This document shows positions 1 to 64,000 of a stretch of 64,000 bases of DNA, in pieces. The translations under genes and the position numbers were made by a program. The stretch lies in the NCBI RefSeq assembly GCF_000027125.1, contig NC_017626.1; one strand, written 5' to 3'. The notes beneath the pieces were generated by a model, which saw only the letters and a list, made by a program, of their open reading frames with translations, ran no database searches and had not been told where the DNA came from. Source of the stretch: Escherichia coli 042. GTDB lineage: Bacteria > Pseudomonadota > Gammaproteobacteria > Enterobacterales > Enterobacteriaceae. Within the stretch, counting starts at the first letter, position 1, and the number at the start of each line of letters is the position of its first letter.

Positions 1-1573
1 GCGCATAGCCGCCCTTCTCCCAACGTTCACTCAACTCGGCAAAGACATCAAAATCATTACGCGCTTCATAACGTGGCGGCACCACTTGCTTCATCGGCAC
101 CAGATGCTGATTACTGTAATCGCCGGTCATGGTGAGATCATTACGCTCAAACGAGGTGGTCGCAGGCAGAACGATATCCGCGTGTTTCGCCGCCGCCGTC
201 CAGAAGCATTCAGAGATCACCACCAGCTCCGGTTTTTGCCAGGCACGGATCAGGCGATTGGTATCCTGATGATGAGTAAAGTTGGCACCGCCCGCCCACC
301 AGATAAAACGAATATCCGGGAAATGTCGGTCCATACCGTTATGTTGATATGCGCCACCCGGGTTTTCCAGTGCTTCAACAATGCGGGCAACAGGGATTTT
401 ATCCACCGCATCGGTGCCGCCAGGCAAGCTGCCCTGCATGGAAGAGAGCACCGCAGCGCGGCGCGTGGGGTTACCACCATTGGCAAAATGGTAAGAAAGT
501 CCAAAACCGCCGCCGGGTGTGCCGATTTGCCCCAACATTGCCGCCAGCGTGACGATCATCCAGTGTTTTTGCTCACCAAACTGTTGGCGCTGCATTCCCC
601 AGCCAGCCATCAGCATGGTAGTATTTTGATGGAAAAGAGCCGCCAGTTCGCGGATTTTCGCTGCGCCAACACCACAAATCTCTGCCGCCCATTCGGCGGT
701 TTTCGCTATTCCGTCGCTCTCGCCCAGCAAATAAGAGGCGAAGACGGCATAACCTGTGGTGCAACGCGCCAGAAACGCTTCGTCGTGCCAACCATTTTCC
801 ACCAGCGTATGGGCGATCCCCAGCATCAGCGCAACATCGGTGCCCATGTGCGGTGCCACCCACTCCATTTTATCGCCAAAGAAATCGACGGTTTCCGATC
901 GCATTGGATCAATGCAGATCAGCTTTTTCCCGCTGTCACGCAGTGCGGAAAAGTAAGAAAGCCCCTGCTCATCGGATGCATTCCACGCAATTTTCAGCGT
1001 ATTGAGTGGGTTAGCACTCCATAGCACCACGACATCGCTATGTTCCAATACCAACGGCCAACTGGTTTGCTGTTGATAAACTTCGCTGCCCCCCACGACA
1101 TACGGCATGATCGCCTGTGCTGCACCGGTCGAATAATCCCCCAGATGCCCGGTATAACCGCCTGCAAGCGCCATATAGCGTTGTAATAATGTCGAGGCCT
1201 TATGCAGCACGCCGTTTGAACGCCAGCCGTAGGAACCAGCAAAAATCGATGCCGGACCATAAGCCTCACGAATGCGTTTATGTTGTTGGTGAATAAGCTC
1301 CAGCGCCTCATCCCAACTCACACGAACAAATGCATCCTGCCCGCGAATGCCTTGCGGGTTTTCCGGTGACGCGAGAAAGCCTTTGCGCACCATTGGAAAT
1401 CGTACCCGCGTATTGCTGTGAACCTGGTCGCGAACCGCGCTCTGCAAGGAGTTTTCCATTCCTGTGACTAACGCGCCACGCGAGCTAAACACGGTTTCGC
1501 CGTCGGTTTCAACCAGCATGGGCCCCCAGTGGGCGGCAGTCAGAACGGAATATCGTGAGGATGAGTTGGCCAA
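1..1573 (-). CDS. bisC: Biotin sulfoxide reductase BisC, N-terminal ~524 codons; gene continues past window start
   Basis: Minus-strand translation reads (L/M)[28 protein letters not shown]..., matching recalled BisC N-terminus. No in-frame ATG before the upstream stop, so the start is probably the TTG at 1571-1573. Not in ORF track because it is incomplete. Confidence 0.85.
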
Positions 1574-1725
1574 ACCGAAGACTCCTGAAAGGTTAGATGT
1601 ATTGAGCAGTTAAATATTACTTACAAATTTCCGAGTATTCCCAGGAATAATCTTCATGTTCACGCGGCATAATCTCCCGCCACGGAACCCGTGGCAAAGA
1701 ATAAAAAGTTTATTAAGGATTAACA

Positions 1726-2385
1726 ATGAAGAAACGTGTTTATCTTATTGCCGCCGTAGTGAGTGGCGCTCTGGCGGTATCTGGCTGCACAACTAACCCT
1801 TACACTGGCGAACGCGAAGCAGGTAAATCTGCTATCGGCGCAGGTCTGGGCTCTCTCGTTGGCGCGGGTATTGGTGCGCTCTCTTCTTCGAAGAAAGATC
1901 GCGGTAAAGGCGCGCTGATTGGCGCAGCAGCGGGTGCAGCTCTGGGCGGCGGCGTTGGTTATTACATGGATGTACAGGAAGCGAAGCTGCGTGACAAAAT
2001 GCGCGGCACTGGTGTTAGCGTAACCCGCAGCGGGGATAACATTATCCTCAATATGCCGAACAATGTGACCTTCGACAGCAGCAGCGCGACCCTGAAACCG
2101 GCGGGCGCTAACACCCTGACCGGCGTGGCAATGGTGCTGAAAGAGTATCCGAAAACGGCGGTTAACGTGATTGGTTATACCGACAGCACGGGTGGTCACG
2201 ACCTGAACATGCGTCTCTCCCAGCAGCGTGCGGATTCCGTTGCCAGCGCGTTGATCACCCAGGGCGTGGACGCCAGCCGCATCCGTACTCAGGGCCTTGG
2301 CCCGGCTAACCCAATCGCCAGCAACAGCACCGCAGAAGGTAAGGCGCAAAACCGCCGTGTAGAAATTACCTTAAGCCCGCTGTAA
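1726..2385 (+). CDS. yiaD: OmpA-family lipoprotein YiaD
   Basis: 219 aa ORF with lipobox (VSGC), Gly-rich linker and OmpA-like C-terminal domain ending NRRVEI; matches recalled YiaD. Confidence 0.93.
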   Translation: MKKRVYLIAAVVSGALAVSGCTTNPYTGEREAGKSAIGAGLGSLVGAGIGALSSSKKDRGKGALIGAAAGAALGGGVGYYMDVQEAKLRDKMRGTGVSVTRSGDNIILNMPNNVTFDSSSATLKPAGANTLTGVAMVLKEYPKTAVNVIGYTDSTGGHDLNMRLSQQRADSVASALITQGVDASRIRTQGLGPANPIASNSTAEGKAQNRRVEITLSPL

Positions 2386-2393
2386 TCCCTTTC

Positions 2394-2434
2394 ATGCCAG
2401 GTGATGCAGAAATCACCTGGCATTCTTCAGTTTT
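2394..2434 (+). terminator. Rho-independent terminator-like hairpin after yiaD
   Basis: Perfect 12-bp inverted repeat atgccaggtgat / atcacctggcat (2394-2423) followed by T-rich tract. Confidence 0.6.
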
Positions 2435-2488
2435 CCTTCATCATATTTCAGGCTAAGGTGATCGCCTTATCAGTGAATGGAGAGAAGC

Positions 2489-3463
2489 ATGAAGCCGTCC
2501 GTTATCCTCTACAAAGCCTTACCTGATGATTTACTGCAACGCCTGCAAGAGCATTTCACCGTTCACCAGGTGGCAAACCTCAGCCCACAAACCATCGAAC
2601 AAAATGCAGCAATTTTTGCCGAAGCTGAAGGTTTACTGGGTTCAAACGAGAATGTTGATGCCGCATTGCTGGGAAAAATGCCGAAACTGCGTGCCACATC
2701 AACGATCTCCGTCGGCTATGACAATTTTGATGTCGATGCGCTTACCGCCCGAAAAATTCTGCTGATGCACACGCCAACCGTATTAACAGAAACCGTCGCC
2801 GATACGCTGATGGCGCTGGTGTTGTCTACCGCTCGTCGGGTTGTGGAGGTAGCAGAACGGGTAAAAGCAGGCGAATGGACCGCGAGCATAGGCCCGGACT
2901 GGTACGGCACTGACGTTCACCATAAAACACTGGGCATTGTCGGGATGGGACGGATCGGCATGGCGCTGGCACAACGTGCGCACTTTGGCTTCAATATGCC
3001 CATCCTCTATAACGCGCGCCGCCACCATAAAGAAGCAGAAGAACGCTTCAACGCCCGCTACTGCGATTTGGATACACTGTTACAAGAGTCAGATTTCGTT
3101 TGCCTGATCCTGCCGTTAACTGATGAGACGTATCATCTATTTGGCGCAGAACAATTCGGCAAAATGAAATCCTCCGCCATTTTCATTAATGCCGGACGTG
3201 GCCCGGTGGTTGATGAAAATGCACTGATTGCTGCATTGCAGAAAGGCGAAATTCACGCCGCCGGGCTGGATGTCTTCGAACAAGAGCCACTGTCTGTAGA
3301 TTCGCCGTTGCTCTCAATGGCCAACGTCGTCGCGGTACCGCATATTGGTTCAGCCACTCATGAGACGCGTTATGGCATGGCTGCCTGTGCCGTGGATAAC
3401 TTGATTGATGCGTTACAAGGAAAGGTTGAGAAGAACTGTGTAAATCCGCACGTCGCGGACTAA
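2489..3463 (+). CDS. ghrB: Glyoxylate/hydroxypyruvate reductase B (2-ketoaldonate reductase)
   Basis: Translation from ATG 2489 ([16 protein letters not shown]...) is 324 aa, D-isomer 2-hydroxyacid dehydrogenase family; track ORF starts 4 codons upstream. Confidence 0.92.
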
Positions 3464-3481
3464 GCCGCGACTGCGTGGAGT

Positions 3482-3510
3482 AAAGCCCGATAATCGCTCG
3501 GGCTTTTACT
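3482..3510. terminator. Bidirectional terminator hairpin between ghrB and yiaF
   Basis: Inverted repeat agcccga...tcgggct followed by TTTT; sits between convergent genes. Confidence 0.55.
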
Positions 3511-3512
3511 CT

Positions 3513-4223
3513 TTATTGGGTTGCAGTAACTGCTGTAGTCCAGGCCTGATTAAACGCCTGATGCTGTGCCGGTAATGGCGCAATCAGTTTGTTATATTCA
3601 CTTGCCTGCTGCGAAGTCGGGAACTGGATGCCATTTGCGACAAAGCTCACCTGAGTACCTTGCTGAGCAATGTAGTCTCCAACCATCACCAGTTGTTGCG
3701 TGAAAGTTTGTGCCGCCGGAATCAACGGTTGCAACGCATCAGCTGGCGTCGTTACCACTTTGGTGAATGCCTGATCGAAGACCGGTTTCAGGTCATCGCT
3801 CTGTTTTAGCGCAGAGTGCGCAGCATCGGCCTGCAACTTCGCATTTTGCAGCTGTTGCGCCAGTACACCCAGAGAACCGTTCATTTCACGCAGTGGGCCG
3901 CTTTGCGTAACGTAATCCTGCGGTACGCGAATTGCGTTAACGCTGTCTACAACCGGGCGCAGACCGGAATCCATCGCCTGATTCACCTGCTGTGAATAAC
4001 CATACAGAATCGCGTAATCAGAGACAAAAGGACCAAATTGTTTTTTCTGATCGGCAGTCAGGGTAGGTAGACGTTCACCGCTACGCATCACTGTATTCTG
4101 CAGGAAGTCGATAAACGCTTTACGCTGATCGCCTTCTTTATCAAAACACCCACTCAGGCTAACTACCATTAATAACGCCGCAAGAGGCGCAAACCAGCGA
4201 GAGCAGGACTTTCCTGTCGCCAT
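3513..4223 (-). CDS. yiaF: Lipoprotein YiaF (DUF3053)
   Basis: Start at MATGKSCSRWFAPLAALLMVVSLSGC (lipobox) with AGGAG SD upstream; 236 aa; track ORF over-extended by 40 codons. Confidence 0.88.
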   Translation of the reverse strand: MATGKSCSRWFAPLAALLMVVSLSGCFDKEGDQRKAFIDFLQNTVMRSGERLPTLTADQKKQFGPFVSDYAILYGYSQQVNQAMDSGLRPVVDSVNAIRVPQDYVTQSGPLREMNGSLGVLAQQLQNAKLQADAAHSALKQSDDLKPVFDQAFTKVVTTPADALQPLIPAAQTFTQQLVMVGDYIAQQGTQVSFVANGIQFPTSQQASEYNKLIAPLPAQHQAFNQAWTTAVTATQ

Positions 4224-4656
4224 TTTCTTACTCCTTTCACCCAAAAAAAGCGCACAACGACACACGCGTGTCTGACGTGACAAGGATAGTCCAGGACAAG
4301 CTTGCAGGATACCCTTTCTACGTAATCTTCCTGGTAAAATCATGGAGAAAATGAAACAAGGTTAATTTGTTGTTTCATTGTTAAAAAATGATAGTGCCGT
4401 TGCTTTTTTTGTTGCCAGAGATTAACGCCTTCTCAGAACGTTAGATTTTCGAAATCTTTACAAACCGGGAGTGGTAAGAGATATATCGGCATTTATCAGA
4501 TCGTTAGGTGGCTATAAGTCACGCTAAATGACTGGCTGAATCGAATCATAGCCAGAGCATGCCCTGACTACACCCCGCTGTGTCTGTTTTTCCCGACTAT
4601 TCTTAATGAGCTTCGATGCAATTCACGATCCCGCAGTGTGATTTGAGGAGTTTTCA

Positions 4657-4947
4657 ATGGAATATAAAGATCCAATGCATGAGCTGTTGAGCAGCCTGGA
4701 ACAGATTGTTTTTAAAGATGAAACGCAGAAAATTACCCTGACGCACAGAACAACGTCCTGTACCGAAATTGAGCAGTTACGAAAAGGGACAGGGTTAAAA
4801 ATCGATGATTTCGCCCGGGTTTTGGGCGTATCAGTCGCCATGGTAAAGGAATGGGAATCCAGACGCGTGAAGCCTTCAAGTGCCGAACTAAAATTGATGC
4901 GTTTGATTCAAGCCAACCCGGCATTAAGTAAGCAGTTGATGGAATAG
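4657..4947 (+). CDS. yiaG: XRE-family HTH transcriptional regulator YiaG
   Basis: 96 aa ORF with HTH_XRE-like segment (LRKGTGLKIDDFARVLGVSVAMVKEWE). Confidence 0.85.
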   Translation: MEYKDPMHELLSSLEQIVFKDETQKITLTHRTTSCTEIEQLRKGTGLKIDDFARVLGVSVAMVKEWESRRVKPSSAELKLMRLIQANPALSKQLME

Positions 4948-5031
4948 ACTTTTATCCACTTTATTGCTGTTTACGGTCCTGATGACAGGACCGTTTTCCA
5001 ACCGATTAATCATAAATATGAAAAATAATTG

Positions 5032-5061
5032 TTGCATCACCCGCCAATGCGTGGCTTAATG
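5032..5061 (+). promoter_or_regulatory. cspA: cspA promoter (-35 TTGCAT / -10 CTTAAT) with AT-rich UP element upstream
   Basis: ttgcatcacccgccaatgcgtggcttaat precedes a ~160 nt leader before the cspA ATG at 5228; matches the recalled cspA promoter architecture. Confidence 0.7.
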
Positions 5062-5227
5062 CACATCAACGGTTTGACGTACAGACCATTAAAGCAGTGT
5101 AGTAAGGCAAGTCCCTTCAAGAGTTATCGTTGATACCCCTCGTAGTGCACATTCCTTTAACGCTTCAAAATCTGTAAAGCACGCCATATCGCCGAAAGGC
5201 ACACTTAATTATTAAAGGTAATACACT

Positions 5228-5440
5228 ATGTCCGGTAAAATGACTGGTATCGTAAAATGGTTCAACGCTGACAAAGGCTTCGGCTTCATCACTCCTGACG
5301 ATGGCTCTAAAGACGTGTTCGTACACTTCTCTGCTATCCAGAACGATGGTTACAAATCTCTGGACGAAGGTCAGAAAGTGTCCTTCACCATCGAAAGCGG
5401 CGCTAAAGGCCCGGCAGCTGGCAACGTAACCAGCCTGTAA
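5228..5440 (+). CDS. cspA: Major cold shock protein CspA
   Basis: 70 aa [38 protein letters not shown]... with RNP1/RNP2 cold-shock domain motifs. Confidence 0.98.
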
Positions 5441-5468
5441 TCTCTGCTTAAAAGCACAGAATCTAAGA

Positions 5469-5497
5469 TCCCTGCCATTTGGCGGGGATTTTTTTAT
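5469..5497 (+). terminator. cspA rho-independent terminator
   Basis: Hairpin ccctgccatttggcgggg followed by a run of 7 T. Confidence 0.7.
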
Positions 5498-5627
5498 TTG
5501 TTTTTCAGGAAATAAATAATCGATCGCGTAATAGAATCTAGTGTTATTTTTGTGAAGAATAAATTTGGGTGCAATGAGAATGCGCAACACCGTAAGAAAG
5601 GCGGGAATAATTTCCCGCCGAAGACGC

Positions 5628-5780
5628 TTACTCTTTCAATTTGCAGGCTAAAAACGCCGCCAGCTCATAACTCTCCTGTTTAATATGCAATTCACACAGT
5701 GAATCTCTTATCATCCAGGTGAAAAATAAAAGCGTGAAACAAATCACTATTAAAGAAAGTAATCTATATTTCTGCGGCAT
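5628..5780 (-). CDS. hokA: Hok-family type I toxin HokA (small membrane peptide)
   Basis: 50 aa MPQKYRLLSLIVICFTLLFFTWMIRDSLCELHIKQESYELAAFLACKLKE; Hok/Gef family. Track ORF extends 20 codons further upstream in frame. Confidence 0.85.
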   Translation of the reverse strand: MPQKYRLLSLIVICFTLLFFTWMIRDSLCELHIKQESYELAAFLACKLKE

Positions 5781-6060
5781 TCCCAGCCCCCTGTGTTGAT
5801 TTCCAACGAGTAAGAGGCTAACCTTATGGTGTCTATGCATAGAGGGGCCTCACTTTGATTTATAGTCAGGTGGGGCTTTTCTCTGTCTGCCTTTCGGTGA
5901 ATACCTGAGACAAACAGTCTCAAGCACCCGCAGCTATTCTAGCTTAATAAGTTCGTTTCTTCTCCTTGATATAATCCTAAAAAAATCTCATAAAATTAAT
6001 ATATGAGACAATCTTTATTCAGCAGAAGATTATTAAAGGTTGCTCTATTATTTAGCGATA

Positions 6061-6090
6061 AAAAAGCCTGCCAGATGGCAGGCTTTTTAA
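6061..6090 (-). terminator. glyQS rho-independent terminator (bidirectional hairpin)
   Basis: aaaaa-gcctgccagatggcaggc-ttttt immediately downstream of the glyS stop; U-tract on both strands. Confidence 0.75.
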
Positions 6091-6101
6091 TAATGGCGTT
6101 A

Positions 6102-8171
6102 TTACTGTAACAGCGAAATATCCGCAACGCGCAGGAACAGTTCGCGCAGTTTCTCCAGCATGGTCAAACGGTTGATACGCAATTCTTTGTCATCAACCAT
6201 GACCATCACTTTATCGAAGAAGGCATCAACCGGTTCACGCAGCTCTGCCAGTTCGACCAGCGCATCCTGGTAACGACCTTCCGCAAAGTACGGCTCCAGC
6301 TTGTCACGTAGCACCACAACCTGCATCGCCAGTTTAATTTCTTCCGGCTCTTTCAGAGTAGAGGCATTCACGCGGTCGCTCAGCACTTCGTCAGATTTCG
6401 CCAGAATGTTAGATACACGCTTGTTCGCCGCCGCCAGTGCTGCAGCTGCATCCAGGGTACGGAAGTGCGATACCGCTTTCATTCGGGCATCGAAATCAGC
6501 CGGACGAGTCGGACGACGCGCCAGTACCGCCTGGATGGTGTCAACAGTGTAACCTTCGTCCTGATACCAGGCGCGGAAGCGACCGAGCATAAAGTCGATA
6601 ACATCATCAACCACGTTGGCATTTGTCAGCTTATCGCCATACAAACGCACCGCTTCTTCGGTCAGGGTTTGCAGGTCAAGATTGAGGTTCTTCTCAACGA
6701 TAATACGCAGCACGCCAAGTGCGGCACGACGCAGCGCAAACGGGTCTTTGTCGCCTTTCGGATGCTGACCGATACCGAAGATACCCGCCAGAGTATCCAT
6801 CTTGTCAGCAATCGCCAGCGCACAGGCTACCGGGTTAGACGGCAGGTCATCACCGGCAAAGCGCGGCTGATACTGCTCGTTCAGCGCCACTGCAACATCT
6901 TCCGCTTCGCCATCGTGACGCGCGTAGTGCATCCCCATAACGCCCTGGGTGTCGGTGAACTCGAAGACCATGTTGGTCATCAGGTCGCACTTGGACAGCA
7001 GGCCCGCACGGGTTGCGTGGTTAACGTCAGCGCCAATCTGTTCAGCAATCCAGCCAGCCAGCGCCTGGATGCGGTCAGTTTTGTCACGCAGTGTGCCAAG
7101 CTGTTGCTGGAACAGCACGGTTTGCAGACGCGGCAGATTATCTTCCAGACGTTTTTTACGGTCGGTGTTGAAGAAGAACTCGGCATCCGCCAGACGTGGA
7201 CGAACGACTTTCTCGTTACCAGAGATAATTTGCTGCGGATCTTTCGATTCGATGTTGGCAACGAAGATAAAGTTCGGCAGCAGTTTGCCGTCGTTCGCAT
7301 ACACCGGGAAGTACTTCTGGTCACCTTTCATGGTGTAAACCAGCGCTTCAGACGGCACCGCGAGGAATTTCTCTTCGAATTTTGCGGTCAGCACAACCGG
7401 CCATTCCACCAGCGAAGCGACTTCTTCCAACAGGCTTTCGCTTAAGTCAGCGTTACCGCCAATCTTACGCGCCGCTTCTTCGGCATCGGCTTTAATCTTC
7501 GCCTTACGTTCTTCGTAATCGGCGATGACTTTCCCGCGCTCACGCAGAATTTCCGGGTATTGATCGGCATTGTCGATAGTGAATTCCGGCTCGCCCATAA
7601 AGCGGTGGCCGCGAATCACGCGATCGGACTGAATGCCCAGAATGGTAGCCGGAATAACTTTGTCGCCCAGCAGCAGGGTCACGGTGTGCACCGGACGCAC
7701 GAAGTGCACGTCGCTTGCACCCCAGCGCATCAGTTTCGGGATCGGCAGTTTCGCCAGCGAAGTCGCAACCATATTCGGCAGCAGTGCTTCGGTGCTTTCG
7801 CCCTTCACGTGGGCGCGATACAGCAGCCATTCACCTTTATCGGTAGTCAGACGCTCAGCCTGGTCAACGGTAATACCGCAACCACGCGCCCAGCCTTCTG
7901 CCGCTTTGCTCGGTTTGCCTTCAGCGTCGAACGCCTGGGCAATCGCCGGGCCGCGTTTTTCGATTTCACGATCCGGTTGCGCTTCCGCCAGGTTAGCTAC
8001 TTTCAGCGCCAGACGACGCGGAGCAGCAAACCATTGAACGGTGCCGTGTGCGAGGCCAGCGTTATCCAGCTCCGCAGTAAAGTTCGCAGCAAAGGACTCA
8101 GCCAGGCTGCGCAGTGCTTTTGGTGGCAGCTCTTCAGTGCCGATTTCCACCAGAAAAGTTTTCTCAGACAT
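6102..8171 (-). CDS. glyS: Glycine--tRNA ligase beta subunit
   Basis: 689 aa [20 protein letters not shown]...; matches recalled GlyS. Confidence 0.97.
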
Positions 8172-8180
8172 AGCCGCCTC

Positions 8181-9092
8181 TTACTTATCTTTGTTGCACA
8201 TCGGGAAGCCGAGGGCTTCACGGGAAGCGTAGTATGCTTCTGCCACTGCTTTGGTCAGGGTGCGAATGCGCAGAATATAGCGCTGACGCTCGGTGACGGA
8301 GATGGCTTTACGCGCATCCAGCAGGTTGAAGCTGTGGGCGGCTTTCAGAATACGTTCGTAGGCTGGCAACGGCAGCGGATTTTCCAGCGCCAGCAGCTGC
8401 TGCGCTTCTTTCTCGTACTGCTCAAAGCAGGTGAACAGGAAGTCCACATCCGCGTATTCGAAGTTGTAAGTGGACTGCTCCACTTCGTTCTGATGGAACA
8501 CGTCGCCGTAGGTGGTTTTACCCAGCGGGCCGTCGCTCCAGACCAGGTCGTAAACGCTGTCTACGCCCTGAATGTACATTGCCAGACGTTCCAGACCGTA
8601 GGTGATCTCGCCGGTAACCGGTTTACACTCCAGACCACCAACCTGCTGGAAGTAAGTGAACTGCGTCACTTCCATGCCGTTCAGCCACACTTCCCAGCCC
8701 AGCCCCCAGGCACCCAGCGTCGGGTTTTCCCAGTTATCTTCCACGAAACGGATGTCGTGGATGGTCGGGTCCATGCCCAGCTCTTTCAGAGAACCAAGGT
8801 ACAGCTCCTGAATATTGTCCGGCGATGGCTTAATGACCACCTGGAACTGATAGTAGTGCTGTAAACGGTTGGGGTTTTCGCCGTAGCGACCATCGGTCGG
8901 GCGACGAGAAGGCTGGACATAAGCAGCCGCCATCGGTTCTGGCCCCAGCGCGCGCAGACAGGTCATTGGGTGAGAGGTTCCCGCGCCGACTTCCATGTCC
9001 AATGGTTGAACAATGGTGCAGCCCTGGCGAGCCCAGTAATCCTGTAAGGTCAGGATCAAGCCCTGGAAGGTCCTGGTATCAAACTTTTGCAT
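8181..9092 (-). CDS. glyQ: Glycine--tRNA ligase alpha subunit
   Basis: 303 aa [25 protein letters not shown]...; lies 9 bp upstream of glyS, operon arrangement. Confidence 0.97.
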
Positions 9093-9186
9093 ATTATTTC
9101 GTGCTGGATACGTGTGGATTTAAAGGAAGGGATCAGTATACCCGCTGGATGGAAGATATACAGTACGAAACGGGAAAAAGCAGGGC

Positions 9187-9495
9187 TTAACGCATGGAAA
9201 GATGCAAAAAATGGCCATCTGCGTCAAAAGAACAGACAAACTGCTCTTTACGGAAGGTATAACCGCGCATTTCGTAGCTCCCCTGGAACTGTTCAAATGC
9301 GGTGACGTCGATTTTTTGCGCACCTGTATTATAGCGTTTTGCCGCCTGATCTTTGCATAGCCCTTCCATATTCAACGAACGCAGAGGATCAACCTTTACC
9401 CGTTGTGCTTTCTGCACGGGTGGCGGTGTAGAACAACCCACTAGCGCCATAAGCACCATAAGCGCCATTGCCGGAAAGAAAGAGTTCATCATCAT
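9187..9495 (-). CDS. ysaB: Small lipoprotein YsaB
   Basis: ~100 aa ORF with signal peptide and lipobox (LVGCS); exact start among the three N-terminal Met codons uncertain. Confidence 0.75.
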   Translation of the reverse strand: MMMNSFFPAMALMVLMALVGCSTPPPVQKAQRVKVDPLRSLNMEGLCKDQAAKRYNTGAQKIDVTAFEQFQGSYEMRGYTFRKEQFVCSFDADGHFLHLSMR

Positions 9496-9669
9496 TAAAT
9501 TACCGTCTGGTTTGCAGGTGAGTCTTATTATTTATATCGGTATAGTGGCTGATATCTTACGAATTTCCTTAAGCCTCTATAAGCTGTAGTGATAAAACTC
9601 AGATTATTCCAGTGCGCCAACCGAATGATTTATCGGTCAGACTTTTTTTAACCAGATACAGAGACACAG

Positions 9670-10665
9670 ATGCAGCCCAAAATTTACTGGATTGATAACC
9701 TGCGAGGGATAGCGTGTTTAATGGTGGTGATGATTCACACCACTACCTGGTATGTGACCAATGCTCATAGTGTTAGCCCCGTCACATGGGATATCGCCAA
9801 TGTTCTGAATTCTGCCTCTCGTGTCAGCGTGCCGCTATTTTTCATGATTTCCGGCTATCTCTTTTTTGGCGAACGCAGCGCCCAGCCGCGCCATTTCTTG
9901 CGTATCGGCTTATGTCTGCTTTTTTATAGCGCAATCGCACTGCTCTACATTGCGCTGTTTACCTCCATCAATATGGAGTTAGCGCTGAAAAACCTGCTGC
10001 AAAAGCCAGTGTTTTACCACTTGTGGTTTTTCTTCGCGATTGCGGTGATTTATCTGGTTTCACCGCTGATTCAGGTGAAGAACGTCGGCGGAAAAATGTT
10101 GCTGGTGCTAATGGTGGTGATTGGCATTATCGCTAACCCAAACACAGTGCCGCAGAAAATTGACGGTTTTGAATGGCTGCCAATTAACTTATATATCAAT
10201 GGCGATACTTTTTACTACATCCTGTATGGCATGTTGGGCCGCGCTATAGGGATGATGGACACACAGCATAAAGCACTGTCGTGGGTGTGCGCCGCACTGT
10301 TTGCGACGGGGGTTTTTATTATCTCTCGCGGGACATTATATGAATTGCAGTGGCGCGGAAATTTTGCCGATACCTGGTATCTTTACTGTGGGCCGATGGT
10401 TTTTATCTGCGCAACCACGCTATTGACTCTGGTTAAAAACACGCTTGATACGCGTACTGTTCGCGGACTTGGCTTAATCTCCCGCCATTCGTTGGGTATA
10501 TACGGATTCCACGCCTTGATTATCCATGCACTGCGCACCCGGGGGATTGAGCTTAAAAACTGGCCAATACTCGATATTATTTGGATCTTTTGCGCGACGT
10601 TGGCAGCGAGTTTGTTACTTTCTATGCTGGTACAACGAATCGACAGAAACAGACTAGTGAGTTAA
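9670..10665 (+). CDS. wecH: Membrane O-acetyltransferase WecH (YiaH), acyltransferase-3 family
   Basis: 331 aa polytopic membrane protein, [23 protein letters not shown]... typical acyltransferase_3 N-terminus. Confidence 0.9.
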
Positions 10666-10667
10666 AT

Positions 10668-10702
10668 AAAAGCCCGGTCACATTGGACTGACCGGGCTTA
10701 TG
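10668..10702. terminator. Hairpin between convergent wecH and yiaA
   Basis: Inverted repeat gcccggtca...tgaccgggc; U-tract on the minus-strand reading. Confidence 0.5.
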
Positions 10703-10706
10703 TGAA

Positions 10707-11147
10707 TTATTCGCTGTATTCTTCCTGGGTAATCAGTGTTTCTTTTGGTGGGTTTATTCCGGCATCACGAATATTCTTCTGCACCGCTACTGCACCAAAC
10801 AAGCTTAAGAAGAAAGCCAGTCCATAAAAACCTTTCTCGCTGAGTAATAACGTCGCATTCCACAGACCTACCATCAGTAACGCAACAGAGATAATAAAGA
10901 CAGTCAGGCAGGTCATATAATAAATGGAGGTGGTCGGTATGCCTTCATACTTGTCCCGAACGGTCTTTTGATAAGACGCCGCAGAAAACAGTCCTAATAC
11001 CAGTACGGCAAAATAATATCCTTTTTCATTTAACTGCATCTCTGCATTCCATAGCCCTAACAGATAGGTAACGATACCACCAACGAGAGCTATCCATGAC
11101 ACAATACTGAATGCCGGAGAATAGGTTGATATTTTGTTGTCCATCAC
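10707..11147 (-). CDS. yiaA: Inner membrane protein YiaA
   Basis: ~145 aa, two repeated YiaAB-type transmembrane halves; start may be the second Met. Confidence 0.85.
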
Positions 11148-11189
11148 AGTATTCCTTTCATTCCTGAATGTGTAAGAGCTTTATGTTGC

Positions 11190-11531
11190 TCATGCCGGGC
11201 GAAACAAACGCATTTGACCAAACAAGCAGACAAAAAAGGCGATAGGGTAGATCACCATTTCATAAGCATTGATAGGTGCGTTTAAAACACCGATAAACAA
11301 GAGACCGATAGTGATTAACGCAACTAACTGGCAGATGTGGGTAAAAAAATCATCCAGTTGCCCGAGTTTTTCTGCGCGAAGATATGCATAGTTGCCAAAA
11401 GTTGCCGTCATTAACACGCCAAGAAAATAGCCTTTTCCACTTAACAATGGGCATGAGATCCATAGCCCAAGCAGATAAACCAGCGCCCCGACAACAAATA
11501 ATATTTTTGCCACAGTCTTTGAGGTTTTCAT
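11190..11531 (-). CDS. yiaB: Inner membrane protein YiaB
   Basis: 113 aa from MKTSKTVAKILFVVGALVYLLGLW; paralogous to yiaA half; track ORF over-extended by 14 codons. Confidence 0.85.
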   Translation of the reverse strand: MKTSKTVAKILFVVGALVYLLGLWISCPLLSGKGYFLGVLMTATFGNYAYLRAEKLGQLDDFFTHICQLVALITIGLLFIGVLNAPINAYEMVIYPIAFFVCLFGQMRLFRPA

Positions 11532-11698
11532 AACGATCTCCATATCTACCAGCGATACATTACGAGTAACCAACGAAAGACAAAACTGAAAAATGCCATT
11601 AACAAATGATTTCAGAATAAATTCATACTAAATATTAATTAATTACTGATATATATAGATGTGAATTATCCCCCACCCGGTCAGGCAGGGGATAACGT

Positions 11699-13153
11699 TT
11701 ACGCCATTAATGGCAGAAGTTGCTGATAGAGGCGACGGAACGTTTCACGTCGTGGCTGATAAGCGGCATAACGCTGCGCATCTGGTAGATGCGACTGTTC
11801 TAACGGCAGTTGCGGCAACAACTCAATGAGCGATTTCTCTGGATTCGCCGCAATCTGCGCCAGCCTTGCTGCGCCCAGAGCTGGCCCCACATCCCCCCCC
11901 GTGCGGTAATCGAGTTGCTGACCGCTGATATCCGCCAGCATCTGACGCCAGTACTCACTACGCGCCCCGCCACCAATCAACGTAACACTTTGCGGTTTAA
12001 TGCCGCAGCCATGCACGACATCCATGCCATCTGCCAGCGCATAACCCACACCTTCCAGCACTGCTCGCGCCAATTCATTGGGGCCATGTTGATGAGTCAA
12101 ACCAAAGAACCCCCCCTTCGCCTGGGGATTATTGTGTGGTGTACGCTCGCCGGAAAGATAAGGCAGAAACCAAACTGGCTCGGCACTTTCATCAGCCTGT
12201 TGAGCAGCCGCGATTAAAGCTGGGACATTGTTCAGGCCCGTTAATTTCGCAGCCCAATCCAGACACGACGCTGCACTCAGCATCACAGACATTAAATGCC
12301 AACGCTGCGGTAGCGCATGGCAAAAGCTGTGTACGGCGCTTTCTGGCTTGCTTAAGAACCCTTCGCTGACAGCAAAATAGACTCCCGACGTCCCCAGCGA
12401 TAACATTGCCTGATTAGCATCAACCATTCCTACACCAACCGCACCAGCTGCATTATCACCACCGCCTGCGACAACTGGCACCGCCGCCATACCCCACGCT
12501 TTCGCAACTTCAGGTAGCAAAGCACCAGTAATTTCGCTGCCTTCGTATAATGCGGGCATCTGGTCACGAGATAAGTGGCAAGCCTGCAGCATGTCGTCAC
12601 TCCAGTCACGCTTTGCGACATCCAGCCACATGGTGCCAGCTGCGTCAGACATATCGCTGGCAAACTCCCCCGTCATACGCAGACGCAAGTAATCTTTCGG
12701 TAACAATACTTTGTCGATTTGACGGAATATCTCCGGCTCATGCCGCTGCACCCATAGCAATTTAGGCGCAGTAAATCCGGGCATCATCAGGTTACCGGTA
12801 ATCACCCGCGATTGCGGAACTCGCGCTTCCAGCAAAGCGCACTCTTGCGCACAGCGCCCGTCGTTCCACAAAATGGCAGGGCGTAATAACCGTTGCTGGG
12901 CATCCAGTAAGGTTGCACCGTGCATCTGGCCGGCAATACCCAATGCTTTAACGTCCTGCAGAGAATGCTGATCGCCCAGGGCTTTCATTGCGCGATCAGT
13001 TGCCTGCCACCACTGTTCCGGGTCTTGTTCCGACCAGAGTGGATGCGGGCGCGAAACGGTCAGCTTTTCCGTTTGCGAAGCAACCACCTCACCCTGCTCG
13101 TTGAGCAAAATAACTTTTACGCCCGAGGTGCCAAGATCTATCCCGATATACAT
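11699..13153 (-). CDS. xylB: Xylulokinase
   Basis: 484 aa MYIGIDLGTSGVKVILLNEQGEVVA...; FGGY carbohydrate kinase. Confidence 0.97.
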   Translation of the reverse strand: MYIGIDLGTSGVKVILLNEQGEVVASQTEKLTVSRPHPLWSEQDPEQWWQATDRAMKALGDQHSLQDVKALGIAGQMHGATLLDAQQRLLRPAILWNDGRCAQECALLEARVPQSRVITGNLMMPGFTAPKLLWVQRHEPEIFRQIDKVLLPKDYLRLRMTGEFASDMSDAAGTMWLDVAKRDWSDDMLQACHLSRDQMPALYEGSEITGALLPEVAKAWGMAAVPVVAGGGDNAAGAVGVGMVDANQAMLSLGTSGVYFAVSEGFLSKPESAVHSFCHALPQRWHLMSVMLSAASCLDWAAKLTGLNNVPALIAAAQQADESAEPVWFLPYLSGERTPHNNPQAKGGFFGLTHQHGPNELARAVLEGVGYALADGMDVVHGCGIKPQSVTLIGGGARSEYWRQMLADISGQQLDYRTGGDVGPALGAARLAQIAANPEKSLIELLPQLPLEQSHLPDAQRYAAYQPRRETFRRLYQQLLPLMA

Positions 13154-13224
13154 ATCGATCGTTCCTTAAAAAAATGCCCGGTATCGCTACCGATAACCGG
13201 GCCAACGGACTGCACAGTTAGCCG

Positions 13225-14547
13225 TTATTTGTCGAACAGATAATGATTTACCAGATTTTCCAGTTGCTCCTGGCGACCACTCTGATGCACCGGAGACAAA
13301 TTGTGTTCCTGAGCATATTTGGCTAAATCTGCCAGTGACATTTGGCCTTTCAGGATTTGCTGGCCTAATTCGCTATTCCAGCCGGAATAACGCTGCGCGA
13401 TGCGTTTATCCAGCTCGCCATCTTCAATCATGCGTGCTGCAATTTTCAGCGCCAACGCCATCGTATCCATCGCGCCGATATGACCGTAAAACAGATCATA
13501 TTTATCAGTACTTTGACGACGTACTTTGGCATCGAAGTTCAGACCGCCGGTGGTGAAACCGCCTGCTTTGAGAATTTCATACATCACCAACGCATTCTCT
13601 TCCACACTGTTCGGGAACTGGTCGGTGTCCCAGCCCAGTTGTGCATCGCCACGGTTAGCGTCGACAGAACCGAACAGGCCAAGCGCAATGGCGGTGGCTA
13701 TTTCATGATGGAAAGAGTGACCTGCCAGCGTCGCGTGGTTAGCTTCAATGTTCAGTTTAATCTCTTTTTCCAGACCAAACTGTTTCAGGAAGCCATACAC
13801 CGTCGCAGCATCGTAATCATATTGATGTTTAGTCGGTTCTTGCGGTTTCGGTTCGATAAGCAACGTACCCTGGAAGCCGATTTTATGTTTATGCTCAACC
13901 ACCATTTGCATAAAGCGGCCCAGCTGTTCACGCTCCTGACGCAAGTCGGTATTTAACAACGTTTCGTAACCTTCACGACCGCCCCACAGGACATAGTTTT
14001 CACCGCCCAATTTATGGGTTGCTTCCATCGCTGTAACAACTTGCGTTGCCGCCCAGCTGAAGACTTCTGGATCTGGGTTCGTCGCCGCACCCGCGCCGTA
14101 GCGAGGGTTTGTAAAGCAGTTAGCGGTTCCCCACAGCAGCTTCACGCCGCTCTCTTCTTGCTTGCCTGCCAGGACATCAACCATTTGCGCAAAATTATTG
14201 ATGTACTCTTTTAACGACGCGCCCTCAGGGGAAACATCCACATCGTGGAAGCAATAAAATGGCACATGTAACTTGTGGAAAAACTCAAATGCGACATCTG
14301 CTTTACGCTTCGCCAACGCCAGTGCCTCACCAGGCTGCTGCCACGGACGATTAAACGCCCCCACACCAAACATGTCCGCCCCGTTCCAGCAGAAGGTGTG
14401 CCAGTAGCAGGCGGCAAAACGCAAGTGCTCTTCCATACGCTTGCCCAACACCAGTTCGTCGGGATTATAGTGATGGAATGCTAACGGGTTAGAGGATTTT
14501 GAGCCTTCATAACGAACGCGATCGAGCTGGTCAAAATAGGCTTGCAT
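13225..14547 (-). CDS. xylA: Xylose isomerase
   Basis: 440 aa from [31 protein letters not shown]; track ORF begins 4 codons upstream. Confidence 0.97.
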
Positions 14548-14912
14548 ATTGAACTCCATAATCAGGTAATGCCGCGGGTGATGGATGATGTCGTAATATT
14601 GGGCACTCCCTTTCAGTTGCTCAATTATGTTATTTCACACTGCTATTGAGATAATTCACAAGTGTGCGCTCGCTCGCAAAATAAAATGGAATGATGAAAC
14701 TGGGTAATTCCTCGAAGAGAAAAATGCAATAAGTACAATTGCGCAACAAAAGTAAGATCTCTGTCATAAATCAAGAAATAAACCAAAAATCGTAATCGAA
14801 AGATAAAAATCTGTAATTGTTTTCCCCTGTTTAGTTGCTAAAAATTGGTTACGTTTATCGCGGTGATTGTTACTTATTAAAGCTGTCCTCTACCTACAGA
14901 AGGCCCTACACC
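14548..14912. promoter_or_regulatory. Divergent xylAB / xylFGH(R) promoter region (expected XylR and CRP sites)
   Basis: 365 bp AT-rich intergenic region between divergent xylA and xylF; individual sites not resolved by eye. Confidence 0.6.
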
Positions 14913-15905
14913 ATGAAAATAAAGAACATTCTACTCACCCTTTGCACCTCACTTCTGCTTACCAACGTTGCGGCACACGCCAAAGAAGTCAAAATAGGTA
15001 TGGCGATTGATGATCTCCGTCTTGAACGCTGGCAAAAAGATCGAGATATTTTTGTGAAAAAGGCAGAATCTCTCGGCGCGAAAGTATTTGTACAGTCTGC
15101 AAATGGCAATGAAGAAACACAAATGTCGCAGATTGAAAACATGATTAACCGGGGCGTCGATGTTCTTGTCATTATTCCGTATAACGGTCAGGTATTAAGT
15201 AACGTTGTAAAAGAAGCCAAACAAGAAGGTATTAAAGTATTAGCTTACGACCGTATGATTAACGATGCGGATATCGATTTTTATATTTCTTTCGATAACG
15301 AAAAAGTCGGTGAACTGCAGGCAAAAGCCCTGGTCGATATTGTTCCGCAAGGTAATTACTTCCTGATGGGCGGCTCGCCGGTAGATAACAACGCCAAGCT
15401 GTTCCGCGCCGGGCAAATGAAAGTGTTAAAACCTTACGTTGATTCCGGAAAAATTAAAGTCGTTGGTGACCAATGGGTTGATGGCTGGTTACCGGAAAAC
15501 GCATTGAAAATTATGGAAAACGCGCTAACCGCCAATAATAACAAAATTGATGCTGTAGTTGCCTCAAACGATGCCACCGCAGGTGGGGCAATTCAGGCAT
15601 TAAGTGCGCAAGGTTTATCAGGGAAAGTAGCAATTTCCGGCCAGGATGCGGATCTCGCAGGTATTAAACGTATTGCTGCCGGTACGCAAACTATGACGGT
15701 GTATAAACCTATTACATTGTTGGCAAATACTGCCGCAGAAATTGCCGTTGAGTTGGGCAATGGTCAGGAACCAAAAGCAGATACCACTCTGAATAATGGT
15801 CTGAAAGATGTTCCCTCCCGCCTGCTGACACCGATCGATGTGAATAAAAACAACATCAAAGAAACGGTAGTTAAAGACGGATTCCACAAAGAGAGCGAGC
15901 TGTAA
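14913..15905 (+). CDS. xylF: D-xylose ABC transporter periplasmic binding protein
   Basis: 330 aa from MKIKNILLTLCTSLLLTNVAAHA (signal peptide); track ORF over-extended by 26 codons. Confidence 0.96.
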   Translation: MKIKNILLTLCTSLLLTNVAAHAKEVKIGMAIDDLRLERWQKDRDIFVKKAESLGAKVFVQSANGNEETQMSQIENMINRGVDVLVIIPYNGQVLSNVVKEAKQEGIKVLAYDRMINDADIDFYISFDNEKVGELQAKALVDIVPQGNYFLMGGSPVDNNAKLFRAGQMKVLKPYVDSGKIKVVGDQWVDGWLPENALKIMENALTANNNKIDAVVASNDATAGGAIQALSAQGLSGKVAISGQDADLAGIKRIAAGTQTMTVYKPITLLANTAAEIAVELGNGQEPKADTTLNNGLKDVPSRLLTPIDVNKNNIKETVVKDGFHKESEL

Positions 15906-15982
15906 GCGTTACGCCCCGGCGAGGAGCGGGGGCGTGATTTCTCTCCATGCCGCGTGAATGAATTGGCTTAGGTGGAGTCGTT

Positions 15983-17524
15983 ATGCCTTATCTACTTGAA
16001 ATGAAGAACATTACCAAAACCTTCGGCAGTGTGAAGGCGATTGATAACGTCAGCTTGCGGTTGAATGCTGGCGAAATCGTCTCACTCTGTGGGGAAAATG
16101 GGTCTGGTAAATCAACGCTGATGAAAGTGCTGTGTGGTATTTATCCCCATGGTTCCTACGAAGGCGAAATTATTTTTGCGGGAGAAGAGATTCAGGCGAG
16201 TCACATCCGCGATACCGAACGCAAAGGTATCGCCATTATTCACCAGGAATTGGCCCTGGTGAAAGAATTGACTGTGCTGGAAAATATCTTCCTGGGTAAC
16301 GAAATAACCCACAATGGCATTATGGATTATGACCTGATGACACTACGCTGTCAGAAGCTGCTCGCACAGGTCAGTTTATCCATTTCACCCGATACCCGCG
16401 TTGGCGATTTAGGGCTTGGGCAACAACAACTGGTTGAAATTGCCAAGGCACTTAATAAACAGGTGCGTTTGTTAATTCTCGATGAACCGACAGCCTCATT
16501 AACTGAGCAGGAAACGTCGGTTTTACTGGATATTATTCGCGATCTACAACAGCACGGTATCGCCTGTATTTATATTTCGCACAAACTCAACGAAGTCAAA
16601 GCGATTTCCGATACGATTTGCGTTATTCGCGACGGTCAGCACATTGGTACGCGTGATGCTGCCGGAATGAGTGAAGACGATATTATCACCATGATGGTCG
16701 GGCGAGAGTTAACCGCGCTTTACCCTAATGAACCACATACCACCGGAGATGAAATATTACGTATTGAACATCTGACGGCATGGCATCCGGTTAATCGTCA
16801 TATTAAACGAGTTAATGATGTCTCGTTTTCCCTGAAACGTGGCGAAATACTGGGTATTGCCGGACTCGTTGGTGCCGGACGTACCGAGACCATTCAGTGC
16901 CTGTTTGGCGTGTGGCCCGGACAATGGGAAGGAAAAATTTATATTGATGGCAAACAGGTAGATATTCGTAACTGTCAGCAAGCCATCGCCCAGGGGATTG
17001 CGATGGTCCCCGAAGACAGAAAGCGCGACGGCATCGTTCCGGTAATGGCGGTTGGTAAAAATATTACCCTCGCCGCACTCAATAAATTTACCGGCGGTAT
17101 TAGCCAGCTTGATGACGCGGCAGAGCAAAAATGTATTCTGGAATCAATCCAGCAACTCAAAGTTAAAACGTCGTCCCCCGACCTTGCTATTGGACGTTTG
17201 AGCGGCGGTAATCAGCAAAAAGCGATCCTCGCTCGCTGCCTGTTACTCAACCCGCGCATTCTCATTCTTGATGAGCCTACCAGGGGTATCGATATTGGCG
17301 CGAAATACGAGATCTACAAATTAATTAACCAACTCGTCCAGCAGGGTATTGCCGTTATTGTCATCTCTTCCGAATTACCTGAAGTGCTCGGCCTTAGCGA
17401 TCGTGTACTGGTGATGCATGAAGGGAAACTAAAAGCCAACCTGATAAATCATAACCTGACTCAGGAGCAGGTGATGGAAGCCGCATTGAGGAGCGAACAT
17501 CATGTCGAAAAGCAATCCGTCTGA
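15983..17524 (+). CDS. xylG: D-xylose ABC transporter ATP-binding protein (duplicated ABC domains)
   Basis: 513 aa with two Walker A motifs ([18 protein letters not shown]) and LSGGNQQK signature. Confidence 0.96.
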
Positions 17525-18683
17525 AGTGAAATTGGCCGTACCGACATCCGGTGGCTTTTCCGGGCTGAAGTCACTGAATTTGCAGGTCTTCGTGATGATT
17601 GCAGCTATCATCGCAATCATGCTGTTCTTTACCTGGACCACCGATGGTGCCTACTTAAGCGCCCGTAACGTCTCCAACCTGTTACGCCAGACAGCGATTA
17701 CCGGCATCCTCGCAGTAGGAATGGTGTTCGTCATAATTTCTGCTGAAATCGACCTTTCCGTCGGCTCAATGATGGGGCTGTTAGGTGGCGTCGCGGCGAT
17801 TTGTGACGTCTGGTTAGGCTGGCCTTTGCCACTGACCATCATTGTAACGCTGGTTCTGGGACTGCTTCTCGGTGCCTGGAACGGATGGTGGGTAGCGTAC
17901 CGCAAAGTCCCTTCATTTATTGTCACCCTCGCGGGCATGTTGGCATTTCGCGGCATACTCATTGGCATCACCAACGGCACGACTGTATCTCCCACCAGCG
18001 CCGCGATGTCACAAATTGGGCAAAGCTATCTACCCGCCAGCACCGGCTTCATCATTGGCGCGCTTGGCTTAATGGCTTTTGTTGGCTGGCAATGGCGCGG
18101 AAGAATGCGCCGTCAGGCTTTGGGTTTGCAGTCTCCGGCCTCTACCGCAGTTGTCGGTCGCCAGTCATTAACGGCGATTATCGTCTTAGGCGCAATCTGG
18201 CTGTTGAACGATTACCGTGGCGTTCCCACTCCCGTTCTGCTGCTGACGTTGCTGTTACTCGGCGGAATGTTTATGGCAACGCGGACGGCATTTGGACGAC
18301 GCATTTATGCCATCGGCGGCAATCTGGAAGCAGCACGTCTCTCCGGGATTAACGTTGAACGCACCAAACTTGCCGTATTCGCTATTAACGGATTAATGGT
18401 CGCTATCGCCGGATTAATCCTCAGTTCTCGACTTGGCGCTGGTTCACCTTCTGCGGGAAATATCGCCGAACTGGACGCAATTGCAGCATGCGTGATTGGC
18501 GGCACCAGTCTGGCAGGCGGCGTCGGGAGCGTGGCTGGAGCGGTAATGGGGGCATTCATCATGGCTTCACTGGATAACGGTATGAGTATGATGGATGTAC
18601 CGACCTTCTGGCAGTATATCGTTAAAGGTGCGATTCTGTTGCTGGCAGTATGGATGGACTCCGCAACCAAACGCCGTTCTTGA
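17502..18683 (+). CDS. xylH: D-xylose ABC transporter permease
   Basis: 393 aa polytopic permease; overlaps xylG end by 23 bp. Confidence 0.95.
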
Positions 18684-18760
18684 TTTTGATAAAAATTTTC
18701 TCAAAGCCGGTAACGTATTACCGGTTTTGAGTTTTTGCATGATTCAGCAGGAAAAGAACC

Positions 18761-19940
18761 ATGTTTACTAAACGTCACCGCATCACATTACTGTTCAATG
18801 CCAATAAAGCCTATGACCGGCAGGTAGTAGAAGGCGTAGGGGAATATTTACAGGCGTCACAATCGGAATGGGATATTTTCATTGAAGAATGATTTCCGCG
18901 CCCGCATTGATAAAATCAAGGACTGGTTGGGAGATGGCGTCATTGCCGACTTCGACGACAAACAGATCGAGCAAGCTCTGGCTGATGTCCACGTCCCTAT
19001 TGTTGGGGTTGGCGGCTCGTATCACCTTGCAGAAAGTTACCCACCCGTTCATTACATTGCCACCGATAACTATGCGCTGGTTGAAAGCGCATTTTTGCAT
19101 TTAAAAGAGAAAGGCGTTAACCGCTTTGCTTTTTATGGTCTTCCGGAATCAAGCGGCAAACGTTGGGCCACTGAACGCGAATATGCATTTCGTCAGCTTG
19201 TCGCCGAAGAAAAGTATCGCGGAGTGGTTTATCAGGGGTTAGAAACCGCGCCAGAGAACTGGCAACACGCGCAAAATCGGCTGGCAGACTGGCTACAAAC
19301 GCTGCCACCGCAAACCGGGATTATTGCCGTTACTGACGCCCGGGCGCGGCATATTCTGCAAGTATGTGAACATCTACACATTCCCGTACCGGAAAAATTA
19401 TGCGTGATTGGCATCGATAACGAAGAACTGACCCGCTATCTGTCGCGTGTCGCCCTTTCTTCGGTCGCTCAGGGCGCACGGCAAATGGGCTATCAGGCGG
19501 CAAAACTGTTGCATCGATTATTAGATAAAGAAGAAATGCCGCTACAGCGGATTTTGGTCCCACCAGTTCGCGTCATTGAACGGCGCTCAACAGATTACCG
19601 CTCGCTGACCGATCCCGCCGTTATTCAGGCCATGCATTACATTCGTAATCACGCCTGTAAAGGGATTAAAGTGGATCAGGTACTGGATGCGGTGGGCATA
19701 TCACGCTCCAATCTTGAGAAGCGTTTTAAAGAAGAGGTGGGTGAAACCATCCATGCCATGATTCATGCCGAGAAGCTGGAGAAAGCGCGCAGTCTGCTGA
19801 TTTCAACCACCTTGTCGATCAATGAGATATCGCAAATGTGCGGTTATCCATCGCTGCAATATTTCTACTCTGTTTTTAAAAAAGCATATGACACGACGCC
19901 AAAAGAGTATCGCGATGTAAATAGCGAGGTCATGTTGTAG
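18761..19940 (+). pseudogene. xylR: xylR (AraC-family xylose activator) interrupted by an apparent +1 frameshift after codon 43
   Basis: ATG 18761 opens MFTKRHRITLLFNANKAYDRQVVEGVGEYLQASQSEWDIFIEE then hits TGA at 18890-18892; the rest of XylR (DFRARIDKIKDWLGDGV... to ML*) continues in another frame from 18891 to 19940. Sequence reads gaagaaTgatttccgc where gaagaagatttccgc would restore the recalled protein. Confidence 0.7.
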
Positions 19941-19989
19941 CGATGATGAGAATTGTCGGCGTCACATCAGGTAACCCAGCACAACCACC

Positions 19990-20040
19990 TGATACGAGCA
20001 AAAGCCTTATCCGACTGACAAGTCGGATAAGGCTCGAGGA
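19990..20040. repeat. REP-like palindromic hairpin downstream of xylR
   Basis: Inverted repeat gccttatccgact / agtcggataaggc. Confidence 0.45.
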
Positions 20041-20047
20041 AATGCAA

Positions 20048-20872
20048 TTACATATGTGCCGCGATTAACCGTTGGTTATCCTGGTACATTGCGAACAGGT
20101 AGTTGTTATAACTCTTCCCTTTGGTCGAGTAGCCCTTCAGCTTGTGAATCATCGCTGTGGCAGTCACTTCCTGATCCGCTTTACGCAGCTGCGCACGCGA
20201 TTTACGGAACGAAGAGTAAGCCGGATGCGTATTCAGGTTAGTGACATAGGCGCTCACCGATTCTTTGACAGAACTAAACTGTGAGTACCCCTTCACTTTA
20301 CCCGGCGCATTAGTACAACGTCCTTTCATGCATTTCATGCCGAACAGATTGTTGTTGTTGCGCGCCAGCTTCGACGTTCCCCAACCGCTTTCTGCTGCAG
20401 CCATCGTCGCTACCATACTGGTGGGGATAATGTCTACGCGTTCAAGCAAGGTATTCCACGGGATTTTTCGCGTATTACCAGACCACTTCACCTTGTAGCG
20501 TTTGGCGATGTCTTTCAGACGCGCACGCTCAGCAGGTGACCATTGGCCCTGATACTGTTTTGAAATCAGCCAGTTACGTTCCGCAGTAATGGCCGCATTT
20601 TGGCTGGTAATGTAAGGCATTACAGTCCGGAGAAACGCCTTTTTCCTTGGTGTTCCGGAAGGGTATTTTCGCAAATCAGGAAGTGAACTACTCTTTGCAC
20701 TATTGCGAGAATACTCTTGTTTACTGCTTACCTGTTTATTACTAGCTTTAGTTAAGTGGGACTTTTGACTCGCTGTTGTTGTGTGCGTCTTCGCTAACAC
20801 CTCACTCGAAAACACCAGAGTGAGTAACATAAGAATCATCGCCCCATATCGTCGTATGGGAGTCAAAATCAT
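20048..20872 (-). CDS. bax: Bax protein (glucosaminidase-like, DUF)
   Basis: 274 aa MILTPIRRYGAMILMLLTLVFSSEVLA...; matches recalled Bax. Confidence 0.88.
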   Translation of the reverse strand: MILTPIRRYGAMILMLLTLVFSSEVLAKTHTTTASQKSHLTKASNKQVSSKQEYSRNSAKSSSLPDLRKYPSGTPRKKAFLRTVMPYITSQNAAITAERNWLISKQYQGQWSPAERARLKDIAKRYKVKWSGNTRKIPWNTLLERVDIIPTSMVATMAAAESGWGTSKLARNNNNLFGMKCMKGRCTNAPGKVKGYSQFSSVKESVSAYVTNLNTHPAYSSFRKSRAQLRKADQEVTATAMIHKLKGYSTKGKSYNNYLFAMYQDNQRLIAAHM

Positions 20873-21100
20873 CAGGTCTCCTGGTCGGATTTAATCATTC
20901 CAACACCTTATATTTTTTACAAATTTGAGAGTTGAATCTCAAATCATATCAAAAATAGCTGTCAAGAGCACCCCAAGGAATAGTCCAAATCTGAAACTAT
21001 GTCACGAGTTAACGATTCAGATTGGCGCTAAATCGCAGAAAATGTGGGGTTTATCGCAAAATTCAGCCGTTTTTTGCGCGCGATCGCTCACCCTTGCTTC

Positions 21101-21130
21101 TCATCCTGTGGACTTAACGCTCAGGGATGA
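21101..21130 (+). promoter_or_regulatory. Candidate MalT boxes upstream of malS
   Basis: GGATGA hexamers at 21125-21130 (forward) and 21101-21106 (reverse complement) ~60-90 bp upstream of malS ATG; malS is a MalT regulon member by established knowledge. Confidence 0.35.
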
Positions 21131-21191
21131 GTTTTGTCTGGCTTATCGCTGGCAAACTGTCTGAAATCGCAGCAATAAGGACTCATCCGCC

Positions 21192-23222
21192 ATGAAACTC
21201 GCCGCCTGTTTTCTGACACTCCTTCCTGGCTTCGCCGTTGCCGCCAGCTGGACTTCTCCGGGGTTTCCCGCCTTTAGCGAACAGGGGACGGGAACATTTG
21301 TCAGCCACGCACAGTTGCCCAAAGGTACGCGTCCACTAACGCTAAATTTTGACCAACAGTGCTGGCAGCCTGCGGATGCGATAAAACTCAATCAGATGCT
21401 TTCCCTGCAACCTTGTAGCAACACGCCACCTCAATGGCGATTGTTCAGGGACGGCGAATATACGCTGCAACTAGACACCCGCTCCGGTACACCAACATTG
21501 ATGATATCCATCCAGAACGCCGTCGAACCGGTAGCAAGCCTGGTCCGTGAATGCCCGAAATGGGATGGATTACCGCTCACACTGGATGTCAGCGCCACTT
21601 TTCCGGAGGGAGCCGCAGTCCGGGATTATTACAGCCAGCAAATTGCGATAGTGAAGAACGGTCAAATAACGTTACAACCCGCTGCCACCAGCAACGGTTT
21701 ACTCCTGCTGGAACGGGCAGAAACTGACACATCCGCCCCTTTCGACTGGCATAACGCCACGGTTTACTTTGTGCTGACAGATCGTTTCGAAAACGGCGAT
21801 CCCAGTAATGACCAGAGTTACGGACGTCATAAAGACGGTATGGCAGAAATTGGCACTTTTCACGGCGGCGATTTACGCGGCCTGACCAACAAATTGGATT
21901 ACCTCCAGCAGCTGGGCGTCAATGCTTTATGGATAAGTGCCCCATTTGAGCAAATTCACGGCTGGGTCGGCGGCGGTACAAAAGGCGATTTCCCGCATTA
22001 TGCCTACCACGGTTATTACACACAGGACTGGACGAATCTTGATGCCAATATGGGCAGTGAAGCCGATCTACGGACACTGGTTGATAGCGCGCATCAGCGC
22101 GGTATTCGTATTCTCTTTGATGTCGTGATGAACCACACCGGCTATGCCACACTGGCGGATATGCAGGAGTATCAGTTTGGCGCGTTATATCTTTCTGGTG
22201 ACGAAGTGAAAAAAACGTTGGGTGAACGCTGGAGCGACTGGAAACCTGCCGCCGGGCAAACCTGGCATAGCTTTAACGATTACATTAATTTCAGCGACAA
22301 AACAGGCTGGGATAAATGGTGGGGAAAAAACTGGATCAGAACCGATATCGGCGATTACGACAATCCTGGATTCGACGATCTCACTATGTCGCTGGCCTTT
22401 TTGCCGGATATCAAAACCGAATCAACGACCGCTTCTGGTCTGCCGGTGTTCTATAAAAACAAAACGGATACCCACGCTAAAGTCATCGACGGCTTTACCC
22501 CTCGCGATTACTTAACCCACTGGTTAAGTCAGTGGGTCCGCGACTATGGGATTGATGGTTTTCGGGTCGACACCGTCAAACATGTTGAGTTGCCCGCCTG
22601 GCAGCAACTGAAAACCGAAGCCAGCGCCGCGCTTCGCGAATGGAAAAAAGCTAACCCCGACAAAGCATTAGATGACAAACCTTTCTGGATGACCGGTGAA
22701 GCCTGGGGCCACGGCGTGATGCAAAGTGACTACTATCGCCACGGCTTCGATGCGATGATCAATTTCGATTATCAGGAGCAGGCGGCTAAAGCAGTCGATT
22801 GTCTGGCGCAGATGGATACGACCTGGCAGCAAATGGCGGAGAAATTGCAGGATTTCAACGTGTTGAGCTACCTCTCGTCGCATGATACCCGCCTGTTCCG
22901 TGAAGGGGGCGACAAAGCAGCAGAGTTATTATTATTAGCGCCAGGCGCGGTACAAATCTTTTATGGTGATGAATCCTCGCGTCCGTTCGGCCCCACCGGT
23001 TCGGATCCGCTGCAAGGTACACGTTCGGATATGAACTGGCAGGATGTTAGCGGTAAATCTGCCGCCAGCGTCGCGCACTGGCAGAAAATCAGCCAGTTCC
23101 GCGCCCGCCATCCCGCAATTGGCGCGGGCAAACAAACGACACTTTCGCTGAAGCAGGGCTACGGCTTTGTTCGTGAGCATGGCGACGATAAAGTGCTGGT
23201 CATCTGGGCTGGGCAACAGTGA
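21192..23222 (+). CDS. malS: Periplasmic alpha-amylase
   Basis: 676 aa with signal peptide MKLAACFLTLLPGFAVAA and GH13 motifs (GIRILFDVVMNHTG; GFRVDTVKH). Confidence 0.96.
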   Translation: MKLAACFLTLLPGFAVAASWTSPGFPAFSEQGTGTFVSHAQLPKGTRPLTLNFDQQCWQPADAIKLNQMLSLQPCSNTPPQWRLFRDGEYTLQLDTRSGTPTLMISIQNAVEPVASLVRECPKWDGLPLTLDVSATFPEGAAVRDYYSQQIAIVKNGQITLQPAATSNGLLLLERAETDTSAPFDWHNATVYFVLTDRFENGDPSNDQSYGRHKDGMAEIGTFHGGDLRGLTNKLDYLQQLGVNALWISAPFEQIHGWVGGGTKGDFPHYAYHGYYTQDWTNLDANMGSEADLRTLVDSAHQRGIRILFDVVMNHTGYATLADMQEYQFGALYLSGDEVKKTLGERWSDWKPAAGQTWHSFNDYINFSDKTGWDKWWGKNWIRTDIGDYDNPGFDDLTMSLAFLPDIKTESTTASGLPVFYKNKTDTHAKVIDGFTPRDYLTHWLSQWVRDYGIDGFRVDTVKHVELPAWQQLKTEASAALREWKKANPDKALDDKPFWMTGEAWGHGVMQSDYYRHGFDAMINFDYQEQAAKAVDCLAQMDTTWQQMAEKLQDFNVLSYLSSHDTRLFREGGDKAAELLLLAPGAVQIFYGDESSRPFGPTGSDPLQGTRSDMNWQDVSGKSAASVAHWQKISQFRARHPAIGAGKQTTLSLKQGYGFVREHGDDKVLVIWAGQQ

Positions 23223-23399
23223 CTTTTCCGGCTTCCCGTTCGTCAGTACCTCGGGAAGCCGCCAACCAGGATAAAATGTCAGCCCTAATCAGCGTTGCAG
23301 GATAAAGCACCGCTCACTCTTCAACAGACCGATTTGCACCCCAGCAAATGTAGCGTTATTGTTACCTTCCTTGCTACAGAGTTCGACAGATATCCCGCT

Positions 23400-24653
23400 A
23401 TGACATTCTCCCTTTTTGGTGACAAATTTACCCGCCACTCCGGCATTACGCTGCTGATGGAAGATCTGAACGACGGTTTACGCACGCCTGGCGCGATTAT
23501 GCTCGGCGGCGGTAATCCGGCGCAGATCCCGGAAATGCAGGACTACTTCCAGACGCTACTGACCGACATGCTGGAAAGTGGCAAAGCGACTGATGCACTG
23601 TGCAATTACGACGGTCCACAGGGGAAAACGGAGCTACTCACACTGCTTGCCGGAATGCTGCGCGAGAAGTTGGGTTGGGATATCGAACCACAGAATATTG
23701 CACTAACAAACGGCAGCCAGAGCGCGTTTTTCTACTTATTTAATCTGTTTGCCGGACGCCGTGCCGATGGTCGGGTCAAAAAAGTGCTGTTCCCGCTGGC
23801 ACCGGAATACATTGGCTACGCTGACGCCGGACTGGAAGAAGATCTGTTTGTCTCTGCGCGTCCGAATATTGAACTGCTGCCGGAAGGCCAGTTTAAATAC
23901 CACGTCGATTTTGAGCATCTGCATATTGGCGAAGAAACCGGGATGATTTGCGTCTCCCGGCCGACGAATCCAACAGGCAATGTGATTACTGACGAAGAGT
24001 TGCTGAAGCTTGACGCGCTGGCGAATCAACATGGCATTCCGCTGGTGATTGATAACGCTTATGGCGTCCCGTTCCCGGGTATCATCTTCAGCGAAGCGCG
24101 CCCGCTGTGGAATCCGAATATCGTACTGTGCATGAGTCTTTCCAAGCTGGGGCTACCTGGCTCCCGCTGCGGCATTATCATCGCCAATGAAAAAATCATC
24201 ACCGCCATCACCAATATGAACGGCATTATCAGCCTGGCACCTGGCGGTATTGGTCCGGCGATGATGTGTGAAATGATTAAGCGTAACGATCTGCTGCGCC
24301 TGTCTGAAACAGTCATCAAACCGTTTTACTACCAGCGTGTTCAGGAAACTATCGCTATCATTCGCCGCTATTTACCGGAAGATCGCTGCCTGATTCATAA
24401 ACCCGAAGGAGCCATTTTCCTCTGGCTATGGTTTAAGGATTTGCCAATTACGACCGAGCAGCTCTACCAGCGCCTGAAAGCACGGGGCGTGCTGATGGTG
24501 CCGGGGCACAACTTCTTCCCAGGGCTGGATAAACCGTGGCCACATACACATCAATGTATGCGCATGAACTACGTGCCGGAGCCGGAGAAAATTGAGGCGG
24601 GTGTGAAGATTCTGGCAGAAGAGATAGAAAGAGCCTGGGCTGAAAGTCACTAA
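23400..24653 (+). CDS. avtA: Valine--pyruvate aminotransferase
   Basis: 417 aa from MTFSLFGDKFTRHSGITLLMEDLNDG; track ORF over-extended by 35 codons. Confidence 0.95.
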   Translation: MTFSLFGDKFTRHSGITLLMEDLNDGLRTPGAIMLGGGNPAQIPEMQDYFQTLLTDMLESGKATDALCNYDGPQGKTELLTLLAGMLREKLGWDIEPQNIALTNGSQSAFFYLFNLFAGRRADGRVKKVLFPLAPEYIGYADAGLEEDLFVSARPNIELLPEGQFKYHVDFEHLHIGEETGMICVSRPTNPTGNVITDEELLKLDALANQHGIPLVIDNAYGVPFPGIIFSEARPLWNPNIVLCMSLSKLGLPGSRCGIIIANEKIITAITNMNGIISLAPGGIGPAMMCEMIKRNDLLRLSETVIKPFYYQRVQETIAIIRRYLPEDRCLIHKPEGAIFLWLWFKDLPITTEQLYQRLKARGVLMVPGHNFFPGLDKPWPHTHQCMRMNYVPEPEKIEAGVKILAEEIERAWAESH

Positions 24654-24658
24654 AAATT

Positions 24659-24772
24659 GCCTGATGCGCTACGCTTATCAGGCCTACATGATTTCTGCAA
24701 TATATTGAATTTGGTAGAATTTGTAGGCCGGATAAGGCGTTTTAGCCGCATCCGGCATAAACAAAGCGCACT
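24659..24772. repeat. REP/BIME cluster
   Basis: gcctgatgcgctacgcttatcaggcctaca and gtaggccggataaggcgtt...gccgcatccggca REP-type palindromes. Confidence 0.75.
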
Positions 24773-24804
24773 ATCCCTGCGTTGAGAAACGCCGGAAAAA
24801 CGTT

Positions 24805-25278
24805 TCAAACAGGCTGCTGCCGTAGCCGATGTCGCTGCACTTTCTCGACATCCATGCACTGCAACGCCTTTGTCGGGCAGGCTTCAACACAGGCCGGTCC
24901 CGTCGCCCGATGCCAGCACAGATCGCACTTAATCGCCCTCGCCTTTTTGCGCGAAGAAACGACCTCCATCGCACCAAACGGGCAAGCCAGCATACAGCTT
25001 TTACAGCCAATGCAACGTGATTGTTCAACGAAAATATGCCCATGTTCGCGGCTTATCGCGTCAACAGGGCAGACATTCGCGCACGGTGCATCTTCACACT
25101 GATGGCAGGCTACTGCCGTGGTCCAGCTGTGGTCTTTAATAACACGAATACGGGAAATAAACTCGTCTGGTGACAACGCAGCGCAATCCTGATTTTCCTG
25201 ATGCGACACTGCGCAAGCCACTTCACAGGTACGGCAACCGATACATTTCGTCGCATCTGCAATAATAAACCGGTTCAT
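24805..25278 (-). CDS. ysaA: 4Fe-4S ferredoxin-type protein YsaA
   Basis: ~157 aa with multiple CxxCxxCxxxCP iron-sulfur motifs; start Met uncertain by 2 codons. Confidence 0.88.
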   Translation of the reverse strand: MNRFIIADATKCIGCRTCEVACAVSHQENQDCAALSPDEFISRIRVIKDHSWTTAVACHQCEDAPCANVCPVDAISREHGHIFVEQSRCIGCKSCMLACPFGAMEVVSSRKKARAIKCDLCWHRATGPACVEACPTKALQCMDVEKVQRHRLRQQPV

Positions 25279-25379
25279 GATCACTCCTTTGCACTAAAAC
25301 AGCAGAGTGCCAGAGAGCGCGTCTCTACTGCTTTGATCCAACGAAGGAAATGTTAAAGTTTTGGCACTTGTCCAAAGGG

Positions 25380-26228
25380 TTATGTGATCGCGCCCTGGTC
25401 GTCCCTGACAGTAAATCCCAGTTCATTAGAAATAGCCTGCGCGGTTTCACGCAGTGGTTTCAGGAGATTTTTCTCCCCCACCTGTTTCAGACGTGATGTC
25501 GAAAGAGAAATCGACACGGCGTACGGCACCCGCCCATGAATATCAAACACCGGAACAGCAATACAGGAGACGCCGAGTTCGTTTTCTTCTCTGTCCATCG
25601 CCGCTCCGCTTTCACGAATGTGCGCCAGTTCGTCGAACATCGCGGGGAGCTCGGTAATGGTATTGCGGGTTAACGGCTGGATCTCATGCTGATGGCTTTC
25701 CCAGTATGACTTCACGTAGTCCGGGTGACCAAACGCCATGTAGATCTTGCCCATTGCGGAACAGTAGAGCGGCATATGCTGGCCTATATAGGCACGGGTT
25801 CGCAGCATCCCGGTTGTGGGTTCCAGCTTATAAATCAAAATAGCGTGATCGTCTTCGCGGCTCGAGAAGTTAATGGTTTCACCAGTGGCGATGTTCAGTG
25901 CCTCAAGATGCGGAGCGGCGATATGAATGATATTCAGCGAAGACAGCGCCTTCTGCCCGACGGCAATAAATTTGGTAGTCAGGCGGTAACTCCCTGCGGC
26001 GGGCGCGGTGGTCACATAGCCGCAGGATTGTAATCCCTGCAATAAGCGATGGACGGTACTCTTATTTAAACCAGCCAGCTCCGAAAGATGCGCCAACGGA
26101 CAACCGTTTGGATAGTTGCTCAAAATCTCAATCAGCATCAACCCGCGAAACAGACTCTGGCTTCCGGCTGGACGCTCTTTTTCCTGCGCCATCTCGTTCT
26201 CTTTTTTTCCCATCACTTCTTTCCCCAT
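25380..26228 (-). CDS. yiaJ: IclR-family transcriptional repressor YiaJ (regulator of yiaK-S operon)
   Basis: 282 aa, N-terminal HTH (LAHLSELAGLNKSTVHRLLQGL) and IclR effector domain; divergent from yiaK. Confidence 0.93.
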   Translation of the reverse strand: MGKEVMGKKENEMAQEKERPAGSQSLFRGLMLIEILSNYPNGCPLAHLSELAGLNKSTVHRLLQGLQSCGYVTTAPAAGSYRLTTKFIAVGQKALSSLNIIHIAAPHLEALNIATGETINFSSREDDHAILIYKLEPTTGMLRTRAYIGQHMPLYCSAMGKIYMAFGHPDYVKSYWESHQHEIQPLTRNTITELPAMFDELAHIRESGAAMDREENELGVSCIAVPVFDIHGRVPYAVSISLSTSRLKQVGEKNLLKPLRETAQAISNELGFTVRDDQGAIT

Positions 26229-26430
26229 TTTGTCGCGTCCTGATGGTAGCGCAAAGTGTGTCGTAGTTCACGATCTCGACAGATAATTTATAACCACTTG
26301 ATTTTTAAGTTTTTTGAAATTCATCAATCAGATTGCTTTGTTAAAAAGCGATCGATATATTTGAAATCAGATTTCGCATATTGAAATTTTATGCCAAAAA
26401 AGCGATCAAAAAAAAACAAGGAAGCCAGGG

Positions 26431-27429
26431 ATGAAAGTGACATTTGAGCAGTTAAAAGCAGCCTTTAATCGAGTCTTAATTTCACGCGGCGTTGACAGCG
26501 AAACGGCTGATGCCTGTGCCGAGATGTTCGCCCGCACCACCGAATCCGGCGTTTATTCTCACGGCGTCAACCGTTTCCCTCGTTTCATTCAACAACTGGA
26601 AAACGGCGATATCATTCCCAATGCCCAACCCAAACGTATAACCAGCCTCGGCGCAATTGAACAGTGGGACGCCCAGCGTTCGATCGGTAACCTGACAGCG
26701 AAAAAGATGATGGATCGCGCCATTGAACTGGCTGCCGATCACGGTATTGGTCTGGTGGCACTACGTAATGCCAACCACTGGATGCGCGGCGGCAGCTACG
26801 GCTGGCAGGCGGCGGAAAAAGGCTATATTGGCATTTGCTGGACCAACTCCATCGCCGTAATGCCGCCGTGGGGCGCAAAAGAGTGTCGTATCGGCACCAA
26901 CCCGCTGATCGTCGCCATTCCTTCTACCCCAATCACCATGGTCGATATGTCGATGTCGATGTTCTCTTACGGCATGTTAGAAGTTAACCGTCTGGCAGGC
27001 CGTCAGCTCCCGGTCGATGGTGGCTTTGATGATGAGGGCAATTTGACCAAAGAACCTGGCGTTATCGAGAAGAATCGCCGCATTTTGCCGATGGGCTACT
27101 GGAAAGGTTCTGGCATGTCGATTGTGCTGGATATGATCGCCACTCTCCTTTCTGACGGCGCATCGGTTGCCGAAGTCACCCAGGACAACAGCGACGAATA
27201 CGGCATTTCACAAATTTTTATTGCCATTGAAGTAGATAAGCTTATCGACGGCCCCACCCGCGATGCCAAGCTGCAACGCATCATGGATTACGTTACTACC
27301 GCTGAACGCGCTGACGAAAACCAGGCCATCCGCTTACCCGGCCACGAATTTACTACCCTGCTGGCCGAAAACCGCCGTAACGGCATCACCGTTGATGACA
27401 GCGTGTGGGCCAAAATCCAGGCGTTATGA
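26431..27429 (+). CDS. yiaK: 2,3-diketo-L-gulonate reductase
   Basis: 332 aa, Ldh_2 family malate/L-lactate dehydrogenase-like; first gene of yiaK-S operon. Confidence 0.93.
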
Positions 27430-27437
27430 GGAGATAA

Positions 27438-27908
<471 letters not shown>

Positions 27909-28025
27909 TCGAATAATCGTCTACGCCAGAACGCCTGGGTAATGTTATTGCTCTAACTATATTAATAATTTAGGTTGCTGCACATGCAACTTGAATTATG
28001 ACAGACATAGCCTCAAGGAATAGCT

Positions 28026-28499
28026 ATGAAAAAAATACTTGAAGCAATACTGGCGATTAATCTCGCCGTACTTTCCTGTATTGTGTTTATAAACATTATT
28101 TTAAGATATGGTTTTCAGACAAGCATTTTATCTGTAGATGAATTGTCACGTTATTTATTTGTCTGGTTAACATTTATTGGCGCGATTGTGGCTTTTATGG
28201 ATAACGCCCACGTTCAGGTCACCTTTCTGGTGGAGAAACTCTCCCCCGCATGGCAGCGACGAGTCGCTCTGGTTACCCATTCCTTAATCTTATTTATTTG
28301 TGGCGCACTGGCCTGGGGCGCAACGCTAAAAACAATTCAGGACTGGAGCGATTATTCACCGATCCTCGGTTTGCCCATCGGCCTGATGTATGCCGCTTGT
28401 CTGCCCACCAGCCTCGTTATCGCATTCTTTGAACTGCGTCATTTATATCAACTCATCACGCGTAGCAATTCTCTAACGTCGCCACCGCAAGGAGCTTAA
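28026..28499 (+). CDS. yiaM: TRAP transporter small permease subunit
   Basis: 157 aa, four predicted TM helices; precedes large permease. Confidence 0.92.
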
Positions 28500-28501
28500 T
28501 C

Positions 28502-29779
28502 ATGGCTGTGCTGATTTTTCTGGGCTGTCTGTTGGGTGGTATTGCTATCGGTTTGCCTATTGCCTGGGCACTGTTGTTGTGCGGAGCGGCGTTAATGTTC
28601 TGGCTGGAGATGTTTGATGTCCAGATCATGGCACAAACGCTGGTGAACGGAGCCGACAGCTTCTCCCTGCTGGCGATCCCGTTCTTTGTGCTGGCGGGTG
28701 AAATCATGAATGCGGGCGGCTTGTCGAAACGCATTGTTGACCTGCCGATGAAACTGGTGGGGCATAAGCCTGGTGGGCTTGGCTACGTCGGCGTGCTGGC
28801 GGCAATGATTATGGCGAGCCTTTCCGGTTCTGCCGTTGCAGATACCGCCGCCGTTGCCGCACTACTGGTGCCGATGATGCGCAGCGCCAACTACCCGGTC
28901 AACCGGGCTGCGGGGCTGATTGCCTCTGGCGGCATTATCGCGCCAATTATTCCCCCTTCCATTCCGTTTATTATCTTCGGCGTTTCCAGCGGATTATCCA
29001 TCAGTAAGCTGTTTATGGCGGGCATTGCCCCAGGCATTATGATGGGCGCAACGCTGATGCTTACCTGGTGGTGGCAGGCCAGTCGTCTTAACTTACCCCG
29101 CCAGCAAAAAGCGACGATGCAGGAAATCTGGCACTCTTTTGTCTCCGGTATCTGGGCGCTGTTTCTTCCGGTCATCATTATTGGGGGTTTTCGCTCCGGT
29201 CTGTTTACCCCTACCGAAGCCGGGGCCGTTGCTGCTTTCTATGCGCTGTTTGTCGCCACAGTTATTTACCGTGAAATGACCTTCGCCACACTTTGGCATG
29301 TGCTCATTGGCGCAGCGAAAACGACCTCAGTGGTGATGTTTCTGGTGGCCTCGGCACAAGTTTCCGCCTGGCTGATCACCATTGCTGAACTGCCGATGAT
29401 GGTTTCTGATTTACTGCAACCGCTGGTCGATTCACCGCGTCTGCTGTTTATCATCATTATGGTGGCTATCCTGATTGTCGGCATGGTCATGGATTTAACG
29501 CCGACGGTATTAATTCTTACCCCGGTATTAATGCCTTTAGTTAAAGAGGCAGGAATCGATCCGATTTATTTCGGTGTCATGTTTATCATTAACTGCTCAA
29601 TCGGCTTAATTACACCGCCTATCGGTAATGTGCTTAACGTTATTTCAGGGGTGGCAAAACTCAAATTCGATGATGCAGTCAGAGGCGTTTTCCCTTACGT
29701 CCTGGTTTTATATTCATTATTAGTCGTATTTGTTTTTATTCCCGATCTCATCATCCTCCCTTTGAAATGGATTAATTAA
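28502..29779 (+). CDS. yiaN: TRAP transporter large permease subunit (DctM family)
   Basis: 425 aa polytopic membrane protein. Confidence 0.92.
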   Translation: MAVLIFLGCLLGGIAIGLPIAWALLLCGAALMFWLEMFDVQIMAQTLVNGADSFSLLAIPFFVLAGEIMNAGGLSKRIVDLPMKLVGHKPGGLGYVGVLAAMIMASLSGSAVADTAAVAALLVPMMRSANYPVNRAAGLIASGGIIAPIIPPSIPFIIFGVSSGLSISKLFMAGIAPGIMMGATLMLTWWWQASRLNLPRQQKATMQEIWHSFVSGIWALFLPVIIIGGFRSGLFTPTEAGAVAAFYALFVATVIYREMTFATLWHVLIGAAKTTSVVMFLVASAQVSAWLITIAELPMMVSDLLQPLVDSPRLLFIIIMVAILIVGMVMDLTPTVLILTPVLMPLVKEAGIDPIYFGVMFIINCSIGLITPPIGNVLNVISGVAKLKFDDAVRGVFPYVLVLYSLLVVFVFIPDLIILPLKWIN

Positions 29780-29791
29780 AAGGAAAATATT

Positions 29792-30778
29792 ATGAAATTA
29801 CGCTCTGTAACCTACGCATTATTCATTGCTGGCCTGACTGCATTCAGCACATCTTCTCTGGCGGCACAATCTTTACGTTTCGGTTATGAAACATCACAAA
29901 CCGACTCGCAACATATTGCGGCGAAAAAATCCAATGAATTATTACAGGAAAAAACCAAAGGCGAACTGAAATTAAAATTGTTTCCGGATAGCACCCTCGG
30001 TAATGCGCAGGCGATGATCAGCGGCGTGCGTGGCGGCACTATTGATATGGAGATGTCTGGCTCTAACAACTTTACGGGGCTCTCGCCCGTCATCAACCTG
30101 CTCGACGTCCCTTTCCTGTTCCGCGATACCGCTCACGCGCATAAAACGCTCGACGGCAAAGTCGGTGATGATCTGAAAGCCTCACTTGAAGGTAAGGGAC
30201 TGAAAGTACTGGCCTACTGGGAAAACGGCTGGCGCGATGTCACCAACTCGCGCGCACCGGTTAAAACCCCCGCCGACCTGAAAGGGCTGAAAATTCGCAC
30301 CAACAATAGCCCGATGAATATCGCCGCATTCAAAGTCTTTGGCGCTAACCCGATCCCGATGCCGTTTGCCGAAGTCTATACCGGGCTGGAAACGCGCACT
30401 ATCGACGCTCAGGAACACCCGATCAACGTCGTCTGGTCAGCAAAATTTTTCGAAGTACAGAAGTACCTTTCTCTGACGCACCACGCCTATTCGCCACTTC
30501 TGGTGGTGATCAACAAAGCGAAGTTTGACGGCTTAACCCCGGAGTTCCAGCAGGCGCTGATCTCATCTGCGCAGGAAGCGGGTAACTACCAGCGCAAACT
30601 GGTTGCCGAAGATCAGCAAAAAATCATCGACGGCATGAAAGAAGCGGGCGTGGAAGTCATCACCGATCTCGACCGCAAAGCCTTTAGCGACGCACTGGGG
30701 AATCAGGTTCGCGACATGTTTGTTAAAGATGTGCCGCAGGGAGCTGATCTGCTGAAAGCCGTGGATGAGGTGCAATAA
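29792..30778 (+). CDS. yiaO: TRAP transporter periplasmic solute-binding protein (DctP family)
   Basis: 328 aa with signal peptide MKLRSVTYALFIAGLTAFSTSSLA. Confidence 0.92.
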   Translation: MKLRSVTYALFIAGLTAFSTSSLAAQSLRFGYETSQTDSQHIAAKKSNELLQEKTKGELKLKLFPDSTLGNAQAMISGVRGGTIDMEMSGSNNFTGLSPVINLLDVPFLFRDTAHAHKTLDGKVGDDLKASLEGKGLKVLAYWENGWRDVTNSRAPVKTPADLKGLKIRTNNSPMNIAAFKVFGANPIPMPFAEVYTGLETRTIDAQEHPINVVWSAKFFEVQKYLSLTHHAYSPLLVVINKAKFDGLTPEFQQALISSAQEAGNYQRKLVAEDQQKIIDGMKEAGVEVITDLDRKAFSDALGNQVRDMFVKDVPQGADLLKAVDEVQ

Positions 30779-30781
30779 ACC

Positions 30782-32278
30782 ATGACGCAATACTGGCTGG
30801 GGTTAGATTGTGGCGGTAGCTGGCTGAAAGCCGGGCTGTATGACCGCGAAGGCCGGGAGGCAGGCGTACAACGCCTGCCGCTGTGCGCATTAAGCCCGCA
30901 GCCAGGCTGGGCAGAGCGCGATATGGCAGAACTGTGGCAATGCTGCATGGCTGTCATTCGCCCCCTGCTTACTCATTCTGGTGTTAGCGGGGAACAAATA
31001 GTCGGTATCGGCATCTCCGCACAGGGAAAGGGCTTGTTTTTGCTGGATAAAAACGACAAGCCGCTCGGTAACGCCATTTTGTCCTCGGATCGCCGGGCGA
31101 TGGAAATCGTTCGTCGCTGGCAGGAAGATGGCATCCCGGAAAAACTCTACCCGCTGACGCGACAAACCTTGTGGACCGGGCATCCGGTGTCGCTGTTACG
31201 CTGGCTGAAAGAGCACGAACCGGAACGCTACGCGCAAATTGGCTGCGTGATGATGACGCACGACTACCTGCGCTGGTGTTTAACCGGCGTCAAAGGTTGC
31301 GAAGAGAGCAATATTTCTGAGTCCAATCTCTACAACATGAGTCTTGGGGAATATGACCCGTGCCTCACCGACTGGCTGGGGATCGCTGAAATCAACCACG
31401 CCCTGCCGCCTGTTGTCGGATCTGCCGAAATCTGCGGGGAGATCACCGCTCAGACAGCCGCACTGACCGGTCTGAAAGCGGGTACGCCCATTGTCGGCGG
31501 CCTGTTTGATGTGGTTTCCACCGCACTCTGTGCCGGGATCGAAGACGAATTTACCCTTAATGCGGTGATGGGCACCTGGGCGGTGACCAGCGGCATAACC
31601 CGTGGTTTACGTGACGGTGAAGCGCATCCGTATGTCTATGGTCGCTACGTTAACGATGGTCAATTTATCGTTCACGAAGCCAGCCCTACCTCTTCCGGCA
31701 ACCTCGAATGGTTTACCGCACAGTGGGGAGAAATCTCGTTTGATGAGATTAACCAGGCCGTTGCCAGCTTGCCGAAGGCCGGGGGCGATCTCTTTTTCCT
31801 GCCGTTCCTGTACGGCAGCAACGCCGGACTCGAGATGACTAGCGGTTTCTACGGGATGCAGGCCATTCACACCCGCGCACACCTGTTGCAGGCCATTTAT
31901 GAAGGCGTAGTGTTCAGCCATATGACCCATCTCAACCGGATGCGCGAACGTTTTACTGATGTGCACACCCTGCGCGTCACTGGCGGCCCGGCGCATTCCG
32001 ATGTCTGGATGCAAATGCTGGCGGACGTCAGCGGGCTGCGTATCGAACTGCCGCAGGTGGAAGAAACCGGCTGCTTTGGTGCGGCACTTGCCGCCCGCGT
32101 CGGCACCGGAGTTTATCGCGATTTCAGCGAAGCCCAACGTGATTTACAGCACCCGGTACGCACCCTGCTGCCGGATATGACCGCCCATCAGCTTTACCAA
32201 CAAAAATACCAACGCTATCAGCATCTCATTGCCGCACTTCAGGGCTTTCACGCCCGCATCAAGGAGCACACATTATGA
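30782..32278 (+). CDS. lyxK: L-xylulose/3-keto-L-gulonate kinase
   Basis: 498 aa FGGY-family kinase MTQYWLGLDCGGSWLKAGLYD... Confidence 0.93.
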   Translation: MTQYWLGLDCGGSWLKAGLYDREGREAGVQRLPLCALSPQPGWAERDMAELWQCCMAVIRPLLTHSGVSGEQIVGIGISAQGKGLFLLDKNDKPLGNAILSSDRRAMEIVRRWQEDGIPEKLYPLTRQTLWTGHPVSLLRWLKEHEPERYAQIGCVMMTHDYLRWCLTGVKGCEESNISESNLYNMSLGEYDPCLTDWLGIAEINHALPPVVGSAEICGEITAQTAALTGLKAGTPIVGGLFDVVSTALCAGIEDEFTLNAVMGTWAVTSGITRGLRDGEAHPYVYGRYVNDGQFIVHEASPTSSGNLEWFTAQWGEISFDEINQAVASLPKAGGDLFFLPFLYGSNAGLEMTSGFYGMQAIHTRAHLLQAIYEGVVFSHMTHLNRMRERFTDVHTLRVTGGPAHSDVWMQMLADVSGLRIELPQVEETGCFGAALAARVGTGVYRDFSEAQRDLQHPVRTLLPDMTAHQLYQQKYQRYQHLIAALQGFHARIKEHTL

Positions 32279-32937
32279 GCCGACCACTTCTGCAACTGGC
32301 CCTCGACCACTCATCACTTGAAGACGCACAGCGCGACGTGATGCTGTTAAAAGACAGCGTCGATATCGTCGAAGCGGGCACCATTCTCTGTTTAAACGAA
32401 GGGCTTGGCGCAGTGAAAGCCTTGCGCGAACAGTGCCCGAACAAAATCATCGTCGCTGACTGGAAGGTCGCCGATGCCGGTGAAACGCTCGCGCAACAGG
32501 CGTTTGGCGCAGGCGCTAACTGGATGACCATCATCTGCGCCGCACCGCTCGCGACGGTAGAAAAAGGTCACACAATGGCGCAACGCTGCGGTGGTGAAAT
32601 CCAGATCGAGCTGTTCGGTAACTGGACGCTGGACGACGCCCGCGACTGGCATCGTATTGGCGTGCGGCAGGCGATTTATCATCGTGGTCGTGATGCACAG
32701 GCCAGCGGGCAACAGTGGGGCGAAGCCGATCTGGCACGCATGAAGGCGCTTTCCGATATCGGCCTTGAGCTTTCCATTACCGGCGGTATTACTCCTGCTG
32801 ATCTGCCACTGTTTAAAGATATTCGCGTGAAAGCGTTTATTGCCGGGCGAGCACTGGCAGGCGCGGCAAATCCGGCACAGGTGGCAGGCGATTTCCATGC
32901 GCAAATCGACGCTATCTGGGGAGGCGCGCGTGCGTAA
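32275..32937 (+). CDS. sgbH: 3-keto-L-gulonate-6-phosphate decarboxylase
   Basis: 220 aa OMP-decarboxylase-like; overlaps lyxK stop by 4 bp. Confidence 0.93.
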
Positions 32938-33790
32938 TCATCCGTTAGGGATTTATGAAAAAGCGCTGGCGAAAGATCTCTCCTGGCCGGAGCGGCTGGT
33001 GCTGGCAAAAAGCTGCGGCTTTGATTTTGTCGAAATGTCGGTGGATGAAACTGACGAGCGTCTGTCACGCCTTGACTGGAGCGCCACACAAAGGACTTCG
33101 CTGGTTGCCGCGATGATCGAAACGGGTGTTGCCATTCCGTCAATGTGCCTGTCCGCACATCGTCGCTTTCCCTTTGGCAGCCGGGACAAGGCGGTGCGCG
33201 AACGGGCGCGGGAAATCATGAGTAAAGCGATTCGCCTGGCGCGCGATCTCGGCATTCGCACCATTCAACTGGCGGGTTATGACGTCTATTACGAAGACCA
33301 CGACGAAGGCACCCAGCAACGTTTTGCTGAAGGGCTGGCGTGGGCGGTCGAACAGGCGGCGGCATCACAAGTAATGCTGGCGGTGGAGATTATGGATACC
33401 GCGTTTATGAACTCCATCAGCAAATGGAAAAAGTGGGACGAGATGCTCGCCTCGCCGTGGTTCACCGTCTACCCGGACGTCGGCAACCTCAGCGCCTGGG
33501 GCAATGATGTTCCCGCCGAACTGAAACTGGGCATTGACCGTATTGCCGCAATCCATCTGAAAGACACCCTGCCAGTCACCGGGCAAAGTCCCGGACAGTT
33601 CCGTGATGTGCCGTTTGGCGAAGGCTGCGTCGATTTCGTTGGCATCTTCAAAACGCTGCATGAACTGAACTATCGCGGTTCTTTCCTGATTGAGATGTGG
33701 ACCGAAAAAGCCAAAGAGCCGGTGCTGGAGATTATTCAGGCGCGGCGCTGGATTGAAGCGCGTATGCAGGAGGCTGGATTTATATGTTAG
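32930..33790 (+). CDS. sgbU: L-xylulose-5-phosphate 3-epimerase
   Basis: 286 aa from GTG 32930 ([23 protein letters not shown]...); overlaps sgbH stop by 8 bp; track ORF over-extended upstream. Confidence 0.9.
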
Positions 33791-34479
33791 AGCAACTGAA
33801 AGCCGACGTGCTGGCGGCAAATCTGGCACTTCCCGCTCACCATCTGGTGACGTTCACCTGGGGCAATGTCAGCGCGGTAGACGAAACGCGGCAATGGATG
33901 GTAATCAAACCTTCCGGCGTCGAGTACGACGTGATGACCGCCGACGATATGGTGGTGGTTGAGATAGCCAGCGGCAAGGTGGTGGAAGGTAGCAAAAAGC
34001 CCTCGTCCGATACGCCAACGCATCTGGCGCTTTACCGTCGCTATGCCGAAATCGGTGGCATTGTGCATAACCACTCGCGCCATGCCACCATCTGGTCACA
34101 GGCCGGGCTGGATCTCCCCGCCTGGGGCACCACGCACGCTGATTATTTCTATGGCGCAATCCCCTGCACGCGACAGATGACCGCAGAGGAGATCAACGGC
34201 GAGTATGAATACCAGACCGGCGAAGTGATCATTGAAACTTTCGAAGAACGCGGCAGGAGTCCGGCGCAAATCCCGGCGGTGCTGGTGCATTCTCACGGCC
34301 CGTTCGCATGGGGTGAAAACGCCGCCGATGCGGTGCATAATGCCGTAGTACTGGAAGAATGCGCCTATATGGGCCTGTTCTCGCGCCAGCTTGCGCCACA
34401 GCTCCCTGCGATGCAAAACGAACTGTTGGATAAGCACTACCTGCGTAAGCATGGGGCCAATGCCTATTACGGGCAGTAA
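33784..34479 (+). CDS. sgbE: L-ribulose-5-phosphate 4-epimerase
   Basis: 231 aa class II aldolase/adducin fold, [30 protein letters not shown]... Confidence 0.93.
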
Positions 34480-34510
34480 TCCCTCACGCCGGGGCTTCAT
34501 TGCCCCGGCA

Positions 34511-35326
34511 CTACGAATTGATATGTTCCTTGCTGTAACGCCGCTTCCACGCTGCTGGCGTTAAACCAGTGTGTTTGCGAAAAATCTGCCGGAAATAGCC
34601 AACGTCATTAAACCCGCACAACGCCGCCACTTCCGTGAGCGATCGCGCTTCGCTAATTAACAGCTTTTCGGCTTCGCGCACTCGCTGGCGATGGATTGCT
34701 TCTGTTAACGTCAGATGAAACACCCGCCGATAGACGCGCCCAAGATAATCGGCATTGCAGTACAGCTCGCGGGCTAAAAGCGCCGTGGAAAGCGGGCGAT
34801 GATATTGCGTGCGGATCAGTTTCTGCGCTTTCCAGGCAAGCGTGGTACCTGCGGCATCGGCCTGTTCATCAAGACGCGCGTCACGGGTGAGTTGCTGCAA
34901 AATCAGCAGCACAATAAACTCCAGCGCCGGAGTGCGCTGATGCTTTTCCTGTTCGCTTAAGAACTGGCGAAACAGGGCCACCAGCGCCTGCGGATCGGCA
35001 ACCTTCGTTTGTTGCGGCACGCTAAGATGAGTGAGCCAGCGCGGGTCGCTATCCGGCGCTTTAACCTCAAAATGCAGCCAGTAAAATTTGAGATCGGCGG
35101 GAAAATCCTCTACCCCAACATGCTGTCGGTTCGGCCAGAGTAATAAACTCTCTCCCGCATCGACCAGAAATATCCGCTCTTCTTCCTGAATCGCTAATCG
35201 ACCTTTTTCGACAAAGATAATTTCCCATGACTCCAGCCGCCTTGCCGGATGCCTCCCTACGCCACGGGAAATAAATAATCCACCATTTTGCACTTTAATC
35301 GGTAACGTCATGGATAATTCGAGCAT
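34511..35326 (-). CDS. AraC-family transcriptional regulator (N-terminal cupin-like sensor, C-terminal double HTH)
   Basis: 271 aa; C-terminal AraC signature region (...DYLGRVYRRVFHLTLTEAIHRQRVREAEKLL...FNDVGYFRQIFRKHTGLTPAAWKRR). Not part of the recalled K-12 gene order between sgbE and yiaT. Confidence 0.85.
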   Translation of the reverse strand: MLELSMTLPIKVQNGGLFISRGVGRHPARRLESWEIIFVEKGRLAIQEEERIFLVDAGESLLLWPNRQHVGVEDFPADLKFYWLHFEVKAPDSDPRWLTHLSVPQQTKVADPQALVALFRQFLSEQEKHQRTPALEFIVLLILQQLTRDARLDEQADAAGTTLAWKAQKLIRTQYHRPLSTALLARELYCNADYLGRVYRRVFHLTLTEAIHRQRVREAEKLLISEARSLTEVAALCGFNDVGYFRQIFRKHTGLTPAAWKRRYSKEHINS

Positions 35327-35348
35327 TGATATGTAATTTCCCGCTTAT

Positions 35349-35402
35349 TCATTAATGATTAAACACATTACCTTTTGATTATTAATCAAAAACATTAATT
35401 TC
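35349..35402. promoter_or_regulatory. Palindromic AT-rich sites in the divergent AraC / transporter promoter region
   Basis: TCATTAATGA (35349-35358) and TTGATTA-T-TAATCAA (35376-35390) palindromes plus further ATTAAT repeats; seen directly. Confidence 0.4.
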
Positions 35403-35551
35403 ACCTGATCCAATTCACACTTTTAAATTCAGGTCGGAATCGTCACCTTTTTTTACTCTTTTCTCGCCTTGTTGATATTCCCGTTCACGGCAGAATTAAT
35501 CATGTCATTGCAATAAAACTAAAAATTGCACCCTATTCACGAGGAATATCT

Positions 35552-36952
35552 ATGACCTCTACACCGATTACTACCGCTGATATCGCTAAAGGTAAAATTG
35601 ACGATGCGTTATCTGTACGGGAAAAAATAGGCTACGGCCTGGGTGACGCAGGCGGCACCGTAATAACTTGCCTGATCATGAACTTTCTCACCTTTTTCTA
35701 CACCGACGTTTTTGGCTTAACTCCGGCGCTGGTCGGCACGCTGTTTATTGCACTGCGCGTGTTTGATGCCATCTCCGACCCGGTGATGGGCGTCATTGCC
35801 GACCGGACGCAAAGTCACTGGGGGCGCTTTCGTCCGTGGCAGTTATGGATTGCCATTCCCATCGGCATTATCGGCATCCTGACGTTCACCGTGCCAGATG
35901 CCAGCATGGGAGTAAAAATCGCCTGGGCGTTCGGCACTTACCTGCTCCTTTCAGTCGGTTATACCGCCATCAACGTGCCGTACTGCGCGCTGATCAACAC
36001 CATGACCACCCGCCACAATGAAGTGATCTCCTGCCAGTCCTGGCGATTCGTTCTCTGCGGTGTAGCGGGATTTCTGGTTTCGGTAGGCTTACCGTGGATG
36101 GTGGATCTCTTCGGTCAGGGTAATGCCGCGCGCGGCTATCAACTGGGCGTCGGCGTGCTGTGCGCCATCGCTGTGGTGATGTTCCTGTGCTGTTTCTTCT
36201 GGGTTCGTGAACGGGTACCACTCTCCACAATGGGGAAATTTACCCTGCGCGAACATCTTGCCGGGCTGCGAAACAACGACCAACTGCTGCTGATGCTGGT
36301 CATGTCTTTCCTGCTGATTAACGTCTTTAATATTCGCGGCGGTGGGTATATGTACTTCATTACCTACGTCTTACAAGGCAGTACGGGCTACACGTCGCTG
36401 TTCTTCACTATGGTCACCTTCGCCTCCATTATCGGCTCGGTGATTGTCAGCCCGTTAACGCGACGTTTCGATACCGTCAAAATTTATTACTACACCAACC
36501 TGCTCCTCGCTTCACTGGCGGTGTTGATGTGGTTCCTGCCCTCCGGCCCGGCTTATCAAACGCTGTGGCTGGCGGTGATCCTCGGTAATGGCGTGATTCT
36601 TGGCTTCACATTGCCACTGCACTTCTCATTGATGGCCTTTGCCGATGACTACGGCGAGTGGAAAACCCGCGTACGTTCTTCCGGCATGAACTTCGCCTTC
36701 AATCTGTTTTTCATCAAACTGGCCTGGGCCTCCAGCGCCGGGATCATCAGCCTGCTGTTTATTTTTGTCGCCTACCAGCCAGGCGTAGAAAACCAGACCG
36801 CCAGTTCGCTTGGCGGGATCGCGGCGATGGAAACATTGCTGCCTGCGCTGTTCCACCTGCTGCTGGCGATGGCGATCCGCTTTTGCAAACTCAATAACCC
36901 TATGATGTCACGCATTGCTAGCGACCTGCGTCAGCGTCATGTACAGCCTTAA
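35552..36952 (+). CDS. GPH-family (glycoside-pentoside-hexuronide) sugar:cation symporter
   Basis: 466 aa, 12-TM MFS-like; N-terminal GYGLGD...G and [18 protein letters not shown] motifs typical of MelB/YicJ/YihO-type GPH transporters. Confidence 0.85.
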
Positions 36953-36962
36953 GGAGCACAAG

Positions 36963-38933
36963 ATGAACATTTCGGAAGTCGATCTGCATAAACTGACGGT
37001 CAGCGATCCGTTCCTCGGTCAGTACCAACAACTGGTCCGCGACGTGGTGATTCCTTATCAGTGGGATGCCTTGAACGATCGTATCCCAGAAGCGGAACCC
37101 AGCCATGCGATTGAAAACTTTCGCATTGCCGCAGGACTGCAAGACGGTGAATTTTACGGGATGGTGTTTCAGGACAGCGACGTCGCCAAATGGCTGGAAG
37201 CGGTAGCCTGGTCGCTGTGCCAGAAGCCGGATGCCGAACTGGAAAAAACCGCTGACGAGGTAATCGAACTGGTCGCTTCCGCCCAGTGCGAAGATGGCTA
37301 TCTCAATACTTACTTTACGGTAAAAGCGCCCGAAGAACGCTGGAGCAATCTGGCGGAGTGTCATGAACTTTACTGCGCCGGTCATCTGATTGAAGCCGGA
37401 GTCGCCTTCTTCCAGGCCACGGGCAAGCGGCGCTTGCTGGAAGTGGTTTGCCGTCTGGCCGATCATATCGACAGCGTATTTGGTCCAGGTGAAAGTAAGT
37501 TACACGGTTATCCTGGTCACCCGGAAATTGAACTGGCACTAATGCGCCTGTATGAAGTGACCGAAGAGCCGCGCTACCTGGCGCTGGCGAACTATTTTGT
37601 CGAACAGCGTGGTGCGCAACCGCACTATTACGACCAGGAATATGAAAAGCGCGGGCAGACCTCGCACTGGCACACCTACGGCCCGGCGTGGATGGTGAAA
37701 GATAAAGCCTACAGCCAGGCGCATTTACCCATCGCACAGCAACAAACCGCCATCGGACATGCAGTACGCTTTGTATATCTGATGACTGGCGTCGCACATC
37801 TGGCGCGTTTAAGTCACGATGAAAGCAAGCGTCAGGATTGCCTGCGGCTGTGGAACAATATGGCCCAGCGTCAGTTATATATTACCGGCGGCATTGGCTC
37901 ACAAAGCAGCGGCGAAGCGTTCAGCAGCGATTACGATCTGCCGAATGACACGGTATACGCCGAAAGCTGTGCTTCCATCGGCCTGATGATGTTCGCCCGG
38001 CGAATGCTGGAAATGGAAGGCGACAGTCAATATGCCGATGTGATGGAGCGCGCACTGTACAACACCGTGCTCGGCGGCATGGCGCTGGATGGCAAACATT
38101 TCTTCTATGTGAATCCGCTGGAAGTGCATCCAAAAACGTTAAAATTCAACCATATCTACGATCACGTTAAGCCGATCCGCCAGCGTTGGTTTGGTTGCGC
38201 TTGTTGTCCGCCAAATATCGCCCGCGTGCTAACCTCGATTGGTCATTATCTCTACACGCCGCGTGAAGATGCGTTGTATATCAACATCTACGCAGGAAAC
38301 AGCATGGAAGTGCCGGTAGAAAATGGCACGCTGCGTCTGCGGGTTAGCGGAAACTATCCGTGGCAGGAGCAGGTGACGATTGCGGTTGAATCGCCCCAGC
38401 CGGTGCGTCATACGCTGGCTTTACGTCTGCCGGACTGGTGCACACAGCCGCAGATCATATTGAATGGGGAAGAGGTCGGGCAGGATATTCGTAAAGGGTA
38501 TTTGCACATTACCCGCGAATGGCAGGAGGGCGATACGCTGAATCTGACTTTGCCGATGCCGGTACGCCGCGTTTACGGTAACCCTCAGGTGCGTCACGTC
38601 GCCGGAAAAGTGGCGATTCAGCGCGGCCCGCTGGTGTATTGCCTGGAACAGGCCGACAACGGCGAGTCACTGCATAACCTGTGGCTGCCCGCCGATGCGC
38701 CATTTACGACATTTGAAGGCAAGGGATTGTTCCGCCATAAGATCTTAATCCAGGCTCCGGGTTACCGGTATGAACAGAGCAATCCAGAGCAGCAACCGCT
38801 GTGGCATTACGACAGCGCGCCAGCCAAACGCCAGCCGCAAACCCTGACCTTTATCCCGTGGTTTAGCTGGGCCAACCGGGGTGAAGGCGAAATGCGGATC
38901 TGGGTGAATGAGGAAAAGCATTGCCATCCGTAG
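36963..38933 (+). CDS. Glycoside hydrolase family 127 (DUF1680) protein, putative beta-L-arabinofuranosidase-like
   Basis: 656 aa from ATG 36963 with AAGGAG SD 7 bp upstream; Cys-rich segment WFGCACCPPNIARV resembles the recalled zinc/cysteine active-site region of HypBA1-type GH127 enzymes. Family assignment from memory. Confidence 0.7.
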   Translation: MNISEVDLHKLTVSDPFLGQYQQLVRDVVIPYQWDALNDRIPEAEPSHAIENFRIAAGLQDGEFYGMVFQDSDVAKWLEAVAWSLCQKPDAELEKTADEVIELVASAQCEDGYLNTYFTVKAPEERWSNLAECHELYCAGHLIEAGVAFFQATGKRRLLEVVCRLADHIDSVFGPGESKLHGYPGHPEIELALMRLYEVTEEPRYLALANYFVEQRGAQPHYYDQEYEKRGQTSHWHTYGPAWMVKDKAYSQAHLPIAQQQTAIGHAVRFVYLMTGVAHLARLSHDESKRQDCLRLWNNMAQRQLYITGGIGSQSSGEAFSSDYDLPNDTVYAESCASIGLMMFARRMLEMEGDSQYADVMERALYNTVLGGMALDGKHFFYVNPLEVHPKTLKFNHIYDHVKPIRQRWFGCACCPPNIARVLTSIGHYLYTPREDALYINIYAGNSMEVPVENGTLRLRVSGNYPWQEQVTIAVESPQPVRHTLALRLPDWCTQPQIILNGEEVGQDIRKGYLHITREWQEGDTLNLTLPMPVRRVYGNPQVRHVAGKVAIQRGPLVYCLEQADNGESLHNLWLPADAPFTTFEGKGLFRHKILIQAPGYRYEQSNPEQQPLWHYDSAPAKRQPQTLTFIPWFSWANRGEGEMRIWVNEEKHCHP

Positions 38934-39050
38934 GTTGGATAAGGCACTCGCGCCGCATCCAACGTAAGGAGCACATTGCCTGATGCGACGCTTAACACGT
39001 CTTATCAGGCATACAAGTCGGTGCGAGAGTGTAGGCCAGCCGCACCGACA
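38934..39050. repeat. REP/BIME palindromic elements
   Basis: cgccgcatcc...tgcctgatgcgacgcttaacacgtcttatcaggcatac... REP-type palindromes between the GH127 gene and yiaT. Confidence 0.65.
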
Positions 39051-39062
39051 TCCACCGGTGAA

Positions 39063-39803
39063 TTAAAAACGCCAGCTCACGCCGGTGACAAAGGTAAAAC
39101 TCTCATTACGATCAATCATCGGGCTGTCGGTAACCTCTTCCGGCAGCTCGCTGTATCCTGCGCTCGCCATCAATACGACGTGCTCTCCTATCGGGTATTT
39201 TGCCGTCAGGCTGACATAGGGCACCCAGGCATCCTGCGCGGAATAACTTGCCAGACCGCTACGACGGGACTCACTCTCTGAAATGCCATAGTAATAGTCA
39301 CTGAAATTCTCGTCATAATAGAGAACGCCCAGCGCAGGTGTCAGCGACAGGCGACCTATCTGCATTTTGTGGAATACCGATAGCTCCCCCACCCAGCCGT
39401 TGCTGTTATCCAGAACGTCCGCAGCCGCAGAGGCTTTCACGGTTCCCCAACGCTCGTGGTGATACCAGGCAACCCCCGCCATAGCCGTACTATCACGCTT
39501 ATCAAGCTGTTGCATGGCATAATCGTCATTATCGGTAGGGTCAAATTCCAGCGGCATCCAGGATGCGGTCAGGCTAAGTTCATTTTTTTCACTTTGCGAC
39601 AGAATAAAACCTAACGTGGTCTGACGAACATAAAAAGTATCACCTTCATAGCTAATCAGCGGAATTGCCTTTGTATTTTCATTATAACCGCGATAAGGCG
39701 ATTCATTATAAGCCGCACCAGCACCAATGGATAATTCAGAAGCAGTTGCGCTTGCCATAAAAGGCAACGCAAATAACGCCACAATATTGCGGTTAATTAA
39801 CAT
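39063..39803 (-). CDS. yiaT: Outer membrane protein YiaT (MipA/OmpV family)
   Basis: 246 aa with signal peptide MLINRNIVALFALPFMASATA and C-terminal aromatic residue (…SWRF). Confidence 0.9.
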   Translation of the reverse strand: MLINRNIVALFALPFMASATASELSIGAGAAYNESPYRGYNENTKAIPLISYEGDTFYVRQTTLGFILSQSEKNELSLTASWMPLEFDPTDNDDYAMQQLDKRDSTAMAGVAWYHHERWGTVKASAAADVLDNSNGWVGELSVFHKMQIGRLSLTPALGVLYYDENFSDYYYGISESESRRSGLASYSAQDAWVPYVSLTAKYPIGEHVVLMASAGYSELPEEVTDSPMIDRNESFTFVTGVSWRF

Positions 39804-39926
39804 GTCCGGTATTCCATTTTAAAATAAGATAAAAAAGAGTCGGCATAGTAATGCTTACAATTTCTCCGGTGCAAGATTCATATTTATATAGTAATATATA
39901 AAATTATATATAATTGGGCTGTTGCG

Positions 39927-40901
39927 ATGACAAAATTACAACTTAAGTACCGGGAGTTAAAAATTATCTCGGTAATCGCTGCCAGTGAAAATATCAGCCA
40001 TGCCGCGACTGTACTTGGCATCGCACAGGCCAACGTCAGCAAATATCTTGCTGATTTTGAATCAAAAGTGGGTTTAAAAGTTTTTGACCGAACCACCCGA
40101 CAACTGATGCTCACACCTTTTGGCACCGCGCTATTACCGTACATCAACGACATGCTGGACAGAAACGAGCAGCTTAATAATTTTATTGCAGATTATAAGC
40201 ATGAGAAACGTGGTCGGGTCACCATCTACGCCCCAACCGGCATAATTACCTATTTATCCAAACATGTAATCGATAAAATTAAAGATATCGGTGATATCAC
40301 CTTATCGCTAAAAACCTGCAATCTTGAGCGTAATGCCTTTTATGAAGGCGTCGAATTTCCTGATGATTGTGATGTTTTAATCAGCTATGCCCCACCAAAA
40401 GATGAATCGCTGGTTGCCAGTTTTATTACCCAATATGCCGTAACCGCTTATGCCAGCCAGCGCTATCTTGAGAAACATCCCATTAGCCGTCCTGACGAAC
40501 TCGAACATCACTCCTGTATTTTGATCGACTCGATGATGATCGACGACGCGAATATCTGGCGCTTCAACGTCGCCGGGAGTAAAGAGGTGCGGGATTATCG
40601 CGTGAAGGGAAATGACGTTTGCGACAACACGCAATCGGCGCTGGAGCTGGCACGAAATCACCTGGGGATTGTGTTTGCGCCAGACAAAAGTGTGCAGAGC
40701 GATCTGCAAGACGGCACGCTGGTGCCCTGCTTTCAGCAACCCTATGAATGGTGGCTGGATCTGGTGGCTATCTTCCGTAAACGGGAATACCAGCCCTGGC
40801 GGGTCCAGTATGTGCTGGATGAAATGCTGCGTGAAATTCGCCACCAGCTTGCTCAGTCGCAGCAACTGCGGCCTGAACAAGCGGCGGAAAGCGAAGATTA
40901 A
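39927..40901 (+). CDS. yiaU: LysR-family transcriptional regulator YiaU
   Basis: 324 aa, N-terminal LysR HTH (…[23 protein letters not shown]…). Confidence 0.9.
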
Positions 40902-42034
40902 TGATCGAGATAAAGGTAATGCACCCAACTGGTCATGCGTAACAGCACTTTGCGCATCACCGAGACATGGCTGAAATGATCAGAGTAAACCGCCACCTGG
41001 GCGTAAATACCGTCTGGTAAAGCGCTCAAATCAGTGTGCTCATCCAGTTCAATGGTCGCGATAACGCCATCTGAACCCGGCGCTGTGTTTAACGTCTGTA
41101 AGGTGCCGGTCGACTGATAAGCTCCGCCGGGAACGGCTGGACTAATGGCTGCCAGCTTACCGCTGAATACCTTACCTGGCAGAGCATTAAACACCACTTC
41201 CGCATCGTCGCCAGGAGCCAGTCGCAGCAAGGAGTTCTGACGGAACTGCGCCACGATTTGTCGTTTCTGATCGGGTATAAACACCATCACCGGACGTAGC
41301 GGCAGCGACGCGGCATAGGTACCCGGACGAATCAGGACCTGAGTCACATAACCATCGCTCGGCGCACGCACTATCGTCTGCTCAAGGTTATATTTTGCTT
41401 CCGCGAGCTGCGCTTTCAGGCTGGCGATTTGAGAATGTTCACCCAACACCAGGCTATCCAGCTGGCTCTGGATCTGTTTTTGTTCCGCTGCCGATGACTT
41501 TACGGAGGCTTCCTGCGCCAGATAATTTTGCCGCGCCACATCGATATCGCGTTCTGAAAACGGGTTTACTTTCGCCTGGCTGCCGCGTGCGTAACGCTGA
41601 TACTCTTTAGCGAATTTATCCCGCGTGGCCTTTGCCTGCTGAGTATTCGCCACCATCTCATCTAACTCTGCGCCCAACGCCCGCTGTTTATGTTCTGCGG
41701 TAACGATATCCGCCATCAGCCGATCCACCCGCGCCTGATAACGCGTCGGGTCCAGTCGAAATAGCACTTCACCTTTTTTAATCAGCGTATTTTTCTTATC
41801 CGTCACTTCAATCACCACACCAGTCACCTGTGGGACAACAGGAATAGAAATAACCGCTTTTTGCGCTTTAAAGGTATACGGATGGTTATAGTTCATTAAC
41901 AGAATTAGACCGCTGACAATAAATATTCCACCCAGGGCCGCTGTGGGAATGGTCCATTTATTTACGGGAATTTTGAAGATCTTAAACATTGCCCATGCAA
42001 AAGCCACATAGGTCAAAATAATCAGTAAATCCAT
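40898..42034 (-). CDS. yiaV: HlyD-family membrane fusion-like protein YiaV
   Basis: 378 aa, N-terminal TM helix, coiled-coil, barrel-sandwich hybrid; overlaps yiaU stop by 4 bp (convergent). Confidence 0.9.
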
Positions 42035-42039
42035 AAGTA

Positions 42040-42363
42040 TTACTCGGCAGAAGAGGATTTGATGTCGGCGAGCTGTTTCTCCAGCCCGGCAATGCGCTGT
42101 TGCAGTTGCATAACGGATGAATCATGGCTTTGCATTCCCCATCCCCGCTCCGGGCGGTAAAGCGTGGCCCAAATCCACAAAAACGGCCAGATAACATGTA
42201 ACGTAAAAAGACTCACCCAACCAGCAACATGAATGGCGTCGGCATGAGGATGATTACGTTTTTTAGCAATCAGGTAGGGAATATCATGTAAAATAATAAT
42301 CCCATAAAATATCACCAGAAATACAAAAATAAGCACTCCCAGCGCAAAATAGTCCAGGAACAT
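42040..42363 (-). CDS. yiaW: Small inner membrane protein YiaW (DUF3302)
   Basis: 107 aa from [30 protein letters not shown]; track ORF over-extended by 10 codons. Confidence 0.88.
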
Positions 42364-42476
42364 ATTTCCCTCAAAGAATATAAAAAAGAACAATTAACGC
42401 ATATTATGAAATGCCATGATGCAGTGCAATTTCCTTATTTATATAACGACATATTGTTTTTTATATACTTTCTGAA

Positions 42477-42689
42477 GTGTGCTGCGTGGCTTTTCAACAG
42501 GTCGAGGTTTATCATATTGAAATAATGGAACTATTGACCAAGCTAATGAATAACTCCAGTAAAACATCCACAGTACAGATAAAGCGTATTAAACCTTCAA
42601 TTATCTACCGTTTATTGCTGATTGGCCTCGGAACGCCAATGGTGATTTACGGCCTGGTTTGCCCGCTCACCATCGAAACGCGAGATTAA
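42477..42689 (+). CDS. Candidate small membrane protein (hypothetical; coding status uncertain)
   Basis: 70-codon ORF (or 54 from internal MELLTK...) with one hydrophobic helix (RLLLIGLGTPMVIYGLVCPL); weak RBS; divergent from yiaW. Confidence 0.2.
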   Translation: MCCVAFQQVEVYHIEIMELLTKLMNNSSKTSTVQIKRIKPSIIYRLLLIGLGTPMVIYGLVCPLTIETRD

Positions 42690-42779
42690 ACTCCTGGCAA
42701 AACACGCCCCAGAAACGCACTTCTGTTGGCGTAGTCTGGGTTATTGCGCACGTAGGTTTAAAACGTAAATTGTAACAAC

Positions 42780-42885
42780 GTGCGCTTTGTTTATGCCGGA
42801 TGCGGCGTGTACGCCTTATCCGGCCTACGGTCAGGTCCCCGTAGGCATGATAAGACGAGTAAGCGTCGCATCAGGCAATGAATAC
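42780..42885. repeat. REP/BIME cluster downstream of aldB
   Basis: gccggatgcggcgtgtacgccttatccggcctacg and cgtaggcatgataagacgagtaagcgtcgcatcaggca palindromes. Confidence 0.7.
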
Positions 42886-42907
42886 CCAATGCGACCAGCT
42901 TCTTATA

Positions 42908-44446
42908 TCAGAACAGCCCCAACGGTTTATCCGAGTAGCTCACCAGCAAGCACTTGGTTTGCTGGTAATGCTCAAGCATCATTTTGTGGGTTTCGCGGCC
43001 AATGCCTGATTGTTTGTAGCCACCAAACGCCGCATGTGCCGGGTAAGCGTGATAACAGTTGGTCCACACGCGCCCGGCCTGAATGCCGCGCCCCATCTTA
43101 TAGGCCAGATTACCGTTGCGGCTCCAGACACCCGCGCCCAGGCCATATTGCGTGTCGTTCGCCAGCTCCAGCGCTTCTTCCATCGTTTTGAAGGTGGTCA
43201 CCGCCAGCACCGGGCCAAAAATCTCCTCCTGGAACACGCGCATATTATTCTGACCAAACAGAATCGTCGGTTCGAGGTAGTAGCCGTCTTTCAGTTCGCC
43301 TTCCAGCAGCTTGCGCCGCCCGCCGGTGAGCACATCTGCGCCCTCTTTTTTACCAATATCAATGTAGTTGAGGATGGTTTCCAGTTGCCCGTGCGAAACC
43401 TGCGCGCCCATTTGCGTCACGCTGTCGAGTGGGTTACCGCTACGAATGCTTTCGACACGGCGGATGGCGCGTTCCATAAAGCGTTCGTAGATAGACTCCT
43501 GCACTAAAGCACGGCTTGGACAAGTGCAAACTTCGCCCTGGTTAAAGGCAAACAGTGCAAAGCCTTCCAGCGCTTTATCGAAAAAGGCATCTTCTTCATC
43601 CATCACATCAGCAAAGAAGATATTTGGGGATTTGCCGCCCAGCTCCAGCGTCACCGGAATAATGTTTTGCGTGGCGTACTGCATAATTTGTTGGCCCACT
43701 TCCGTTGAGCCGGTAAACGCCACTTTGGCGATGCGTTTCGAGGTCGCCAGATATTCGCCAATTTCCCCACCAGCGCCGTTAACCACGTTCACCACGCCCG
43801 GCGGCAGTAAATCACCGACGATTTCCATTAGCAGCAGTACAGAAAGCGGGGTAAGACGTGCGGGTTTCAGCACCACACAGTTGCCCGCCGCCAGCGCGGG
43901 AGCCATTTTCCAGCTCGCCATCAGCAGCGGGAAGTTCCACGGAATAATCTGCCCCACCACGCCTAACGGTTCGTGGAAGTGATAAGCCACAGTTTCGCTA
44001 TCCACTTCACTAATACCGCCTTCCTGCGCCCGAATACACGAGGCAAAATAGCGAAAATGGTCAATTGCCAGCGGCACATCAGCAGCACTGGTTTCGCGAA
44101 TGGGTTTGCCGTTATCCCAGGTTTCAGCGGTCGCTAACAGTTCGAGGTTCTGCTCCATCCGATCGGCAATCTTAAACAGAATCGCCGCGCGATCCTGCAC
44201 CGAGGTATGCGCCCATTTATCTTTCGCTTTATGCGCGGCATCCAGCGCCAGATCGATGTCTCGTTTGCCCGAAGACGCCACTTCGCACAGTAGCTGCCCG
44301 GTCACCGGCGTCAGGTTCTGGTAATAGTCGCCATCGGCAGGGGCTACCCATTCGCCGCCGATAAAGTTGTCGTAGCGGGCTTTTAACTTAAGAGGAAAAC
44401 CATACTCGCCGGGCTGAACACGTGCTGAAGGGGGATTGTTGGTCAT
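42908..44446 (-). CDS. aldB: Aldehyde dehydrogenase B
   Basis: 512 aa from [17 protein letters not shown] with AGGAG SD; ALDH family; track ORF over-extended by 30 codons. Confidence 0.96.
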
Positions 44447-44553
44447 GATCGTCTCCTTGCGGTGTGAGGTATAACAAGGGTAGACGTGACTGGCGAAATC
44501 TTCGCCAGTCGGTAACAGCTTTACGACGGCTATCACGAATTTACGGGCAAGGA

Positions 44554-45849
44554 CTACAGCGGGTAATGTGCGACGTACACGGCTTGCTGGTCATTAATTT
44601 TCTTCTCTTGCGCAAACCCTTCTTTAACAATCGTCCGTAAATCAGCTCGAGCCGTATTATCAGAGACGCCCAGGCTCGCGCTAATTTCAGCAACTGTGTA
44701 CTCTTTCCCCGGATTGGCGAGCATCACATTCAGGAGCGTTACCTGGCGAGGATTCAAGCGTTTAAGCACGCCAGAGCTAAACAGCACACTATCGAATTTT
44801 GCGCTTCGTTGCATAATTTCATCAATATGCTGCTGCCAGTTTTGCAAAGCACGTTTAATGACACCCGCCTGATAATCAAGGAAATAAGTCAGATCCATAC
44901 CATCTGATTCAGTGTACTGGCAGCTGGCGGCATATTTGACCGGTGCAGCATGAAGCAAACGGCTGATGGAAATATATTTAAAGACATCGTAGCCCGATTT
45001 CAGCATATACCAGTAAAACAGTGCCCGACTGGTGCGCCCGTTGCCATCGCGAAATGGATGTTCATGGGCCAGCATAAAATGCAGAATGCAGGCACGGATT
45101 AACGGGTGAATATACCCTTCATGGCTGTTTAACCACTGGCAAACTTTTTCCAGCCGTTCCAGCAACAATGCCGCAGCGGGCGGTTGGTGCACAATATTGC
45201 CGTCATAGTCGGCGATCACAACATCATCTGTTTCACGAAATTCTCCCGGACGATATTTCGCGTCATTGATTCCACCCATACCAATGGCATGTAACTGGCG
45301 AATAAGCGCAGTCGTCAGCGGTTCTGCGAGTAAGTGCGGAATTTCCGCCATCAGCCGGGCATTTCCCGCAATCATATGCTCGTCTTCAGTGCGTGGCGAC
45401 CGCCCTGTTTCCAGCATTTTTCTCGCCACCAGCGTTGTAGTATTCGCACCTTCCAGCTGGGAGCTGGTGATCGGCTCTTCCAGGCGTAACTGGCTTAACT
45501 CGGCTCCGGCCCCGCGTAACCGTTCAGTCTGATCTTTCAGCGCCAGCGCGGTAGCACGTTTGTCGACAAGCTCGCACGCTTCTGCAATCACCGGGGTAAT
45601 GTTGAATCCGGCCTGTTCACCCGCTTCATTGCAATAATTAATTCGTTGGATCGCCGCGTTGCGCGCCAGACGGGTAAGCGTCCACGCCACATCGACGTTT
45701 TCTCCTTTTTTGATGCGGTACTGCAACTCATCAAAAGGTAGATAACGTCCTTTTTCATCGGTAACCCGGTTAAAGCGCAGGTGGGCCTGGAGTTCCTCAC
45801 CCGATAAGTGTGATAAAGGAATAAGTCCGGGAGGTGATTTGATAGCCAT
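44554..45849 (-). CDS. Fic-family protein (class II, internal inhibitory helix) with C-terminal wHTH-like domain
   Basis: 431 aa; canonical Fic active-site motif [12 protein letters not shown]; upstream inhibitory-type motif SSQLEG ([S/T]xxxE[G/N]); C-terminal segment [39 protein letters not shown] resembles a winged HTH. Not in the recalled K-12 aldB-yiaY gene order. Confidence 0.85.
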
Positions 45850-45854
45850 GTGCT

Positions 45855-45935
45855 TATCTCAAAAAAGCGCAATATTGAGATAGTGTATAGCAGGAAAGAG
45901 AAACTATCTCAAAAATCGCAAATTTTGAGATAGTT
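45855..45935. promoter_or_regulatory. Two palindromic operator-like sites upstream of the Fic gene
   Basis: TATCTCAA-N12-TTGAGATA (45855-45882) and perfect 13-bp arms AACTATCTCAAAA-N8-TTTTGAGATAGTT (45902-45935), immediately upstream of the Fic start codon. Confidence 0.5.
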
Positions 45936-45940
45936 TAAAA

Positions 45941-45965
45941 AATGGCTGACAATTAGACAGCCATT
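45941..45965 (-). terminator. yiaY rho-independent terminator
   Basis: Minus-strand reading gives hairpin atggctg-tctaattgt-cagccat followed by TTTTTT. Confidence 0.65.
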
Positions 45966-45978
45966 GTGGGAATGATGA

Positions 45979-47130
45979 TTACATCGCCGCGCGATAAATC
46001 GCCATAATTTCTTCGTGAGTTGCCTGGATCGGGTTAGTAAAGCCGCAGGCATCTTTCAGGGCATTGGTTGCCAGCACTGGAATATCTTCTTCTTTCACGT
46101 TCAGGTCACGCAGGCCTGCCGGGATATTCACTTTCTTCGCCAGTTCACGGATGGCATTGATGCACGCTTCTGCGCCTTCCGCGTCATTTTTGCCTGTCAC
46201 GTTAACGCCCATGGCAGCAGCACAGTCACGCAGACGCGCAGCAGCGACTTTGCTGTTGAACACCTGAACGTGTGGCAGCAGAACGGCGTTACATACACCG
46301 TGCGGCAGATTGTAGAAACCGCCCAGCTGGTGCGCCATCGCATGAACATAACCCAGAGAAGCGTTGTTGAATGCCATGCCAGCGAGGAACTGGGCATAAG
46401 CCATTGCTTCACGCGCTTTAGCATTGCTGCCATCTTCAACGGCTAACGGCAGATTTTCGGCAATCATGGTCACCGCTTTCAGTGCGCAAGCGTCAGTGAT
46501 CGGCGTGGCGGCAATAGAAACATACGCTTCGATAGCGTGCGTTAAGGCATCCATACCCGTTGCGGCGGTCAGTGACTTCGGCATACCGACCATCAGAGAT
46601 GAGTCATTGACAGAAAGCAACGGAGTTACATGTTTATCAACAATCGCCATTTTGATATGACGCGCTTCGTCAGTGATGATGCAGAAACGGGTCATTTCAG
46701 AGGCCGTACCCGCCGTGGTATTGATGGCGATCATCGGCAGCTGCGGTTTTGCAGAGCGGTCAACGCCTTCGTAATCGCGAATATCGCCACCATTGGCTGC
46801 CACCAGCGCAATACCTTTTGCGCAGTCGTGTGGAGAACCACCGCCTAAGGAAATCACGCTATCGCAATTATTTTCTTTAAGTAATTTCAAACCTGCAGCG
46901 ACGTTTTCCGTGGTGGGGTTAGGTTGGGTGCCATCATAAATAACGCTAAAAATATTGCGTTCTTCCAGTGCTTTTTGCACATCACCCGCCATACCCAATT
47001 TCGTTAACATATTGTCAGTGACAATTAAGGTACGGGTAAATCCATAATCTGCCATCATATTCATTGCATCATTCAATGAATCAGCACCAATAACATTCAC
47101 GGAAGGAATAAAAAAGGTTGAAGCTGCCAT
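45979..47130 (-). CDS. yiaY: Iron-containing alcohol dehydrogenase YiaY
   Basis: 383 aa [19 protein letters not shown]...; Fe-ADH family. Confidence 0.93.
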
Positions 47131-47227
47131 AACACACTCCTGAAAGTGTAAAAAAGGGCGGGCAGCTTACTGAGGATTTTCATTCAAAAATATGATCAGT
47201 ATTATTGATTATCAAAATTAATCTAAT

Positions 47228-47267
47228 AAAAAGCACATTGTATTCATTAAACAATGTGCTTTTTTTA
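47228..47267 (-). terminator. selAB operon rho-independent terminator (bidirectional hairpin)
   Basis: Perfect 10-bp stem agcacattgt / acaatgtgct with 9-nt loop, flanked by A-run and T-run. Confidence 0.7.
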
Positions 47268-47319
47268 AATTCATAAGAATTTTGTATTAATTTATTTTAA
47301 AACTTAATTAATCATTTCC

Positions 47320-49164
47320 TTATTTTTCCGGAAATAATAATGCGTCGCGCAATAAATGATCATTTCCACGACGACGCGTAAAGCCAATGCGGTCAAAATA
47401 TTCCAGAATTTGAATTGCCAGTTTTCGACCAACACCTAAGCGATCGCGGAAATCCGCCGCGCAGGTTGAACCACACTCCTGATCGAGATCGCGGATCATA
47501 TTGGCAAACTCGACAATCCGATCGTTACGGTAATAACGATCTTTAACGATCGCGGTAATAATTCCTTGCTGCGCCGCCTGGCGTAGCGTCAGGCGCATTG
47601 CCTGCTCGTCGGTTCCCGTCTCTTTTGCCAGATCACGCACCCACCACGGCTCGTCACCAAACAGCGGCTCTGCTTTTTGCCAGATGGCCTGCTGCTCTTC
47701 GCTGAAGCCCGCTTTATGATCCGGCAGATGCAGCCAACCGTGATGACTGAGGATGTCGCCGCTTTCGCGCATCTTTTCAATCAGCAACAGTACCAGCGCT
47801 TCATCTTCCATTGGCAACGCCATACGTCGCAGACGTTCGCGCCCAGGACCAGGTTCATCGCGATGTTGCTCATGATAAGTCGCTAATGTGTCGAGAATTT
47901 TCCGCTGCCAGCGGGCGGCAACCGGCGCATTCAACAAGCTATAACCAGCCTGAATATAGCCAGGCTGTTGCAATAGTTCGCGCATCCCTTCGCCGTTGAG
48001 CTGCCGTGCCCAGGCGAAATCGGCAAGGTTAACCGCGCCGCGTTCCAGATGAACAGATAACGCATCGGCATCGCTCTGCGCTCGTGCAAGAGACGCCAGC
48101 CATTGCAGATATTCCGGCTTACGCTTACCGCGACGCGGCGGGTTAAGCATTACCACACGCGCCCCCGCCAGCGTGTTGCGGGCCGAGATATCGCGCAACA
48201 CTAAGCGATCGTTATCCGCCAGCCACAGCGGCGTGTCGAACACCAGCTCGGCAAGGCTATCTTCCAGCAGCGAAACGCGTCCCGTAACGTGGCTGGCGGC
48301 GTGGTGAATATGCAGCGGCTGCCACTGGGTCAGCGGCGTATGGGTTTGAAGCTCGACAATCACCCGCGTGAACGGCTCTGGCGGCACATCGGCAAGCAGC
48401 CAGTCGCCACGGTTAATCTGCTCTTTTTCCGCATCACCCGCGATGTTAAGCGCGATACGCTGCCCGGCATGGGCGGTTTCTGTTGGCTGGTTTTGTGCAT
48501 GCAGCGCACGCACGCGCATCGGTTTATTTACACCAGTCAGCCATAGTGAATCGCCTACCTTCACTTCCCCGCTTAACGCCGTACCGGTGACGACCAGCCC
48601 GGCACCTTTTACGGTAAATGCACGGTCGATCGCGAGGCGGAAACTATGTTGGCTGGCGTGTTCACGTTCTGGTAACTGAAGCAAATGCTCGCGCAGGGCA
48701 TCAATTCCCCGACCTTCGGTTGCTGCGGTGATAAACAGTTTTGCCTCAGCAAAACCGTATTCCCGCAGCACCTCCTTTACCTGGCGTTCAACCTCATCAA
48801 CACGCGCTTCGTCCACGCGATCGGCTTTGGTCAGCGCCACTGTCAGCATCGGGTTACCGGTCAGCTGCAAAATCGCCAGATGCTCACGGGTCTGTGCCAT
48901 CACGCCGTCATCGCACGCCACCACCAACAGCGCGTGATCGATACCACCAACGCCAGCCAGCATGTTGGAAAGAAACTTTTCATGACCGGGTACGTCGATA
49001 AAACCAGGCACACGGCCATCCGGCTGCGGCCAGTAGGCATAGCCGAGATCGATGGTCATGCCGCGCTTTTTTTCTTCCGGCAGACGGTCGGCATTTACGC
49101 CAGTAATCGCCTGCAATAAGGTTGTTTTGCCGTGGTCAACGTGTCCGGCAGTCGCAATAATCAT
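47320..49164 (-). CDS. selB: Selenocysteine-specific elongation factor
   Basis: 614 aa, N-terminal GTPase motifs ([18 protein letters not shown]) and C-terminal wHTH SECIS-binding region. Confidence 0.96.
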
Positions 49165-50552
49165 TTCAACAACATCTCCAAAAACCGTTGCTCATCTTCA
49201 AGGCAGCGTAAATCCAGCCACAATCGTCCGTCATAAATACGACCAATCACCGGCACTGGCAATTCACGCCAGCGGGCGGCTAATGACTCAAGGTGGCTAC
49301 CGCGTCCATCATGGGGTGTAAACGTTAATGCGGCGCTCGGCAGGCGATCAACCGGCAGCGAACCACTGCCAATCTGCGAAAGACATGGCATAACCTGTAC
49401 CGCAAACTCCGCGCCGTAATGTGCGGCAAGGGGAGCCTGTAAACGTTGTGCCTGGATTTGAATGACCTCTGCGCTGCGGGTAAGCAGGCGCAGGGTCGGT
49501 AATTTTTCACTCAGAGCTTCAGGGTGTAAATAAAGACGCAACGTGGCTTCCAGCGCCGCGAGGGTCATTTTATCCGCGCGTAATGCACGCTTCAGCGGGT
49601 GGCTTTGCAGGCGGGCGATCATCTCTTTTTTACCAACGATAATCCCTGCCTGCGGCCCGCCTAACAACTTGTCGCCGGAGAAACTCACCAGACTGACGCC
49701 CGCCGCAATCAACTCCTGCGGCATTGGCTCTTTCGGCAAACCGTACTGGCTAAGATCGACCAGCGAGCCACTGCCTAAATCAGTCACCACGGGAATATCC
49801 AGTTCTTTGCCGAGCGCCACCAGTTCCGCTTCATCTATCGCTTTGGTGAATCCCTGAATGCTGTAGTTACTGGTATGTACTTTCATCAACAGTGCGGTAT
49901 TTTCATTCACCGCCTGACGATAATCATTCGCGTGCGTGCGGTTGGTGGTCCCTACTTCGTGTAGGGTGCAGCCTGCCTGACGCATGACATCAGGAATACG
50001 AAACGCGCCGCCAATCTCCACCAGTTCGCCGCGAGAAACCACCACCTCTTTCCCGCTAGCAGTGGCCGCCAACATCAATAACACCGCCGCCGCATTGTTA
50101 TTAACGATACAGGCATCTTCCGCCCCCGTAATACGGCACAGCAGCTGCGCCAGCGCCCGATCGCGATGTCCGCGTCCGGCGTCGTCCAGATCGTACTCGA
50201 GGGTCACTGGCGAACGCATAGCCTGCGCAACGGCTTCCACCGCGGCTTCTGCCTGTAAAGCTCGCCCAAGATTGGTATGCAGCACGGTTCCCGTCAGGTT
50301 GATCACCGGACGCAGCGCACTCTGCGCCTCCTTCGTCAGTCGGGCATCGACTTCTTGCGCCCAGTTTTCACACCATGCGGGCAGCGTCTGGCTGTCACGA
50401 ATCACTTCTCGCGCTTCGTCAAGCATCTGACGCAGCAATTCCACCACGCGGGTGTGACCATAAGTATCACGCAAAGAAAGGAAGGAGCTATCGCGCAATA
50501 AGCGATCAATAGCCGGAAGTTGACTATAGAGGGAACGCGTTTCGGTTGTCAT
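49161..50552 (-). CDS. selA: L-seryl-tRNA(Sec) selenium transferase
   Basis: 463 aa [21 protein letters not shown]...; overlaps selB start by 4 bp. Confidence 0.96.
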
Positions 50553-50649
50553 AGGAAACCTGGCTGATCAAGGCCCTCTCACACGGAGAAGGGCGTTTAA
50601 CATAACCACGGATTGTAACGTGAGATGGGTCAGGAGGACATATCGCGCA

Positions 50650-51258
50650 TCAAGCCTTTGGCGGTTCGGTGCGAGCAAAACTTTCGCGGCTAAACAGGTT
50701 TTCGACCAGTTTGACTAAGTGTGGGCGGTCGACACACCAGCCTGGCGCAACGCGGCGGAAATTGAGATATCCGACGGCACAGGCAATGGCGATAGTCGCC
50801 AGATTGACCGTATCGGTTTTGAGCGTGCCATCGACCAGATATCCTTCCAGCACATCCAGACTGCGGTTGATTTTCTCCCGCTGGCGTAACAATTCATCTT
50901 CAGACTGCTGCGCCGCCGGACGCGCCTGTTCACGCACCGATACCAGCCCGGCATCCATAATGCCATCCGCCAGCGCCTCAATTTTGCGCACCCGCAACGA
51001 CTCCAGCGGATCGCGCGGCAACATCGCCGGAGCGACATTCATTAATTCAATATATTCAGCGATGATCGGCGAATCAAACCAACATTCGCCCTCTTCGGTC
51101 ACCAGCACCGGCACTTTCCCTAACGGGTTAAATTGCGCCACGCCGTTGTCCGCGTTATAGGGCAGTTCATTAATAAATTCGAAAGTTATGCCCTTTTCTA
51201 ACAACAGAATAGAAAGTTTGCGTACAAACGGGCTGGTGTAGCTACCGACGAGTTTCAT
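50650..51258 (-). CDS. yibF: Glutathione S-transferase-like protein YibF
   Basis: 202 aa [28 protein letters not shown]... GST N-terminal thioredoxin fold. Confidence 0.92.
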
Positions 51259-51328
51259 GCCGAGTCCTTTGTGCGAGGAAAAATATCAGTATGGCTCAGG
51301 CTCACGCAAAACACAGGTGATATAAGTC

Positions 51329-52465
51329 TCAATGATCCAAATAAAGATAATGCATCCAACTGGTCATTCTTAGCAGCACCTTCCGCATCACCGAAACATG
51401 GCTGAAATGGTCGGAGTAAACTGCCACCTGGGCGTAAATGCCGTCGGGTAAGGCATCGATATCATCGTTAGGGTCCAGTTCAATGGTTCCCAGCACACCG
51501 TCCGTGCCGGGCACGACCGTTAATGATTGCAATACCCCCTGCGCCTGATAAGAACCGCCTGGCACGACAGGTAAAATACTGGTCAGTTTGCCGTGGAACA
51601 CCTGCCCAGGTAGCGCGTTAAACACCACTTCCGCATCATCGCCGGGTTTCAGACGTAACAGCGAGTTTTGCCGAAATTGGGCGACAATTTGCCGTTTTTG
51701 CTCGGGGATGAAAACCATCACCGGACGCAACGGCAAGGCAGCTGCGTATGTACCTGGGCGGATCAGTACCTGAGTAACGTAGCCATTGCTCGGCGCGCGA
51801 ATGACAGTCTGCTCAAGGTTATATTTTGCTTCAGTAAGTTGCGCTCTTAAGCTCACAATCTGCGACTGCTCGCCGTTAACCATACTGTCGAGCTGGCTCT
51901 GGATCTGCGCCTGCTCCGCCACCGAGCCTTTCACCAGCGCATCCTGCGCGAGGAAATTTTGCCGCGCATCGTCGATGTCACGTTCCGAGAACGGATTCAC
52001 CGCCGCCTGGCTGCCTTTCAGGTAACGTTGATAATTTTTAAACAGACGGTCGCGCTCCGCTGAAACCTGGGTGGTGTTGGCCTGCGCTTCAGTGAGCTGC
52101 GCGCGCAGCGTCTTTATATTATGCGTCGCCGTCATCAGGTCAGCCTGAAGTCTGTCAACTCGCGCCTGGTAACGGACCGGGTCGAGTTTAAAAAGCACCT
52201 CGCCCTTTTGAATAAGCTGATTATTTTTGTCAGTGACTTCAGTAACAATTCCCGTCACCTGTGGCGTGATGGGGATCGCTATCACTGCCTTTTGCGCGGT
52301 AAAAGTGTAAGGGTGATTGTAGTTCATCAACAAAATCAAACCACTCACCAGAAACACGCCTCCCAGCGCCGCCGTCGCCAGCGTCCACTGATTTACCGGA
52401 ATGCGGAAGATTTTAAAGACCGCCCACGCCAGCGCCACGTAAGTTAAAACGATCAATAGATCCAT
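51329..52465 (-). CDS. yibH: HlyD-family membrane fusion-like protein YibH (paralogue of YiaV)
   Basis: 378 aa; by eye roughly three quarters identical to the YiaV ORF at 40898-42034, identical termini (MDLLI... / ...HYLYLDH). Confidence 0.9.
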
Positions 52466-52467
52466 AA

Positions 52468-52830
52468 TTAGATCTCCGGGAACGTGGAATAGTCAGTCTT
52501 TTTCTCGGCGGCGAGTTGATGCTCCAGCCGGGAAATTCGGTCAGAAAGTGCGGCGATTTCCGGGTCAGTCGCTTTCTCCTGCGACGTAACATGTGACTGC
52601 ATACCCCAGCCACGCTCCGGTTGATAGAGCGTCGCCCAGATCCACAGAAACGGCCAGATAACATGCAGAGTAAACAGGCTCACCCAGCCCGCCGTATGAA
52701 TAGCGTCGGCATGGGGATGGTTGCGCTTTTTGGCAATCAGATAAGGGATGTCATGTATCGCGATGATTCCATAAAAAATCACCAGAAAGACGAAGATCAG
52801 CACTCCCAACGCGAAATAGTTTAGAAACAT
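52468..52830 (-). CDS. yibI: Small inner membrane protein YibI (DUF3302; paralogue of YiaW)
   Basis: 120 aa [30 protein letters not shown]...; 2-bp gap to yibH. Confidence 0.9.
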
Positions 52831-53046
52831 ATCTGCCTCGGATTCACGTTTATCGGTGTTGTTTTTTGGCTGGCAGCCAGAAGGGAGTCAGGCTGATATT
52901 TTGACAATAATCCGGGTTCGCGATTCTCGCCATAACACCAAAGAATAATTTTAAGAGGTGATGAGTTGCTTAGTTACATAACGATTTCATGACGAAGGCA
53001 TAACATGCTGTAGATCACATCAGGTGAACGCCGTAAGAAAATATCT

Positions 53047-53223
53047 TGTGATTCAGATCACAAAGATTCAACAAACCATCAAAACAAAAATGTGACATCA
53101 CTCACATTTAAATGCCATTTTTAGCGAAAATCGCCGCCTTGTTGCTTTTTTACACAATAGTTTTGTGATGAGCATCACGTCAATTACCTCTCTACCCCCT
53201 ATATTTATGTGACTGATATCACA
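53047..53223 (+). promoter_or_regulatory. Array of four CRP-consensus palindromes in the mtlA promoter region
   Basis: TGTGA-N6-TCACA matches at 53047-53062 (tgtgattcagatcaca), 53091-53106 (tgtgacatcactcaca), 53208-53223 (tgtgactgatatcaca) and near-match 53164-53179 (tgtgatgagcatcacg). Confidence 0.7.
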
Positions 53224-53366
53224 CAAAAGGCCGTCGACTGGACAGTTAACCGATTCAGTGCCAGATTTCGCAGTATCTACAAGGTCCGGCTACCTCTGCC
53301 GCCACATTAACAAAAAACCTCGGGCTTCCAGCCTGCGCGACAGCAAACATAAGAAGGGGTGTTTTT

Positions 53367-64000: not shown

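Follow-up and report, generated by a model that had tools for sequence, protein, structure and literature searches.

Does the short open reading frame (ORF) between yiaW and aldB in Escherichia coli 042 encode an overlooked small membrane protein? An earlier note on this DNA had raised this possibility and had itself doubted the coding status of the ORF. We analyzed the locus within a window of 64,000 nucleotides (the whole stretch studied, contig NC_017626.1; all window positions are counted from its first letter). We conclude that the ORF is very probably the remnant of an ancestral 104-residue membrane-protein gene that suffered an in-frame 171-bp deletion and is now unconstrained and decaying.

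The ORF and its surroundings

The features of the locus are collected in Table 1. Two in-frame ATGs lie inside the 70-codon ORF, giving 54 codons from 42525 and 47 codons from 42546. The 47-residue core contains one hydrophobic stretch at residues ca. 17 to 39 (Kyte-Doolittle, 19-residue windows, maximum 2.0), which corresponds to the first transmembrane helix of the ancestral protein. Shine-Dalgarno pairing was poor at all three candidate starts, with the best anti-Shine-Dalgarno duplexes reaching +2.7 kcal/mol for GTG 42477, -2.7 kcal/mol for ATG 42525 and -3.3 kcal/mol for ATG 42546. The ORF sits just upstream of two REP sequences, GCCGGATGCGGCGTGTACGCCTTATCCGGCCTAC and its inverted copy, which are imperfect palindromes of ca. 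35 nt that match the REP consensus. As the ORF with its internal start, the single helix, the location in the spacer and the weak ribosome-binding site were all verified, the description given in the earlier note was accurate.

Table 1. Positions of the ORF, its parts and its neighbors in the window.
Feature	Position	Strand	Remarks
70-codon ORF	42477..42689	+	GTG 42477 to TAA 42687-42689; start is ATG in K-12
54-codon CDS, WP_154675833.1 "hypothetical protein"	42525..42689	+	PGAP call in a 100%-identical strain
47-codon core	42546..42689	+	homologous to codons 1-39 and 97-104 of the intact 104-codon gene
Retained first transmembrane helix, residues 17-39	42594..42662	+	hydropathy; AF2 helix 17-44 in the intact protein
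Deletion junction, one hybrid copy of the repeat	42648..42662	+	TACGGCCTGGTTTGC in the window; DNA alignment and repeat comparison
yiaW (DUF3302), divergent neighbor and selection control	42040..42363	-	strong purifying selection in the same strains
aldB, convergent neighbor and syntenic anchor of the intact gene	42908..44446	-	Escherichia, C. amalonaticus, Franconibacter
yiaWV promoter position proposed for K-12 (CAGACA-17-TATAAA)	42460..42488	-	PMC3946193, mapped via K-12
Two REP sequences between ORF and aldB	42795-42828, 42841-42876		read from sequence

The length of the ORF by itself is within chance expectation. In 2,000 shuffles of the 544-bp yiaW-aldB spacer with dinucleotides preserved, the longest ORF had at least 70 codons in 29%, at least 54 codons in 66% and at least 47 codons in 82% of cases. 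A simple promoter and terminator scan of positions 42000-43000 found no sigma-70-like site on the plus strand for the ORF and one such site on the minus strand, below the shuffle mean. At the K-12 equivalent of the ORF (3754542-3754754), the PIRT-seq tables held no entry, nor did any fall there among the entries listed in the Cappable-seq and acid-stress Ribo-seq tables. A literature search by the RefSeq accessions of the ORF found no paper mentioning them.

The 5' part of the ORF overlaps regulatory DNA. From a genomic SELEX site of RNA polymerase, Shimada et al. (2014) proposed a yiaWV promoter in K-12 with the sequence CAGACA-17-TATAAA, and H-NS binding was reported within the yiaW-aldB spacer (PMC3946193). 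The K-12 -35 box maps to 42483-42488 in the window, inside the N-terminal extension of the 70-codon ORF, where the window strain carries CACGCA. On the other side of the spacer, directly beyond the RpoS-dependent aldB, the window contains a Fic-family ORF of 431 aa (44554-45849, minus strand), as does ST131 (L005); in K-12, yiaY and not a Fic gene adjoins aldB.

Across eight aligned strains, substitutions were more frequent within the ORF interval than within either yiaW or the spacer downstream. Codons 1 to 23 of the 70-codon form were broken in four of these eight strains: a stop interrupts them in L003 and L008, and L006 and L007 combine stops with the loss of 1 bp. In L006 and L007, TAA also comes directly after the 42525 ATG. 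K-12 has ATG at the 42477 position and GTG at the 42525 position. Of the whole ORF, the 47-codon core alone stays open across the 14 E. coli alleles sampled, and its family start (MNN...) is shared with Citrobacter amalonaticus and Franconibacter, both of which have a better Shine-Dalgarno sequence. The 70-codon form considered earlier is thus not conserved as a unit, its first 23 codons being interrupted in half of the strains compared and overlapping the proposed K-12 promoter. The N-terminal extension is best read as non-coding yiaW upstream DNA, and chance in-frame starts in the yiaW promoter region may lengthen the 47-codon ORF to 54 or 70 codons in some strains.

An intact gene and its deletion in E. 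coli

Relatives were compared by fetching 80 yiaW loci of other species and searching them with the ORF. At the same place and in the same orientation, E. whittamii (L013, 2504-2887) and Escherichia sp. E1V33 (L011, 777-1160) carry an ORF of 127 codons, 104 from the MNN methionine, which starts like the E. coli ORF and likewise ends in ...LVRPLTIETRD. In C. amalonaticus, an orthologue of 104 aa occupies the slot between aldB and yiaW, and in Franconibacter a member (WP_024553640.1) lies in the order avtA -> gene -> <- aldB-yiaY-selB.

The intact gene also persists within E. coli. Among 5,426 complete E. coli genomes, it was present in 28, while ca. 3,770 (ca. 70%) carried the deleted form and the region was absent from ca. 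1,600. All 28 intact copies are called by PGAP as 104-aa proteins (WP_001064340.1 or WP_001064341.1), strains 6409 and EC42405 being examples. By DNA alignment, exactly 171 bp, equivalent to codons 40 to 96 of the intact gene, are missing from the window and K-12. Residues 1-39 and 40-47 encoded by the window ORF align with intact residues 1-39 and 97-104, and over the first 39 residues the ORF is 97% identical to the intact E. coli allele. The window ORF thus matches the family at these two segments only and not end to end (ca. 95 of 104 positions), and is no intact family member.

In intact alleles the missing segment is bounded by two 15-bp imperfect direct repeats, TACGGCCTGGTTTGC and TACAGCCTGGTTCGC, 171 bp apart. 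Judged by these alignments, most E. coli lack a 171-bp in-frame segment whose breakpoints fall within the two repeats, and the loss may have occurred by slippage or illegitimate recombination between them. The alternative polarity, with the 171 bp as an insertion, is argued against by the full-length orthologues of C. amalonaticus and Franconibacter. Two junction variants segregate in E. coli, ...GGCCTGGTTTGC|CCG with Cys in the window and ...GGCCTGGTTCGC|CCG with Arg in K-12, the junction bases being ...GTTTGC in the window and ...GTTCGC in K-12-type alleles. These could stem from two deletions with different crossovers, or from a single event whose junction was later altered by a point change or by gene conversion. 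The deletion removed a conserved loop (W-N...H-G) and the whole of helix 2 with its G-L-W motif, so that helix 1 is now joined to the last eight residues. The 47-codon ORF survives because the deletion was in frame.

Other losses were seen at this locus. Escherichia sp. MOD1-EC7003 has lost the 5' half of the gene instead. In ST131 and related strains (L004, L005; compared with window 40898-42700), which we take to belong to phylogroup B2 (L004 probably), the whole yiaV-yiaW block is absent, and L004, a hicAB strain, retains no more of the ORF than its last 13 codons. In the genomes without yiaV-yiaW (ca. 1,600 of 5,426), aldB has an MFS transporter and a GH127 glycoside hydrolase as its direct neighbors, with the rearrangement breakpoint inside the ORF.

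The conserved anchor of the gene is the 3' end of aldB, as indicated by the Franconibacter gene order. The gene converges on this end in the window, E. whittamii, E1V33, C. amalonaticus and Franconibacter, while the Rahnella member lies elsewhere. Among yiaW loci, the gene adjoins yiaW only in Escherichia and C. amalonaticus, so a conserved partnership with yiaWV was rejected; the divergent neighbor emphasized at the outset gave way, by synteny, to aldB as conserved partner. Taken at the level of homology and gene order, the ORF derives from a 104-residue membrane-protein gene convergent on the 3' end of aldB in Enterobacteriaceae.

The intact protein family

An exhaustive HMMER profile search of 1.84 billion representatives returned 256 at E <= 1e-3 and 66 at E <= 1e-10. 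Most of the 256 family representatives are 100 to 125 aa long and match end to end. Members come from C. amalonaticus and C. farmeri (cluster P0195), C. telavivensis, Franconibacter, Rahnella and many metagenomes. Seven columns of the family alignment are invariant or nearly so (G27, G40, G46, G59, G88, L89 and W90). AF2 modeling of the intact protein with a 60-sequence alignment (mean pLDDT 80) gave helices at residues 17-44 and 59-95 and a short beta-hairpin loop at 51-56, so that the protein is predicted to form a two-helix membrane hairpin.

Searches of Pfam, NCBIfam and PDB sequences with the remnant, the intact protein and the family found nothing above noise, and Foldseek of the AF2 model against the PDB gave no match with E < 4. 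The name DUF3566 (PF12089), which UniRef gives to one Franconibacter member, was not reproduced in scans of the remnant, the intact proteins and individual family members, and PF12089 was missing among the best 25 of the 48 Pfam families matched by 60 family members (E <= 1). DUF3566 is similar in being a small bacterial membrane domain to which no function has been assigned.

Strong purifying selection acts on the intact gene. Its alleles, compared in pairs, gave dN/dS values of 0.09-0.17, and their mutations (21 synonymous, 9 nonsynonymous) departed from neutrality with p = 5e-7; E. whittamii and the intact E. coli allele differ by 19 synonymous and 6 nonsynonymous changes. The family is widespread, under purifying selection and uncharacterised.

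Several further sequences were noted during the family search. P0074 (68 aa, JGI metagenome) joins the N-terminal helix region directly to a C-terminal ...GLWVYSRFRPLRVKVFD and, from its sequence, resembles the product of a separate internal deletion that a family member underwent in another lineage, and P0107 (49 aa) is a truncated family member. In a Pantoea MAG (L075, 1051-2715, minus strand), a 554-aa protein is divergent from yiaW; its N-terminus presumably resembles PqiB. A match between this Pantoea N-terminus, MENNAETTPVNKIKR (MENNAETT..KIKR), and the family N-terminus, MNNAETSSTVSLKRIK, was discarded as probable chance, as its 10 of 36 identities (E = 0.007) came from a single post hoc comparison.

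Selection on the remnant

We counted substitutions in the 47 codons of 14 deleted alleles (9 haplotypes), comparing each with one reference, the intact E. coli allele, and not along a phylogeny. In the deleted alleles, 14 mutations were nonsynonymous and 7 synonymous (ratio 0.66; p = 0.25 against neutrality), these counts being small and neighboring changes in one codon being scored separately. In the same 47 codons, intact alleles carried 5 nonsynonymous and 13 synonymous mutations (ratio 0.13; p = 3e-5 against neutrality), a significantly different distribution (Fisher p = 0.025 against the remnant). In the control gene yiaW of these strains, 2 mutations were nonsynonymous and 19 synonymous (ratio 0.03; Fisher p = 0.0003 against the remnant). 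Purifying selection was thus detected in the intact alleles (omega 0.09-0.17) and not in the remnant, and the synonymous-substitution check that had been suggested earlier came out no different from neutral. The remnant retains only one of the seven most conserved family columns, G27, and even this residue is Val in the O157 and O145 alleles.

Disrupted forms of the ORF occur in natural isolates. Public protein sets contain three frameshifted alleles (P0030, P0037, P0039), one stop-loss allele (P0027) and at least five IS1 read-through fusions at five different codons (P0028, P0036, P0038, P0040, P0045). The IS1-fused clusters start with '...RSHWSTSKTPSYTKSVSWQHH', which is the translated IS1 terminal inverted repeat, and the fusions fall at window ca. 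42555-42590 in the 5' part of the remnant. As five different codons are involved, IS1 appears to have inserted repeatedly and independently into this AT-rich, H-NS-bound spot. Foreign N-termini other than IS1 were seen in P0041, P0042, P0044 and P0046, and IS5 could not be confirmed as their source in P0044 and P0046. Another entry, P0051 (124 aa, Escherichia sp. R-CC3, 374-bp contig), is called "aldehyde dehydrogenase, partial" and is a chimera of the remnant ORF (...RPLTIET) with the AldB C-terminus; an assembly error or a local rearrangement probably explains it.

Many E. coli small proteins bind larger membrane proteins. The most serious alternative to a decaying remnant is that the 47- to 54-residue single-helix peptide is a functional small inner-membrane protein, a shortened derivative with a kept or gained role such as binding of this kind. 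We consider this unlikely, given the neutral-like substitutions and the disrupted alleles found among natural isolates. Points in its favor are the open frame in 14 of 14 alleles and the prevalence of the deleted form among complete E. coli genomes; yet the absence of premature stops in the core is unremarkable, since only 0.84 were expected among 21 mutations (P(0) = 0.42), and the segment is wholly missing from ca. 1,600 genomes. That PGAP calls a CDS in most genomes, and that one source labels the product "membrane protein" (P0021), also fits a functional protein, whereas the start is not conserved: ATG and GTG are swapped between strains, TAA follows the 42525 ATG in L006 and L007, and PGAP starts differ. 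The weak Shine-Dalgarno sequence and the lack of a plus-strand sigma-70-like promoter in the simple scan likewise speak against it. A further argument in favor is the helix core, KRIKPSIIYRLLLIGLG, which is nearly invariant among deleted alleles. This could reflect residual constraint on the peptide, or constraint on the DNA through yiaW upstream regulatory or H-NS sites.

Overall, we give a small chance to a residual or new function of the remnant peptide. We likewise give low odds to a broader pair of possibilities: either the remnant is translated and kept since helix 1 alone still works, perhaps by binding the partner of the ancestral protein or as a dominant-negative, or the intact family serves an undiscovered function that most E. 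coli now do without. Retention of helix 1 for function would, if true, make this a natural instance of a small protein arising when a larger one loses an internal segment.

It is very improbable that the ORF is merely a chance frame in AT-rich regulatory DNA, consisting of yiaW promoter and H-NS-bound spacer with no coding history. Frames of this length were indeed common in the shuffled spacer, the RNA polymerase SELEX site and H-NS binding lie in the same spacer, and codons 1 to 23 do behave as non-coding DNA. However, the core is homologous, in protein and DNA, to both ends of a selected intact gene with 256 family representatives, which demonstrates a coding history for the 47-codon core and leaves the chance frame as an explanation for codons 1 to 23 only. 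The least probable reading is that of a toxin-antitoxin locus on the chromosome whose product would be a hydrophobic peptide resembling type I toxins. It is brought to mind by a small hydrophobic product in a strain-variable spacer beside REP elements and by the type II cassette hicAB in the adjacent position in some strains, but the ancestor is a 104-aa two-helix protein at a vertically conserved site and no toxin family, neither Pfam nor NCBIfam gave a toxin match, Rfam returned no antitoxin, sRNA or leader in 41500-43500 at E <= 1, and hicAB is an independent insertion downstream of the ORF.

The same Rfam scan returned only REP-like matches, to the REP-derived naRNA4, which fall on the REP sequences below the gathering score (27-37 bits against 59.5). 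The hicAB cassette was found between the ORF and aldB in L091 (1812-2424), L011 (370-780; Escherichia sp. E1V33) and L004 (2528-3140), and in L091 the hicB stop overlaps the 3' end of the intact ORF by 4 nt on the opposite strand.

The remnant reading, which we prefer, accounts for the ORF as follows. After the in-frame deletion, the remaining sequence would now be free of protein-level constraint and decaying. If its weak ribosome-binding site supports any translation, a functionless single-helix peptide would be the probable product. What had been taken for a possible small membrane protein does descend from a genuine membrane-protein gene, but the present ORF is an internally deleted relic with neutral-like substitutions and disrupted alleles. 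Similarly, the frame, whose loss in relatives had been named as grounds for refutation, is kept there, but as part of a longer gene that is truncated in E. coli.

Annotation of the ORF

How the ORF is annotated depends on the record. The interval 42300-42950 is 100% identical to E. coli strain BEC1-S17-ESBL-09, and PGAP calls the ORF a "hypothetical protein" in most RefSeq E. coli, with 47, 54 or 67 codons depending on the strain. A protein-level search of 5.8 billion sequences gave 46 matches, all from E. coli, with called lengths of 38 to 115 aa. No gene is annotated at this position in the K-12 MG1655 (NC_000913.3), O157, O145 and DLI.6n records. The description as unannotated therefore holds for these four records but not for most genomes. 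PGAP calls the remnant an ordinary CDS because the in-frame deletion left no frameshift or stop to flag. The remnant stands as a "hypothetical protein" with three start choices across thousands of E. coli genomes in RefSeq, while the curated K-12 record has nothing. An accurate label would be pseudogene or remnant of a WP_001064340-like gene.

In conclusion, the remnant is a case of ordinary gene decay with modest annotation consequence. When a single-helix intergenic ORF keeps its frame throughout a species, it can still be a fossil that an in-frame deletion has left open, and such fossils are revealed only via intact orthologues together with substitution counts.

Comparison with known systems

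Compared with the intact 104-aa proteins (WP_001064340.1, WP_001064341.1, P0195 and WP_024553640.1), the remnant is alike in position and orientation but lacks residues 40 to 96 and six of the seven conserved columns, and its substitutions are neutral-like. A second comparison is with validated small proteins. The catalogues of Hemm, Storz and Weaver reportedly include E. coli single-helix small membrane proteins of <=50 aa with direct evidence of synthesis by tagging or ribosome profiling. A single helix and a poor Shine-Dalgarno sequence are shared by many of the validated E. coli small proteins, and the ORF resembles them in size, in its one predicted helix, in its intergenic site and in its weak Shine-Dalgarno sequence. 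Unlike them, it shows no purifying selection. Direct evidence of its synthesis was not found among the entries listed in the expression tables searched above. The closest parallels in the neighborhood are the K-12 pseudogenes ysaC and ysaD, 3 kb away. Whereas the yiaW-aldB remnant is absent from the curated K-12 record, these two are flagged as pseudogenes in NC_000913.3, and they too are short leftover frames of degraded genes in the 80-81 min region.

Follow-up and report, generated by a model that had tools for sequence, protein, structure and literature searches.

The fic-family gene that lies between aldB and yiaY in Escherichia coli 042 encodes a class II Fic protein with a C-terminal winged helix-turn-helix (wHTH). 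The explanation that we consider reasonably probable is that this enzyme represses its own gene through two operators and acts as a conditional growth-arrest toxin in phage defence or mobile-element conflict. The Fic-wHTH architecture has been described before, and genome annotations routinely include the gene. What is new is the direction of the event, which is a deletion in K-12, together with a deeply conserved two-site operator and the recognition of a subfamily of its own, set apart by a novel N-terminal domain. Positions given below are those of the window, the whole stretch of 64,000 nucleotides from the 042 chromosome (NC_017626.1) that was analysed, and the features are collected in Table 1.

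Table 1. Features of the fic locus and of its product, in window coordinates
Feature	Position	Strand	Basis or remark
fic-family ORF, 431 aa	44554..45849	-	ATG start; stop TAG at 44554-44556
Family-specific N-terminal domain, aa 1-~85; three helices and a beta-hairpin	45595..45849	-	
Inhibitory-helix motif S129-S-Q-L-E133-G134, [S/T]xxxE[G/N]	45448..45465	-	class II-defining; sequence
Fic core, aa 177-281	45007..45321	-	Pfam PF02661, E 8.6e-19
Catalytic Fic motif H264-R275, HxFx[D/E]GNGRxxR	45025..45060	-	sequence; conservation
C-terminal winged helix-turn-helix, aa ~361-431	44557..44769	-	Pfam HTH, AlphaFold, Foldseek, PADLOC profile to aa 427
Proximal operator O2 (predicted), TATCTCAA-N12-TTGAGATA	45855..45882		ends 5 nt before ATG
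Inferred sigma-70 promoter	45884..45912	-	read from sequence
Distal operator O1 (predicted), perfect 14-nt arms, AAACTATCTCAAAA-N8-TTTTGAGATAGTTT	45901..45936		
O1 core, TATCTCAA-N12-TTGAGATA	45905-45932		
yiaY intrinsic terminator, AATGGCTG-N9-CAGCCATT + T run	45937..45965	-	conserved in K-12
Segment absent from K-12-type genomes, ~1.37 kb	44559..45926		junction alignment

Gene and protein architecture

The minus-strand open reading frame singled out in a preliminary description of this DNA is real, as judged from the open reading frame list and a reading of the sequence, and RefSeq places a ‘Fic family protein’ (WP_000985748.1) at the same coordinates on a 100%-identical stretch of E. coli BEC1-S17-ESBL-09. 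It is flanked by aldB (42908-44446) and yiaY (45979-47130), with all three genes co-oriented, and the genes around fic in E. coli are yiaY, aldB and selB. No partner gene lies on either side: on the upstream side there is no open reading frame but only the operators and, between them and yiaY, the yiaY terminator, and the 107 nt between the fic stop and the aldB ATG are the aldB leader, which is conserved in K-12. An Rfam scan of 44300-46100 at E ≤ 1 gave no match. Literature searches on the locus found nothing specific, and the database names for members of the subfamily are all generic (‘Fic family protein’).

The two motifs claimed for the protein, the Fic motif and SSQLEG, are both present and do not vary among 30 homologues with identities as low as 39%, the former at its H, F, D, G, N, G, R and R positions and the latter across SSQLEGA. 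The Pfam Fic match is significant and covers model positions 1-92 of 93, and the catalytic residues that AMP transfer requires are all found in the Fic core. The inhibitory motif lies in cis, 130 residues N-terminal of H264, which makes the protein class II by motif, as first described. In a PDB sequence search, this motif aligns with the inhibitory helix region of FICD.

Pfam HTH models match the C-terminus weakly (aa 361-414; best DeoR, E 0.003), and the wHTH proposed earlier is borne out by structure prediction and Foldseek. In the AlphaFold model, which was built on 30 homologues (pLDDT 87, pTM 0.81), the C-terminus folds as helix-helix-helix-strand-strand (helices 367-378, 386-393 and 397-409; strands 413-417 and 423-427), and the recognition helix holds the invariant residues N398-T399-A400. 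Foldseek aligns the entire Fic-wHTH body with 8cil, 3zcn and 7xux over 341-363 columns. In this single-chain prediction, helices 86-98, 101-110 and 114-128 sit where the N-terminal dimerisation helix of the relatives lies, and confidence is low precisely at residues 133-135.

An extra conserved domain of ~85 residues leaves the N-terminus ~60-70 residues longer than in relatives of the SoFic, CccR and CbFic2 type, and accounts for the catalytic histidine being at position 264 rather than at 192-198, with SoFic and EcSofic at 194-198. The domain has no known fold match and is absent from CccR, SoFic and EcSofic. A profile search of 1.84 billion representative proteins placed it only at the N-terminus of Fic proteins of ~430-500 residues or their obvious fragments, and this confinement points to a distinct, uncharacterised subfamily. 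There are at least 588 matching stretches in 100,044 species genomes. No full-length homologue was found in phage genomes; a PHROG family does match the fic protein.

The best PDB sequence match is FICD, followed by SoFic and further bacterial Fic proteins, and the best structural matches in Foldseek are CbFic2 (8CIL), SoFic (3ZCN/3EQX), Dde_2494, Mycobacterium marinum Fic and 7XUX, all of which have a Fic core followed by a wHTH. Identity to characterised relatives is ~17-23%. The PADLOC SoFic model PDLC03963 matches aa 96-427 with its positions 30-351 of 361 (E 2.3e-43, 147 bits), as judged by E value, whereas the NCBIfam SoFic equivalog NF046030 reaches 43.2 bits against a curated cut-off of 550. 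Because the PADLOC model is matched but the equivalog cut-off is missed, the protein is, by sequence scores, one of the published class II Fic-wHTH architecture, yet a distant relative of every characterised member. The preliminary description had overstated its novelty, since the same architecture has been published for SoFic, CccR and CbFic2.

SoFic of Shewanella oneidensis (SO_4266) shares with the 042 protein the class II layout of an N-terminal inhibitory glutamate, a Fic core and a C-terminal wHTH, and the SoFic family, including EcSofic (9VJC), matches it in structure with a TM score of ~0.6 at ~18% identity. SoFic is reportedly an anti-phage defence system, a description attributed to Millman 2022. 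The Shewanella enzyme adds AMP to EF-Tu and also removes it, and it binds at the promoter of its own gene (bioRxiv 10.64898/2026.07.09.737422), no more than 100 bp from the start codon; candidate operators likewise lie upstream of 042 fic. EcSofic, from E. coli H397, is toxic and dimeric, has been described as an anti-phage system, and is neutralised by a 47-residue protein encoded downstream, the antitoxin AS1 (PMC12249575). In contrast, 042 fic has no AS1-like gene, and an open reading frame of this kind cannot fit downstream of fic, because 47 residues take up 144 nt and only 107 nt are available.

CbFic2 of Coxiella burnetii (CBU_0822), the best Foldseek match (E 2.8e-12; 21% identity), is a bifunctional AMPylase and deAMPylase that flips between the two activities when its C-terminal HTH binds DNA, but it differs in being a host-directed effector that modifies histone H3 and in binding DNA non-specifically (PMC10628234). 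Human FICD/HYPE (4U04, 6I7G) is the best sequence match to the Fic core and inhibitory helix (E 3e-12). FICD is the paradigm of the glutamate-dependent switch between AMPylation and deAMPylation; this eukaryotic protein resides in the ER membrane, has TPR repeats but lacks a wHTH, and targets BiP. The class I toxin-antitoxin pairs, such as E. coli K-12 Fic/YhfG and FicT/FicA, share the Fic fold with the 042 protein and arrest growth by AMPylation. In class I (FicT/FicA, VbhT/VbhA), the inhibitory helix comes from a separate antitoxin gene, whereas the 042 protein carries the motif in cis and its gene has no adjacent open reading frame, and we rejected class I membership on these grounds.

Candidate operators upstream of fic

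The O1 and O2 palindromes are 50 bp apart and lie between the yiaY terminator, which is predicted to insulate fic from yiaY, and the fic start codon. A candidate -35 box (TTGAGA, 45907-45912) falls within the right arm of O1 and is separated by a 17-nt spacer from a candidate extended -10 box (TG-n-TATACA, here TGcTATACA; -10 at 45884-45889) that abuts O2. The candidate promoter is thus bracketed by O1 and O2, and the only SD-like purines of fic lie in the right arm of O2. A consensus promoter scan did not call this promoter, because its -10 box ends in A and not in T; we infer it from the -35 and extended -10 elements.

The operator motif is conserved far beyond E. coli. A search through 100,044 species genomes supplied 74 orthologous loci. 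In the 165 nt around their start codons, 12.2 kb in total, there are 43 occurrences of NNNTCAA-N12-TTGANNN, versus 12 in 592 kb of flanking sequence, an enrichment of ~170-fold over background. The spacer is almost always 12 nt and the sites are fixed at about -30 and -80. Orthologues share a layout in which the distal site is followed by a -10-like box and then by a proximal site abutting the ATG, and this layout recurs in Enterobacterales, Pseudoalteromonas, Marinomonas, Alcanivorax, Pseudomonas and the cyanobacterium Leptolyngbya.

Mismatches between operator arms comprise 11 G:T and 13 A:C pairs, with no excess of G:T, and this lack of bias together with a weak RNA fold argues for a DNA palindrome rather than an RNA hairpin. 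We rejected a hairpin or riboregulator reading of O2 accordingly (-8.8 kcal/mol, z -1.6; no G:U bias). O1 was flagged as ‘terminator-like’ by a scan, a call that we also rejected because the true yiaY terminator is just upstream and because conservation of the palindrome follows fic into unrelated surroundings.

The half-sites also appear to vary along with the protein. A recognition helix that starts S-E-NTAR is paired with the half-site CACCTCAA, and one that starts A-Y-NT with TTTCAA, while the N-T-A core of the helix and the TCAA core of the half-site are both invariant. This covariation is suggestive only, because the loci are phylogenetically non-independent. Given the conserved operators and the precedents of CccR and SoFic, the wHTH most likely represses its own fic promoter, which is the best-supported functional statement about the protein. 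The earlier suggestion that the gene is possibly autoregulated thereby gains the backing of two conserved candidate operators around a promoter-like element.

CccR of Yersinia pseudotuberculosis (YPK_0951) is, like the 042 protein, a class II enzyme with a Fic domain and an HTH; as a dimer it represses its own promoter, by way of an inverted repeat that overlaps the -35/-10 region, and it is toxic by AMPylation, is linked to a T6SS and AMPylates FtsZ at Thr8 (PMC9755527). The common architecture and the inverted-repeat candidate operator at the gene's own promoter raise the idea that the 042 protein is also a secreted interbacterial effector and signal, which would be exported by a T6SS, AMPylate FtsZ in competitors and serve as a transcription factor in kin. 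We regard this as very unlikely. Neither T6SS, VgrG/PAAR or Rhs genes nor immunity genes lie beside fic. The CccR operator is a single 10-bp inverted repeat with a 26-bp spacer, whereas 042 fic has two sites with 8-bp arms and a 12-bp spacer. CccR also lacks the N-terminal domain and has very low sequence similarity to the 042 protein (7xux, 17% identity).

A further view is that the protein is mainly a transcription factor of other genes, with the Fic domain as a nucleotide-sensing or vestigial module. PDB entry 3EQX was deposited as a ‘Fic domain containing transcriptional regulator’, but within the 592 kb of flanks the operator motif is almost confined to the region upstream of fic itself. 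The catalytic and inhibitory residues are, moreover, invariant over deep divergence, which argues for retained enzymatic function and leaves this view with a very low probability.

History of the aldB-yiaY junction

Intact fic occurs in 1572 of 5426 complete E. coli genomes (29%), among them O157:H7 and a Nissle 1917 derivative, and its flanks form a local divergence peak in E. coli. The gene is thus accessory rather than a characterised core gene, and the absence that had been noted for K-12 at this position holds in W3110 and C600. Comparison of aldB-yiaY junctions across E. coli genomes reveals that the ‘empty’ sites are scars. The K-12 junction consists of CAACTATCTC joined to TGTAACCC (in longer context, ...TTTTTCAACTATCTC joined to TGTAACCCTTGCCC), in which the left half-site of O1 meets the final five bases of the open reading frame (TGTAA, as read from the O157 fic allele).

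This short, K-12-type scar is present in 3159 genomes. A long scar, found in 575 fic-less genomes, retains the complete 36-bp O1, followed by TAGTTATCTC joined to TGTAA. The K-12 allele equals the long-scar allele minus 37 bp between TNTCTC repeats, which suggests that two nested deletions produced the short scar. Because O1 is present in these fic-less E. coli, and because the palindrome accompanies fic orthologues at unrelated loci elsewhere, such strains must once have had fic.

In the E. albertii type strain, fic (94% amino-acid identity) lies immediately 5' of aldB and has the same operators. The dS between E. coli and E. albertii is 0.27-0.33 for fic and 0.35 for aldB, and fic is estimated to be under purifying selection, with dN/dS of 0.07-0.20 between alleles. 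The operator and stop-codon remnants in non-carriers, together with the E. albertii gene beside aldB at equal dS, indicate that fic is ancestral in Escherichia and that ~70% of E. coli, including K-12, lost it by deletion.

The locus had initially been described as a single-gene insertion, which would make it a recent horizontal arrival in an originally empty aldB-yiaY spacer. The patchy distribution of fic, in 29% of genomes, and the presence of homologues on mobile elements elsewhere would fit such an event. It is nonetheless extremely unlikely: the sites that ought to be empty hold fic-specific remnants (a half-site and five ORF bases in K-12; the entire O1 in 575 genomes), the divergence of E. 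albertii fic matches that of the adjoining aldB, and no integrase, direct repeats, target duplication or further mobility marks flank fic.

Orthologues elsewhere lie in varied surroundings. The Salmonella orthologue (70% identity) is cargo of an integrative conjugative element with AcaB and TraG-like genes, ~3 kb from an IetAS defence system, and a Klebsiella homologue (49% identity) sits in a small, satellite-like element with integrase, AlpA, Bro-N and DUF927-primase genes. Large plasmids carry a few of the homologues, and the fic of Pseudomonas syringae and Pseudescherichia is a solo cassette amid housekeeping genes. In E. coli, fic was found in neither a defence island nor a mobile element. 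This mix of contexts is what toxin or defence modules made of one self-contained gene typically show, although it is not decisive.

Mechanism and biological role

By analogy with the characterised relatives, the cis inhibitory helix would place Glu133 in the ATP site, and the resting enzyme would be a poor AMPylase and probably a deAMPylase, as in SoFic, CbFic2 and FICD. The wHTH, acting as a dimer, would bind the two palindromic operators and mask the -35 box together with the start site and ribosome-binding site, which would keep expression low. The ~85-residue N-terminal domain precedes the putative dimerisation and inhibitory helices and is the best candidate for recognition of a target or signal. 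Release of the inhibition would let the enzyme AMPylate an essential protein of the cell and thereby arrest growth. The gene would then be a one-gene, self-sufficient conditional toxin, like those employed in phage defence or mobile-element conflict. The domains, the motifs, the conserved operators and the history of the gene follow from the analyses above; from those relatives we infer that the protein binds DNA, forms dimers and (de)AMPylates, that the outcome is toxic, and what its biological role is.

A conditional toxin in defence or genetic conflict is the most likely role, on the strength of the relatives and of the mobile-element contexts of orthologues. The Escherichia gene lies outside defence islands and mobile elements, its vertical descent is as old as that of aldB, and the gene stands alone in P. 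syringae and Pseudescherichia. This solo, vertical pattern fits a physiological regulator as well as it does a defence gene.

It is possible, though not probable, that the protein is such an endogenous regulator, one that tunes growth under stress through reversible (de)AMPylation of a housekeeping protein, for example EF-Tu, with the wHTH providing homeostatic autoregulation and possibly regulating further genes. That fic has long been passed on vertically, at one fixed chromosomal position and under purifying selection, would suit this role, as would the solo chromosomal copies in Pseudomonas and Pseudescherichia. SoFic has been found to act constitutively as a deAMPylase, and a part as a growth-rate tool has been suggested for it (bioRxiv 10.64898/2026.07.09.737422). 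For a ‘SoFIC’ called by PADLOC/DefenseFinder in the E. coli B2 strain NILS69, which may be another gene, neither deletion nor cloning produced a phage phenotype (PMC12409345). Against a regulatory role, ~70% of E. coli have lost fic without obvious cost, orthologues are carried on an integrative conjugative element, a satellite-like element and plasmids, and no target or pathway genes are conserved in linkage with fic.

A broader proposal, which we put forward tentatively and consider rather unlikely as a whole, is that the 042 protein is the founding member of a distinct, widespread Fic-wHTH subfamily. This subfamily would be marked by the novel N-terminal domain and a phylum-spanning, co-evolving operator (TCTCAA-N12-TTGAGA, twice), and in E. 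coli it would persist as an ancient presence/absence polymorphism and confer a conditionally useful function. That function might be a phage- or stress-triggered AMPylation of an essential protein other than EF-Tu or FtsZ, with the N-terminal domain as the sensor of the trigger.

Taken together, these observations correct the direction of the event at this locus, in that K-12 lost fic. They also offer a clean natural system for the study of Fic-wHTH proteins: a one-gene module with a predicted operator and promoter, natural nulls in K-12 strains with a precise deletion scar, and natural carriers in O157:H7 and the Nissle 1917 derivative. When a ‘SoFic defence system’ is called automatically in E. 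coli, the protein concerned may be only distantly related to the validated SoFic. Finally, the conserved operator, with half-sites that appear to vary along with the recognition helix, offers a testable code for protein-DNA recognition.

Carriers and losses of the fic region

The best-matching genome, E. coli BEC1-S17-ESBL-09, carries fic and aldB genes that are 100% identical to those of the window. Identity is a little lower for YiaY (99.5%) and SelB (99.3%) at the protein level, and the window strain is therefore related to BEC1-S17-ESBL-09, yet distinct from it. Identity of at least 99% across the fic region is found in only two of the 5357 genomes.

In E. coli CP131_Sichuan, an IS1A element abuts yiaY, and all genes from aldB up to glyS are gone. 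This IS-mediated loss is a third way to lose the region.

In a Salmonella ICE, the IetA/IetS defence pair, an AAA ATPase plus an S8 protease carried in the cargo of the conjugative element, lies 3 kb upstream of the fic orthologue. In Pseudomonas syringae, the neighbor of the orthologue encodes an iron-containing alcohol dehydrogenase (Pfam Fe-ADH) and is of the same family as the yiaY next to E. coli fic. That both have an Fe-ADH neighbor is probably a coincidence.

The spacer between fic and aldB

The spacer that runs from the fic stop codon to the start of aldB contains a perfect 10-bp stem with a 3-nt loop, GACTGGCGAA-GAT-TTCGCCAGTC, which is not followed by a T tract. The stem-loop is also kept in K-12 and is therefore part of the aldB leader. 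The fic gene lacks a recognizable intrinsic terminator, so read-through from fic into aldB is possible in carriers.

Differences from K-12 within the window

Between the lyxK/sgb genes and yiaT, the window encodes a 271-aa regulator of the AraC family, a 466-aa sugar:cation symporter of the GPH family, and a protein of 672 aa that resembles aceric acid hydrolase. At the matching site, K-12 has only annotated pseudogene fragments ('AraC family... partial'), and this is another locus where K-12 appears to represent the deleted state. The RhsA element is missing from the window strain: yibF and yibH are neighbors 71 bp apart, whereas in K-12 they are separated by ~8 kb holding RhsA, yibA, yibG, and Rhs fragments.

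Features discussed in this section and their positions
Feature	Sequence	Coordinates
AraC-family/GPH-family/672-aa gene set	window	34511-38933
aldB, yiaY, and selB (dS peak)	window	42908-49164
Stem-loop	window	44488-44510
yiaY	window	45979-47130
yibF-yibH	window	50650-52465
IetA/IetS	Salmonella ICE locus (L087)	1661-5033
Fe-ADH gene	P. syringae locus (L093)	9466-10614

Synonymous divergence from K-12 peaks near the fic site. The dS is 0.21 for aldB and 0.15 for selB, and yiaY diverges by ~5% at the nucleotide level, compared to a dS of only 0.03-0.07 for the flanking yiaV/yiaU/yiaT and yibF. Because comparable peaks also occur at yiaO/lyxK and xylH, ordinary recombination mosaicism may be the source of the peak at the fic site; alternatively, the peak may reflect old haplotypes linked to the presence/absence polymorphism of fic.

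Follow-up and report, generated by a model that had tools for sequence, protein, structure and literature searches.

The Fic protein CccR of Yersinia pseudotuberculosis, a class II Fic protein with a C-terminal HTH domain, represses its own promoter through the inverted repeat AGATAATCAT-N26-ATGATAATCT, as established by lacZ fusions, EMSA, footprinting, ITC, and mutants of the dimer interface (PMC9755527). The HTH domain of CccR binds near the -35 and -10 elements, a dimer is required, the half-sites are widely spaced, and the two DNA-binding helices lie 70 Angstrom apart (PMC9755527). Dimeric SoFic from Shewanella oneidensis, a member of an anti-phage defence family, binds the 100 bp immediately preceding its own ORF, with the motif left undefined (bioRxiv 10.64898/2026.07.09.737422). 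CbFic2 from Coxiella burnetii (PDB 8CIL) binds dsDNA with a DeoR-like winged HTH (wHTH), and DNA drives its dimerisation through this domain with a change in activity (PMC10628234). In the Phd/Doc and FicT/FicA systems, a palindromic operator at the promoter of a Fido-fold toxin keeps the level of this toxin low, but the DNA-binding domain is carried there by a separate antitoxin. Autorepression by a Fic-HTH fusion is already known from CccR, and since it has been published the locus described here adds no new principle. Sequence comparison adds three things, namely a distinct wHTH-Fic branch that is widespread and carries an additional N-terminal domain, a predicted operator of defined design (tandem 8-N12-8) that is merged with the putative core promoter, and a family-wide co-variation between the recognition helix and the predicted operator.

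The window, a stretch of 64,000 nucleotides from Escherichia coli 042 (NC_017626.1), contains a Fic gene on the minus strand (44554..45849, ATG at 45847-45849) in the local order aldB - Fic - yiaY - selB, and the RefSeq annotation agrees, with a 'Fic family protein' of 431 aa placed between aldB and yiaY. The protein is assigned to class II because the catalytic and inhibitory motifs are found in one chain. The catalytic motif, of the HPFx[D/E]GN[G/K]R type, is located at residues 264-275 and is invariant in 49 homologues, while the inhibitory motif, S129-SQL-E133-G134 ([S/T]xxxE[G/N]), lies N-terminal to the Fic core and is invariant in the homologue alignments. Pfam places the Fic domain (PF02661) at residues 177-281 (8.6e-19) and gives weak HTH matches of DeoR, IclR, and MarR type at residues 361-414. 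In the AlphaFold2 (AF2) model (mean pLDDT 88, pTM 0.84), the only low-confidence segment is the inhibitory-motif stretch at residues 131-137. The C-terminus (44569..44769, minus strand) is modelled with confidence as a canonical wHTH, with helices at residues 367-378 and 386-393, a recognition helix at 397-409, and a beta wing at 413-417 / 423-427, in agreement with the weak HTH matches and with the profile alignment. Residues 1 to ~95 (45565-45849) are modelled as an additional N-terminal domain built from three helices plus a beta hairpin (pLDDT >90). Its GRY core is near-invariant, with D31, G34, R35, and Y36 invariant across 13 aligned homologues, and the aligned parts of CbFic2, SoFic, and CccR have no such domain.

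The best Foldseek matches, nearly full length, are CbFic2 (8CIL), SoFic (3ZCN), Dde_2494 (4RGL), and CccR (7XUX). CbFic2 is the best match by both profile and Foldseek through the wHTH, and the homologue profile aligns it to residues 120-427, through the C-terminal domain, although its DNA binding is reported to be largely sequence-unspecific, it modifies host histone H3, and no operator at its own promoter is described. SoFic has the same domain order, Fic followed by wHTH; the homologue profile aligns SoFic residues 39-352 to residues 97-424, and the PADLOC SoFic model matches residues 96-427 (2.3e-43). However, with 43 bits against a cut-off of 550 in the NCBIfam equivalog model, the protein would not count as an equivalog of SoFic, and SoFic is without the N-terminal domain. 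Moreover, the Sofic gene of E. coli H397 is reported to be adjoined by the small gene AS1, whereas no such downstream partner is evident at the window locus, where the only small frame overlaps the 3' end of fic. CccR resembles the protein as a class II Fic with an N-terminal inhibitory motif, a C-terminal HTH, and a fold match over the full length (7XUX). On the other hand, the identity to CccR is only ~17-18% in a sequence alignment that covers the Fic core only, and CccR is 380 aa long without the ~95-residue N-terminal extension. The CccR operator is a single 10-N26-10 repeat (AGATAATCAT) as opposed to two 8-N12-8 sites 50 bp apart at the window locus, and CccR is reported as a T6SS-secreted effector. 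Unlike Phd/Doc and FicT/FicA, the protein combines inhibition (the alpha-inh motif) and the DNA-binding domain in one polypeptide and has no conserved partner gene. An all-against-all comparison of flanking ORFs across loci yielded no conserved antitoxin-like partner ORF, and a type II toxin-antitoxin operon (class I FicT/FicA or Doc/Phd) was rejected as there is no adjacent antitoxin ORF family across loci.

An earlier sequence-only reading of this stretch had pointed out two palindromic sites with a common half-site upstream of the Fic gene, and direct reading of the sequence confirms both. The proximal site, here termed O_P as a predicted operator (45855..45882, minus strand), reads TATCTCAA-AAAAGCGCAATA-TTGAGATA in full, and the distal site, O_D (45905..45932, minus strand), reads TATCTCAA-AAATCGCAAATT-TTGAGATA, both having the geometry 8-N12-8 with the arms TATCTCAA-N12-TTGAGATA. 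The two sites are direct repeats of each other at 79%, with 50 bp from start to start, and five bases (45850-45854) lie between O_P and the Fic ATG. The second palindrome had been described as perfect with 13-bp arms; its symmetry is indeed perfect, but the pairing runs over 45901-45914 / 45923-45936, giving arms of 14 bp, one base more per arm. A gapped pattern search for TATCTCAA-N6-16-TTGAGATA returned two matches in 64 kb, O_P and O_D, and any match was absent from all of 100 dinucleotide-preserving shuffles of the window, which excludes a chance origin of the two sites within the window. The half-site TATCTCAA occurs eight times in the window against 1.5 expected, with four of the eight belonging to O_P and O_D, and isolated copies at 14646, 33959, 37299, and 50762 are each without a partner arm.

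The two sites coincide with putative elements of a promoter that reads toward the Fic gene. On the minus strand, the promoter-proximal arm of O_D supplies a candidate -35 hexamer, TTGAGA (45907..45912), which is followed after a 17-bp gap by a candidate extended -10 element, TGC-TATACA (45884..45892), that ends 1 bp before O_P. The predicted start of Fic transcription, near 45877 (about +/-2), falls within the upstream arm of O_P. By this layout, O_P would span the region from the transcription start to 5 bp before the ATG, and O_D would overlap the -35 position. The sole Shine-Dalgarno-like bases ahead of the ATG appear to be GAGA in the downstream arm of O_P (45857..45860, minus strand; 8 nt spacing), and in several homologues the ATG is too near the arm for GAGA-type bases to serve as a Shine-Dalgarno sequence. 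A sigma-70 promoter scan did not list the minus-strand Fic promoter because TATACA is without the usual final T. The sole match reported by the scan is a promoter-like TTGAGA-17-GACAAT on the plus strand (45925-45953), aimed at the 3' end of yiaY (antisense), which is probably a by-product of the palindrome arm.

The yiaY gene ends with its stop codon at 45979, and beyond it lies an intrinsic terminator (45936..45965, minus strand) with a stem at 45941-45948 / 45958-45965 and then a T run on the minus strand, so that the hairpin placed at 45941-45965 by the sequence-only reading is present. That reading had also assigned Fic to a separate transcription unit, which is supported in silico by the terminator hairpin and T run before the sites and by the promoter-like arrangement between and within them. 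The predicted terminator separates yiaY from the Fic unit, which is flanked in the window by this terminator and the aldB promoter region. The terminator is also kept in Fic-less K-12, with altered stem bases.

The sites were compared across 80 loci encoding relatives of the protein (one genome per species), together with a few loci obtained by exact protein look-up, and recur upstream of homologues down to ~38% protein identity. Near carriers include E. albertii, Escherichia sp. ESNIH1, Salmonella, and Pantoea, and carriers at 38-45% identity include Alteromonadales, Marinomonas, Pseudoalteromonas, Alcanivorax, several Pseudomonas, and two Leptolyngbya cyanobacteria; Aeromonas homologues also carry the upstream pattern. 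The pattern in homologues is [T/C][A/G]TCTCAA-N12-TTGAGA[T/C][A/G], with a half-site consensus of T-A-T-C-T-C-A-A (80 half-sites) in which TCTCAA is nearly invariant, although the conservation of positions 5-8 arises partly by construction, as sites were detected only if each arm had a TCAA core that was close to perfect. At its edges the 12-bp spacer is rich in A and T, and it is otherwise variable. The looser pattern C[T/G]CAA-N10-12-TTG[A/C]G occurs at 2.84 per kb in the 220 bp upstream compared with 0.031 per kb in the other 390 kb, a difference of ~90-fold. Within Escherichia (eight promoters), none of the 32 arm columns vary, compared with 15 of the 57 other columns (Fisher p=0.0008). 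An unanchored count of palindromes by spacer length was discarded in favor of arm-anchored searches, as it gave a smeared even-spacer series that results from the AT-rich inner flanks pairing as well.

The arrangement of the sites is conserved in addition to their sequence. The 21 two-site loci come from several orders and all have their sites 49-52 bp apart, and a second upstream site is also present in Salmonella and Pantoea. In the same 21 loci, the distal arm TTGAGA lies 16-18 bp ahead of a -10-like hexamer, and this hexamer ends 0-3 bp before the proximal site; the rigid 50-bp spacing of the sites would be explained by this promoter geometry. In 28 of 32 loci, the end of the proximal site falls in the range from 3 bp inside to 8 bp ahead of the start codon (-3 to +8), and in 12 of 29 loci TGnT[AG] precedes the proximal site by 9-11 bp, compared with 13% of random 19-mers. 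The distal site is evidently dispensable, since the homologues of Photorhabdus, Klebsiella, and RIT691 have the proximal site alone. The proposal that the palindromes are operators for a symmetric dimer gains in silico support from these comparisons, as the half-site, the 12-bp spacer length, the position, and the 49-52 bp spacing are kept in distant homologues while the spacer sequence drifts.

About half of the 72 loci scanned are without the strict core pattern, and these belong either to a Pseudomonas clade whose proximal palindrome is rearranged or to some distant lineages. In the Pseudomonas fluorescens group (L018, L020, L023, L026, L029, L030, L042, and others), the rearranged design is located ~130 bp before the ATG and comprises a distal site, TATTTCAG-N12-TTGAGNCN, and a longer nested palindrome, ACTCAA..CTCNG-TTTCA-CGAG..TTGAGACA, as the proximal element. 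The proximal palindrome has ~19 bp between its CTCAA and TTGAG cores and does not fit 8-N12-8, and TGCTGTACT overlaps its left arm. A distant relative in a Verrucomicrobiales MAG (L084), which has another recognition helix, is preceded ~120 bp before the ATG by two palindromes with an unrelated half-site, TTGCTACTAATTT…AAATTAGTAGCAA and TTGTTACTAATTT…AAATTAGTAACAA.

Across these loci, no gene other than Fic constantly accompanies the sites. The all-against-all comparison identified no flanking ORF family common across loci save for synteny in one Pseudomonas clade, and the neighbors of Fic are aldB and yiaY in E. coli and AbiEi/GST in Pantoea. The Salmonella homologue (L100) is located in an island between a pertactin-type autotransporter gene and AcaB/DUF3158 genes, and the Klebsiella homologue (L102/L103) adjoins a DUF927 gene, which suggests that integrative elements carry these copies, whereas the E. 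coli gene has a fixed place between aldB and yiaY.

The half-site sequence and the spacer length change with the recognition-helix subfamily. Proteins with the recognition helix S[D/Y]NTA are preceded by [A/G]TCTCAA arms with N12 (32 sites), and AAC[T/G]CAA arms predominate before those with [I/V]xxNTAR, where the spacer is N10 at 11 of the 12 sites and N11 at the other. Distal and proximal half-sites are also closer to each other within a locus than between loci (6.90 vs 6.58 of 8 positions, permutation p=0.0017), which is a modest effect; one locus has CATCTCAA in all four arms, while ATTTCAA-type arms predominate in other loci. Permutation statistics on arm symmetry are biased upward because site detection required partial symmetry, and were not relied on. 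The sequence-only reading had named the wHTH of the Fic protein itself as the plausible binder, and this attribution is supported in silico by the exclusive linkage to the gene, the co-variation of helix and half-site, the modelled wHTH, and the precedents of CccR and SoFic.

Among the viral matches and the listed metagenome matches, exact sites form tandem pairs only beside Fic genes or their apparent remnants and otherwise look random. Metagenome matches amount to at least 120 stretches, and among those listed, 11 have two exact sites and all look Fic-derived, with the Fic motif downstream in nine of the 11. One of these stretches (L211) is the E. coli promoter itself and ends before the Fic motif. 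Two others among the listed matches (L146 and L215) have a degenerate second site at 50-51 bp, and the remaining 101 single sites listed have random second-site scores, 40 of them being inside long open frames. The last of the 11 (L118, 2835-2911) has a tandem pair without an adjacent start codon, and L215 (around 5053-5130) has a tandem operator pair without a recognisable Fic start, followed by a terminator-like hairpin; both pairs may be remnants of deleted Fic genes. In viral contigs, the exact 8-N12-8 pattern occurs in 15 stretches, none of which is beside a Fic motif or a second site, and these matches are treated as chance. There is no evidence of further regulon members among the window, the near-identical E. 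coli sequences, the viral matches, and the listed metagenome matches, and a literature search for the half-site strings found no relevant report.

It is quite likely, judging from the sequences, that the two palindromes are tandem operators of the promoter of the Fic gene and mediate negative autoregulation by a Fic dimer. A Fic homodimer would set one wHTH on each 8-bp arm. The arm centers are 20 bp apart, which is about 68 Angstrom and two helical turns, and by analogy this separation would suit a CccR-like dimer. Both the dimer and the helix-to-helix distance are taken over from CccR, and the extra ~95-residue N-terminal domain could alter the assembly. A dimer on O_D would cover the -35 position, and a dimer on O_P would cover the transcription start and the short leader. 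Accumulating Fic would then shut off its own transcription, and the potentially toxic AMP-transferase would be held at a low set level. The inverted repeats lie over the inferred -35 and transcription-start positions, as in CccR-type autoregulators.

Binding by Fic could instead serve mainly as an allosteric platform, which would control dimerisation and the balance of AMPylase and deAMPylase activity, or could activate rather than repress the promoter. In CbFic2, the top Foldseek and profile match, dsDNA of at least 20 bp induces dimerisation through the HTH and changes activity (PMC10628234), AMPylation by SoFic depends on dimerisation (bioRxiv 10.64898/2026.07.09.737422), and the 28-bp site at the window locus is long enough for such an effect. 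However, the position over the -35 element, transcription start, and leader is classic repression geometry, the sites are highly sequence-specific whereas DNA binding by CbFic2 is described as largely unspecific, and CccR, the sole relative with reporter tests, represses 3.3-fold (PMC9755527). We consider either alternative unlikely as the main role of the sites. The two roles are not mutually exclusive, and the tandem operators may also act as a specific DNA platform that dimerises Fic and holds it inactive or deAMPylating, an additional function suggested by analogy with the non-specific effect of dsDNA on CbFic2 that is still improbable, if slightly less so.

The palindromes could also act as hairpins in RNA or single-stranded DNA, with the distal one forming a second terminator or an insulator after yiaY and the proximal one a leader hairpin that masks the ribosome-binding region. 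The predicted folding energies are -15.9 kcal/mol (z -6.0) for the distal hairpin and -7.3 kcal/mol (z -2.9) for the proximal hairpin, the distal palindrome is picked up on the minus strand by a scan for terminators, and the proximal arm holds the only Shine-Dalgarno-like bases. Nevertheless, this explanation is very unlikely, as homologues conserve the arm sequence and not pairing alone, arm mismatches are without strand bias (12 G.T vs 10 A.C), and other loci have no T run after the distal site. With transcription beginning near 45877 as predicted, the upstream arm of O_P would not be transcribed, and what is left of the leader has no better folding energy than shuffled sequences (z -0.7). 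Nor would an RNA hairpin need a half-site common to both sites, or one that co-varies with a protein helix. Rfam gives a noise-level match only and no family, and both an intrinsic terminator and a structured leader RNA were rejected as descriptions of the sites.

The distribution of the Fic gene in E. coli bears on a further explanation, in which the sites either serve another host transcription factor as operators or are left over, as terminal inverted repeats or an attachment site, from a mobile element that brought in the Fic gene. The gene and its promoter are found at the same chromosomal place in 1572-1575 of 5426 complete E. coli genomes (~29%), including O157:H7, Nissle 1917, NC101, and UPEC strains, and O_P is identical in 1437 of 1575 E. 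coli genomes. In K-12, which is without Fic, the aldB-yiaY spacer (L001, 2013-2176) holds the last fic codons (CTCTGTAA) fused to GAGATAGTT, the outer part of the distal site, followed by the yiaY terminator; the junction is a 3-bp GAG microhomology between the end of fic and O_D. A second Fic-less lineage (L002, 2379-2578) retains the whole distal palindrome. The counterparts of the deletion junctions in the window are 44554-44562 and 45905-45936. Because K-12 keeps the fic end and part of O_D and another lineage keeps the full distal palindrome, the Fic-negative strains are read from these sequences as deletion derivatives, the fic CDS apparently having been lost at least twice, with each junction in an operator half-site.

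The presence of the gene in only a part of the species, its location in islands in Salmonella and Klebsiella, and the location of the deletion junctions in GAGATA half-sites would fit operators of another host factor or mobile-element relics, but this explanation too is very improbable. The same sites accompany the gene as far as cyanobacteria without any other common gene, so no host-specific factor fits, and instead of flanking the gene the two sites are placed together on one side of it, in register with the promoter. The K-12 junction has only the 3-bp microhomology, which is typical of illegitimate deletion. Further, BLAST finds the 34-bp proximal site once in each of 1575 E. coli genomes and on no plasmid, so that it is not a dispersed repeat. 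Among the 5426 E. coli genomes searched with this 34-bp operator, none gave a near-identical extra copy, while degenerate sites are beyond the reach of BLAST. REP/BIME-like repeats and IS ends are dismissed, as the site is present in a single copy per genome (1575 E. coli) and both sites are upstream of the gene.

The Fic gene of the window is present in nearly a third of complete E. coli genomes without a described function, and defence-system HMMs would label it SoFic-like. Negative autoregulation through the tandem sites would give it a concrete control circuit, consisting of an operator motif, a promoter layout, and a predicted recognition helix, and the predicted circuit is conserved across a large and phylogenetically wide wHTH-Fic branch. 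The natural specificity variants, [A/G]TCTCAA-N12 and AAC[T/G]CAA-N10, are usable to dissect how the wHTH reads DNA. If the sites were additionally a platform for the Fic protein, the promoter would be both the expression set-point and the off-switch of a single-gene toxin or defence module, and displacing or outnumbering the sites, for example by phage-induced DNA damage, a change in supercoiling, or a burst of synthesis, would release AMPylase activity. In that case, the operator arms fused with the -35 element and the ribosome-binding region would represent a compact and portable control cassette.

Follow-up and report, generated by a model that had tools for sequence, protein, structure and literature searches.

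The 70 bp between yibH and yibF in the stretch of DNA analyzed here (the window, 64 kb long) are, with a probability that we put at roughly 90%, the native and never-interrupted yibH-yibF region, and thus the Rhs-free allele of the rhsA locus. The two genes adjoin directly, with zero genes between them, at the position where K-12 carries the RhsA element. The comparison with K-12, the distribution of the compact junction among complete E. coli genomes, and the spacers of other enterobacterial genera carry this reading, and are taken up in that order below.

The yibH-yibF junction in the window and across E. coli

The junction lies within a minus-strand run comprising selA (49161-50552), yibF (50650-51258), the 70-bp spacer (51259-51328), yibH (51329-52465) and yibI (52468-52830), after which mtlA follows on the plus strand. 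YibF is a glutathione S-transferase-like protein of 202 aa, YibH an HlyD-family membrane-fusion protein of 378 aa, and YibI a DUF3302 protein that is the upstream partner of YibH. These assignments are taken from the ORF list, in which yibF and yibH are the largest ORFs near the site, and from the RefSeq annotation of E. coli strain 135, which is collinear with the window at 99.15% identity across the full 64 kb and has the same coordinates and names. Both sources agree exactly with the initial annotation, which had counted 70 bp between the start of yibF at 51258 and the stop of yibH at 51329, and the strain 135 annotation likewise has no gene in this interval. The YibF and YibH proteins are each 100% identical in amino-acid sequence to their K-12 counterparts.

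The equivalent interval of K-12 MG1655 (NC_000913), from the yibF start to the yibH stop, was checked for a 70-bp spacer, which had been named beforehand as the outcome that would contradict an Rhs-free reading; it is instead 8,287 bp long. It holds eight annotated features (rhsA, yibA, yibJ', yibG, yibS', yibW', yibV and yibU'), in keeping with the statement in the initial annotation that rhsA and its downstream ORFs sit between yibF and yibH in that strain. When the two sequences are compared base by base outward from each gene, homology continues to window position 51295 and picks up again at 51328, one base ahead of the yibH stop codon. The breakpoints accordingly fall at 51295/51296 and 51327/51328. 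The 37 bp upstream of the yibF ATG (51259-51295, minus strand) are identical to K-12 at 37/37 positions, and the K-12 Rhs element starts directly beyond them. Between the breakpoints lie 8,249 bp in K-12 (8,287 - 37 - 1) but a mere 32-mer in the window (51296-51327; ACTTATATCACCTGTGTTTTGCGTGAGCCTGA on the minus strand). The difference is therefore a replacement and no clean insertion. Chance is of no concern for this result because it is a direct structural comparison. The 32-mer is not found in the K-12 locus with up to 3 mismatches permitted, and its identity to the end of the K-12 element is 9/32.

The K-12 element rhsA-yibA-yibJ'-yibG-yibS'-yibW'-yibV-yibU' thus occupies exactly this intergenic position and is wholly absent from the window. 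The 8,249-bp block gives zero blastn matches in the 64 kb, and RhsA, YibA and the Citrobacter VgrG/Rhs pair give zero tblastn matches anywhere in it. Nor does the window contain the arrangement typical of an RhsA-type element, in which a large G+C-rich core ORF with YD repeats carries a variable toxin tip and is followed by an immunity gene. The initial inference that the strain has no Rhs insertion at this site is borne out both by the junction alignment and by this lack of Rhs sequence.

A census of 5,426 complete E. coli genomes with a 79-nt probe for the compact junction (window 51272-51350) found that junction in 1,520 (28%), among them UTI89, ST131, ATCC 25922, IAI39, an ST69 strain and O145:H28. 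The probe matches at 99% or better, like the window's own sequence, in 379 of the 1,520, and the B2-type strains listed differ at 2/79 probe positions. The left junction of the K-12 type was found in 3,749 genomes (69%), against 3,448 for the right one, so that about 300 of the genomes with Rhs depart from the K-12 form at the end nearest yibH. The Rhs-bearing lineage includes K-12, B and O157:H7 and makes up ~69% of sequenced E. coli. A third state, an autotransporter-fimbrial island, is found in 143 genomes (2.6%), and the empty, Rhs and autotransporter-island states together cover 5,412 of the 5,426. It is on the junction comparison and this census that we describe the minus-strand interval 51259-51328 as the empty form of the rhsA locus.

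The presence/absence polymorphism of Rhs at this site is already known, from 1990 and from surveys since, and our finding is in this respect correct but ordinary. Feulner and colleagues reportedly compared K-12 with an Rhs-free isolate in 1990, obtaining 8,249 bp against 32 bp, and are said to have called the 32 bp 'unrelated'. The locus and both sizes reported for this Rhs-free ('Rhs0') allele agree with the window. A text search of the literature found no paper quoting the 32-bp result. The yibF/yibH site has been described as rhs locus 10, occupied in many, not all, E. coli and inferred to postdate the split from B2-like pathogenic strains (Jackson et al. 2009, BMC Genomics 10:584; PMC2935791). 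Our census agrees with that survey on locus 10. The survey does not include the sequence of the empty site, the terminator and promoter anatomy described below, or the non-Rhs islands that occupy the site.

Ancestry and anatomy of the 70-bp spacer

To place the compact junction in a wider context we took one genome for each GTDB species, located yibF by a degenerate pattern for the N-terminus of its product, and then searched the resulting loci by tblastn with SelA, YibF, YibH and YibI. The order yibI-yibH-yibF-selA with a yibH-yibF gap of 61-106 bp is found at 38 loci, which come from Citrobacter, Kluyvera, Enterobacter, Lelliottia, Leclercia, Raoultella, Klebsiella, Atlantibacter, Pseudocitrobacter, Pluralibacter and the representatives of three non-K-12 Escherichia species. 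Spacers of the same 70-bp length that are identical to the window at 66-67/70 positions occur in Escherichia sp. E1V33 (66/70) and in two divergent 'E. coli' representatives, and colinear 70-bp spacers identical at 52-53/70 occur in Citrobacter werkmanii (53/70) and Citrobacter sp. On2M. The 32-bp part by itself is identical at 28-30/32 positions in three other GTDB Escherichia species representatives and at 19-20/32 in Citrobacter. The compact order across genera and the colinearity of the 32 bp imply that the compact junction is ancestral rather than a deletion scar, and that the K-12 state is derived. Judged from these sequences, the strain is rightly said to lack the insertion and wrongly said to have deleted it. 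Enterobacteria ancestrally have the gene order yibI-yibH-yibF-selA-selB, which runs here on the minus strand.

In the longer spacers of ~90 bp (Enterobacter, Klebsiella, Raoultella, Leclercia and some Citrobacter) a strong hairpin and a T-run of the form GGCAGGnn-loop-nnCCTGCC-TTTT stand right after the yibH stop codon, with a fold z of about -6 relative to shuffled sequences. The 70-bp form of Escherichia and C. werkmanii retains only the 3' arm and T-run. In the window this is ATCACCTGTGTTTTG (51307-51321, minus strand), at the place where the full hairpins of Citrobacter sp. Awk 4 and NCU1, Klebsiella and Enterobacter have the colinear ...CATCACCTGCCTTTTG, and we regard it as the relic of an ancestral yibH intrinsic terminator whose 5' arm is missing. 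Consistent with this assignment, the 70-bp spacer folds no better than its shuffles (z = 0.45), and no rho-independent terminator for yibH (a G+C-rich hairpin with a U-run) is called within it.

Closer to yibF, the minus-strand hexamer CATACT (51288-51293), ~30 nt upstream of the ATG and resembling a -10 element, is identical in 40/40 aligned spacers from many enterobacterial genera, amid otherwise variable intergenic sequence. A consensus promoter scan of the spacer gave no full sigma-70 site, the -35 being poor, and we consider CATACT a candidate -10 element for yibF, coupled to a weak -35. AAGGA (51265-51269, minus strand), 6 nt before the ATG, would serve as the Shine-Dalgarno sequence of yibF, and AAGGA or AGGAG is kept at this position across the spacer alignment. 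A SELEX paper and a BglJ-RcsB paper mention rhsA/yibF in passing only, with nothing on a yibF promoter. A conserved RNA structure behind the invariant CCATACT was also entertained, given an apparent pairing with the Shine-Dalgarno region in single-sequence folds; it was dropped when RNAalifold returned zero consensus pairs on the 40 spacers and an Rfam search of the spacer zero matches.

Read from yibH along the minus strand, the spacer would thus consist of the stop codon, a decayed terminator (3' arm and T-run), CATACT, a leader of ~20 nt containing AAGGA, and the yibF ATG. Transcription of yibF would be expected from the CATACT promoter and, since no terminator survives between the genes, probably also by read-through from yibIH. 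Conservation of the hexamer and the missing terminator are the features that point to this functional arrangement. In the K-12-type lineage, a composite of 8,249 bp stands in place of the 32 bp, with the yibH stop codon on one side and the yibF promoter region on the other. It combines the rhsA core and its toxin tip with an immunity-type gene and orphan tips, and read-through from yibH into yibF would no longer be possible in Rhs-bearing strains.

An empty site could in principle also be produced from an occupied one by excision or deletion of a resident Rhs element in situ, leaving the 32 bp as a scar. Rhs elements are substrates for recombination and hot spots of rearrangement, and a 10-mer, TCCAAATAAA, which the 3' end of yibH shares with the K-12 element at a point 44 nt in from the element's left end, might have served such a deletion. 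However, a deletion between the two copies would yield a sequence other than that observed, and a search of 51100-51500 for direct or inverted repeats returned nothing apart from chance short matches. The 32 bp resemble the end of the K-12 element far less than they resemble the Rhs-free spacers of Citrobacter and other Escherichia, with which they are colinear. With neither an att-type or target-site duplication nor an element-derived residue at the junction, and with the outgroup spacers as they are, we regard excision as effectively refuted and give it only a very small probability. The chance that the junction is an assembly artefact, in which a repeat-rich Rhs element collapsed out of the assembly, is smaller still. 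Rhs cores are multi-copy and short-read assemblers often break there, but the same junction runs uninterrupted through all 1,520 of the complete genomes that carry it, and a collapse would not give rise to 32 bp that other species conserve.

Less improbable, though still unlikely, is secondary loss by allelic replacement, in which an RhsA-bearing ancestor regained the compact allele by recombination in yibF/selA and yibH/yibI with Rhs-free donor DNA. Closely related pathogens do show both states, O145:H28 having compact and O157:H7 Rhs junctions. Over the 24 kb around the site, moreover, the strains that match best, second only to strain 135, carry Rhs and are 97-98% identical. The window junction is 100% identical to the 379-genome subset and differs from the B2-type allele at 2/79 positions. 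Against this, positive evidence for such an exchange in this strain is absent: raised divergence by the junction, as a sign of imported flanks, was looked for and none was seen, the density of mismatches to K-12 (5 and 9 in the first 500 bp on either side) not being unusual. Even if such a replacement took place, what the strain now carries would be the ancestral empty allele all the same, and its description would be unchanged. The strain may hold the empty allele through vertical inheritance or have regained it through recombination.

Islands at the site and the end of the K-12 element

Islands recur in the yibH-yibF spacer in several genera. The island of strain DS566 (extracted locus 14660-25088) is ~10.4 kb long and encodes an S6-family (SPATE-like) autotransporter peptidase, a chaperone-usher fimbrial operon and an HTH protein. 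Like the RhsA element it separates yibF from yibH; one end abuts the yibH stop codon, and it carries its own diverged spacer allele. Its gene content is unrelated to that of the RhsA element, and it is not found in the window. In strain KE41 both yibF and the autotransporter gene are truncated at the island junction. Outside Escherichia, yibF and yibH are 7,408 bp apart in Citrobacter sp. Res13 (extracted locus 262-6660), a space filled by a vgrG-rhs pair; an rhs gene is divergent from yibF in Citrobacter youngae ATCC 29220 (extracted locus 6707-10432), and vgrG abuts yibF in Pseudocitrobacter faecalis (extracted locus 6-914). All of these Rhs or vgrG-rhs islands are divergent from yibF, with the position and orientation of K-12 rhsA, and their Rhs proteins, that of C. 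youngae included, share 66-68% amino-acid identity with RhsA.

The end of the K-12 element that faces yibF bears on how such islands are bounded. Read on the yibF-coding strand, the 8,249-bp block ends ...CTGCCCTTTTTCCCATCACCAG / GCCATACT, the slash marking the boundary. Within the block a CTGCC(N0-2)TTTT motif ends 12 nt upstream of CCATACT. The 3' arm of the terminator stands in the same register (11-13 nt) in 24 other loci, its K-12 counterpart being CTGCCCTTTTT. The motif has a background frequency of 3.6-3.9e-5 per nt, which makes the probability of its falling in register by chance roughly 1e-4, and it is also kept beside yibF in the Rhs-occupied Citrobacter loci. Its register and its retention in those loci argue that the terminal ~25 nt of the K-12 block are probably native spacer, in the form of a deeply diverged allele. 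The homology of CTGCCCTTTTT is demonstrated by this register test, BLASTN-short being insufficient: a BLASTN-short comparison of the K-12 yibF-rhsA intergenic region with all fetched loci returned only the shared 37-41 nt. The flanks outside the diverged K-12 allele are ordinary. We also looked for a relic of a yibH-like 3' end in the left end of the K-12 element, by three-frame translation and permissive tblastn; both were null, and the 10-mer TCCAAATAAA is treated as a chance match.

The K-12 spacer allele is closest to GCTGCTTTTTTTCACCGCCAGGCCATACT of E. albertii. In E. albertii NBRC 107761 (extracted locus 89-838) a same-strand ORF of 230 aa, and not yibH, lies upstream of yibF, and it is the short spacer between this ORF and yibF that gives the closest match to the Rhs-linked K-12 allele. 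A different arrangement is seen in O157:H7 TR01 (NZ_CP033605.1; extracted locus 4885-4960 and 11365-11400), where the 32-bp empty-site sequence is present on both sides of the Rhs element. The left join of TR01 falls at the 10-mer TCCAAATAAA and has an N, and at the right GC and the 32-mer stand in place of the 35 bp found at the K-12 right end. This two-sided arrangement is unique among the 5,426 genomes and points either to an artefact of assembly or patching or to a rare recombinant.

In every island-bearing haplotype, the 25-30 nt that separate the island from the invariant candidate -10 of yibF form a deeply diverged allele of their own, which suggests that the occupied haplotypes have spread between lineages by homologous recombination in the flanks, repeated insertion being the alternative. 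We tentatively propose, at slightly under even odds, that the old yibH terminator is a landing site shared across genera by at least three kinds of island, that occupied haplotypes spread by such recombination and not by site-specific insertion, and that the 'unrelated' 32 bp are allelic to the terminal ~25 bp of the K-12 'element'. The three kinds are RhsA-type elements in E. coli, vgrG-rhs or rhs elements in Citrobacter youngae, Citrobacter sp. Res13 and Pseudocitrobacter, and the autotransporter-fimbrial island of 143 E. coli genomes. Our view of the 32 bp differs from the 1990 description as reported, in that the window's 32 bp represent the ancestral spacer, part of which has a diverged counterpart at the K-12 end in CTGCCCTTTTT. 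The survival of the old terminator arm, in diverged form, at that end may be a new observation. Mildly new, too, are the ancestry of the 32 bp together with their partial allelism to the K-12 element end, and the hosting of different islands by the yibH terminator region in different lineages.

Wider differences from K-12 and biological meaning

The window differs from K-12 at several other places. Between aldB and yiaY it has a gene for a Fic-family protein (44554-45849) where K-12 has an intergenic gap of 164 bp; DS566 and KE41 have this gene as well. Between sgbE/araD and yiaT lies a cluster encoding an AraC-family regulator, an MFS transporter and a GH127 glycoside hydrolase (34511-38933). 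At the position of this three-gene cluster nothing but the pseudogene remnants ysaC and ysaD is left in K-12, which so represents the deleted form. Beyond yibL (58673-64000) the window has a DUF3251 gene and a gene for a very large YadA-like trimeric autotransporter adhesin, which is cut by the window end and contains internal diverged repeats of ~200 nt around 60790-61970; K-12 lacks both genes and passes from yibL directly to lldP. An indel in the REP-like mtlA-mtlD intergenic region (~55290) breaks the register of the K-12 alignment and accounts for a jump in mismatches from ~3965 bp past the yibH junction. The window also contains yiaV-yiaW (40898-42363), an HlyD-family and DUF3302 pair paralogous to yibH-yibI, with the same architecture and on the same strand 9 kb away.

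Rhs elements were discovered through duplications of glyS that arise by recombination between rhsA and rhsB. In this strain, which is without rhsA, rhsA-rhsB recombination duplicating the glyS region as in K-12 is impossible; glyS and glyQ themselves lie within the window, at 6105-9095.

The strain is not K-12-like at the rhsA locus and belongs to the 28% of sequenced E. coli that are without this Rhs toxin/immunity cassette, which bears on Rhs-mediated interbacterial competition. What the present analysis adds is the precise anatomy of the empty site, and the recognition that the same 70-bp spacer has repeatedly hosted different islands.

Follow-up and report, generated by a model that had tools for sequence, protein, structure and literature searches.

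The gene pairs yibIH and yiaWV of Escherichia coli are two copies, long since diverged, of a single self-contained module of two genes, in which the gene for a small DUF3302 protein is directly followed by that for an EmrA-like periplasmic adaptor; both copies lie within the window analyzed here, a 64,000-nt stretch of E. coli 042 (NC_017626.1). The pairs and their relationship had already been catalogued, so the paralogy as such is ordinary and not new, and any interest resides in the module itself. In the reading that we favor, with a probability of about 0.4, the module encodes a self-contained adaptor/DUF3302 membrane complex coupled to an outer-membrane channel (TolC in E. coli), in which the DUF3302 protein would take the place of the transporter.

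The gene yibI (52468-52830, minus strand) encodes a 120-amino acid (aa) DUF3302 protein with two predicted transmembrane (TM) helices, as determined by open reading frame (ORF) listing, PF11742 match, hydropathy and AlphaFold2 (AF2), and yibH (51329-52465, minus strand) encodes a 378-aa product recognized as an EmrA-like periplasmic adaptor by ORF listing, Pfam, NCBIfam and PDB searches, AF2 and Foldseek. Their respective paralogues, yiaW (42040-42363, minus strand; 107 aa, DUF3302) and yiaV (40898-42034, minus strand; 378 aa), were identified by ORF listing, BLASTP, Pfam and RefSeq; the mechanical ORF lister started yiaW at a TTG at 42393, the 107-aa length being that of the RefSeq annotation. 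A first-pass annotation had described two paralogous pairs with common gene order, strand and lengths, and the ORFs are located exactly where it had placed them, with junctions of 2-5 nt; the termini it quoted, MDLLI... and ...MTSW[M/V]HYLYLDH, are correct in both large proteins. The yibI-yibH junction (52463-52480, minus strand) reads TAA-TT-ATG, and the 3' end of yibI contains a GGAG placed 8 nt ahead of the yibH start codon, an arrangement that suggests translational coupling of the two genes. The 3' end of yiaV overlaps the convergent yiaU gene (39927-40901, plus strand) by 4 nt, and the overlap of both transcripts is on record (PMC12288877). The divergent yibI-mtlA intergenic region (52831-53366, no strand assigned) is the presumed yibIH promoter site; a consensus promoter scan of this region returned promoter-like sites not above those of shuffled sequence, and the promoter and terminator scans gave sites at most modestly above shuffled sequence, with no usable promoter or terminator identified. 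An Rfam scan of the whole window detected no RNA family near yibIH or yiaWV.

The similarity between the pairs goes far beyond a short or chance match, as YibH and YiaV are identical at 292 of 378 positions (77%, gapless; BLASTP E = 0), and YibI and YiaW at 85 of 113 (75%; E = 3e-62), the small proteins differing in length by an 8-residue gap and the tail. The extensive identity previously claimed holds at the protein level, whereas nucleotide identity between yibH and yiaV is only 70% and reflects nothing but amino acid conservation, because synonymous sites are saturated (pS = 0.76; dN = 0.18) and the flanks of the two pairs, of which 100-200 nt were taken into the alignment, do not align; similarity at the DNA level extends from the ribosome-binding site of the small gene to the stop codon of the large one. 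Both pairs were also said to be known and of unknown function, in agreement with their generic RefSeq product names ('HlyD family secretion protein' for yibH and yiaV, and 'DUF3302 domain-containing protein' for yibI and yiaW) and with the 2024 E. coli y-ome paper, which lists yibH and yibI among the uncharacterized genes (PMC11551758). In TCDB, YiaV appears as an uncharacterized membrane fusion protein, 8.A.1.1.4 (PMC10971958), and no functional study of yibH, yibI, yiaV or yiaW was found in the searchable literature.

By sequence and structural model, YibH and YiaV are classed as EmrA-like periplasmic adaptors without a membrane-proximal domain. Both match the Pfam families CusB_dom_1, HlyD_D23 and HlyD_3 (the latter at YibH residues 221-301), Biotin_lipoyl_2 being also matched by the adaptor proteins, and the best solved relative by sequence is EmrA (1.7e-11). 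The NCBIfam models nearest to YibH and YiaV are EmrA/EmrK (TIGR00998; YibH at 113.5 bits vs. a cutoff of 390.8), MdtN (NF007785; 110.9 vs. 376 bits) and AaeA (NF007850; 75.1 vs. 400 bits), and both proteins score far below these cutoffs; YibH passes only the generic RND_mfp model (99.9 vs. 94.9 bits), below which YiaV falls (88.1). For an AF2 run, YibI and YibH of 24 natural pairs were fused through a Gly-Ser linker, and the resulting fused model, which served for secondary structure and fold matching, displayed a mean pLDDT of 74.7, with values of 80-94 in the periplasmic domains and only moderate ones (55-80) in the membrane parts. The YibH moiety of this model comprises helices 1-19 and 26-50, strands at 53-94, a long hairpin (helices 97-152, 161-193 and 201-218), strands at about 221-350, and a final helix at 355-374 (fused residues 500-519). 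The best Foldseek match was EmrA as resolved by cryo-EM in EmrAB-TolC (8zal/8zar; E 6e-19, TM-score 0.62), with MacA and AcrA/MexA next. The predicted protein displays the lipoyl (barrel-sandwich) domain split by an alpha-helical hairpin of about 56-residue helices, and the beta-barrel domain after the second lipoyl half, that are typical of adaptors. Its inner-membrane anchor departs from the usual single TM helix or lipid in consisting of two hydrophobic helices (2-20 and 29-47), both conserved. The usual co-encoded inner-membrane transporter is absent, as no RND, ABC, MFS-exporter or FUSC gene adjoins either pair in the window or recurs in the other contexts examined. Searches against the PADLOC defense models yielded coiled-coil noise only for YibH (E about 0.005), and no match for YibI.

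The N-terminal TM hairpin of YibH (residues 1-50; 52316-52465, minus strand) was defined by hydropathy, conservation and the motif MDLLIxLTYxA ... MNYNHP, which is also found in Alcanivorax, Pseudoalteromonas and metagenomic relatives. Its inter-helix loop has a K+R value of 2.8 and no acidic residues (D+E 0), and is therefore probably cytoplasmic, for a probable N-out/C-out topology of YibH. A conserved basic C-terminal helix (residues 351-378; 51332-51415, minus strand), delimited by AF2 and conservation, is kept in distant members, both elements recurring in Alcanivorax, Pseudoalteromonas, Agrobacterium and metagenomic relatives; the helix is a hallmark of the YibH adaptor subfamily. Conservation is 0.81-0.90 in the TM hairpin and 0.87 in the C-terminal helix, compared to 0.65-0.77 in the periplasmic domains, and at the YibH hairpin tip it is 0.75 within Enterobacterales and 0.38 in the five most distant aligned pairs. 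Ordinary adaptor membrane anchors are poorly conserved.

Regarding the partner protein, the DUF3302 model (PF11742, cutoff 32) is matched by YibI with 140 bits and by YiaW with 146.7 bits, covering model positions 1-76 of 77. Hydropathy predicts TM helices at about residues 6-25 and 46-68 of YibI, and AF2 predicts helices at 2-35, 41-67 and 90-112; between the TM helices lies the conserved His-rich loop HDIPYxIAKxRNHPHxDAIH, and the tail of both YibI and YiaW is variable and includes a short, coiled-coil-like helix. Residues P29, A33, H38, P39, A43, W49, S51, L52, W59, P60 and W65 of YibI are invariant among 29 diverse homologues, and all fall in the loop and the second helix. This stretch (residues 26-68; 52627-52755, minus strand) is the most conserved part of the protein according to the homologue alignment and per-region scores (0.81 vs. 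0.27 in the tail), and the membrane parts of YibI and YibH alike are more conserved than the periplasmic domains. With K+R values of 2.6 in the loop and 2.2 in the segment after TM2, the orientation predicted for YibI by the positive-inside rule is ambiguous. With 820 representatives at E <= 1e-3 among 1.84 billion cluster representatives, the family is a small one, and it is unusually conserved, YibI being ~60% identical to homologues from Rhizobium, Vibrio and Pseudoalteromonas. A search of PDB sequences with YibI gave nothing but coiled-coil noise from designed proteins, and no solved structure. Homology of DUF3302 to AaeX/DUF1656 was considered and rejected, since YibI gave no PF07869 match even at E <= 10 (an AaeX sequence scored 72 bits); domain fusions were likewise discarded, the longer DUF3302 representatives being start-codon extensions or low-complexity tails only.

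The pairing of both genes is strict. At ~150 loci from alpha- and gammaproteobacteria and from metagenomes, the DUF3302 gene was located directly upstream of a gene for this type of adaptor. In a first set, a same-strand adaptor gene followed in 78 of 88 loci; in 72 of these 78, the two genes are 1-5 nt apart or share 4 nt, and most exceptions corresponded to locus ends or a start-codon artefact, one having an IS5 beside the gene. A second set, drawn from metagenomes with a distant member as seed, had the adaptor gene next in 64 of 68 loci; in one of the exceptions an IS4 element separates both genes, and another is an ORF-calling artefact. Word-indexed homologue searches were uninformative on context, as their best 120 hits were all close Enterobacterales. 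The module comprises these two genes only. The seven annotated plasmid or chromid contexts (Pseudoalteromonas, Agrobacterium, Rhizobium, Microvirga, Pantoea, Enterobacter and Klebsiella) have no third gene in common and contain no RND, ABC-exporter or FUSC gene. Among 125 ORFs flanking the pair in 23 genomic contexts, the recurrent families were LysR (7), aldehyde dehydrogenase (4), ABC-importer permeases (4), MlaD/PqiB (4, all from Pantoea) and DUF3313 lipoproteins (4), and ACR_tran, FUSC, ABC-exporter and OEP were absent from the 25 most frequent Pfam families. About 30-40 metagenomic flanking ORFs, of mixed families, likewise included no RND, ABC-exporter or FUSC gene. Altogether, no transporter family recurs beside the module across roughly 60 contexts from two proteobacterial classes, nor does a pump gene adjoin either pair in the window, which supports the early suggestion of an efflux or secretion accessory without a pump partner. 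SulP and Na+/H+-exchanger genes were examined as hidden pumps and rejected, each occurring in two loci and in none of the other contexts examined, with no precedent for such a role.

TolC-family (PF02321) genes do occur 11-72 nt from the pair in five types of distant metagenomic loci, in the order DUF3302-adaptor-OEP (L087, L109, L144 and L145) or OEP-DUF3302-adaptor (L088, L089 and L090), and a canonical pump is missing from all of these operons. The five OEPs score 124-153 bits against a PF02321 cutoff of 22, and the accompanying adaptors, although shorter (315-320 aa), have the same N-terminal hairpin and C-terminal helix. Such outer-membrane factor (OMF) genes were found in 5 of ~37 evaluable non-E. 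coli metagenomic contexts, a count that includes L087 and L088, and were absent from every enterobacterial, Vibrio and Rhizobium context. Other neighbors were a MFS gene about 500 nt downstream of the pair in one metagenomic locus (L099), and lipoprotein genes in several genera, namely DUF3313 (four loci), YscW-like and DUF4136. Metal-linked neighbors (ZinT, RcnB, HupE/UreJ and iron-ABC) are few and appear in a single locus each, so a metal role of the module, suggested by them and by the His-rich loop, is kept only as a lead.

Both copies are old, and their distributions differ: yibIH is core, 5383 of the 5426 complete E. coli genomes having it at full length, and yiaWV is accessory, with full-length copies in 3769 of 5426 (69%). 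Scanning one genome per species and sorting 88 DUF3302 loci by flanking genes, we found the order yibF-yibHI-mtlA across Enterobacteriaceae (Escherichia, Citrobacter, Klebsiella, Raoultella, Enterobacter, Kluyvera, Leclercia, Lelliottia, Yokenella, Pseudescherichia, Atlantibacter and Pluralibacter), and yiaU-yiaVW-aldB in Escherichia, Citrobacter and Pseudocitrobacter only, so that both pairs have syntenic orthologues in Citrobacter. The pair occupies other contexts in Serratia, Rahnella, Pantoea, Buttiauxella, Budvicia and Edaphovirga; the Yersinia locus ends before the adaptor gene, and Serratia grimesii has two pairs. Where present, the adaptors of these other-context Enterobacterales are 78-84% identical to YibH and 73-76% to YiaV. 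Given that pS is already saturated (0.74) between E. coli and Citrobacter orthologues, dS is unable to date the split and the synonymous-site clock was abandoned in favor of dN. For E. coli YibH, dN is 0.063-0.066 to its Citrobacter, Raoultella and Enterobacter counterparts and about 0.125-0.13 to those of Serratia and Buttiauxella; for YiaV it is 0.073 to the Citrobacter orthologue and 0.17-0.19 to any YibH-type protein. The YibH-YiaV distance of 0.18 is therefore 2.7 times that between Escherichia and Citrobacter orthologues and, as both lineages evolve at similar rates, the split is older than that of these genera and apparently also older than the Escherichia-Serratia split. In a neighbor-joining tree the YiaV clade falls outside all other Enterobacterales YibH proteins, weak evidence inasmuch as the tree is built from one protein and the fast-evolving Atlantibacter orthologue joins that clade. 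In summary, of the ancient segmental duplication initially proposed, the ancient origin is well supported by dN, synteny and tree, while a segmental or local duplication with many later losses is plausible and inseparable from an old lateral acquisition of yiaWV followed by vertical descent: the 9 kb between the copies favors the former, and the narrow distribution of yiaVW keeps the latter as an open alternative. The dN/dS ratio is far below 1, and both copies are under strong purifying selection.

We propose that YibH and YiaV would act as EmrA-type adaptors anchored by the conserved two-helix membrane hairpin, for which YibI and YiaW would be obligate, co-translated two-helix membrane partners. 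Both proteins may assemble into a membrane-embedded complex where, by analogy with known systems, a hexameric adaptor funnel would be ringed by DUF3302 subunits and its alpha-hairpins would dock on the outer-membrane channel, presumably TolC in E. coli. The outcome would be an envelope-spanning export conduit, with transport activity, substrate and energy source that we can only infer, and with DUF3302 as its inner-membrane component instead of an RND, ABC, MFS or FUSC protein; the His/Asp loop, invariant in DUF3302, might act as a site responsive to protons or metals. A more specific version, in which DUF3302 would be the inner-membrane working part of a hitherto unrecognized, minimal kind of TolC/OMF-linked conduit, with the HD...HPHxDAxH loop as a gate responsive to protons or metals and with two such systems in E. 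coli, seems unlikely to us; in this two-system version, yibIH would be the core system and yiaWV the accessory one. The adaptor fold, the strict pairing and coupling of the genes, the lack of a recurrent pump, the operons with an OMF gene and the constraint on the membrane parts are together best accommodated by an export conduit with DUF3302 in the transporter's place. The strong selection, the published stationary-phase rise of yiaW and yibH, and the reported urine induction and urine phenotype of yibI also speak for this reading. Nevertheless, the putative YibI-YibH complex, its dependence on TolC and its substrate are inferred, an OMF gene accompanies the pair in the small share of contexts given above, and DUF3302, with only two TM helices, would make a very small transporter, one with no demonstrated energy-coupling motif. 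Further points against it are the moderate pLDDT of the membrane parts in the fused model, the ambiguous orientation of YibI, the tolerance of gene loss in the laboratory, and the lack of yiaVW in 31% of E. coli genomes.

The main rival explanation, which we regard as somewhat unlikely, is that YibH and YiaV serve as adaptors for an unlinked pump (e.g., an orphan ArAE/FUSC-like protein such as YccS, YhfK or YeeA, or a MFS protein), with DUF3302 reduced to a small accessory subunit of the kind that AaeX represents for AaeAB and AcrZ for AcrB. The nearest NCBIfam models all describe adaptors of MFS or FUSC-type pumps, the order of a small 2-TM protein gene and then an adaptor gene mirrors that of aaeX, which directly precedes aaeA, and the common use of an unlinked TolC by E. 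coli pumps provides a precedent for unlinked partners; the MFS gene near the L099 pair also agrees with such an arrangement. However, adaptor genes are almost always co-operonic with their own transporter and none recurs across the roughly 60 contexts, the operons formed by DUF3302, adaptor and OMF genes look complete without a pump, the strongest conservation falls on TM parts, where little would be expected if they only anchored or assisted, and DUF3302 has no detectable relation to DUF1656. If an unlinked pump were nonetheless involved, the module would point to the missing partner of an orphan pump. At the other extreme, the pairs could be decaying remnants of former pump operons, drifting after loss of the transporter, in keeping with the absence of a nearby pump, the dispensability of yiaVW in the genomes without it and the absence of a strong laboratory phenotype; this is hardly credible, since the selection data run counter to it: genera whose synonymous sites are saturated differ by a dN of 0.06, yibHI is nearly always full length in E. 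coli, and the two-gene architecture is kept from Enterobacterales to Rhizobiaceae, with the small protein at ~60% identity.

Published observations bear also on a further alternative, quite improbable in our judgment, namely a non-transport, envelope-spanning structural or signaling complex that uses the adaptor fold only as a periplasmic spacer, for example in envelope sensing or stabilization in stationary phase, urine or osmotic stress. In the uropathogenic strain UTI89, a promoter trap revealed a 5.6-fold induction of the yibI promoter region in urine, and deletion of yibI resulted in a competitive index of 0.33 in urine and in lower adhesion to bladder cells (PMC5404293); in O157:H7, yiaW and yibH were upregulated at the transition to stationary phase (PMC2241611). 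A yiaW deletion was reported, according to a citation in PMC12844161, to raise the efficiency of Ca2+-mediated chemical transformation. The lipoprotein genes beside the pair in several genera would also suit a non-transport role, as would the fact that no drug-sensitivity phenotype for either pair was found in the searchable literature. Conversely, dedicated co-operonic TolC-family genes in distant members point to a channel function and, to our knowledge, every characterized protein of this adaptor fold acts in a tripartite export system. Other reports indicate that loss of these genes is well tolerated in the laboratory, since yibH has been chosen as a neutral locus for integration (PMC5852967), and disruption of yiaW, in which macrophage-evolved clones carried an IS1 insertion, left phagosome maturation in a macrophage assay unaffected (PMC5495878). 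YiaU (LpsR) is a reported regulator of yiaT and of the waa operon, with yiaV and yiaW unmentioned (PMC9068703).

If DUF3302 truly replaces the transporter, the export conduit that we favor would represent a new architecture among Gram-negative tripartite export systems and would provide a testable role for four E. coli y-genes, one of which, yibI, is already implicated in fitness in urine. Compared with known systems, YibH has the domain plan of EmrA (EmrAB-TolC, MFS-type; 8zal/8zar; TCDB 8.A.1), also without a membrane-proximal domain, at about 20% identity; EmrA, however, has one TM helix, whereas YibH has two conserved ones plus the conserved C-terminal helix, and instead of an adjoining emrB-like MFS gene, yibH has an obligate DUF3302 partner. 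In the p-hydroxybenzoate efflux system AaeX-AaeA-AaeB (FUSC/ArAE type), a gene for a small two-helix protein precedes that of the adaptor, as in yibIH, and AaeA and the MdtN protein of MdtNOP are among the nearest models to YibH. AaeA has a single TM helix, AaeX belongs to DUF1656, with no detectable similarity to DUF3302, and a large pump protein is encoded in the same operon (aaeB and mdtO), with nothing equivalent beside yibIH or yiaWV. As for canonical tripartite operons, L087, L088, L109, L144 and L145 are similarly tight three-gene operons with a TolC-family gene, but where the canonical third gene encodes an energy-coupled transporter of 400-1000 aa, that of the module encodes a DUF3302 protein of 105-165 aa. 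Taken together, the module varies the adaptor theme of tripartite pumps: it has the characteristic fold, lacks the co-encoded transporter, and has two additions to the theme, namely the conserved hairpin of TM helices and the DUF3302 protein as obligate partner.

The two paralogous DUF3302-adaptor gene pairs of the window are unlike in population status, yibIH (51329-52830) being core and yiaWV (40898-42363) accessory: among 5426 complete E. coli genomes, 5383 contain yibIH at full length but only 3769 contain full-length yiaWV. On the yibIH side, yibF and yibH directly abut in the window (50650-52465), with a spacer of 70 nt, and the rhsA/yibJ/yibG/yibV block, which separates these two genes in K-12 (PMC11551758), is missing between them. 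This contiguous yibF-yibH layout is common to only 1523 of 5425 genomes.

On the yiaWV side, the convergent genes yiaU (plus strand) and yiaV (minus strand) overlap in their coding sequences by 4 nt (40898-40901), and this gene pair has been entered as a transcriptional 'excludon' (PMC12288877). The spacer between yiaW and aldB contains a small ORF of 70 aa on the plus strand (42477-42689), annotated in RefSeq as 'hypothetical protein' (WP_000885435.1), whose product is hydrophobic in its C-terminal half. Farther along, between aldB and yiaY, a 431-aa ORF on the minus strand (44554-45849) corresponds to a 'Fic family protein' in the annotation of the near-identical E. coli strain 135; this ORF is not known from K-12. 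The interval between the sgb/araD-like genes and yiaT (34511-38933) encodes an AraC-family regulator, an MFS transporter and a member of glycoside hydrolase family 127, and looks like a strain-variable sugar-utilisation islet. Among the Rfam matches, the cspA thermoregulator (5068-5495, plus strand, 498 bits) is followed by a sok antitoxin RNA (5778-5929, minus strand, 120 bits), which implies a hok/sok locus, while the ES036 sRNA (24680-24722, minus strand, 38.9 bits) barely exceeded the threshold.

The neighbours of DUF3302-adaptor pairs in other genomes, plasmids and metagenomic contigs (L-numbered loci, with coordinates referring to each locus sequence) were diverse. Two plasmids, one from Agrobacterium (L003, 9337-14288) and one from Rhizobium sullae (L004, 8254-10887), have DUF1254/DUF1214 genes flanking the pair. 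SulP/STAS transporters (L087, 5534-7234; L133, 8431-10215) and Na+/H+-exchanger-family genes (L144, 6605-7810; L106, 4887-6107) were found near the module in two loci each, cases too few for an association; in three of these four loci the neighbour is just downstream on the same strand, and the exchanger-family gene of L106 lies ~0.85 kb upstream.

Klebsiella pneumoniae carries an additional, more divergent pair (L008, 7001-8487), whose DUF3302 protein displays 50% identity to YibI; the record is labelled as a plasmid, yet is probably a mislabelled chromosome because of its size of 5.37 Mb. This pair is adjoined by an iron ABC importer (8528-11530), with an RcnB-family gene nearby (~12360-12815), and a ZinT gene (L083, 9589-10239) and a HupE/UreJ gene (L139, 3616-4602) occur near other pairs. 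Taken with the invariant His/Asp loop of the DUF3302 proteins, these three loci with metal-related neighbours offer hints of a possible metal connection of the module.

Lipoprotein genes constitute another set of neighbours. DUF3313 lipoprotein genes with the lipobox LTAC were identified at no more than ~1 kb from the pair in four genera (L077, 7193-7861; L083, 7289-7960; L061, 9626-10294; L084, 10502-11176), their products sharing 41-45% pairwise identity, and in two of the four the gene is directly upstream on the same strand. Other genes of lipoprotein type directly precede the pair, a YscW-like one in Alcanivorax (L086, 7013-7918) and a DUF4136 one in a metagenomic contig (L092, 5909-6439). 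The DUF3313 lipoprotein may represent a lineage-specific third component of the DUF3302-adaptor module.

Follow-up and report, generated by a model that had tools for sequence, protein, structure and literature searches.

Why does the short region upstream of mtlA carry several near-consensus CRP palindromes, and does their arrangement mean more than their number? A first-pass annotation of the window, by which we mean the whole 64,000-bp stretch of DNA analysed here, had described three perfect TGTGA-N6-TCACA sites and one near-perfect site upstream of mtlA, spaced 44, 73 and 44 bp apart, and had called their density unusual. All of this was borne out. A pattern search of the window for TGTGANNNNNNTCACA at 0 mismatches returned exactly three matches, at 53047-53062 (TGTGATTCAGATCACA), 53091-53106 (TGTGACATCACTCACA) and 53208-53223 (TGTGACTGATATCACA), compared to an expectation of 0.04 exact matches, and none of 100 dinucleotide-preserving shuffles of the whole window reached three. 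When the search was extended to 2 mismatches, the sole additional site in the region with at most one mismatch was found at 53164-53179 (TGTGATGAGCATCACG, in which the last base is G), and only two further sites with at most one mismatch occurred elsewhere in the 64 kb, at 9771 and 19365. Four of the six window sites at this stringency fall inside 177 bp, a clustering far beyond chance (by our own estimate a probability of about 1e-7 to 1e-6). The centres of these four sites, at 53054.5, 53098.5, 53171.5 and 53215.5, gave spacings of exactly 44, 73 and 44 bp. A fifth, degenerate site with 7 of the 10 core bases (CATGCTGTAGATCACA, 53004-53019) was located 43 bp upstream of the first perfect palindrome.

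The sites in the window match one to one those published for the K-12 mtl operator, which are centred at -262.5, -219.5, -175.5, -102.5 and -58.5, their centres lying 43, 44, 73 and 44 bp apart (Lee et al., NAR 2026, PMC13421365), and the four palindromes are thereby identified as CRP2 to CRP5. The degenerate site is CRP1 (centre 53011.5, equivalent to -262.5), and its score of 7 of 10 core bases, as well as the 10 of 10 found for CRP2 (centre at -219.5) and CRP3 (-175.5), equals the number of conserved bases given for these sites in K-12 (PMC13421365). CRP4 (-102.5) retains 9 of 10 core bases and CRP5, the promoter-proximal and class-I-like site (-58.5), has a perfect core. CRP3 stands out in having perfect consensus flanks as well as a perfect core (aaaTGTGAcatcacTCACAttt), with all 16 arm and flank positions in agreement with the 22-bp CRP consensus AAATGTGATCTAGATCACATTT. 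Binding strength was estimated with an approximate PWM, symmetrised and built from 14 classical non-mtl CRP sites, which reproduces the canonical consensus and whose training sites span 5.6-18.2 bits. Using this matrix, CRP3 (19.5 bits) and CRP5 (15.7 bits) ranked first and second among the 63,979 positions of the window, CRP2 (13.6 bits) and CRP4 (13.3 bits) ranked sixth and seventh, and CRP1 (10.9 bits) ranked 15, placing CRP2-CRP5 inside the range spanned by the training sites or beyond its upper end. The PWM scan and the comparison with the footprinted K-12 sites, both proposed as checks in the first-pass annotation, agreed with it, in that none of the four palindromes scored weakly and the published positions and spacings are those of the window. 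Its statement that the mtl promoter has multiple CRP sites also stood, except that the operator contains five sites rather than four, CRP1 having been missed.

We conclude with high confidence that the four palindromes, together with the weak CRP1, make up an operator array for cAMP-CRP in front of mtlADR, the mannitol operon of E. coli. This feature has already been described in detail, and its confirmation adds nothing new to the biology; the five-site operator is credited to Ramseier & Saier 1995, with Figge et al. 1994 also cited (PMC13421365), and the five CRP sites were already cited in 2017 by the same laboratory (Seok; PMC5320558).

The array sits in the intergenic region between yibI (52468-52830, minus strand) and mtlA (53367-55280, plus strand), and a 901-bp query matched 5,404 of 5,426 complete E. 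coli genomes, in which the annotation is always yibI and mtlA. The regulated gene, mtlA, encodes the mannitol PTS EIICBA and is identical to that of K-12 at 636 of 638 aligned positions, the stop codon counted. It is followed on the same strand by mtlD (55509-56657), encoding mannitol-1-phosphate 5-dehydrogenase (381 of 383 positions identical), and mtlR (56657-57244), encoding a repressor without a DNA-binding domain that is identical to K-12 MtlR over all 195 residues. The 536-bp intergenic region aligned without gaps to that of K-12 MG1655, with 12 or 13 substitutions, none of them in a half-site. The two operators share the number, order, half-sites and 43, 44, 73 and 44 bp spacings of their sites, as well as MtlR and the predicted promoter (PMC13421365), and differ at five positions inside the N6 cores of CRP3 (CATCAC in the window, CACTAC in K-12), CRP4 (TGAGCA versus TGAACG) and CRP5 (CTGATA versus TTGATA). 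The C that replaces the K-12 T beside TGTGA in CRP5 may lower affinity somewhat. The operator haplotype is rare, with a single genome among the 5,426 identical over 291 bp.

Comparison across species revealed that the arrangement of the sites is tightly held. Among the 80 loci of an MtlA-seeded genome scan, the exact 44/73/44 pattern was found in 40 Enterobacterales species, ranging from Escherichia, Citrobacter and Enterobacter to Serratia, Yersinia, Pantoea, Erwinia, Pectobacterium, Hafnia and Budvicia, and spacing variants occurred in Providencia (44/72/44), Aeromonas (45/73/44), Tolumonas (45/74/43) and Photobacterium (45/73/43). When 41 operators were stacked without gaps, half-sites carried 1.78 bits per column (1.85 for CRP2 and 1.79 for CRP4), compared to 0.50 for the N6 cores and 0.56 for the DNA between sites. 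Conservation across species does not extend to CRP1 (0.36 bits per column), in line with its published dispensability. Parsimony on a 54-taxon mtlA tree gave a similar picture, with 1.1 Fitch steps per site in the half-sites compared to 13.5 in the N6 cores, 10.2 in inter-site DNA and 8.8 at four-fold (synonymous) sites of mtlA. As is characteristic of CRP sites, the half-sites are held while the N6 cores and the surrounding DNA drift.

This pattern bears on the possibility that the palindromes play no part in regulation and are either a chance grouping or what is left of a repeated or mobile element. A repeat search did detect weak direct and inverted repeats among the sites, including a 31-nt direct repeat of 71% identity (52965-95 and 53141-71), as such an origin might leave behind. 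Nevertheless, only 0.04 exact sites are expected per window, a permissive Rfam search of 52400-53800 returned no match at an E-value up to 1 (and no evidence of a structured RNA or sRNA like MtlS of Vibrio), and half-sites that are nearly invariant across a bacterial order while the DNA between them is scrambled refute this explanation, to which we assign next to no probability. The 31-nt repeat falls in a stretch that shows no conservation between species and, like a weak inverted pair at 53062-74 and 53139-51, is probably due to chance. The spacers share no similarity, as also reported with regard to duplication of a two-site module (PMC13421365), indicating that the array did not arise by such a duplication.

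To learn where else paired palindromes with this spacing occur, metagenome contigs were scanned for two perfect palindromes 43-46 bp apart, which matched at least 120 stretches; the 80 loci listed provide a picture that is not quantitative. Among these 80, 24 had mtlA adjacent and three more were truncated mtl operators with the 44/73/44 pattern, and every mtl-linked pair among the matches listed (24 + 3) was spaced by 44 bp. Other listed loci, classified by eye, were tandem satellites, iteron-like arrays and Rex-type TTGTGAA-N4-TTCACAA boxes, and further ones, also judged by eye, adjoin a Crp/Fnr-family gene and genes of anaerobic metabolism (moaA, radical-SAM and ytfE-like). No MtlR homologue was found near any non-mtl locus among the matches listed, and no second MtlR-type target was found there.

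The many Rex-type and Crp/Fnr-associated loci in this set (classified by eye), together with the use of the same palindrome by other regulators outside the enterics, raise the question of whether the mtl palindromes are operators for a protein other than CRP, either MtlR itself or another factor of the Rex type or the FNR family that reads TGTGA-N6-TCACA. We consider this extremely improbable. MtlR has no domain that binds DNA and no binding of DNA by MtlR has been reported, E. coli is not known to have a Rex, and the FNR consensus TTGAT-N4-ATCAA is not matched, the sites having G at the discriminating positions. Furthermore, the flanks and the preferences at position 6 (TGTGAt...aTCACA, with aaa/ttt outside) follow the 22-bp CRP consensus, and binding of CRP to the K-12 sites has been established experimentally, including by EMSA with pairwise probes (PMC13421365).

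With the palindromes assigned to CRP, their spacing takes on a specific meaning. The first-pass annotation had treated the stacking as a matter of density, and this part of its reading needs to be amended, since the 44-bp spacing is the feature recognised by the repressor MtlR (PMC13421365). MtlR, having no DNA-binding domain of its own, represses by bridging two DNA-bound CRP dimers 43-46 bp apart, with an optimum at 44-45 bp, and it produces a supershift in EMSA only when both CRP sites of such a pair are occupied (PMC13421365). In K-12, CRP2/CRP3 is the preferred MtlR-binding pair and CRP4/CRP5 is bound as well, whereas CRP3-CRP4, 73 bp apart, binds MtlR only after being shortened to 44 bp; conversely, a malK pair 34 bp apart gains MtlR binding once it is lengthened to 44 bp (PMC13421365). 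The distances in the window place CRP1-CRP2 (43 bp), CRP2-CRP3 (44 bp) and CRP4-CRP5 (44 bp) within the MtlR range and CRP3-CRP4 (73 bp) outside it, and these three mtl pairs are the only ones in the window that score at least 8 bits in the PWM and lie 43-46 bp apart. The substitutions R167E and L178A in MtlR abolish docking to CRP and repression in vivo (PMC13421365), and alignment to K-12 MtlR showed that both R167 and L178 are present in the protein encoded here.

Genetic analysis in K-12 showed that the sites contribute unequally. Chromosomal replacement of CRP2, CRP4 or CRP5 (mutants M2, M4 and M5) abolishes expression and growth on mannitol, replacement of CRP3 has a mild effect and replacement of CRP1, which is dispensable and normally unoccupied, has none (PMC13421365). 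In strain GPEC1054, an IS21 element is inserted at 53030/53031 and separates CRP1 from CRP2-CRP5, which is consistent with the dispensability of CRP1.

The sites, their strength and exact spacing, their conservation and the intact mtlA, mtlD and mtlR genes are all observed in the window. CRP occupancy, MtlR bridging and the essentiality of individual sites are known from the K-12 orthologue (PMC13421365) and, with the half-sites identical, probably apply here as well. The regulation would then proceed as follows. At high cAMP, CRP dimers would occupy CRP2, CRP3, CRP4 and CRP5, and the dimer at CRP5, near -58.5, would recruit RNA polymerase to a weak promoter (TGGACA, a 17-bp spacer and TGnCAGATT). 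The far-upstream sites would also be required, presumably in an architectural role, and the same presumably holds for the 73-bp gap; looping or anti-silencing have been offered as hypotheses for activation from so far upstream (PMC13421365). The 44-bp spacing within CRP2/CRP3 and CRP4/CRP5 would orient two CRP dimers for bridging by one MtlR dimer, and MtlR bound in this way would mask the activating surfaces of CRP and repress transcription. The MtlR-CRP-DNA complex structure is an AlphaFold3 model rather than one solved experimentally (PMC13421365). Relief of repression depends on the product of the regulated gene, because dephosphorylated EII-Mtl pulls MtlR to the membrane, making MtlA a membrane sink for MtlR (PMC13421365); dephospho-HPr, abundant in the presence of glucose, would compete MtlR off MtlA and restore repression.

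Some observations could also be accommodated by a pure activator array, in which the CRP sites are real, their spacing serves only the helical phasing needed for cooperative class III activation and MtlR acts through another DNA-binding partner. CRP2, CRP4 and CRP5 are all needed for activation (PMC13421365), and in 2017 the Seok laboratory, which did not detect an interaction of MtlR with CRP off DNA, proposed an unknown DNA-binding partner (PMC5320558). In addition, MtlR does not bridge the 73-bp gap, yet the length of this gap varies as little as that of the 44-bp gaps, indicating that constraints besides MtlR act on the spacing. Nevertheless, the EMSA supershifts reported in 2026 require two occupied CRP sites 43-46 bp apart and could be transferred to an engineered malK operator, and MtlR carrying R167E or L178A loses the supershift together with repression in vivo (PMC13421365). 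The geometry points in the same direction: 44 bp amounts to about 4.2 helical turns, which puts neighbouring dimers about 70 degrees out of phase, an arrangement that simple same-face cooperativity would not select. We therefore regard a pure activator array as very unlikely and retain the reading in which CRP activates from these sites and MtlR represses by bridging pairs of CRP dimers.

The position of CRP5 is compatible with activation of a promoter predicted just downstream. From the published position of the CRP5 centre at -58.5, +1 would be at about 53274, in register with a putative -35 hexamer TGGACA at 53239-53244 (plus strand) and a putative extended -10 element TGcCAGATT at 53259-53267 (plus strand). 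The block cTGGACAg is kept in register in Enterobacteriaceae. Relative to CRP5, the -10 region is likewise held in one gapless register, with the sequence GTGccAGATT in Enterobacteriaceae, whereas Yersinia, Serratia and Pantoea have GTGaTAGAGT. The CRP5 centre (53215.5) lies 46.5 bp upstream of 53262, the first base of the hexamer in the extended -10 element, and this register is fixed across species. The mtl promoter was missed by a generic sigma-70 scan because it has 8 of 12 matches, compared to a threshold of 9; the scan returned two minus-strand consensus matches only, which were judged not meaningful. Hand arithmetic on alternative promoters, in which CRP2 would serve as a class II site or the -10 element would be AAAAT, gave positions that fit poorly, and such promoters are speculative.

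Between the -35 and -10 hexamers there is also a candidate Cra (FruR) match, ACTGAATCGGTTAA, at 53246-53259 on the minus strand. The window contains four matches to RSTGAAWCSNTHHW, taken here as the Cra (FruR) consensus, of which this is one, and the block is kept in Enterobacteriaceae. A Cra site is predicted at this position, and mtl is known to be repressed by Cra (PMC13421365).

The malEp-malKp cluster of E. coli resembles the mtl operator in having several CRP sites in one intergenic region that form a higher-order class III activation complex, but CRP2 and CRP3 of malK, 34 bp apart, recruit MtlR only once their spacing is changed to 44 bp, and mal also uses the co-activator MalT. CytR-CRP anti-activation, as at deoP2 and cdd, resembles MtlR repression in that the repressor contacts two DNA-bound CRP dimers and masks activation; CytR, however, is a DNA-binding protein of the LacI family that also contacts its own operator between the CRP sites, whereas MtlR has no DNA-binding domain. 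In the CytR arrangement, tandem CRP sites are separated by about 52-53 bp and CytR octamer half-operators occupy the intervening DNA. The mtl spacings of 43, 44, 73 and 44 bp differ from this arrangement, and inspection of the spacers by eye revealed no GTTGCATT-type octamers.

Mannitol operators of other gammaproteobacteria, including that of Vibrio cholerae, share with the present one CRP pairs 43-44 bp apart upstream of mtlA, and in our own scan Vibrio and Photobacterium loci showed 117+43 or 45/73/43 patterns. They differ in that their sites are fewer or weaker and in that the AAAAT and AACAAA boxes described below are absent. V. cholerae in addition uses MtlS, an antisense sRNA, and the MtlR proteins of some Vibrio have lost their fit to the CRP pair.

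The mtl operator is a textbook-grade case of combinatorial control, almost unmatched among E. coli promoters in its number of strong CRP sites, and one in which what the repressor recognises is not a DNA sequence but how far apart two activator sites lie, as shown in 2026 (PMC13421365). Beyond confirmation, the value of the present analysis is comparative, since the 44/73/44 register is frozen across a bacterial order, including the gap that MtlR does not read. Together with boxes that are not part of any CRP site and with rapidly changing site cores, this frozen register offers modest leads on how CRP dimers at -102 to -220 activate a promoter. We regard it as possible, if rather doubtful, that through its fast N6 cores, the boxes around CRP2 and the fixed 73-bp gap the operator carries information beyond the published model.

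The 73-bp gap between CRP3 and CRP4 is as invariant as the 44-bp gaps even though it is not read by MtlR. It corresponds to about 7.0 helical turns, so that both pairs face nearly the same side of the helix. From Escherichia to Aeromonas and Photobacterium its length varies by no more than 1 bp, and, if the operator does carry such additional information, this constancy implies that the four dimers form a single rigid nucleoprotein architecture instead of two pairs acting independently.

The N6 cores themselves appear to change quickly, an observation that we treat as a curiosity rather than a result because the sample is small and codon bias may lower the synonymous rate used for comparison. 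Among 14 E. coli haplotypes, 11 of 24 N6 columns were variable, compared to 23 of 187 other operator columns (Fisher P = 2e-4). In six disjoint pairs of close species, N6 divergence was 0.32, compared to 0.19 at four-fold sites of mtlA (P = 2e-4), and the three closest pairs gave 0.29 for N6, 0.08 for inter-site DNA and 0.12 for four-fold sites; on the 54-taxon mtlA tree, the difference between N6 and four-fold Fitch steps (13.5 versus 8.8) had P = 9e-6. Fast change in these cores could reflect tuning of affinity or a mutational effect of bound CRP. An origin of the N6 changes by template switching (quasi-palindrome correction) was rejected, as the variant cores are not reverse complements of one another.

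Finally, two short boxes flank CRP2, AAAAT(A) at 53038-43 and AACAAA(G/C) at 53070-76, both close to invariant in Enterobacterales and not accounted for by the CRP consensus, which hints at an unrecognised factor or a DNA-shape element. No counterpart of either box was found in the CRP4-CRP5 spacer, and in Aeromonas and Vibrio the corresponding position lacks AACAAA. Upstream of CRP4, a T-run followed by ACAC is present at 53145-55.

CRP3 and CRP4, two of the strong cAMP-CRP sites upstream of mtlA, are separated by a gap (53107-53163) that places their centres 73 bp apart, corresponding to approximately 7.0 helical turns. Comparison of mtl operators revealed that this centre distance was exactly 73 bp in 40 Enterobacterales species and differed from 73 bp by no more than 1 bp in Providencia, Budvicia diplopodorum, Aeromonas, Tolumonas and Photobacterium. 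The CRP3-CRP4 pair is not bridged by MtlR, the repressor without a DNA-binding domain that bridges CRP dimers 43-46 bp apart (PMC13421365).

Three conserved elements were found near the CRP sites. An AAAAT(A) box (53038-53043) lies directly upstream of CRP2, and an AACAAA(G/C) box (53070-53076) lies 8 nt downstream of it, close to the CRP2-CRP3 midpoint. Both boxes fall outside the CRP consensus and were near-invariant throughout Enterobacterales, including Providencia, Edwardsiella and Budvicia. The Aeromonas and Vibrio operators lacked AACAAA at the equivalent position, and no counterpart of either box was found in the CRP4-CRP5 spacer. The third element, a tGT..TTTTTTTACAC block (53139-53155) positioned 16-30 bp upstream of the CRP4 centre, was retained in Enterobacteriaceae and Serratia. 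The block may bind Fis or be intrinsically bent. Its TTGTT stretch and the AACAA box that follows CRP2 are complementary, and formed an inverted pair (I6) in the repeat search.

The N6 cores of the strong sites, the central 6 nt between the TGTGA and TCACA half-sites (CRP2, 53052-53057; CRP3, 53096-53101; CRP4, 53169-53174; CRP5, 53213-53218), were more variable than the adjoining DNA and also than the four-fold synonymous sites of mtlA. Across 14 haplotypes of E. coli, variation was seen in 11 of 24 N6 columns, compared to 23 of 187 in the rest of the operator; within the species the CRP2 core was invariant, with the variability residing in the cores of CRP3, CRP4 and CRP5. Divergence in close species pairs was 0.29-0.32 for the N6 cores versus 0.12-0.19 for synonymous sites, and Fitch steps per site on a 54-taxon tree were 13.5 versus 8.8 for the four-fold synonymous sites of mtlA.

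The haplotype of the operator region (53000-53290) was rare: of 5,426 complete E. coli genomes, a single one (NZ_OZ547043.1) matched it at 100% over the 291 bp, 172 showed at least 99% identity, and most stood at 97-98%. In the chicken isolate E. coli GPEC1054 (locus L093), an IS21-family element (istA and istB) inserted at 53030/53031, 16 bp upstream of CRP2, leaves an intact CRP2-CRP5 operator cut off from the weak site CRP1 and from yibI, consistent with CRP1 being dispensable.

A metagenome scan for perfect palindrome pairs 43-46 bp apart identified a locus, L116 (contig ERZ650307 NODE-10433, ~2081-2200), in which a yibI-like gene is followed by a CRP2-CRP3 pair of the mtl type, with no difference from the pair in locus L153. 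L116 diverges directly past CRP3, beyond which CRP4, CRP5 and mtlA were absent. The locus is either a rearrangement of the operator or an assembly chimera. Among the matches listed, non-enteric TGTGA-N6-TCACA sequences were often TTGTGAA-N4-TTCACAA arrays on low-GC contigs (L100, L145, L148, L159, L162 and L170), which, judged by eye, look like Rex-type boxes. TGTGA-N6-TCACA alone is insufficient to identify CRP in unknown organisms.

Finally, the Cra/FruR consensus RSTGAAWCSNTHHW was matched perfectly by ACTGAATCGGTTAA on the minus strand at 53246-53259, between the putative −35 and −10 elements of the mtl promoter; the window's three other matches occurred at 19740, 25870 and 51988. An approximate PWM, derived from 14 classical non-mtl CRP sites, placed other strong CRP-like 16-mers in the window starting at 5733 (14.9 bits), 14663 (13.8 bits) and 26257 (13.7 bits). 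CRP-like sites at 11133 and 11660 might be part of the xyl region, should the window be colinear with K-12. The 228-bp mtlA-mtlD spacer (55281-55508) contains the REP-like palindromes GCCTGATGCG...CATCAGGC and GCCGGATAAGGCG...CGCATCCGGC; a 1-bp indel and a short stretch of diverged sequence set it apart from its K-12 counterpart.
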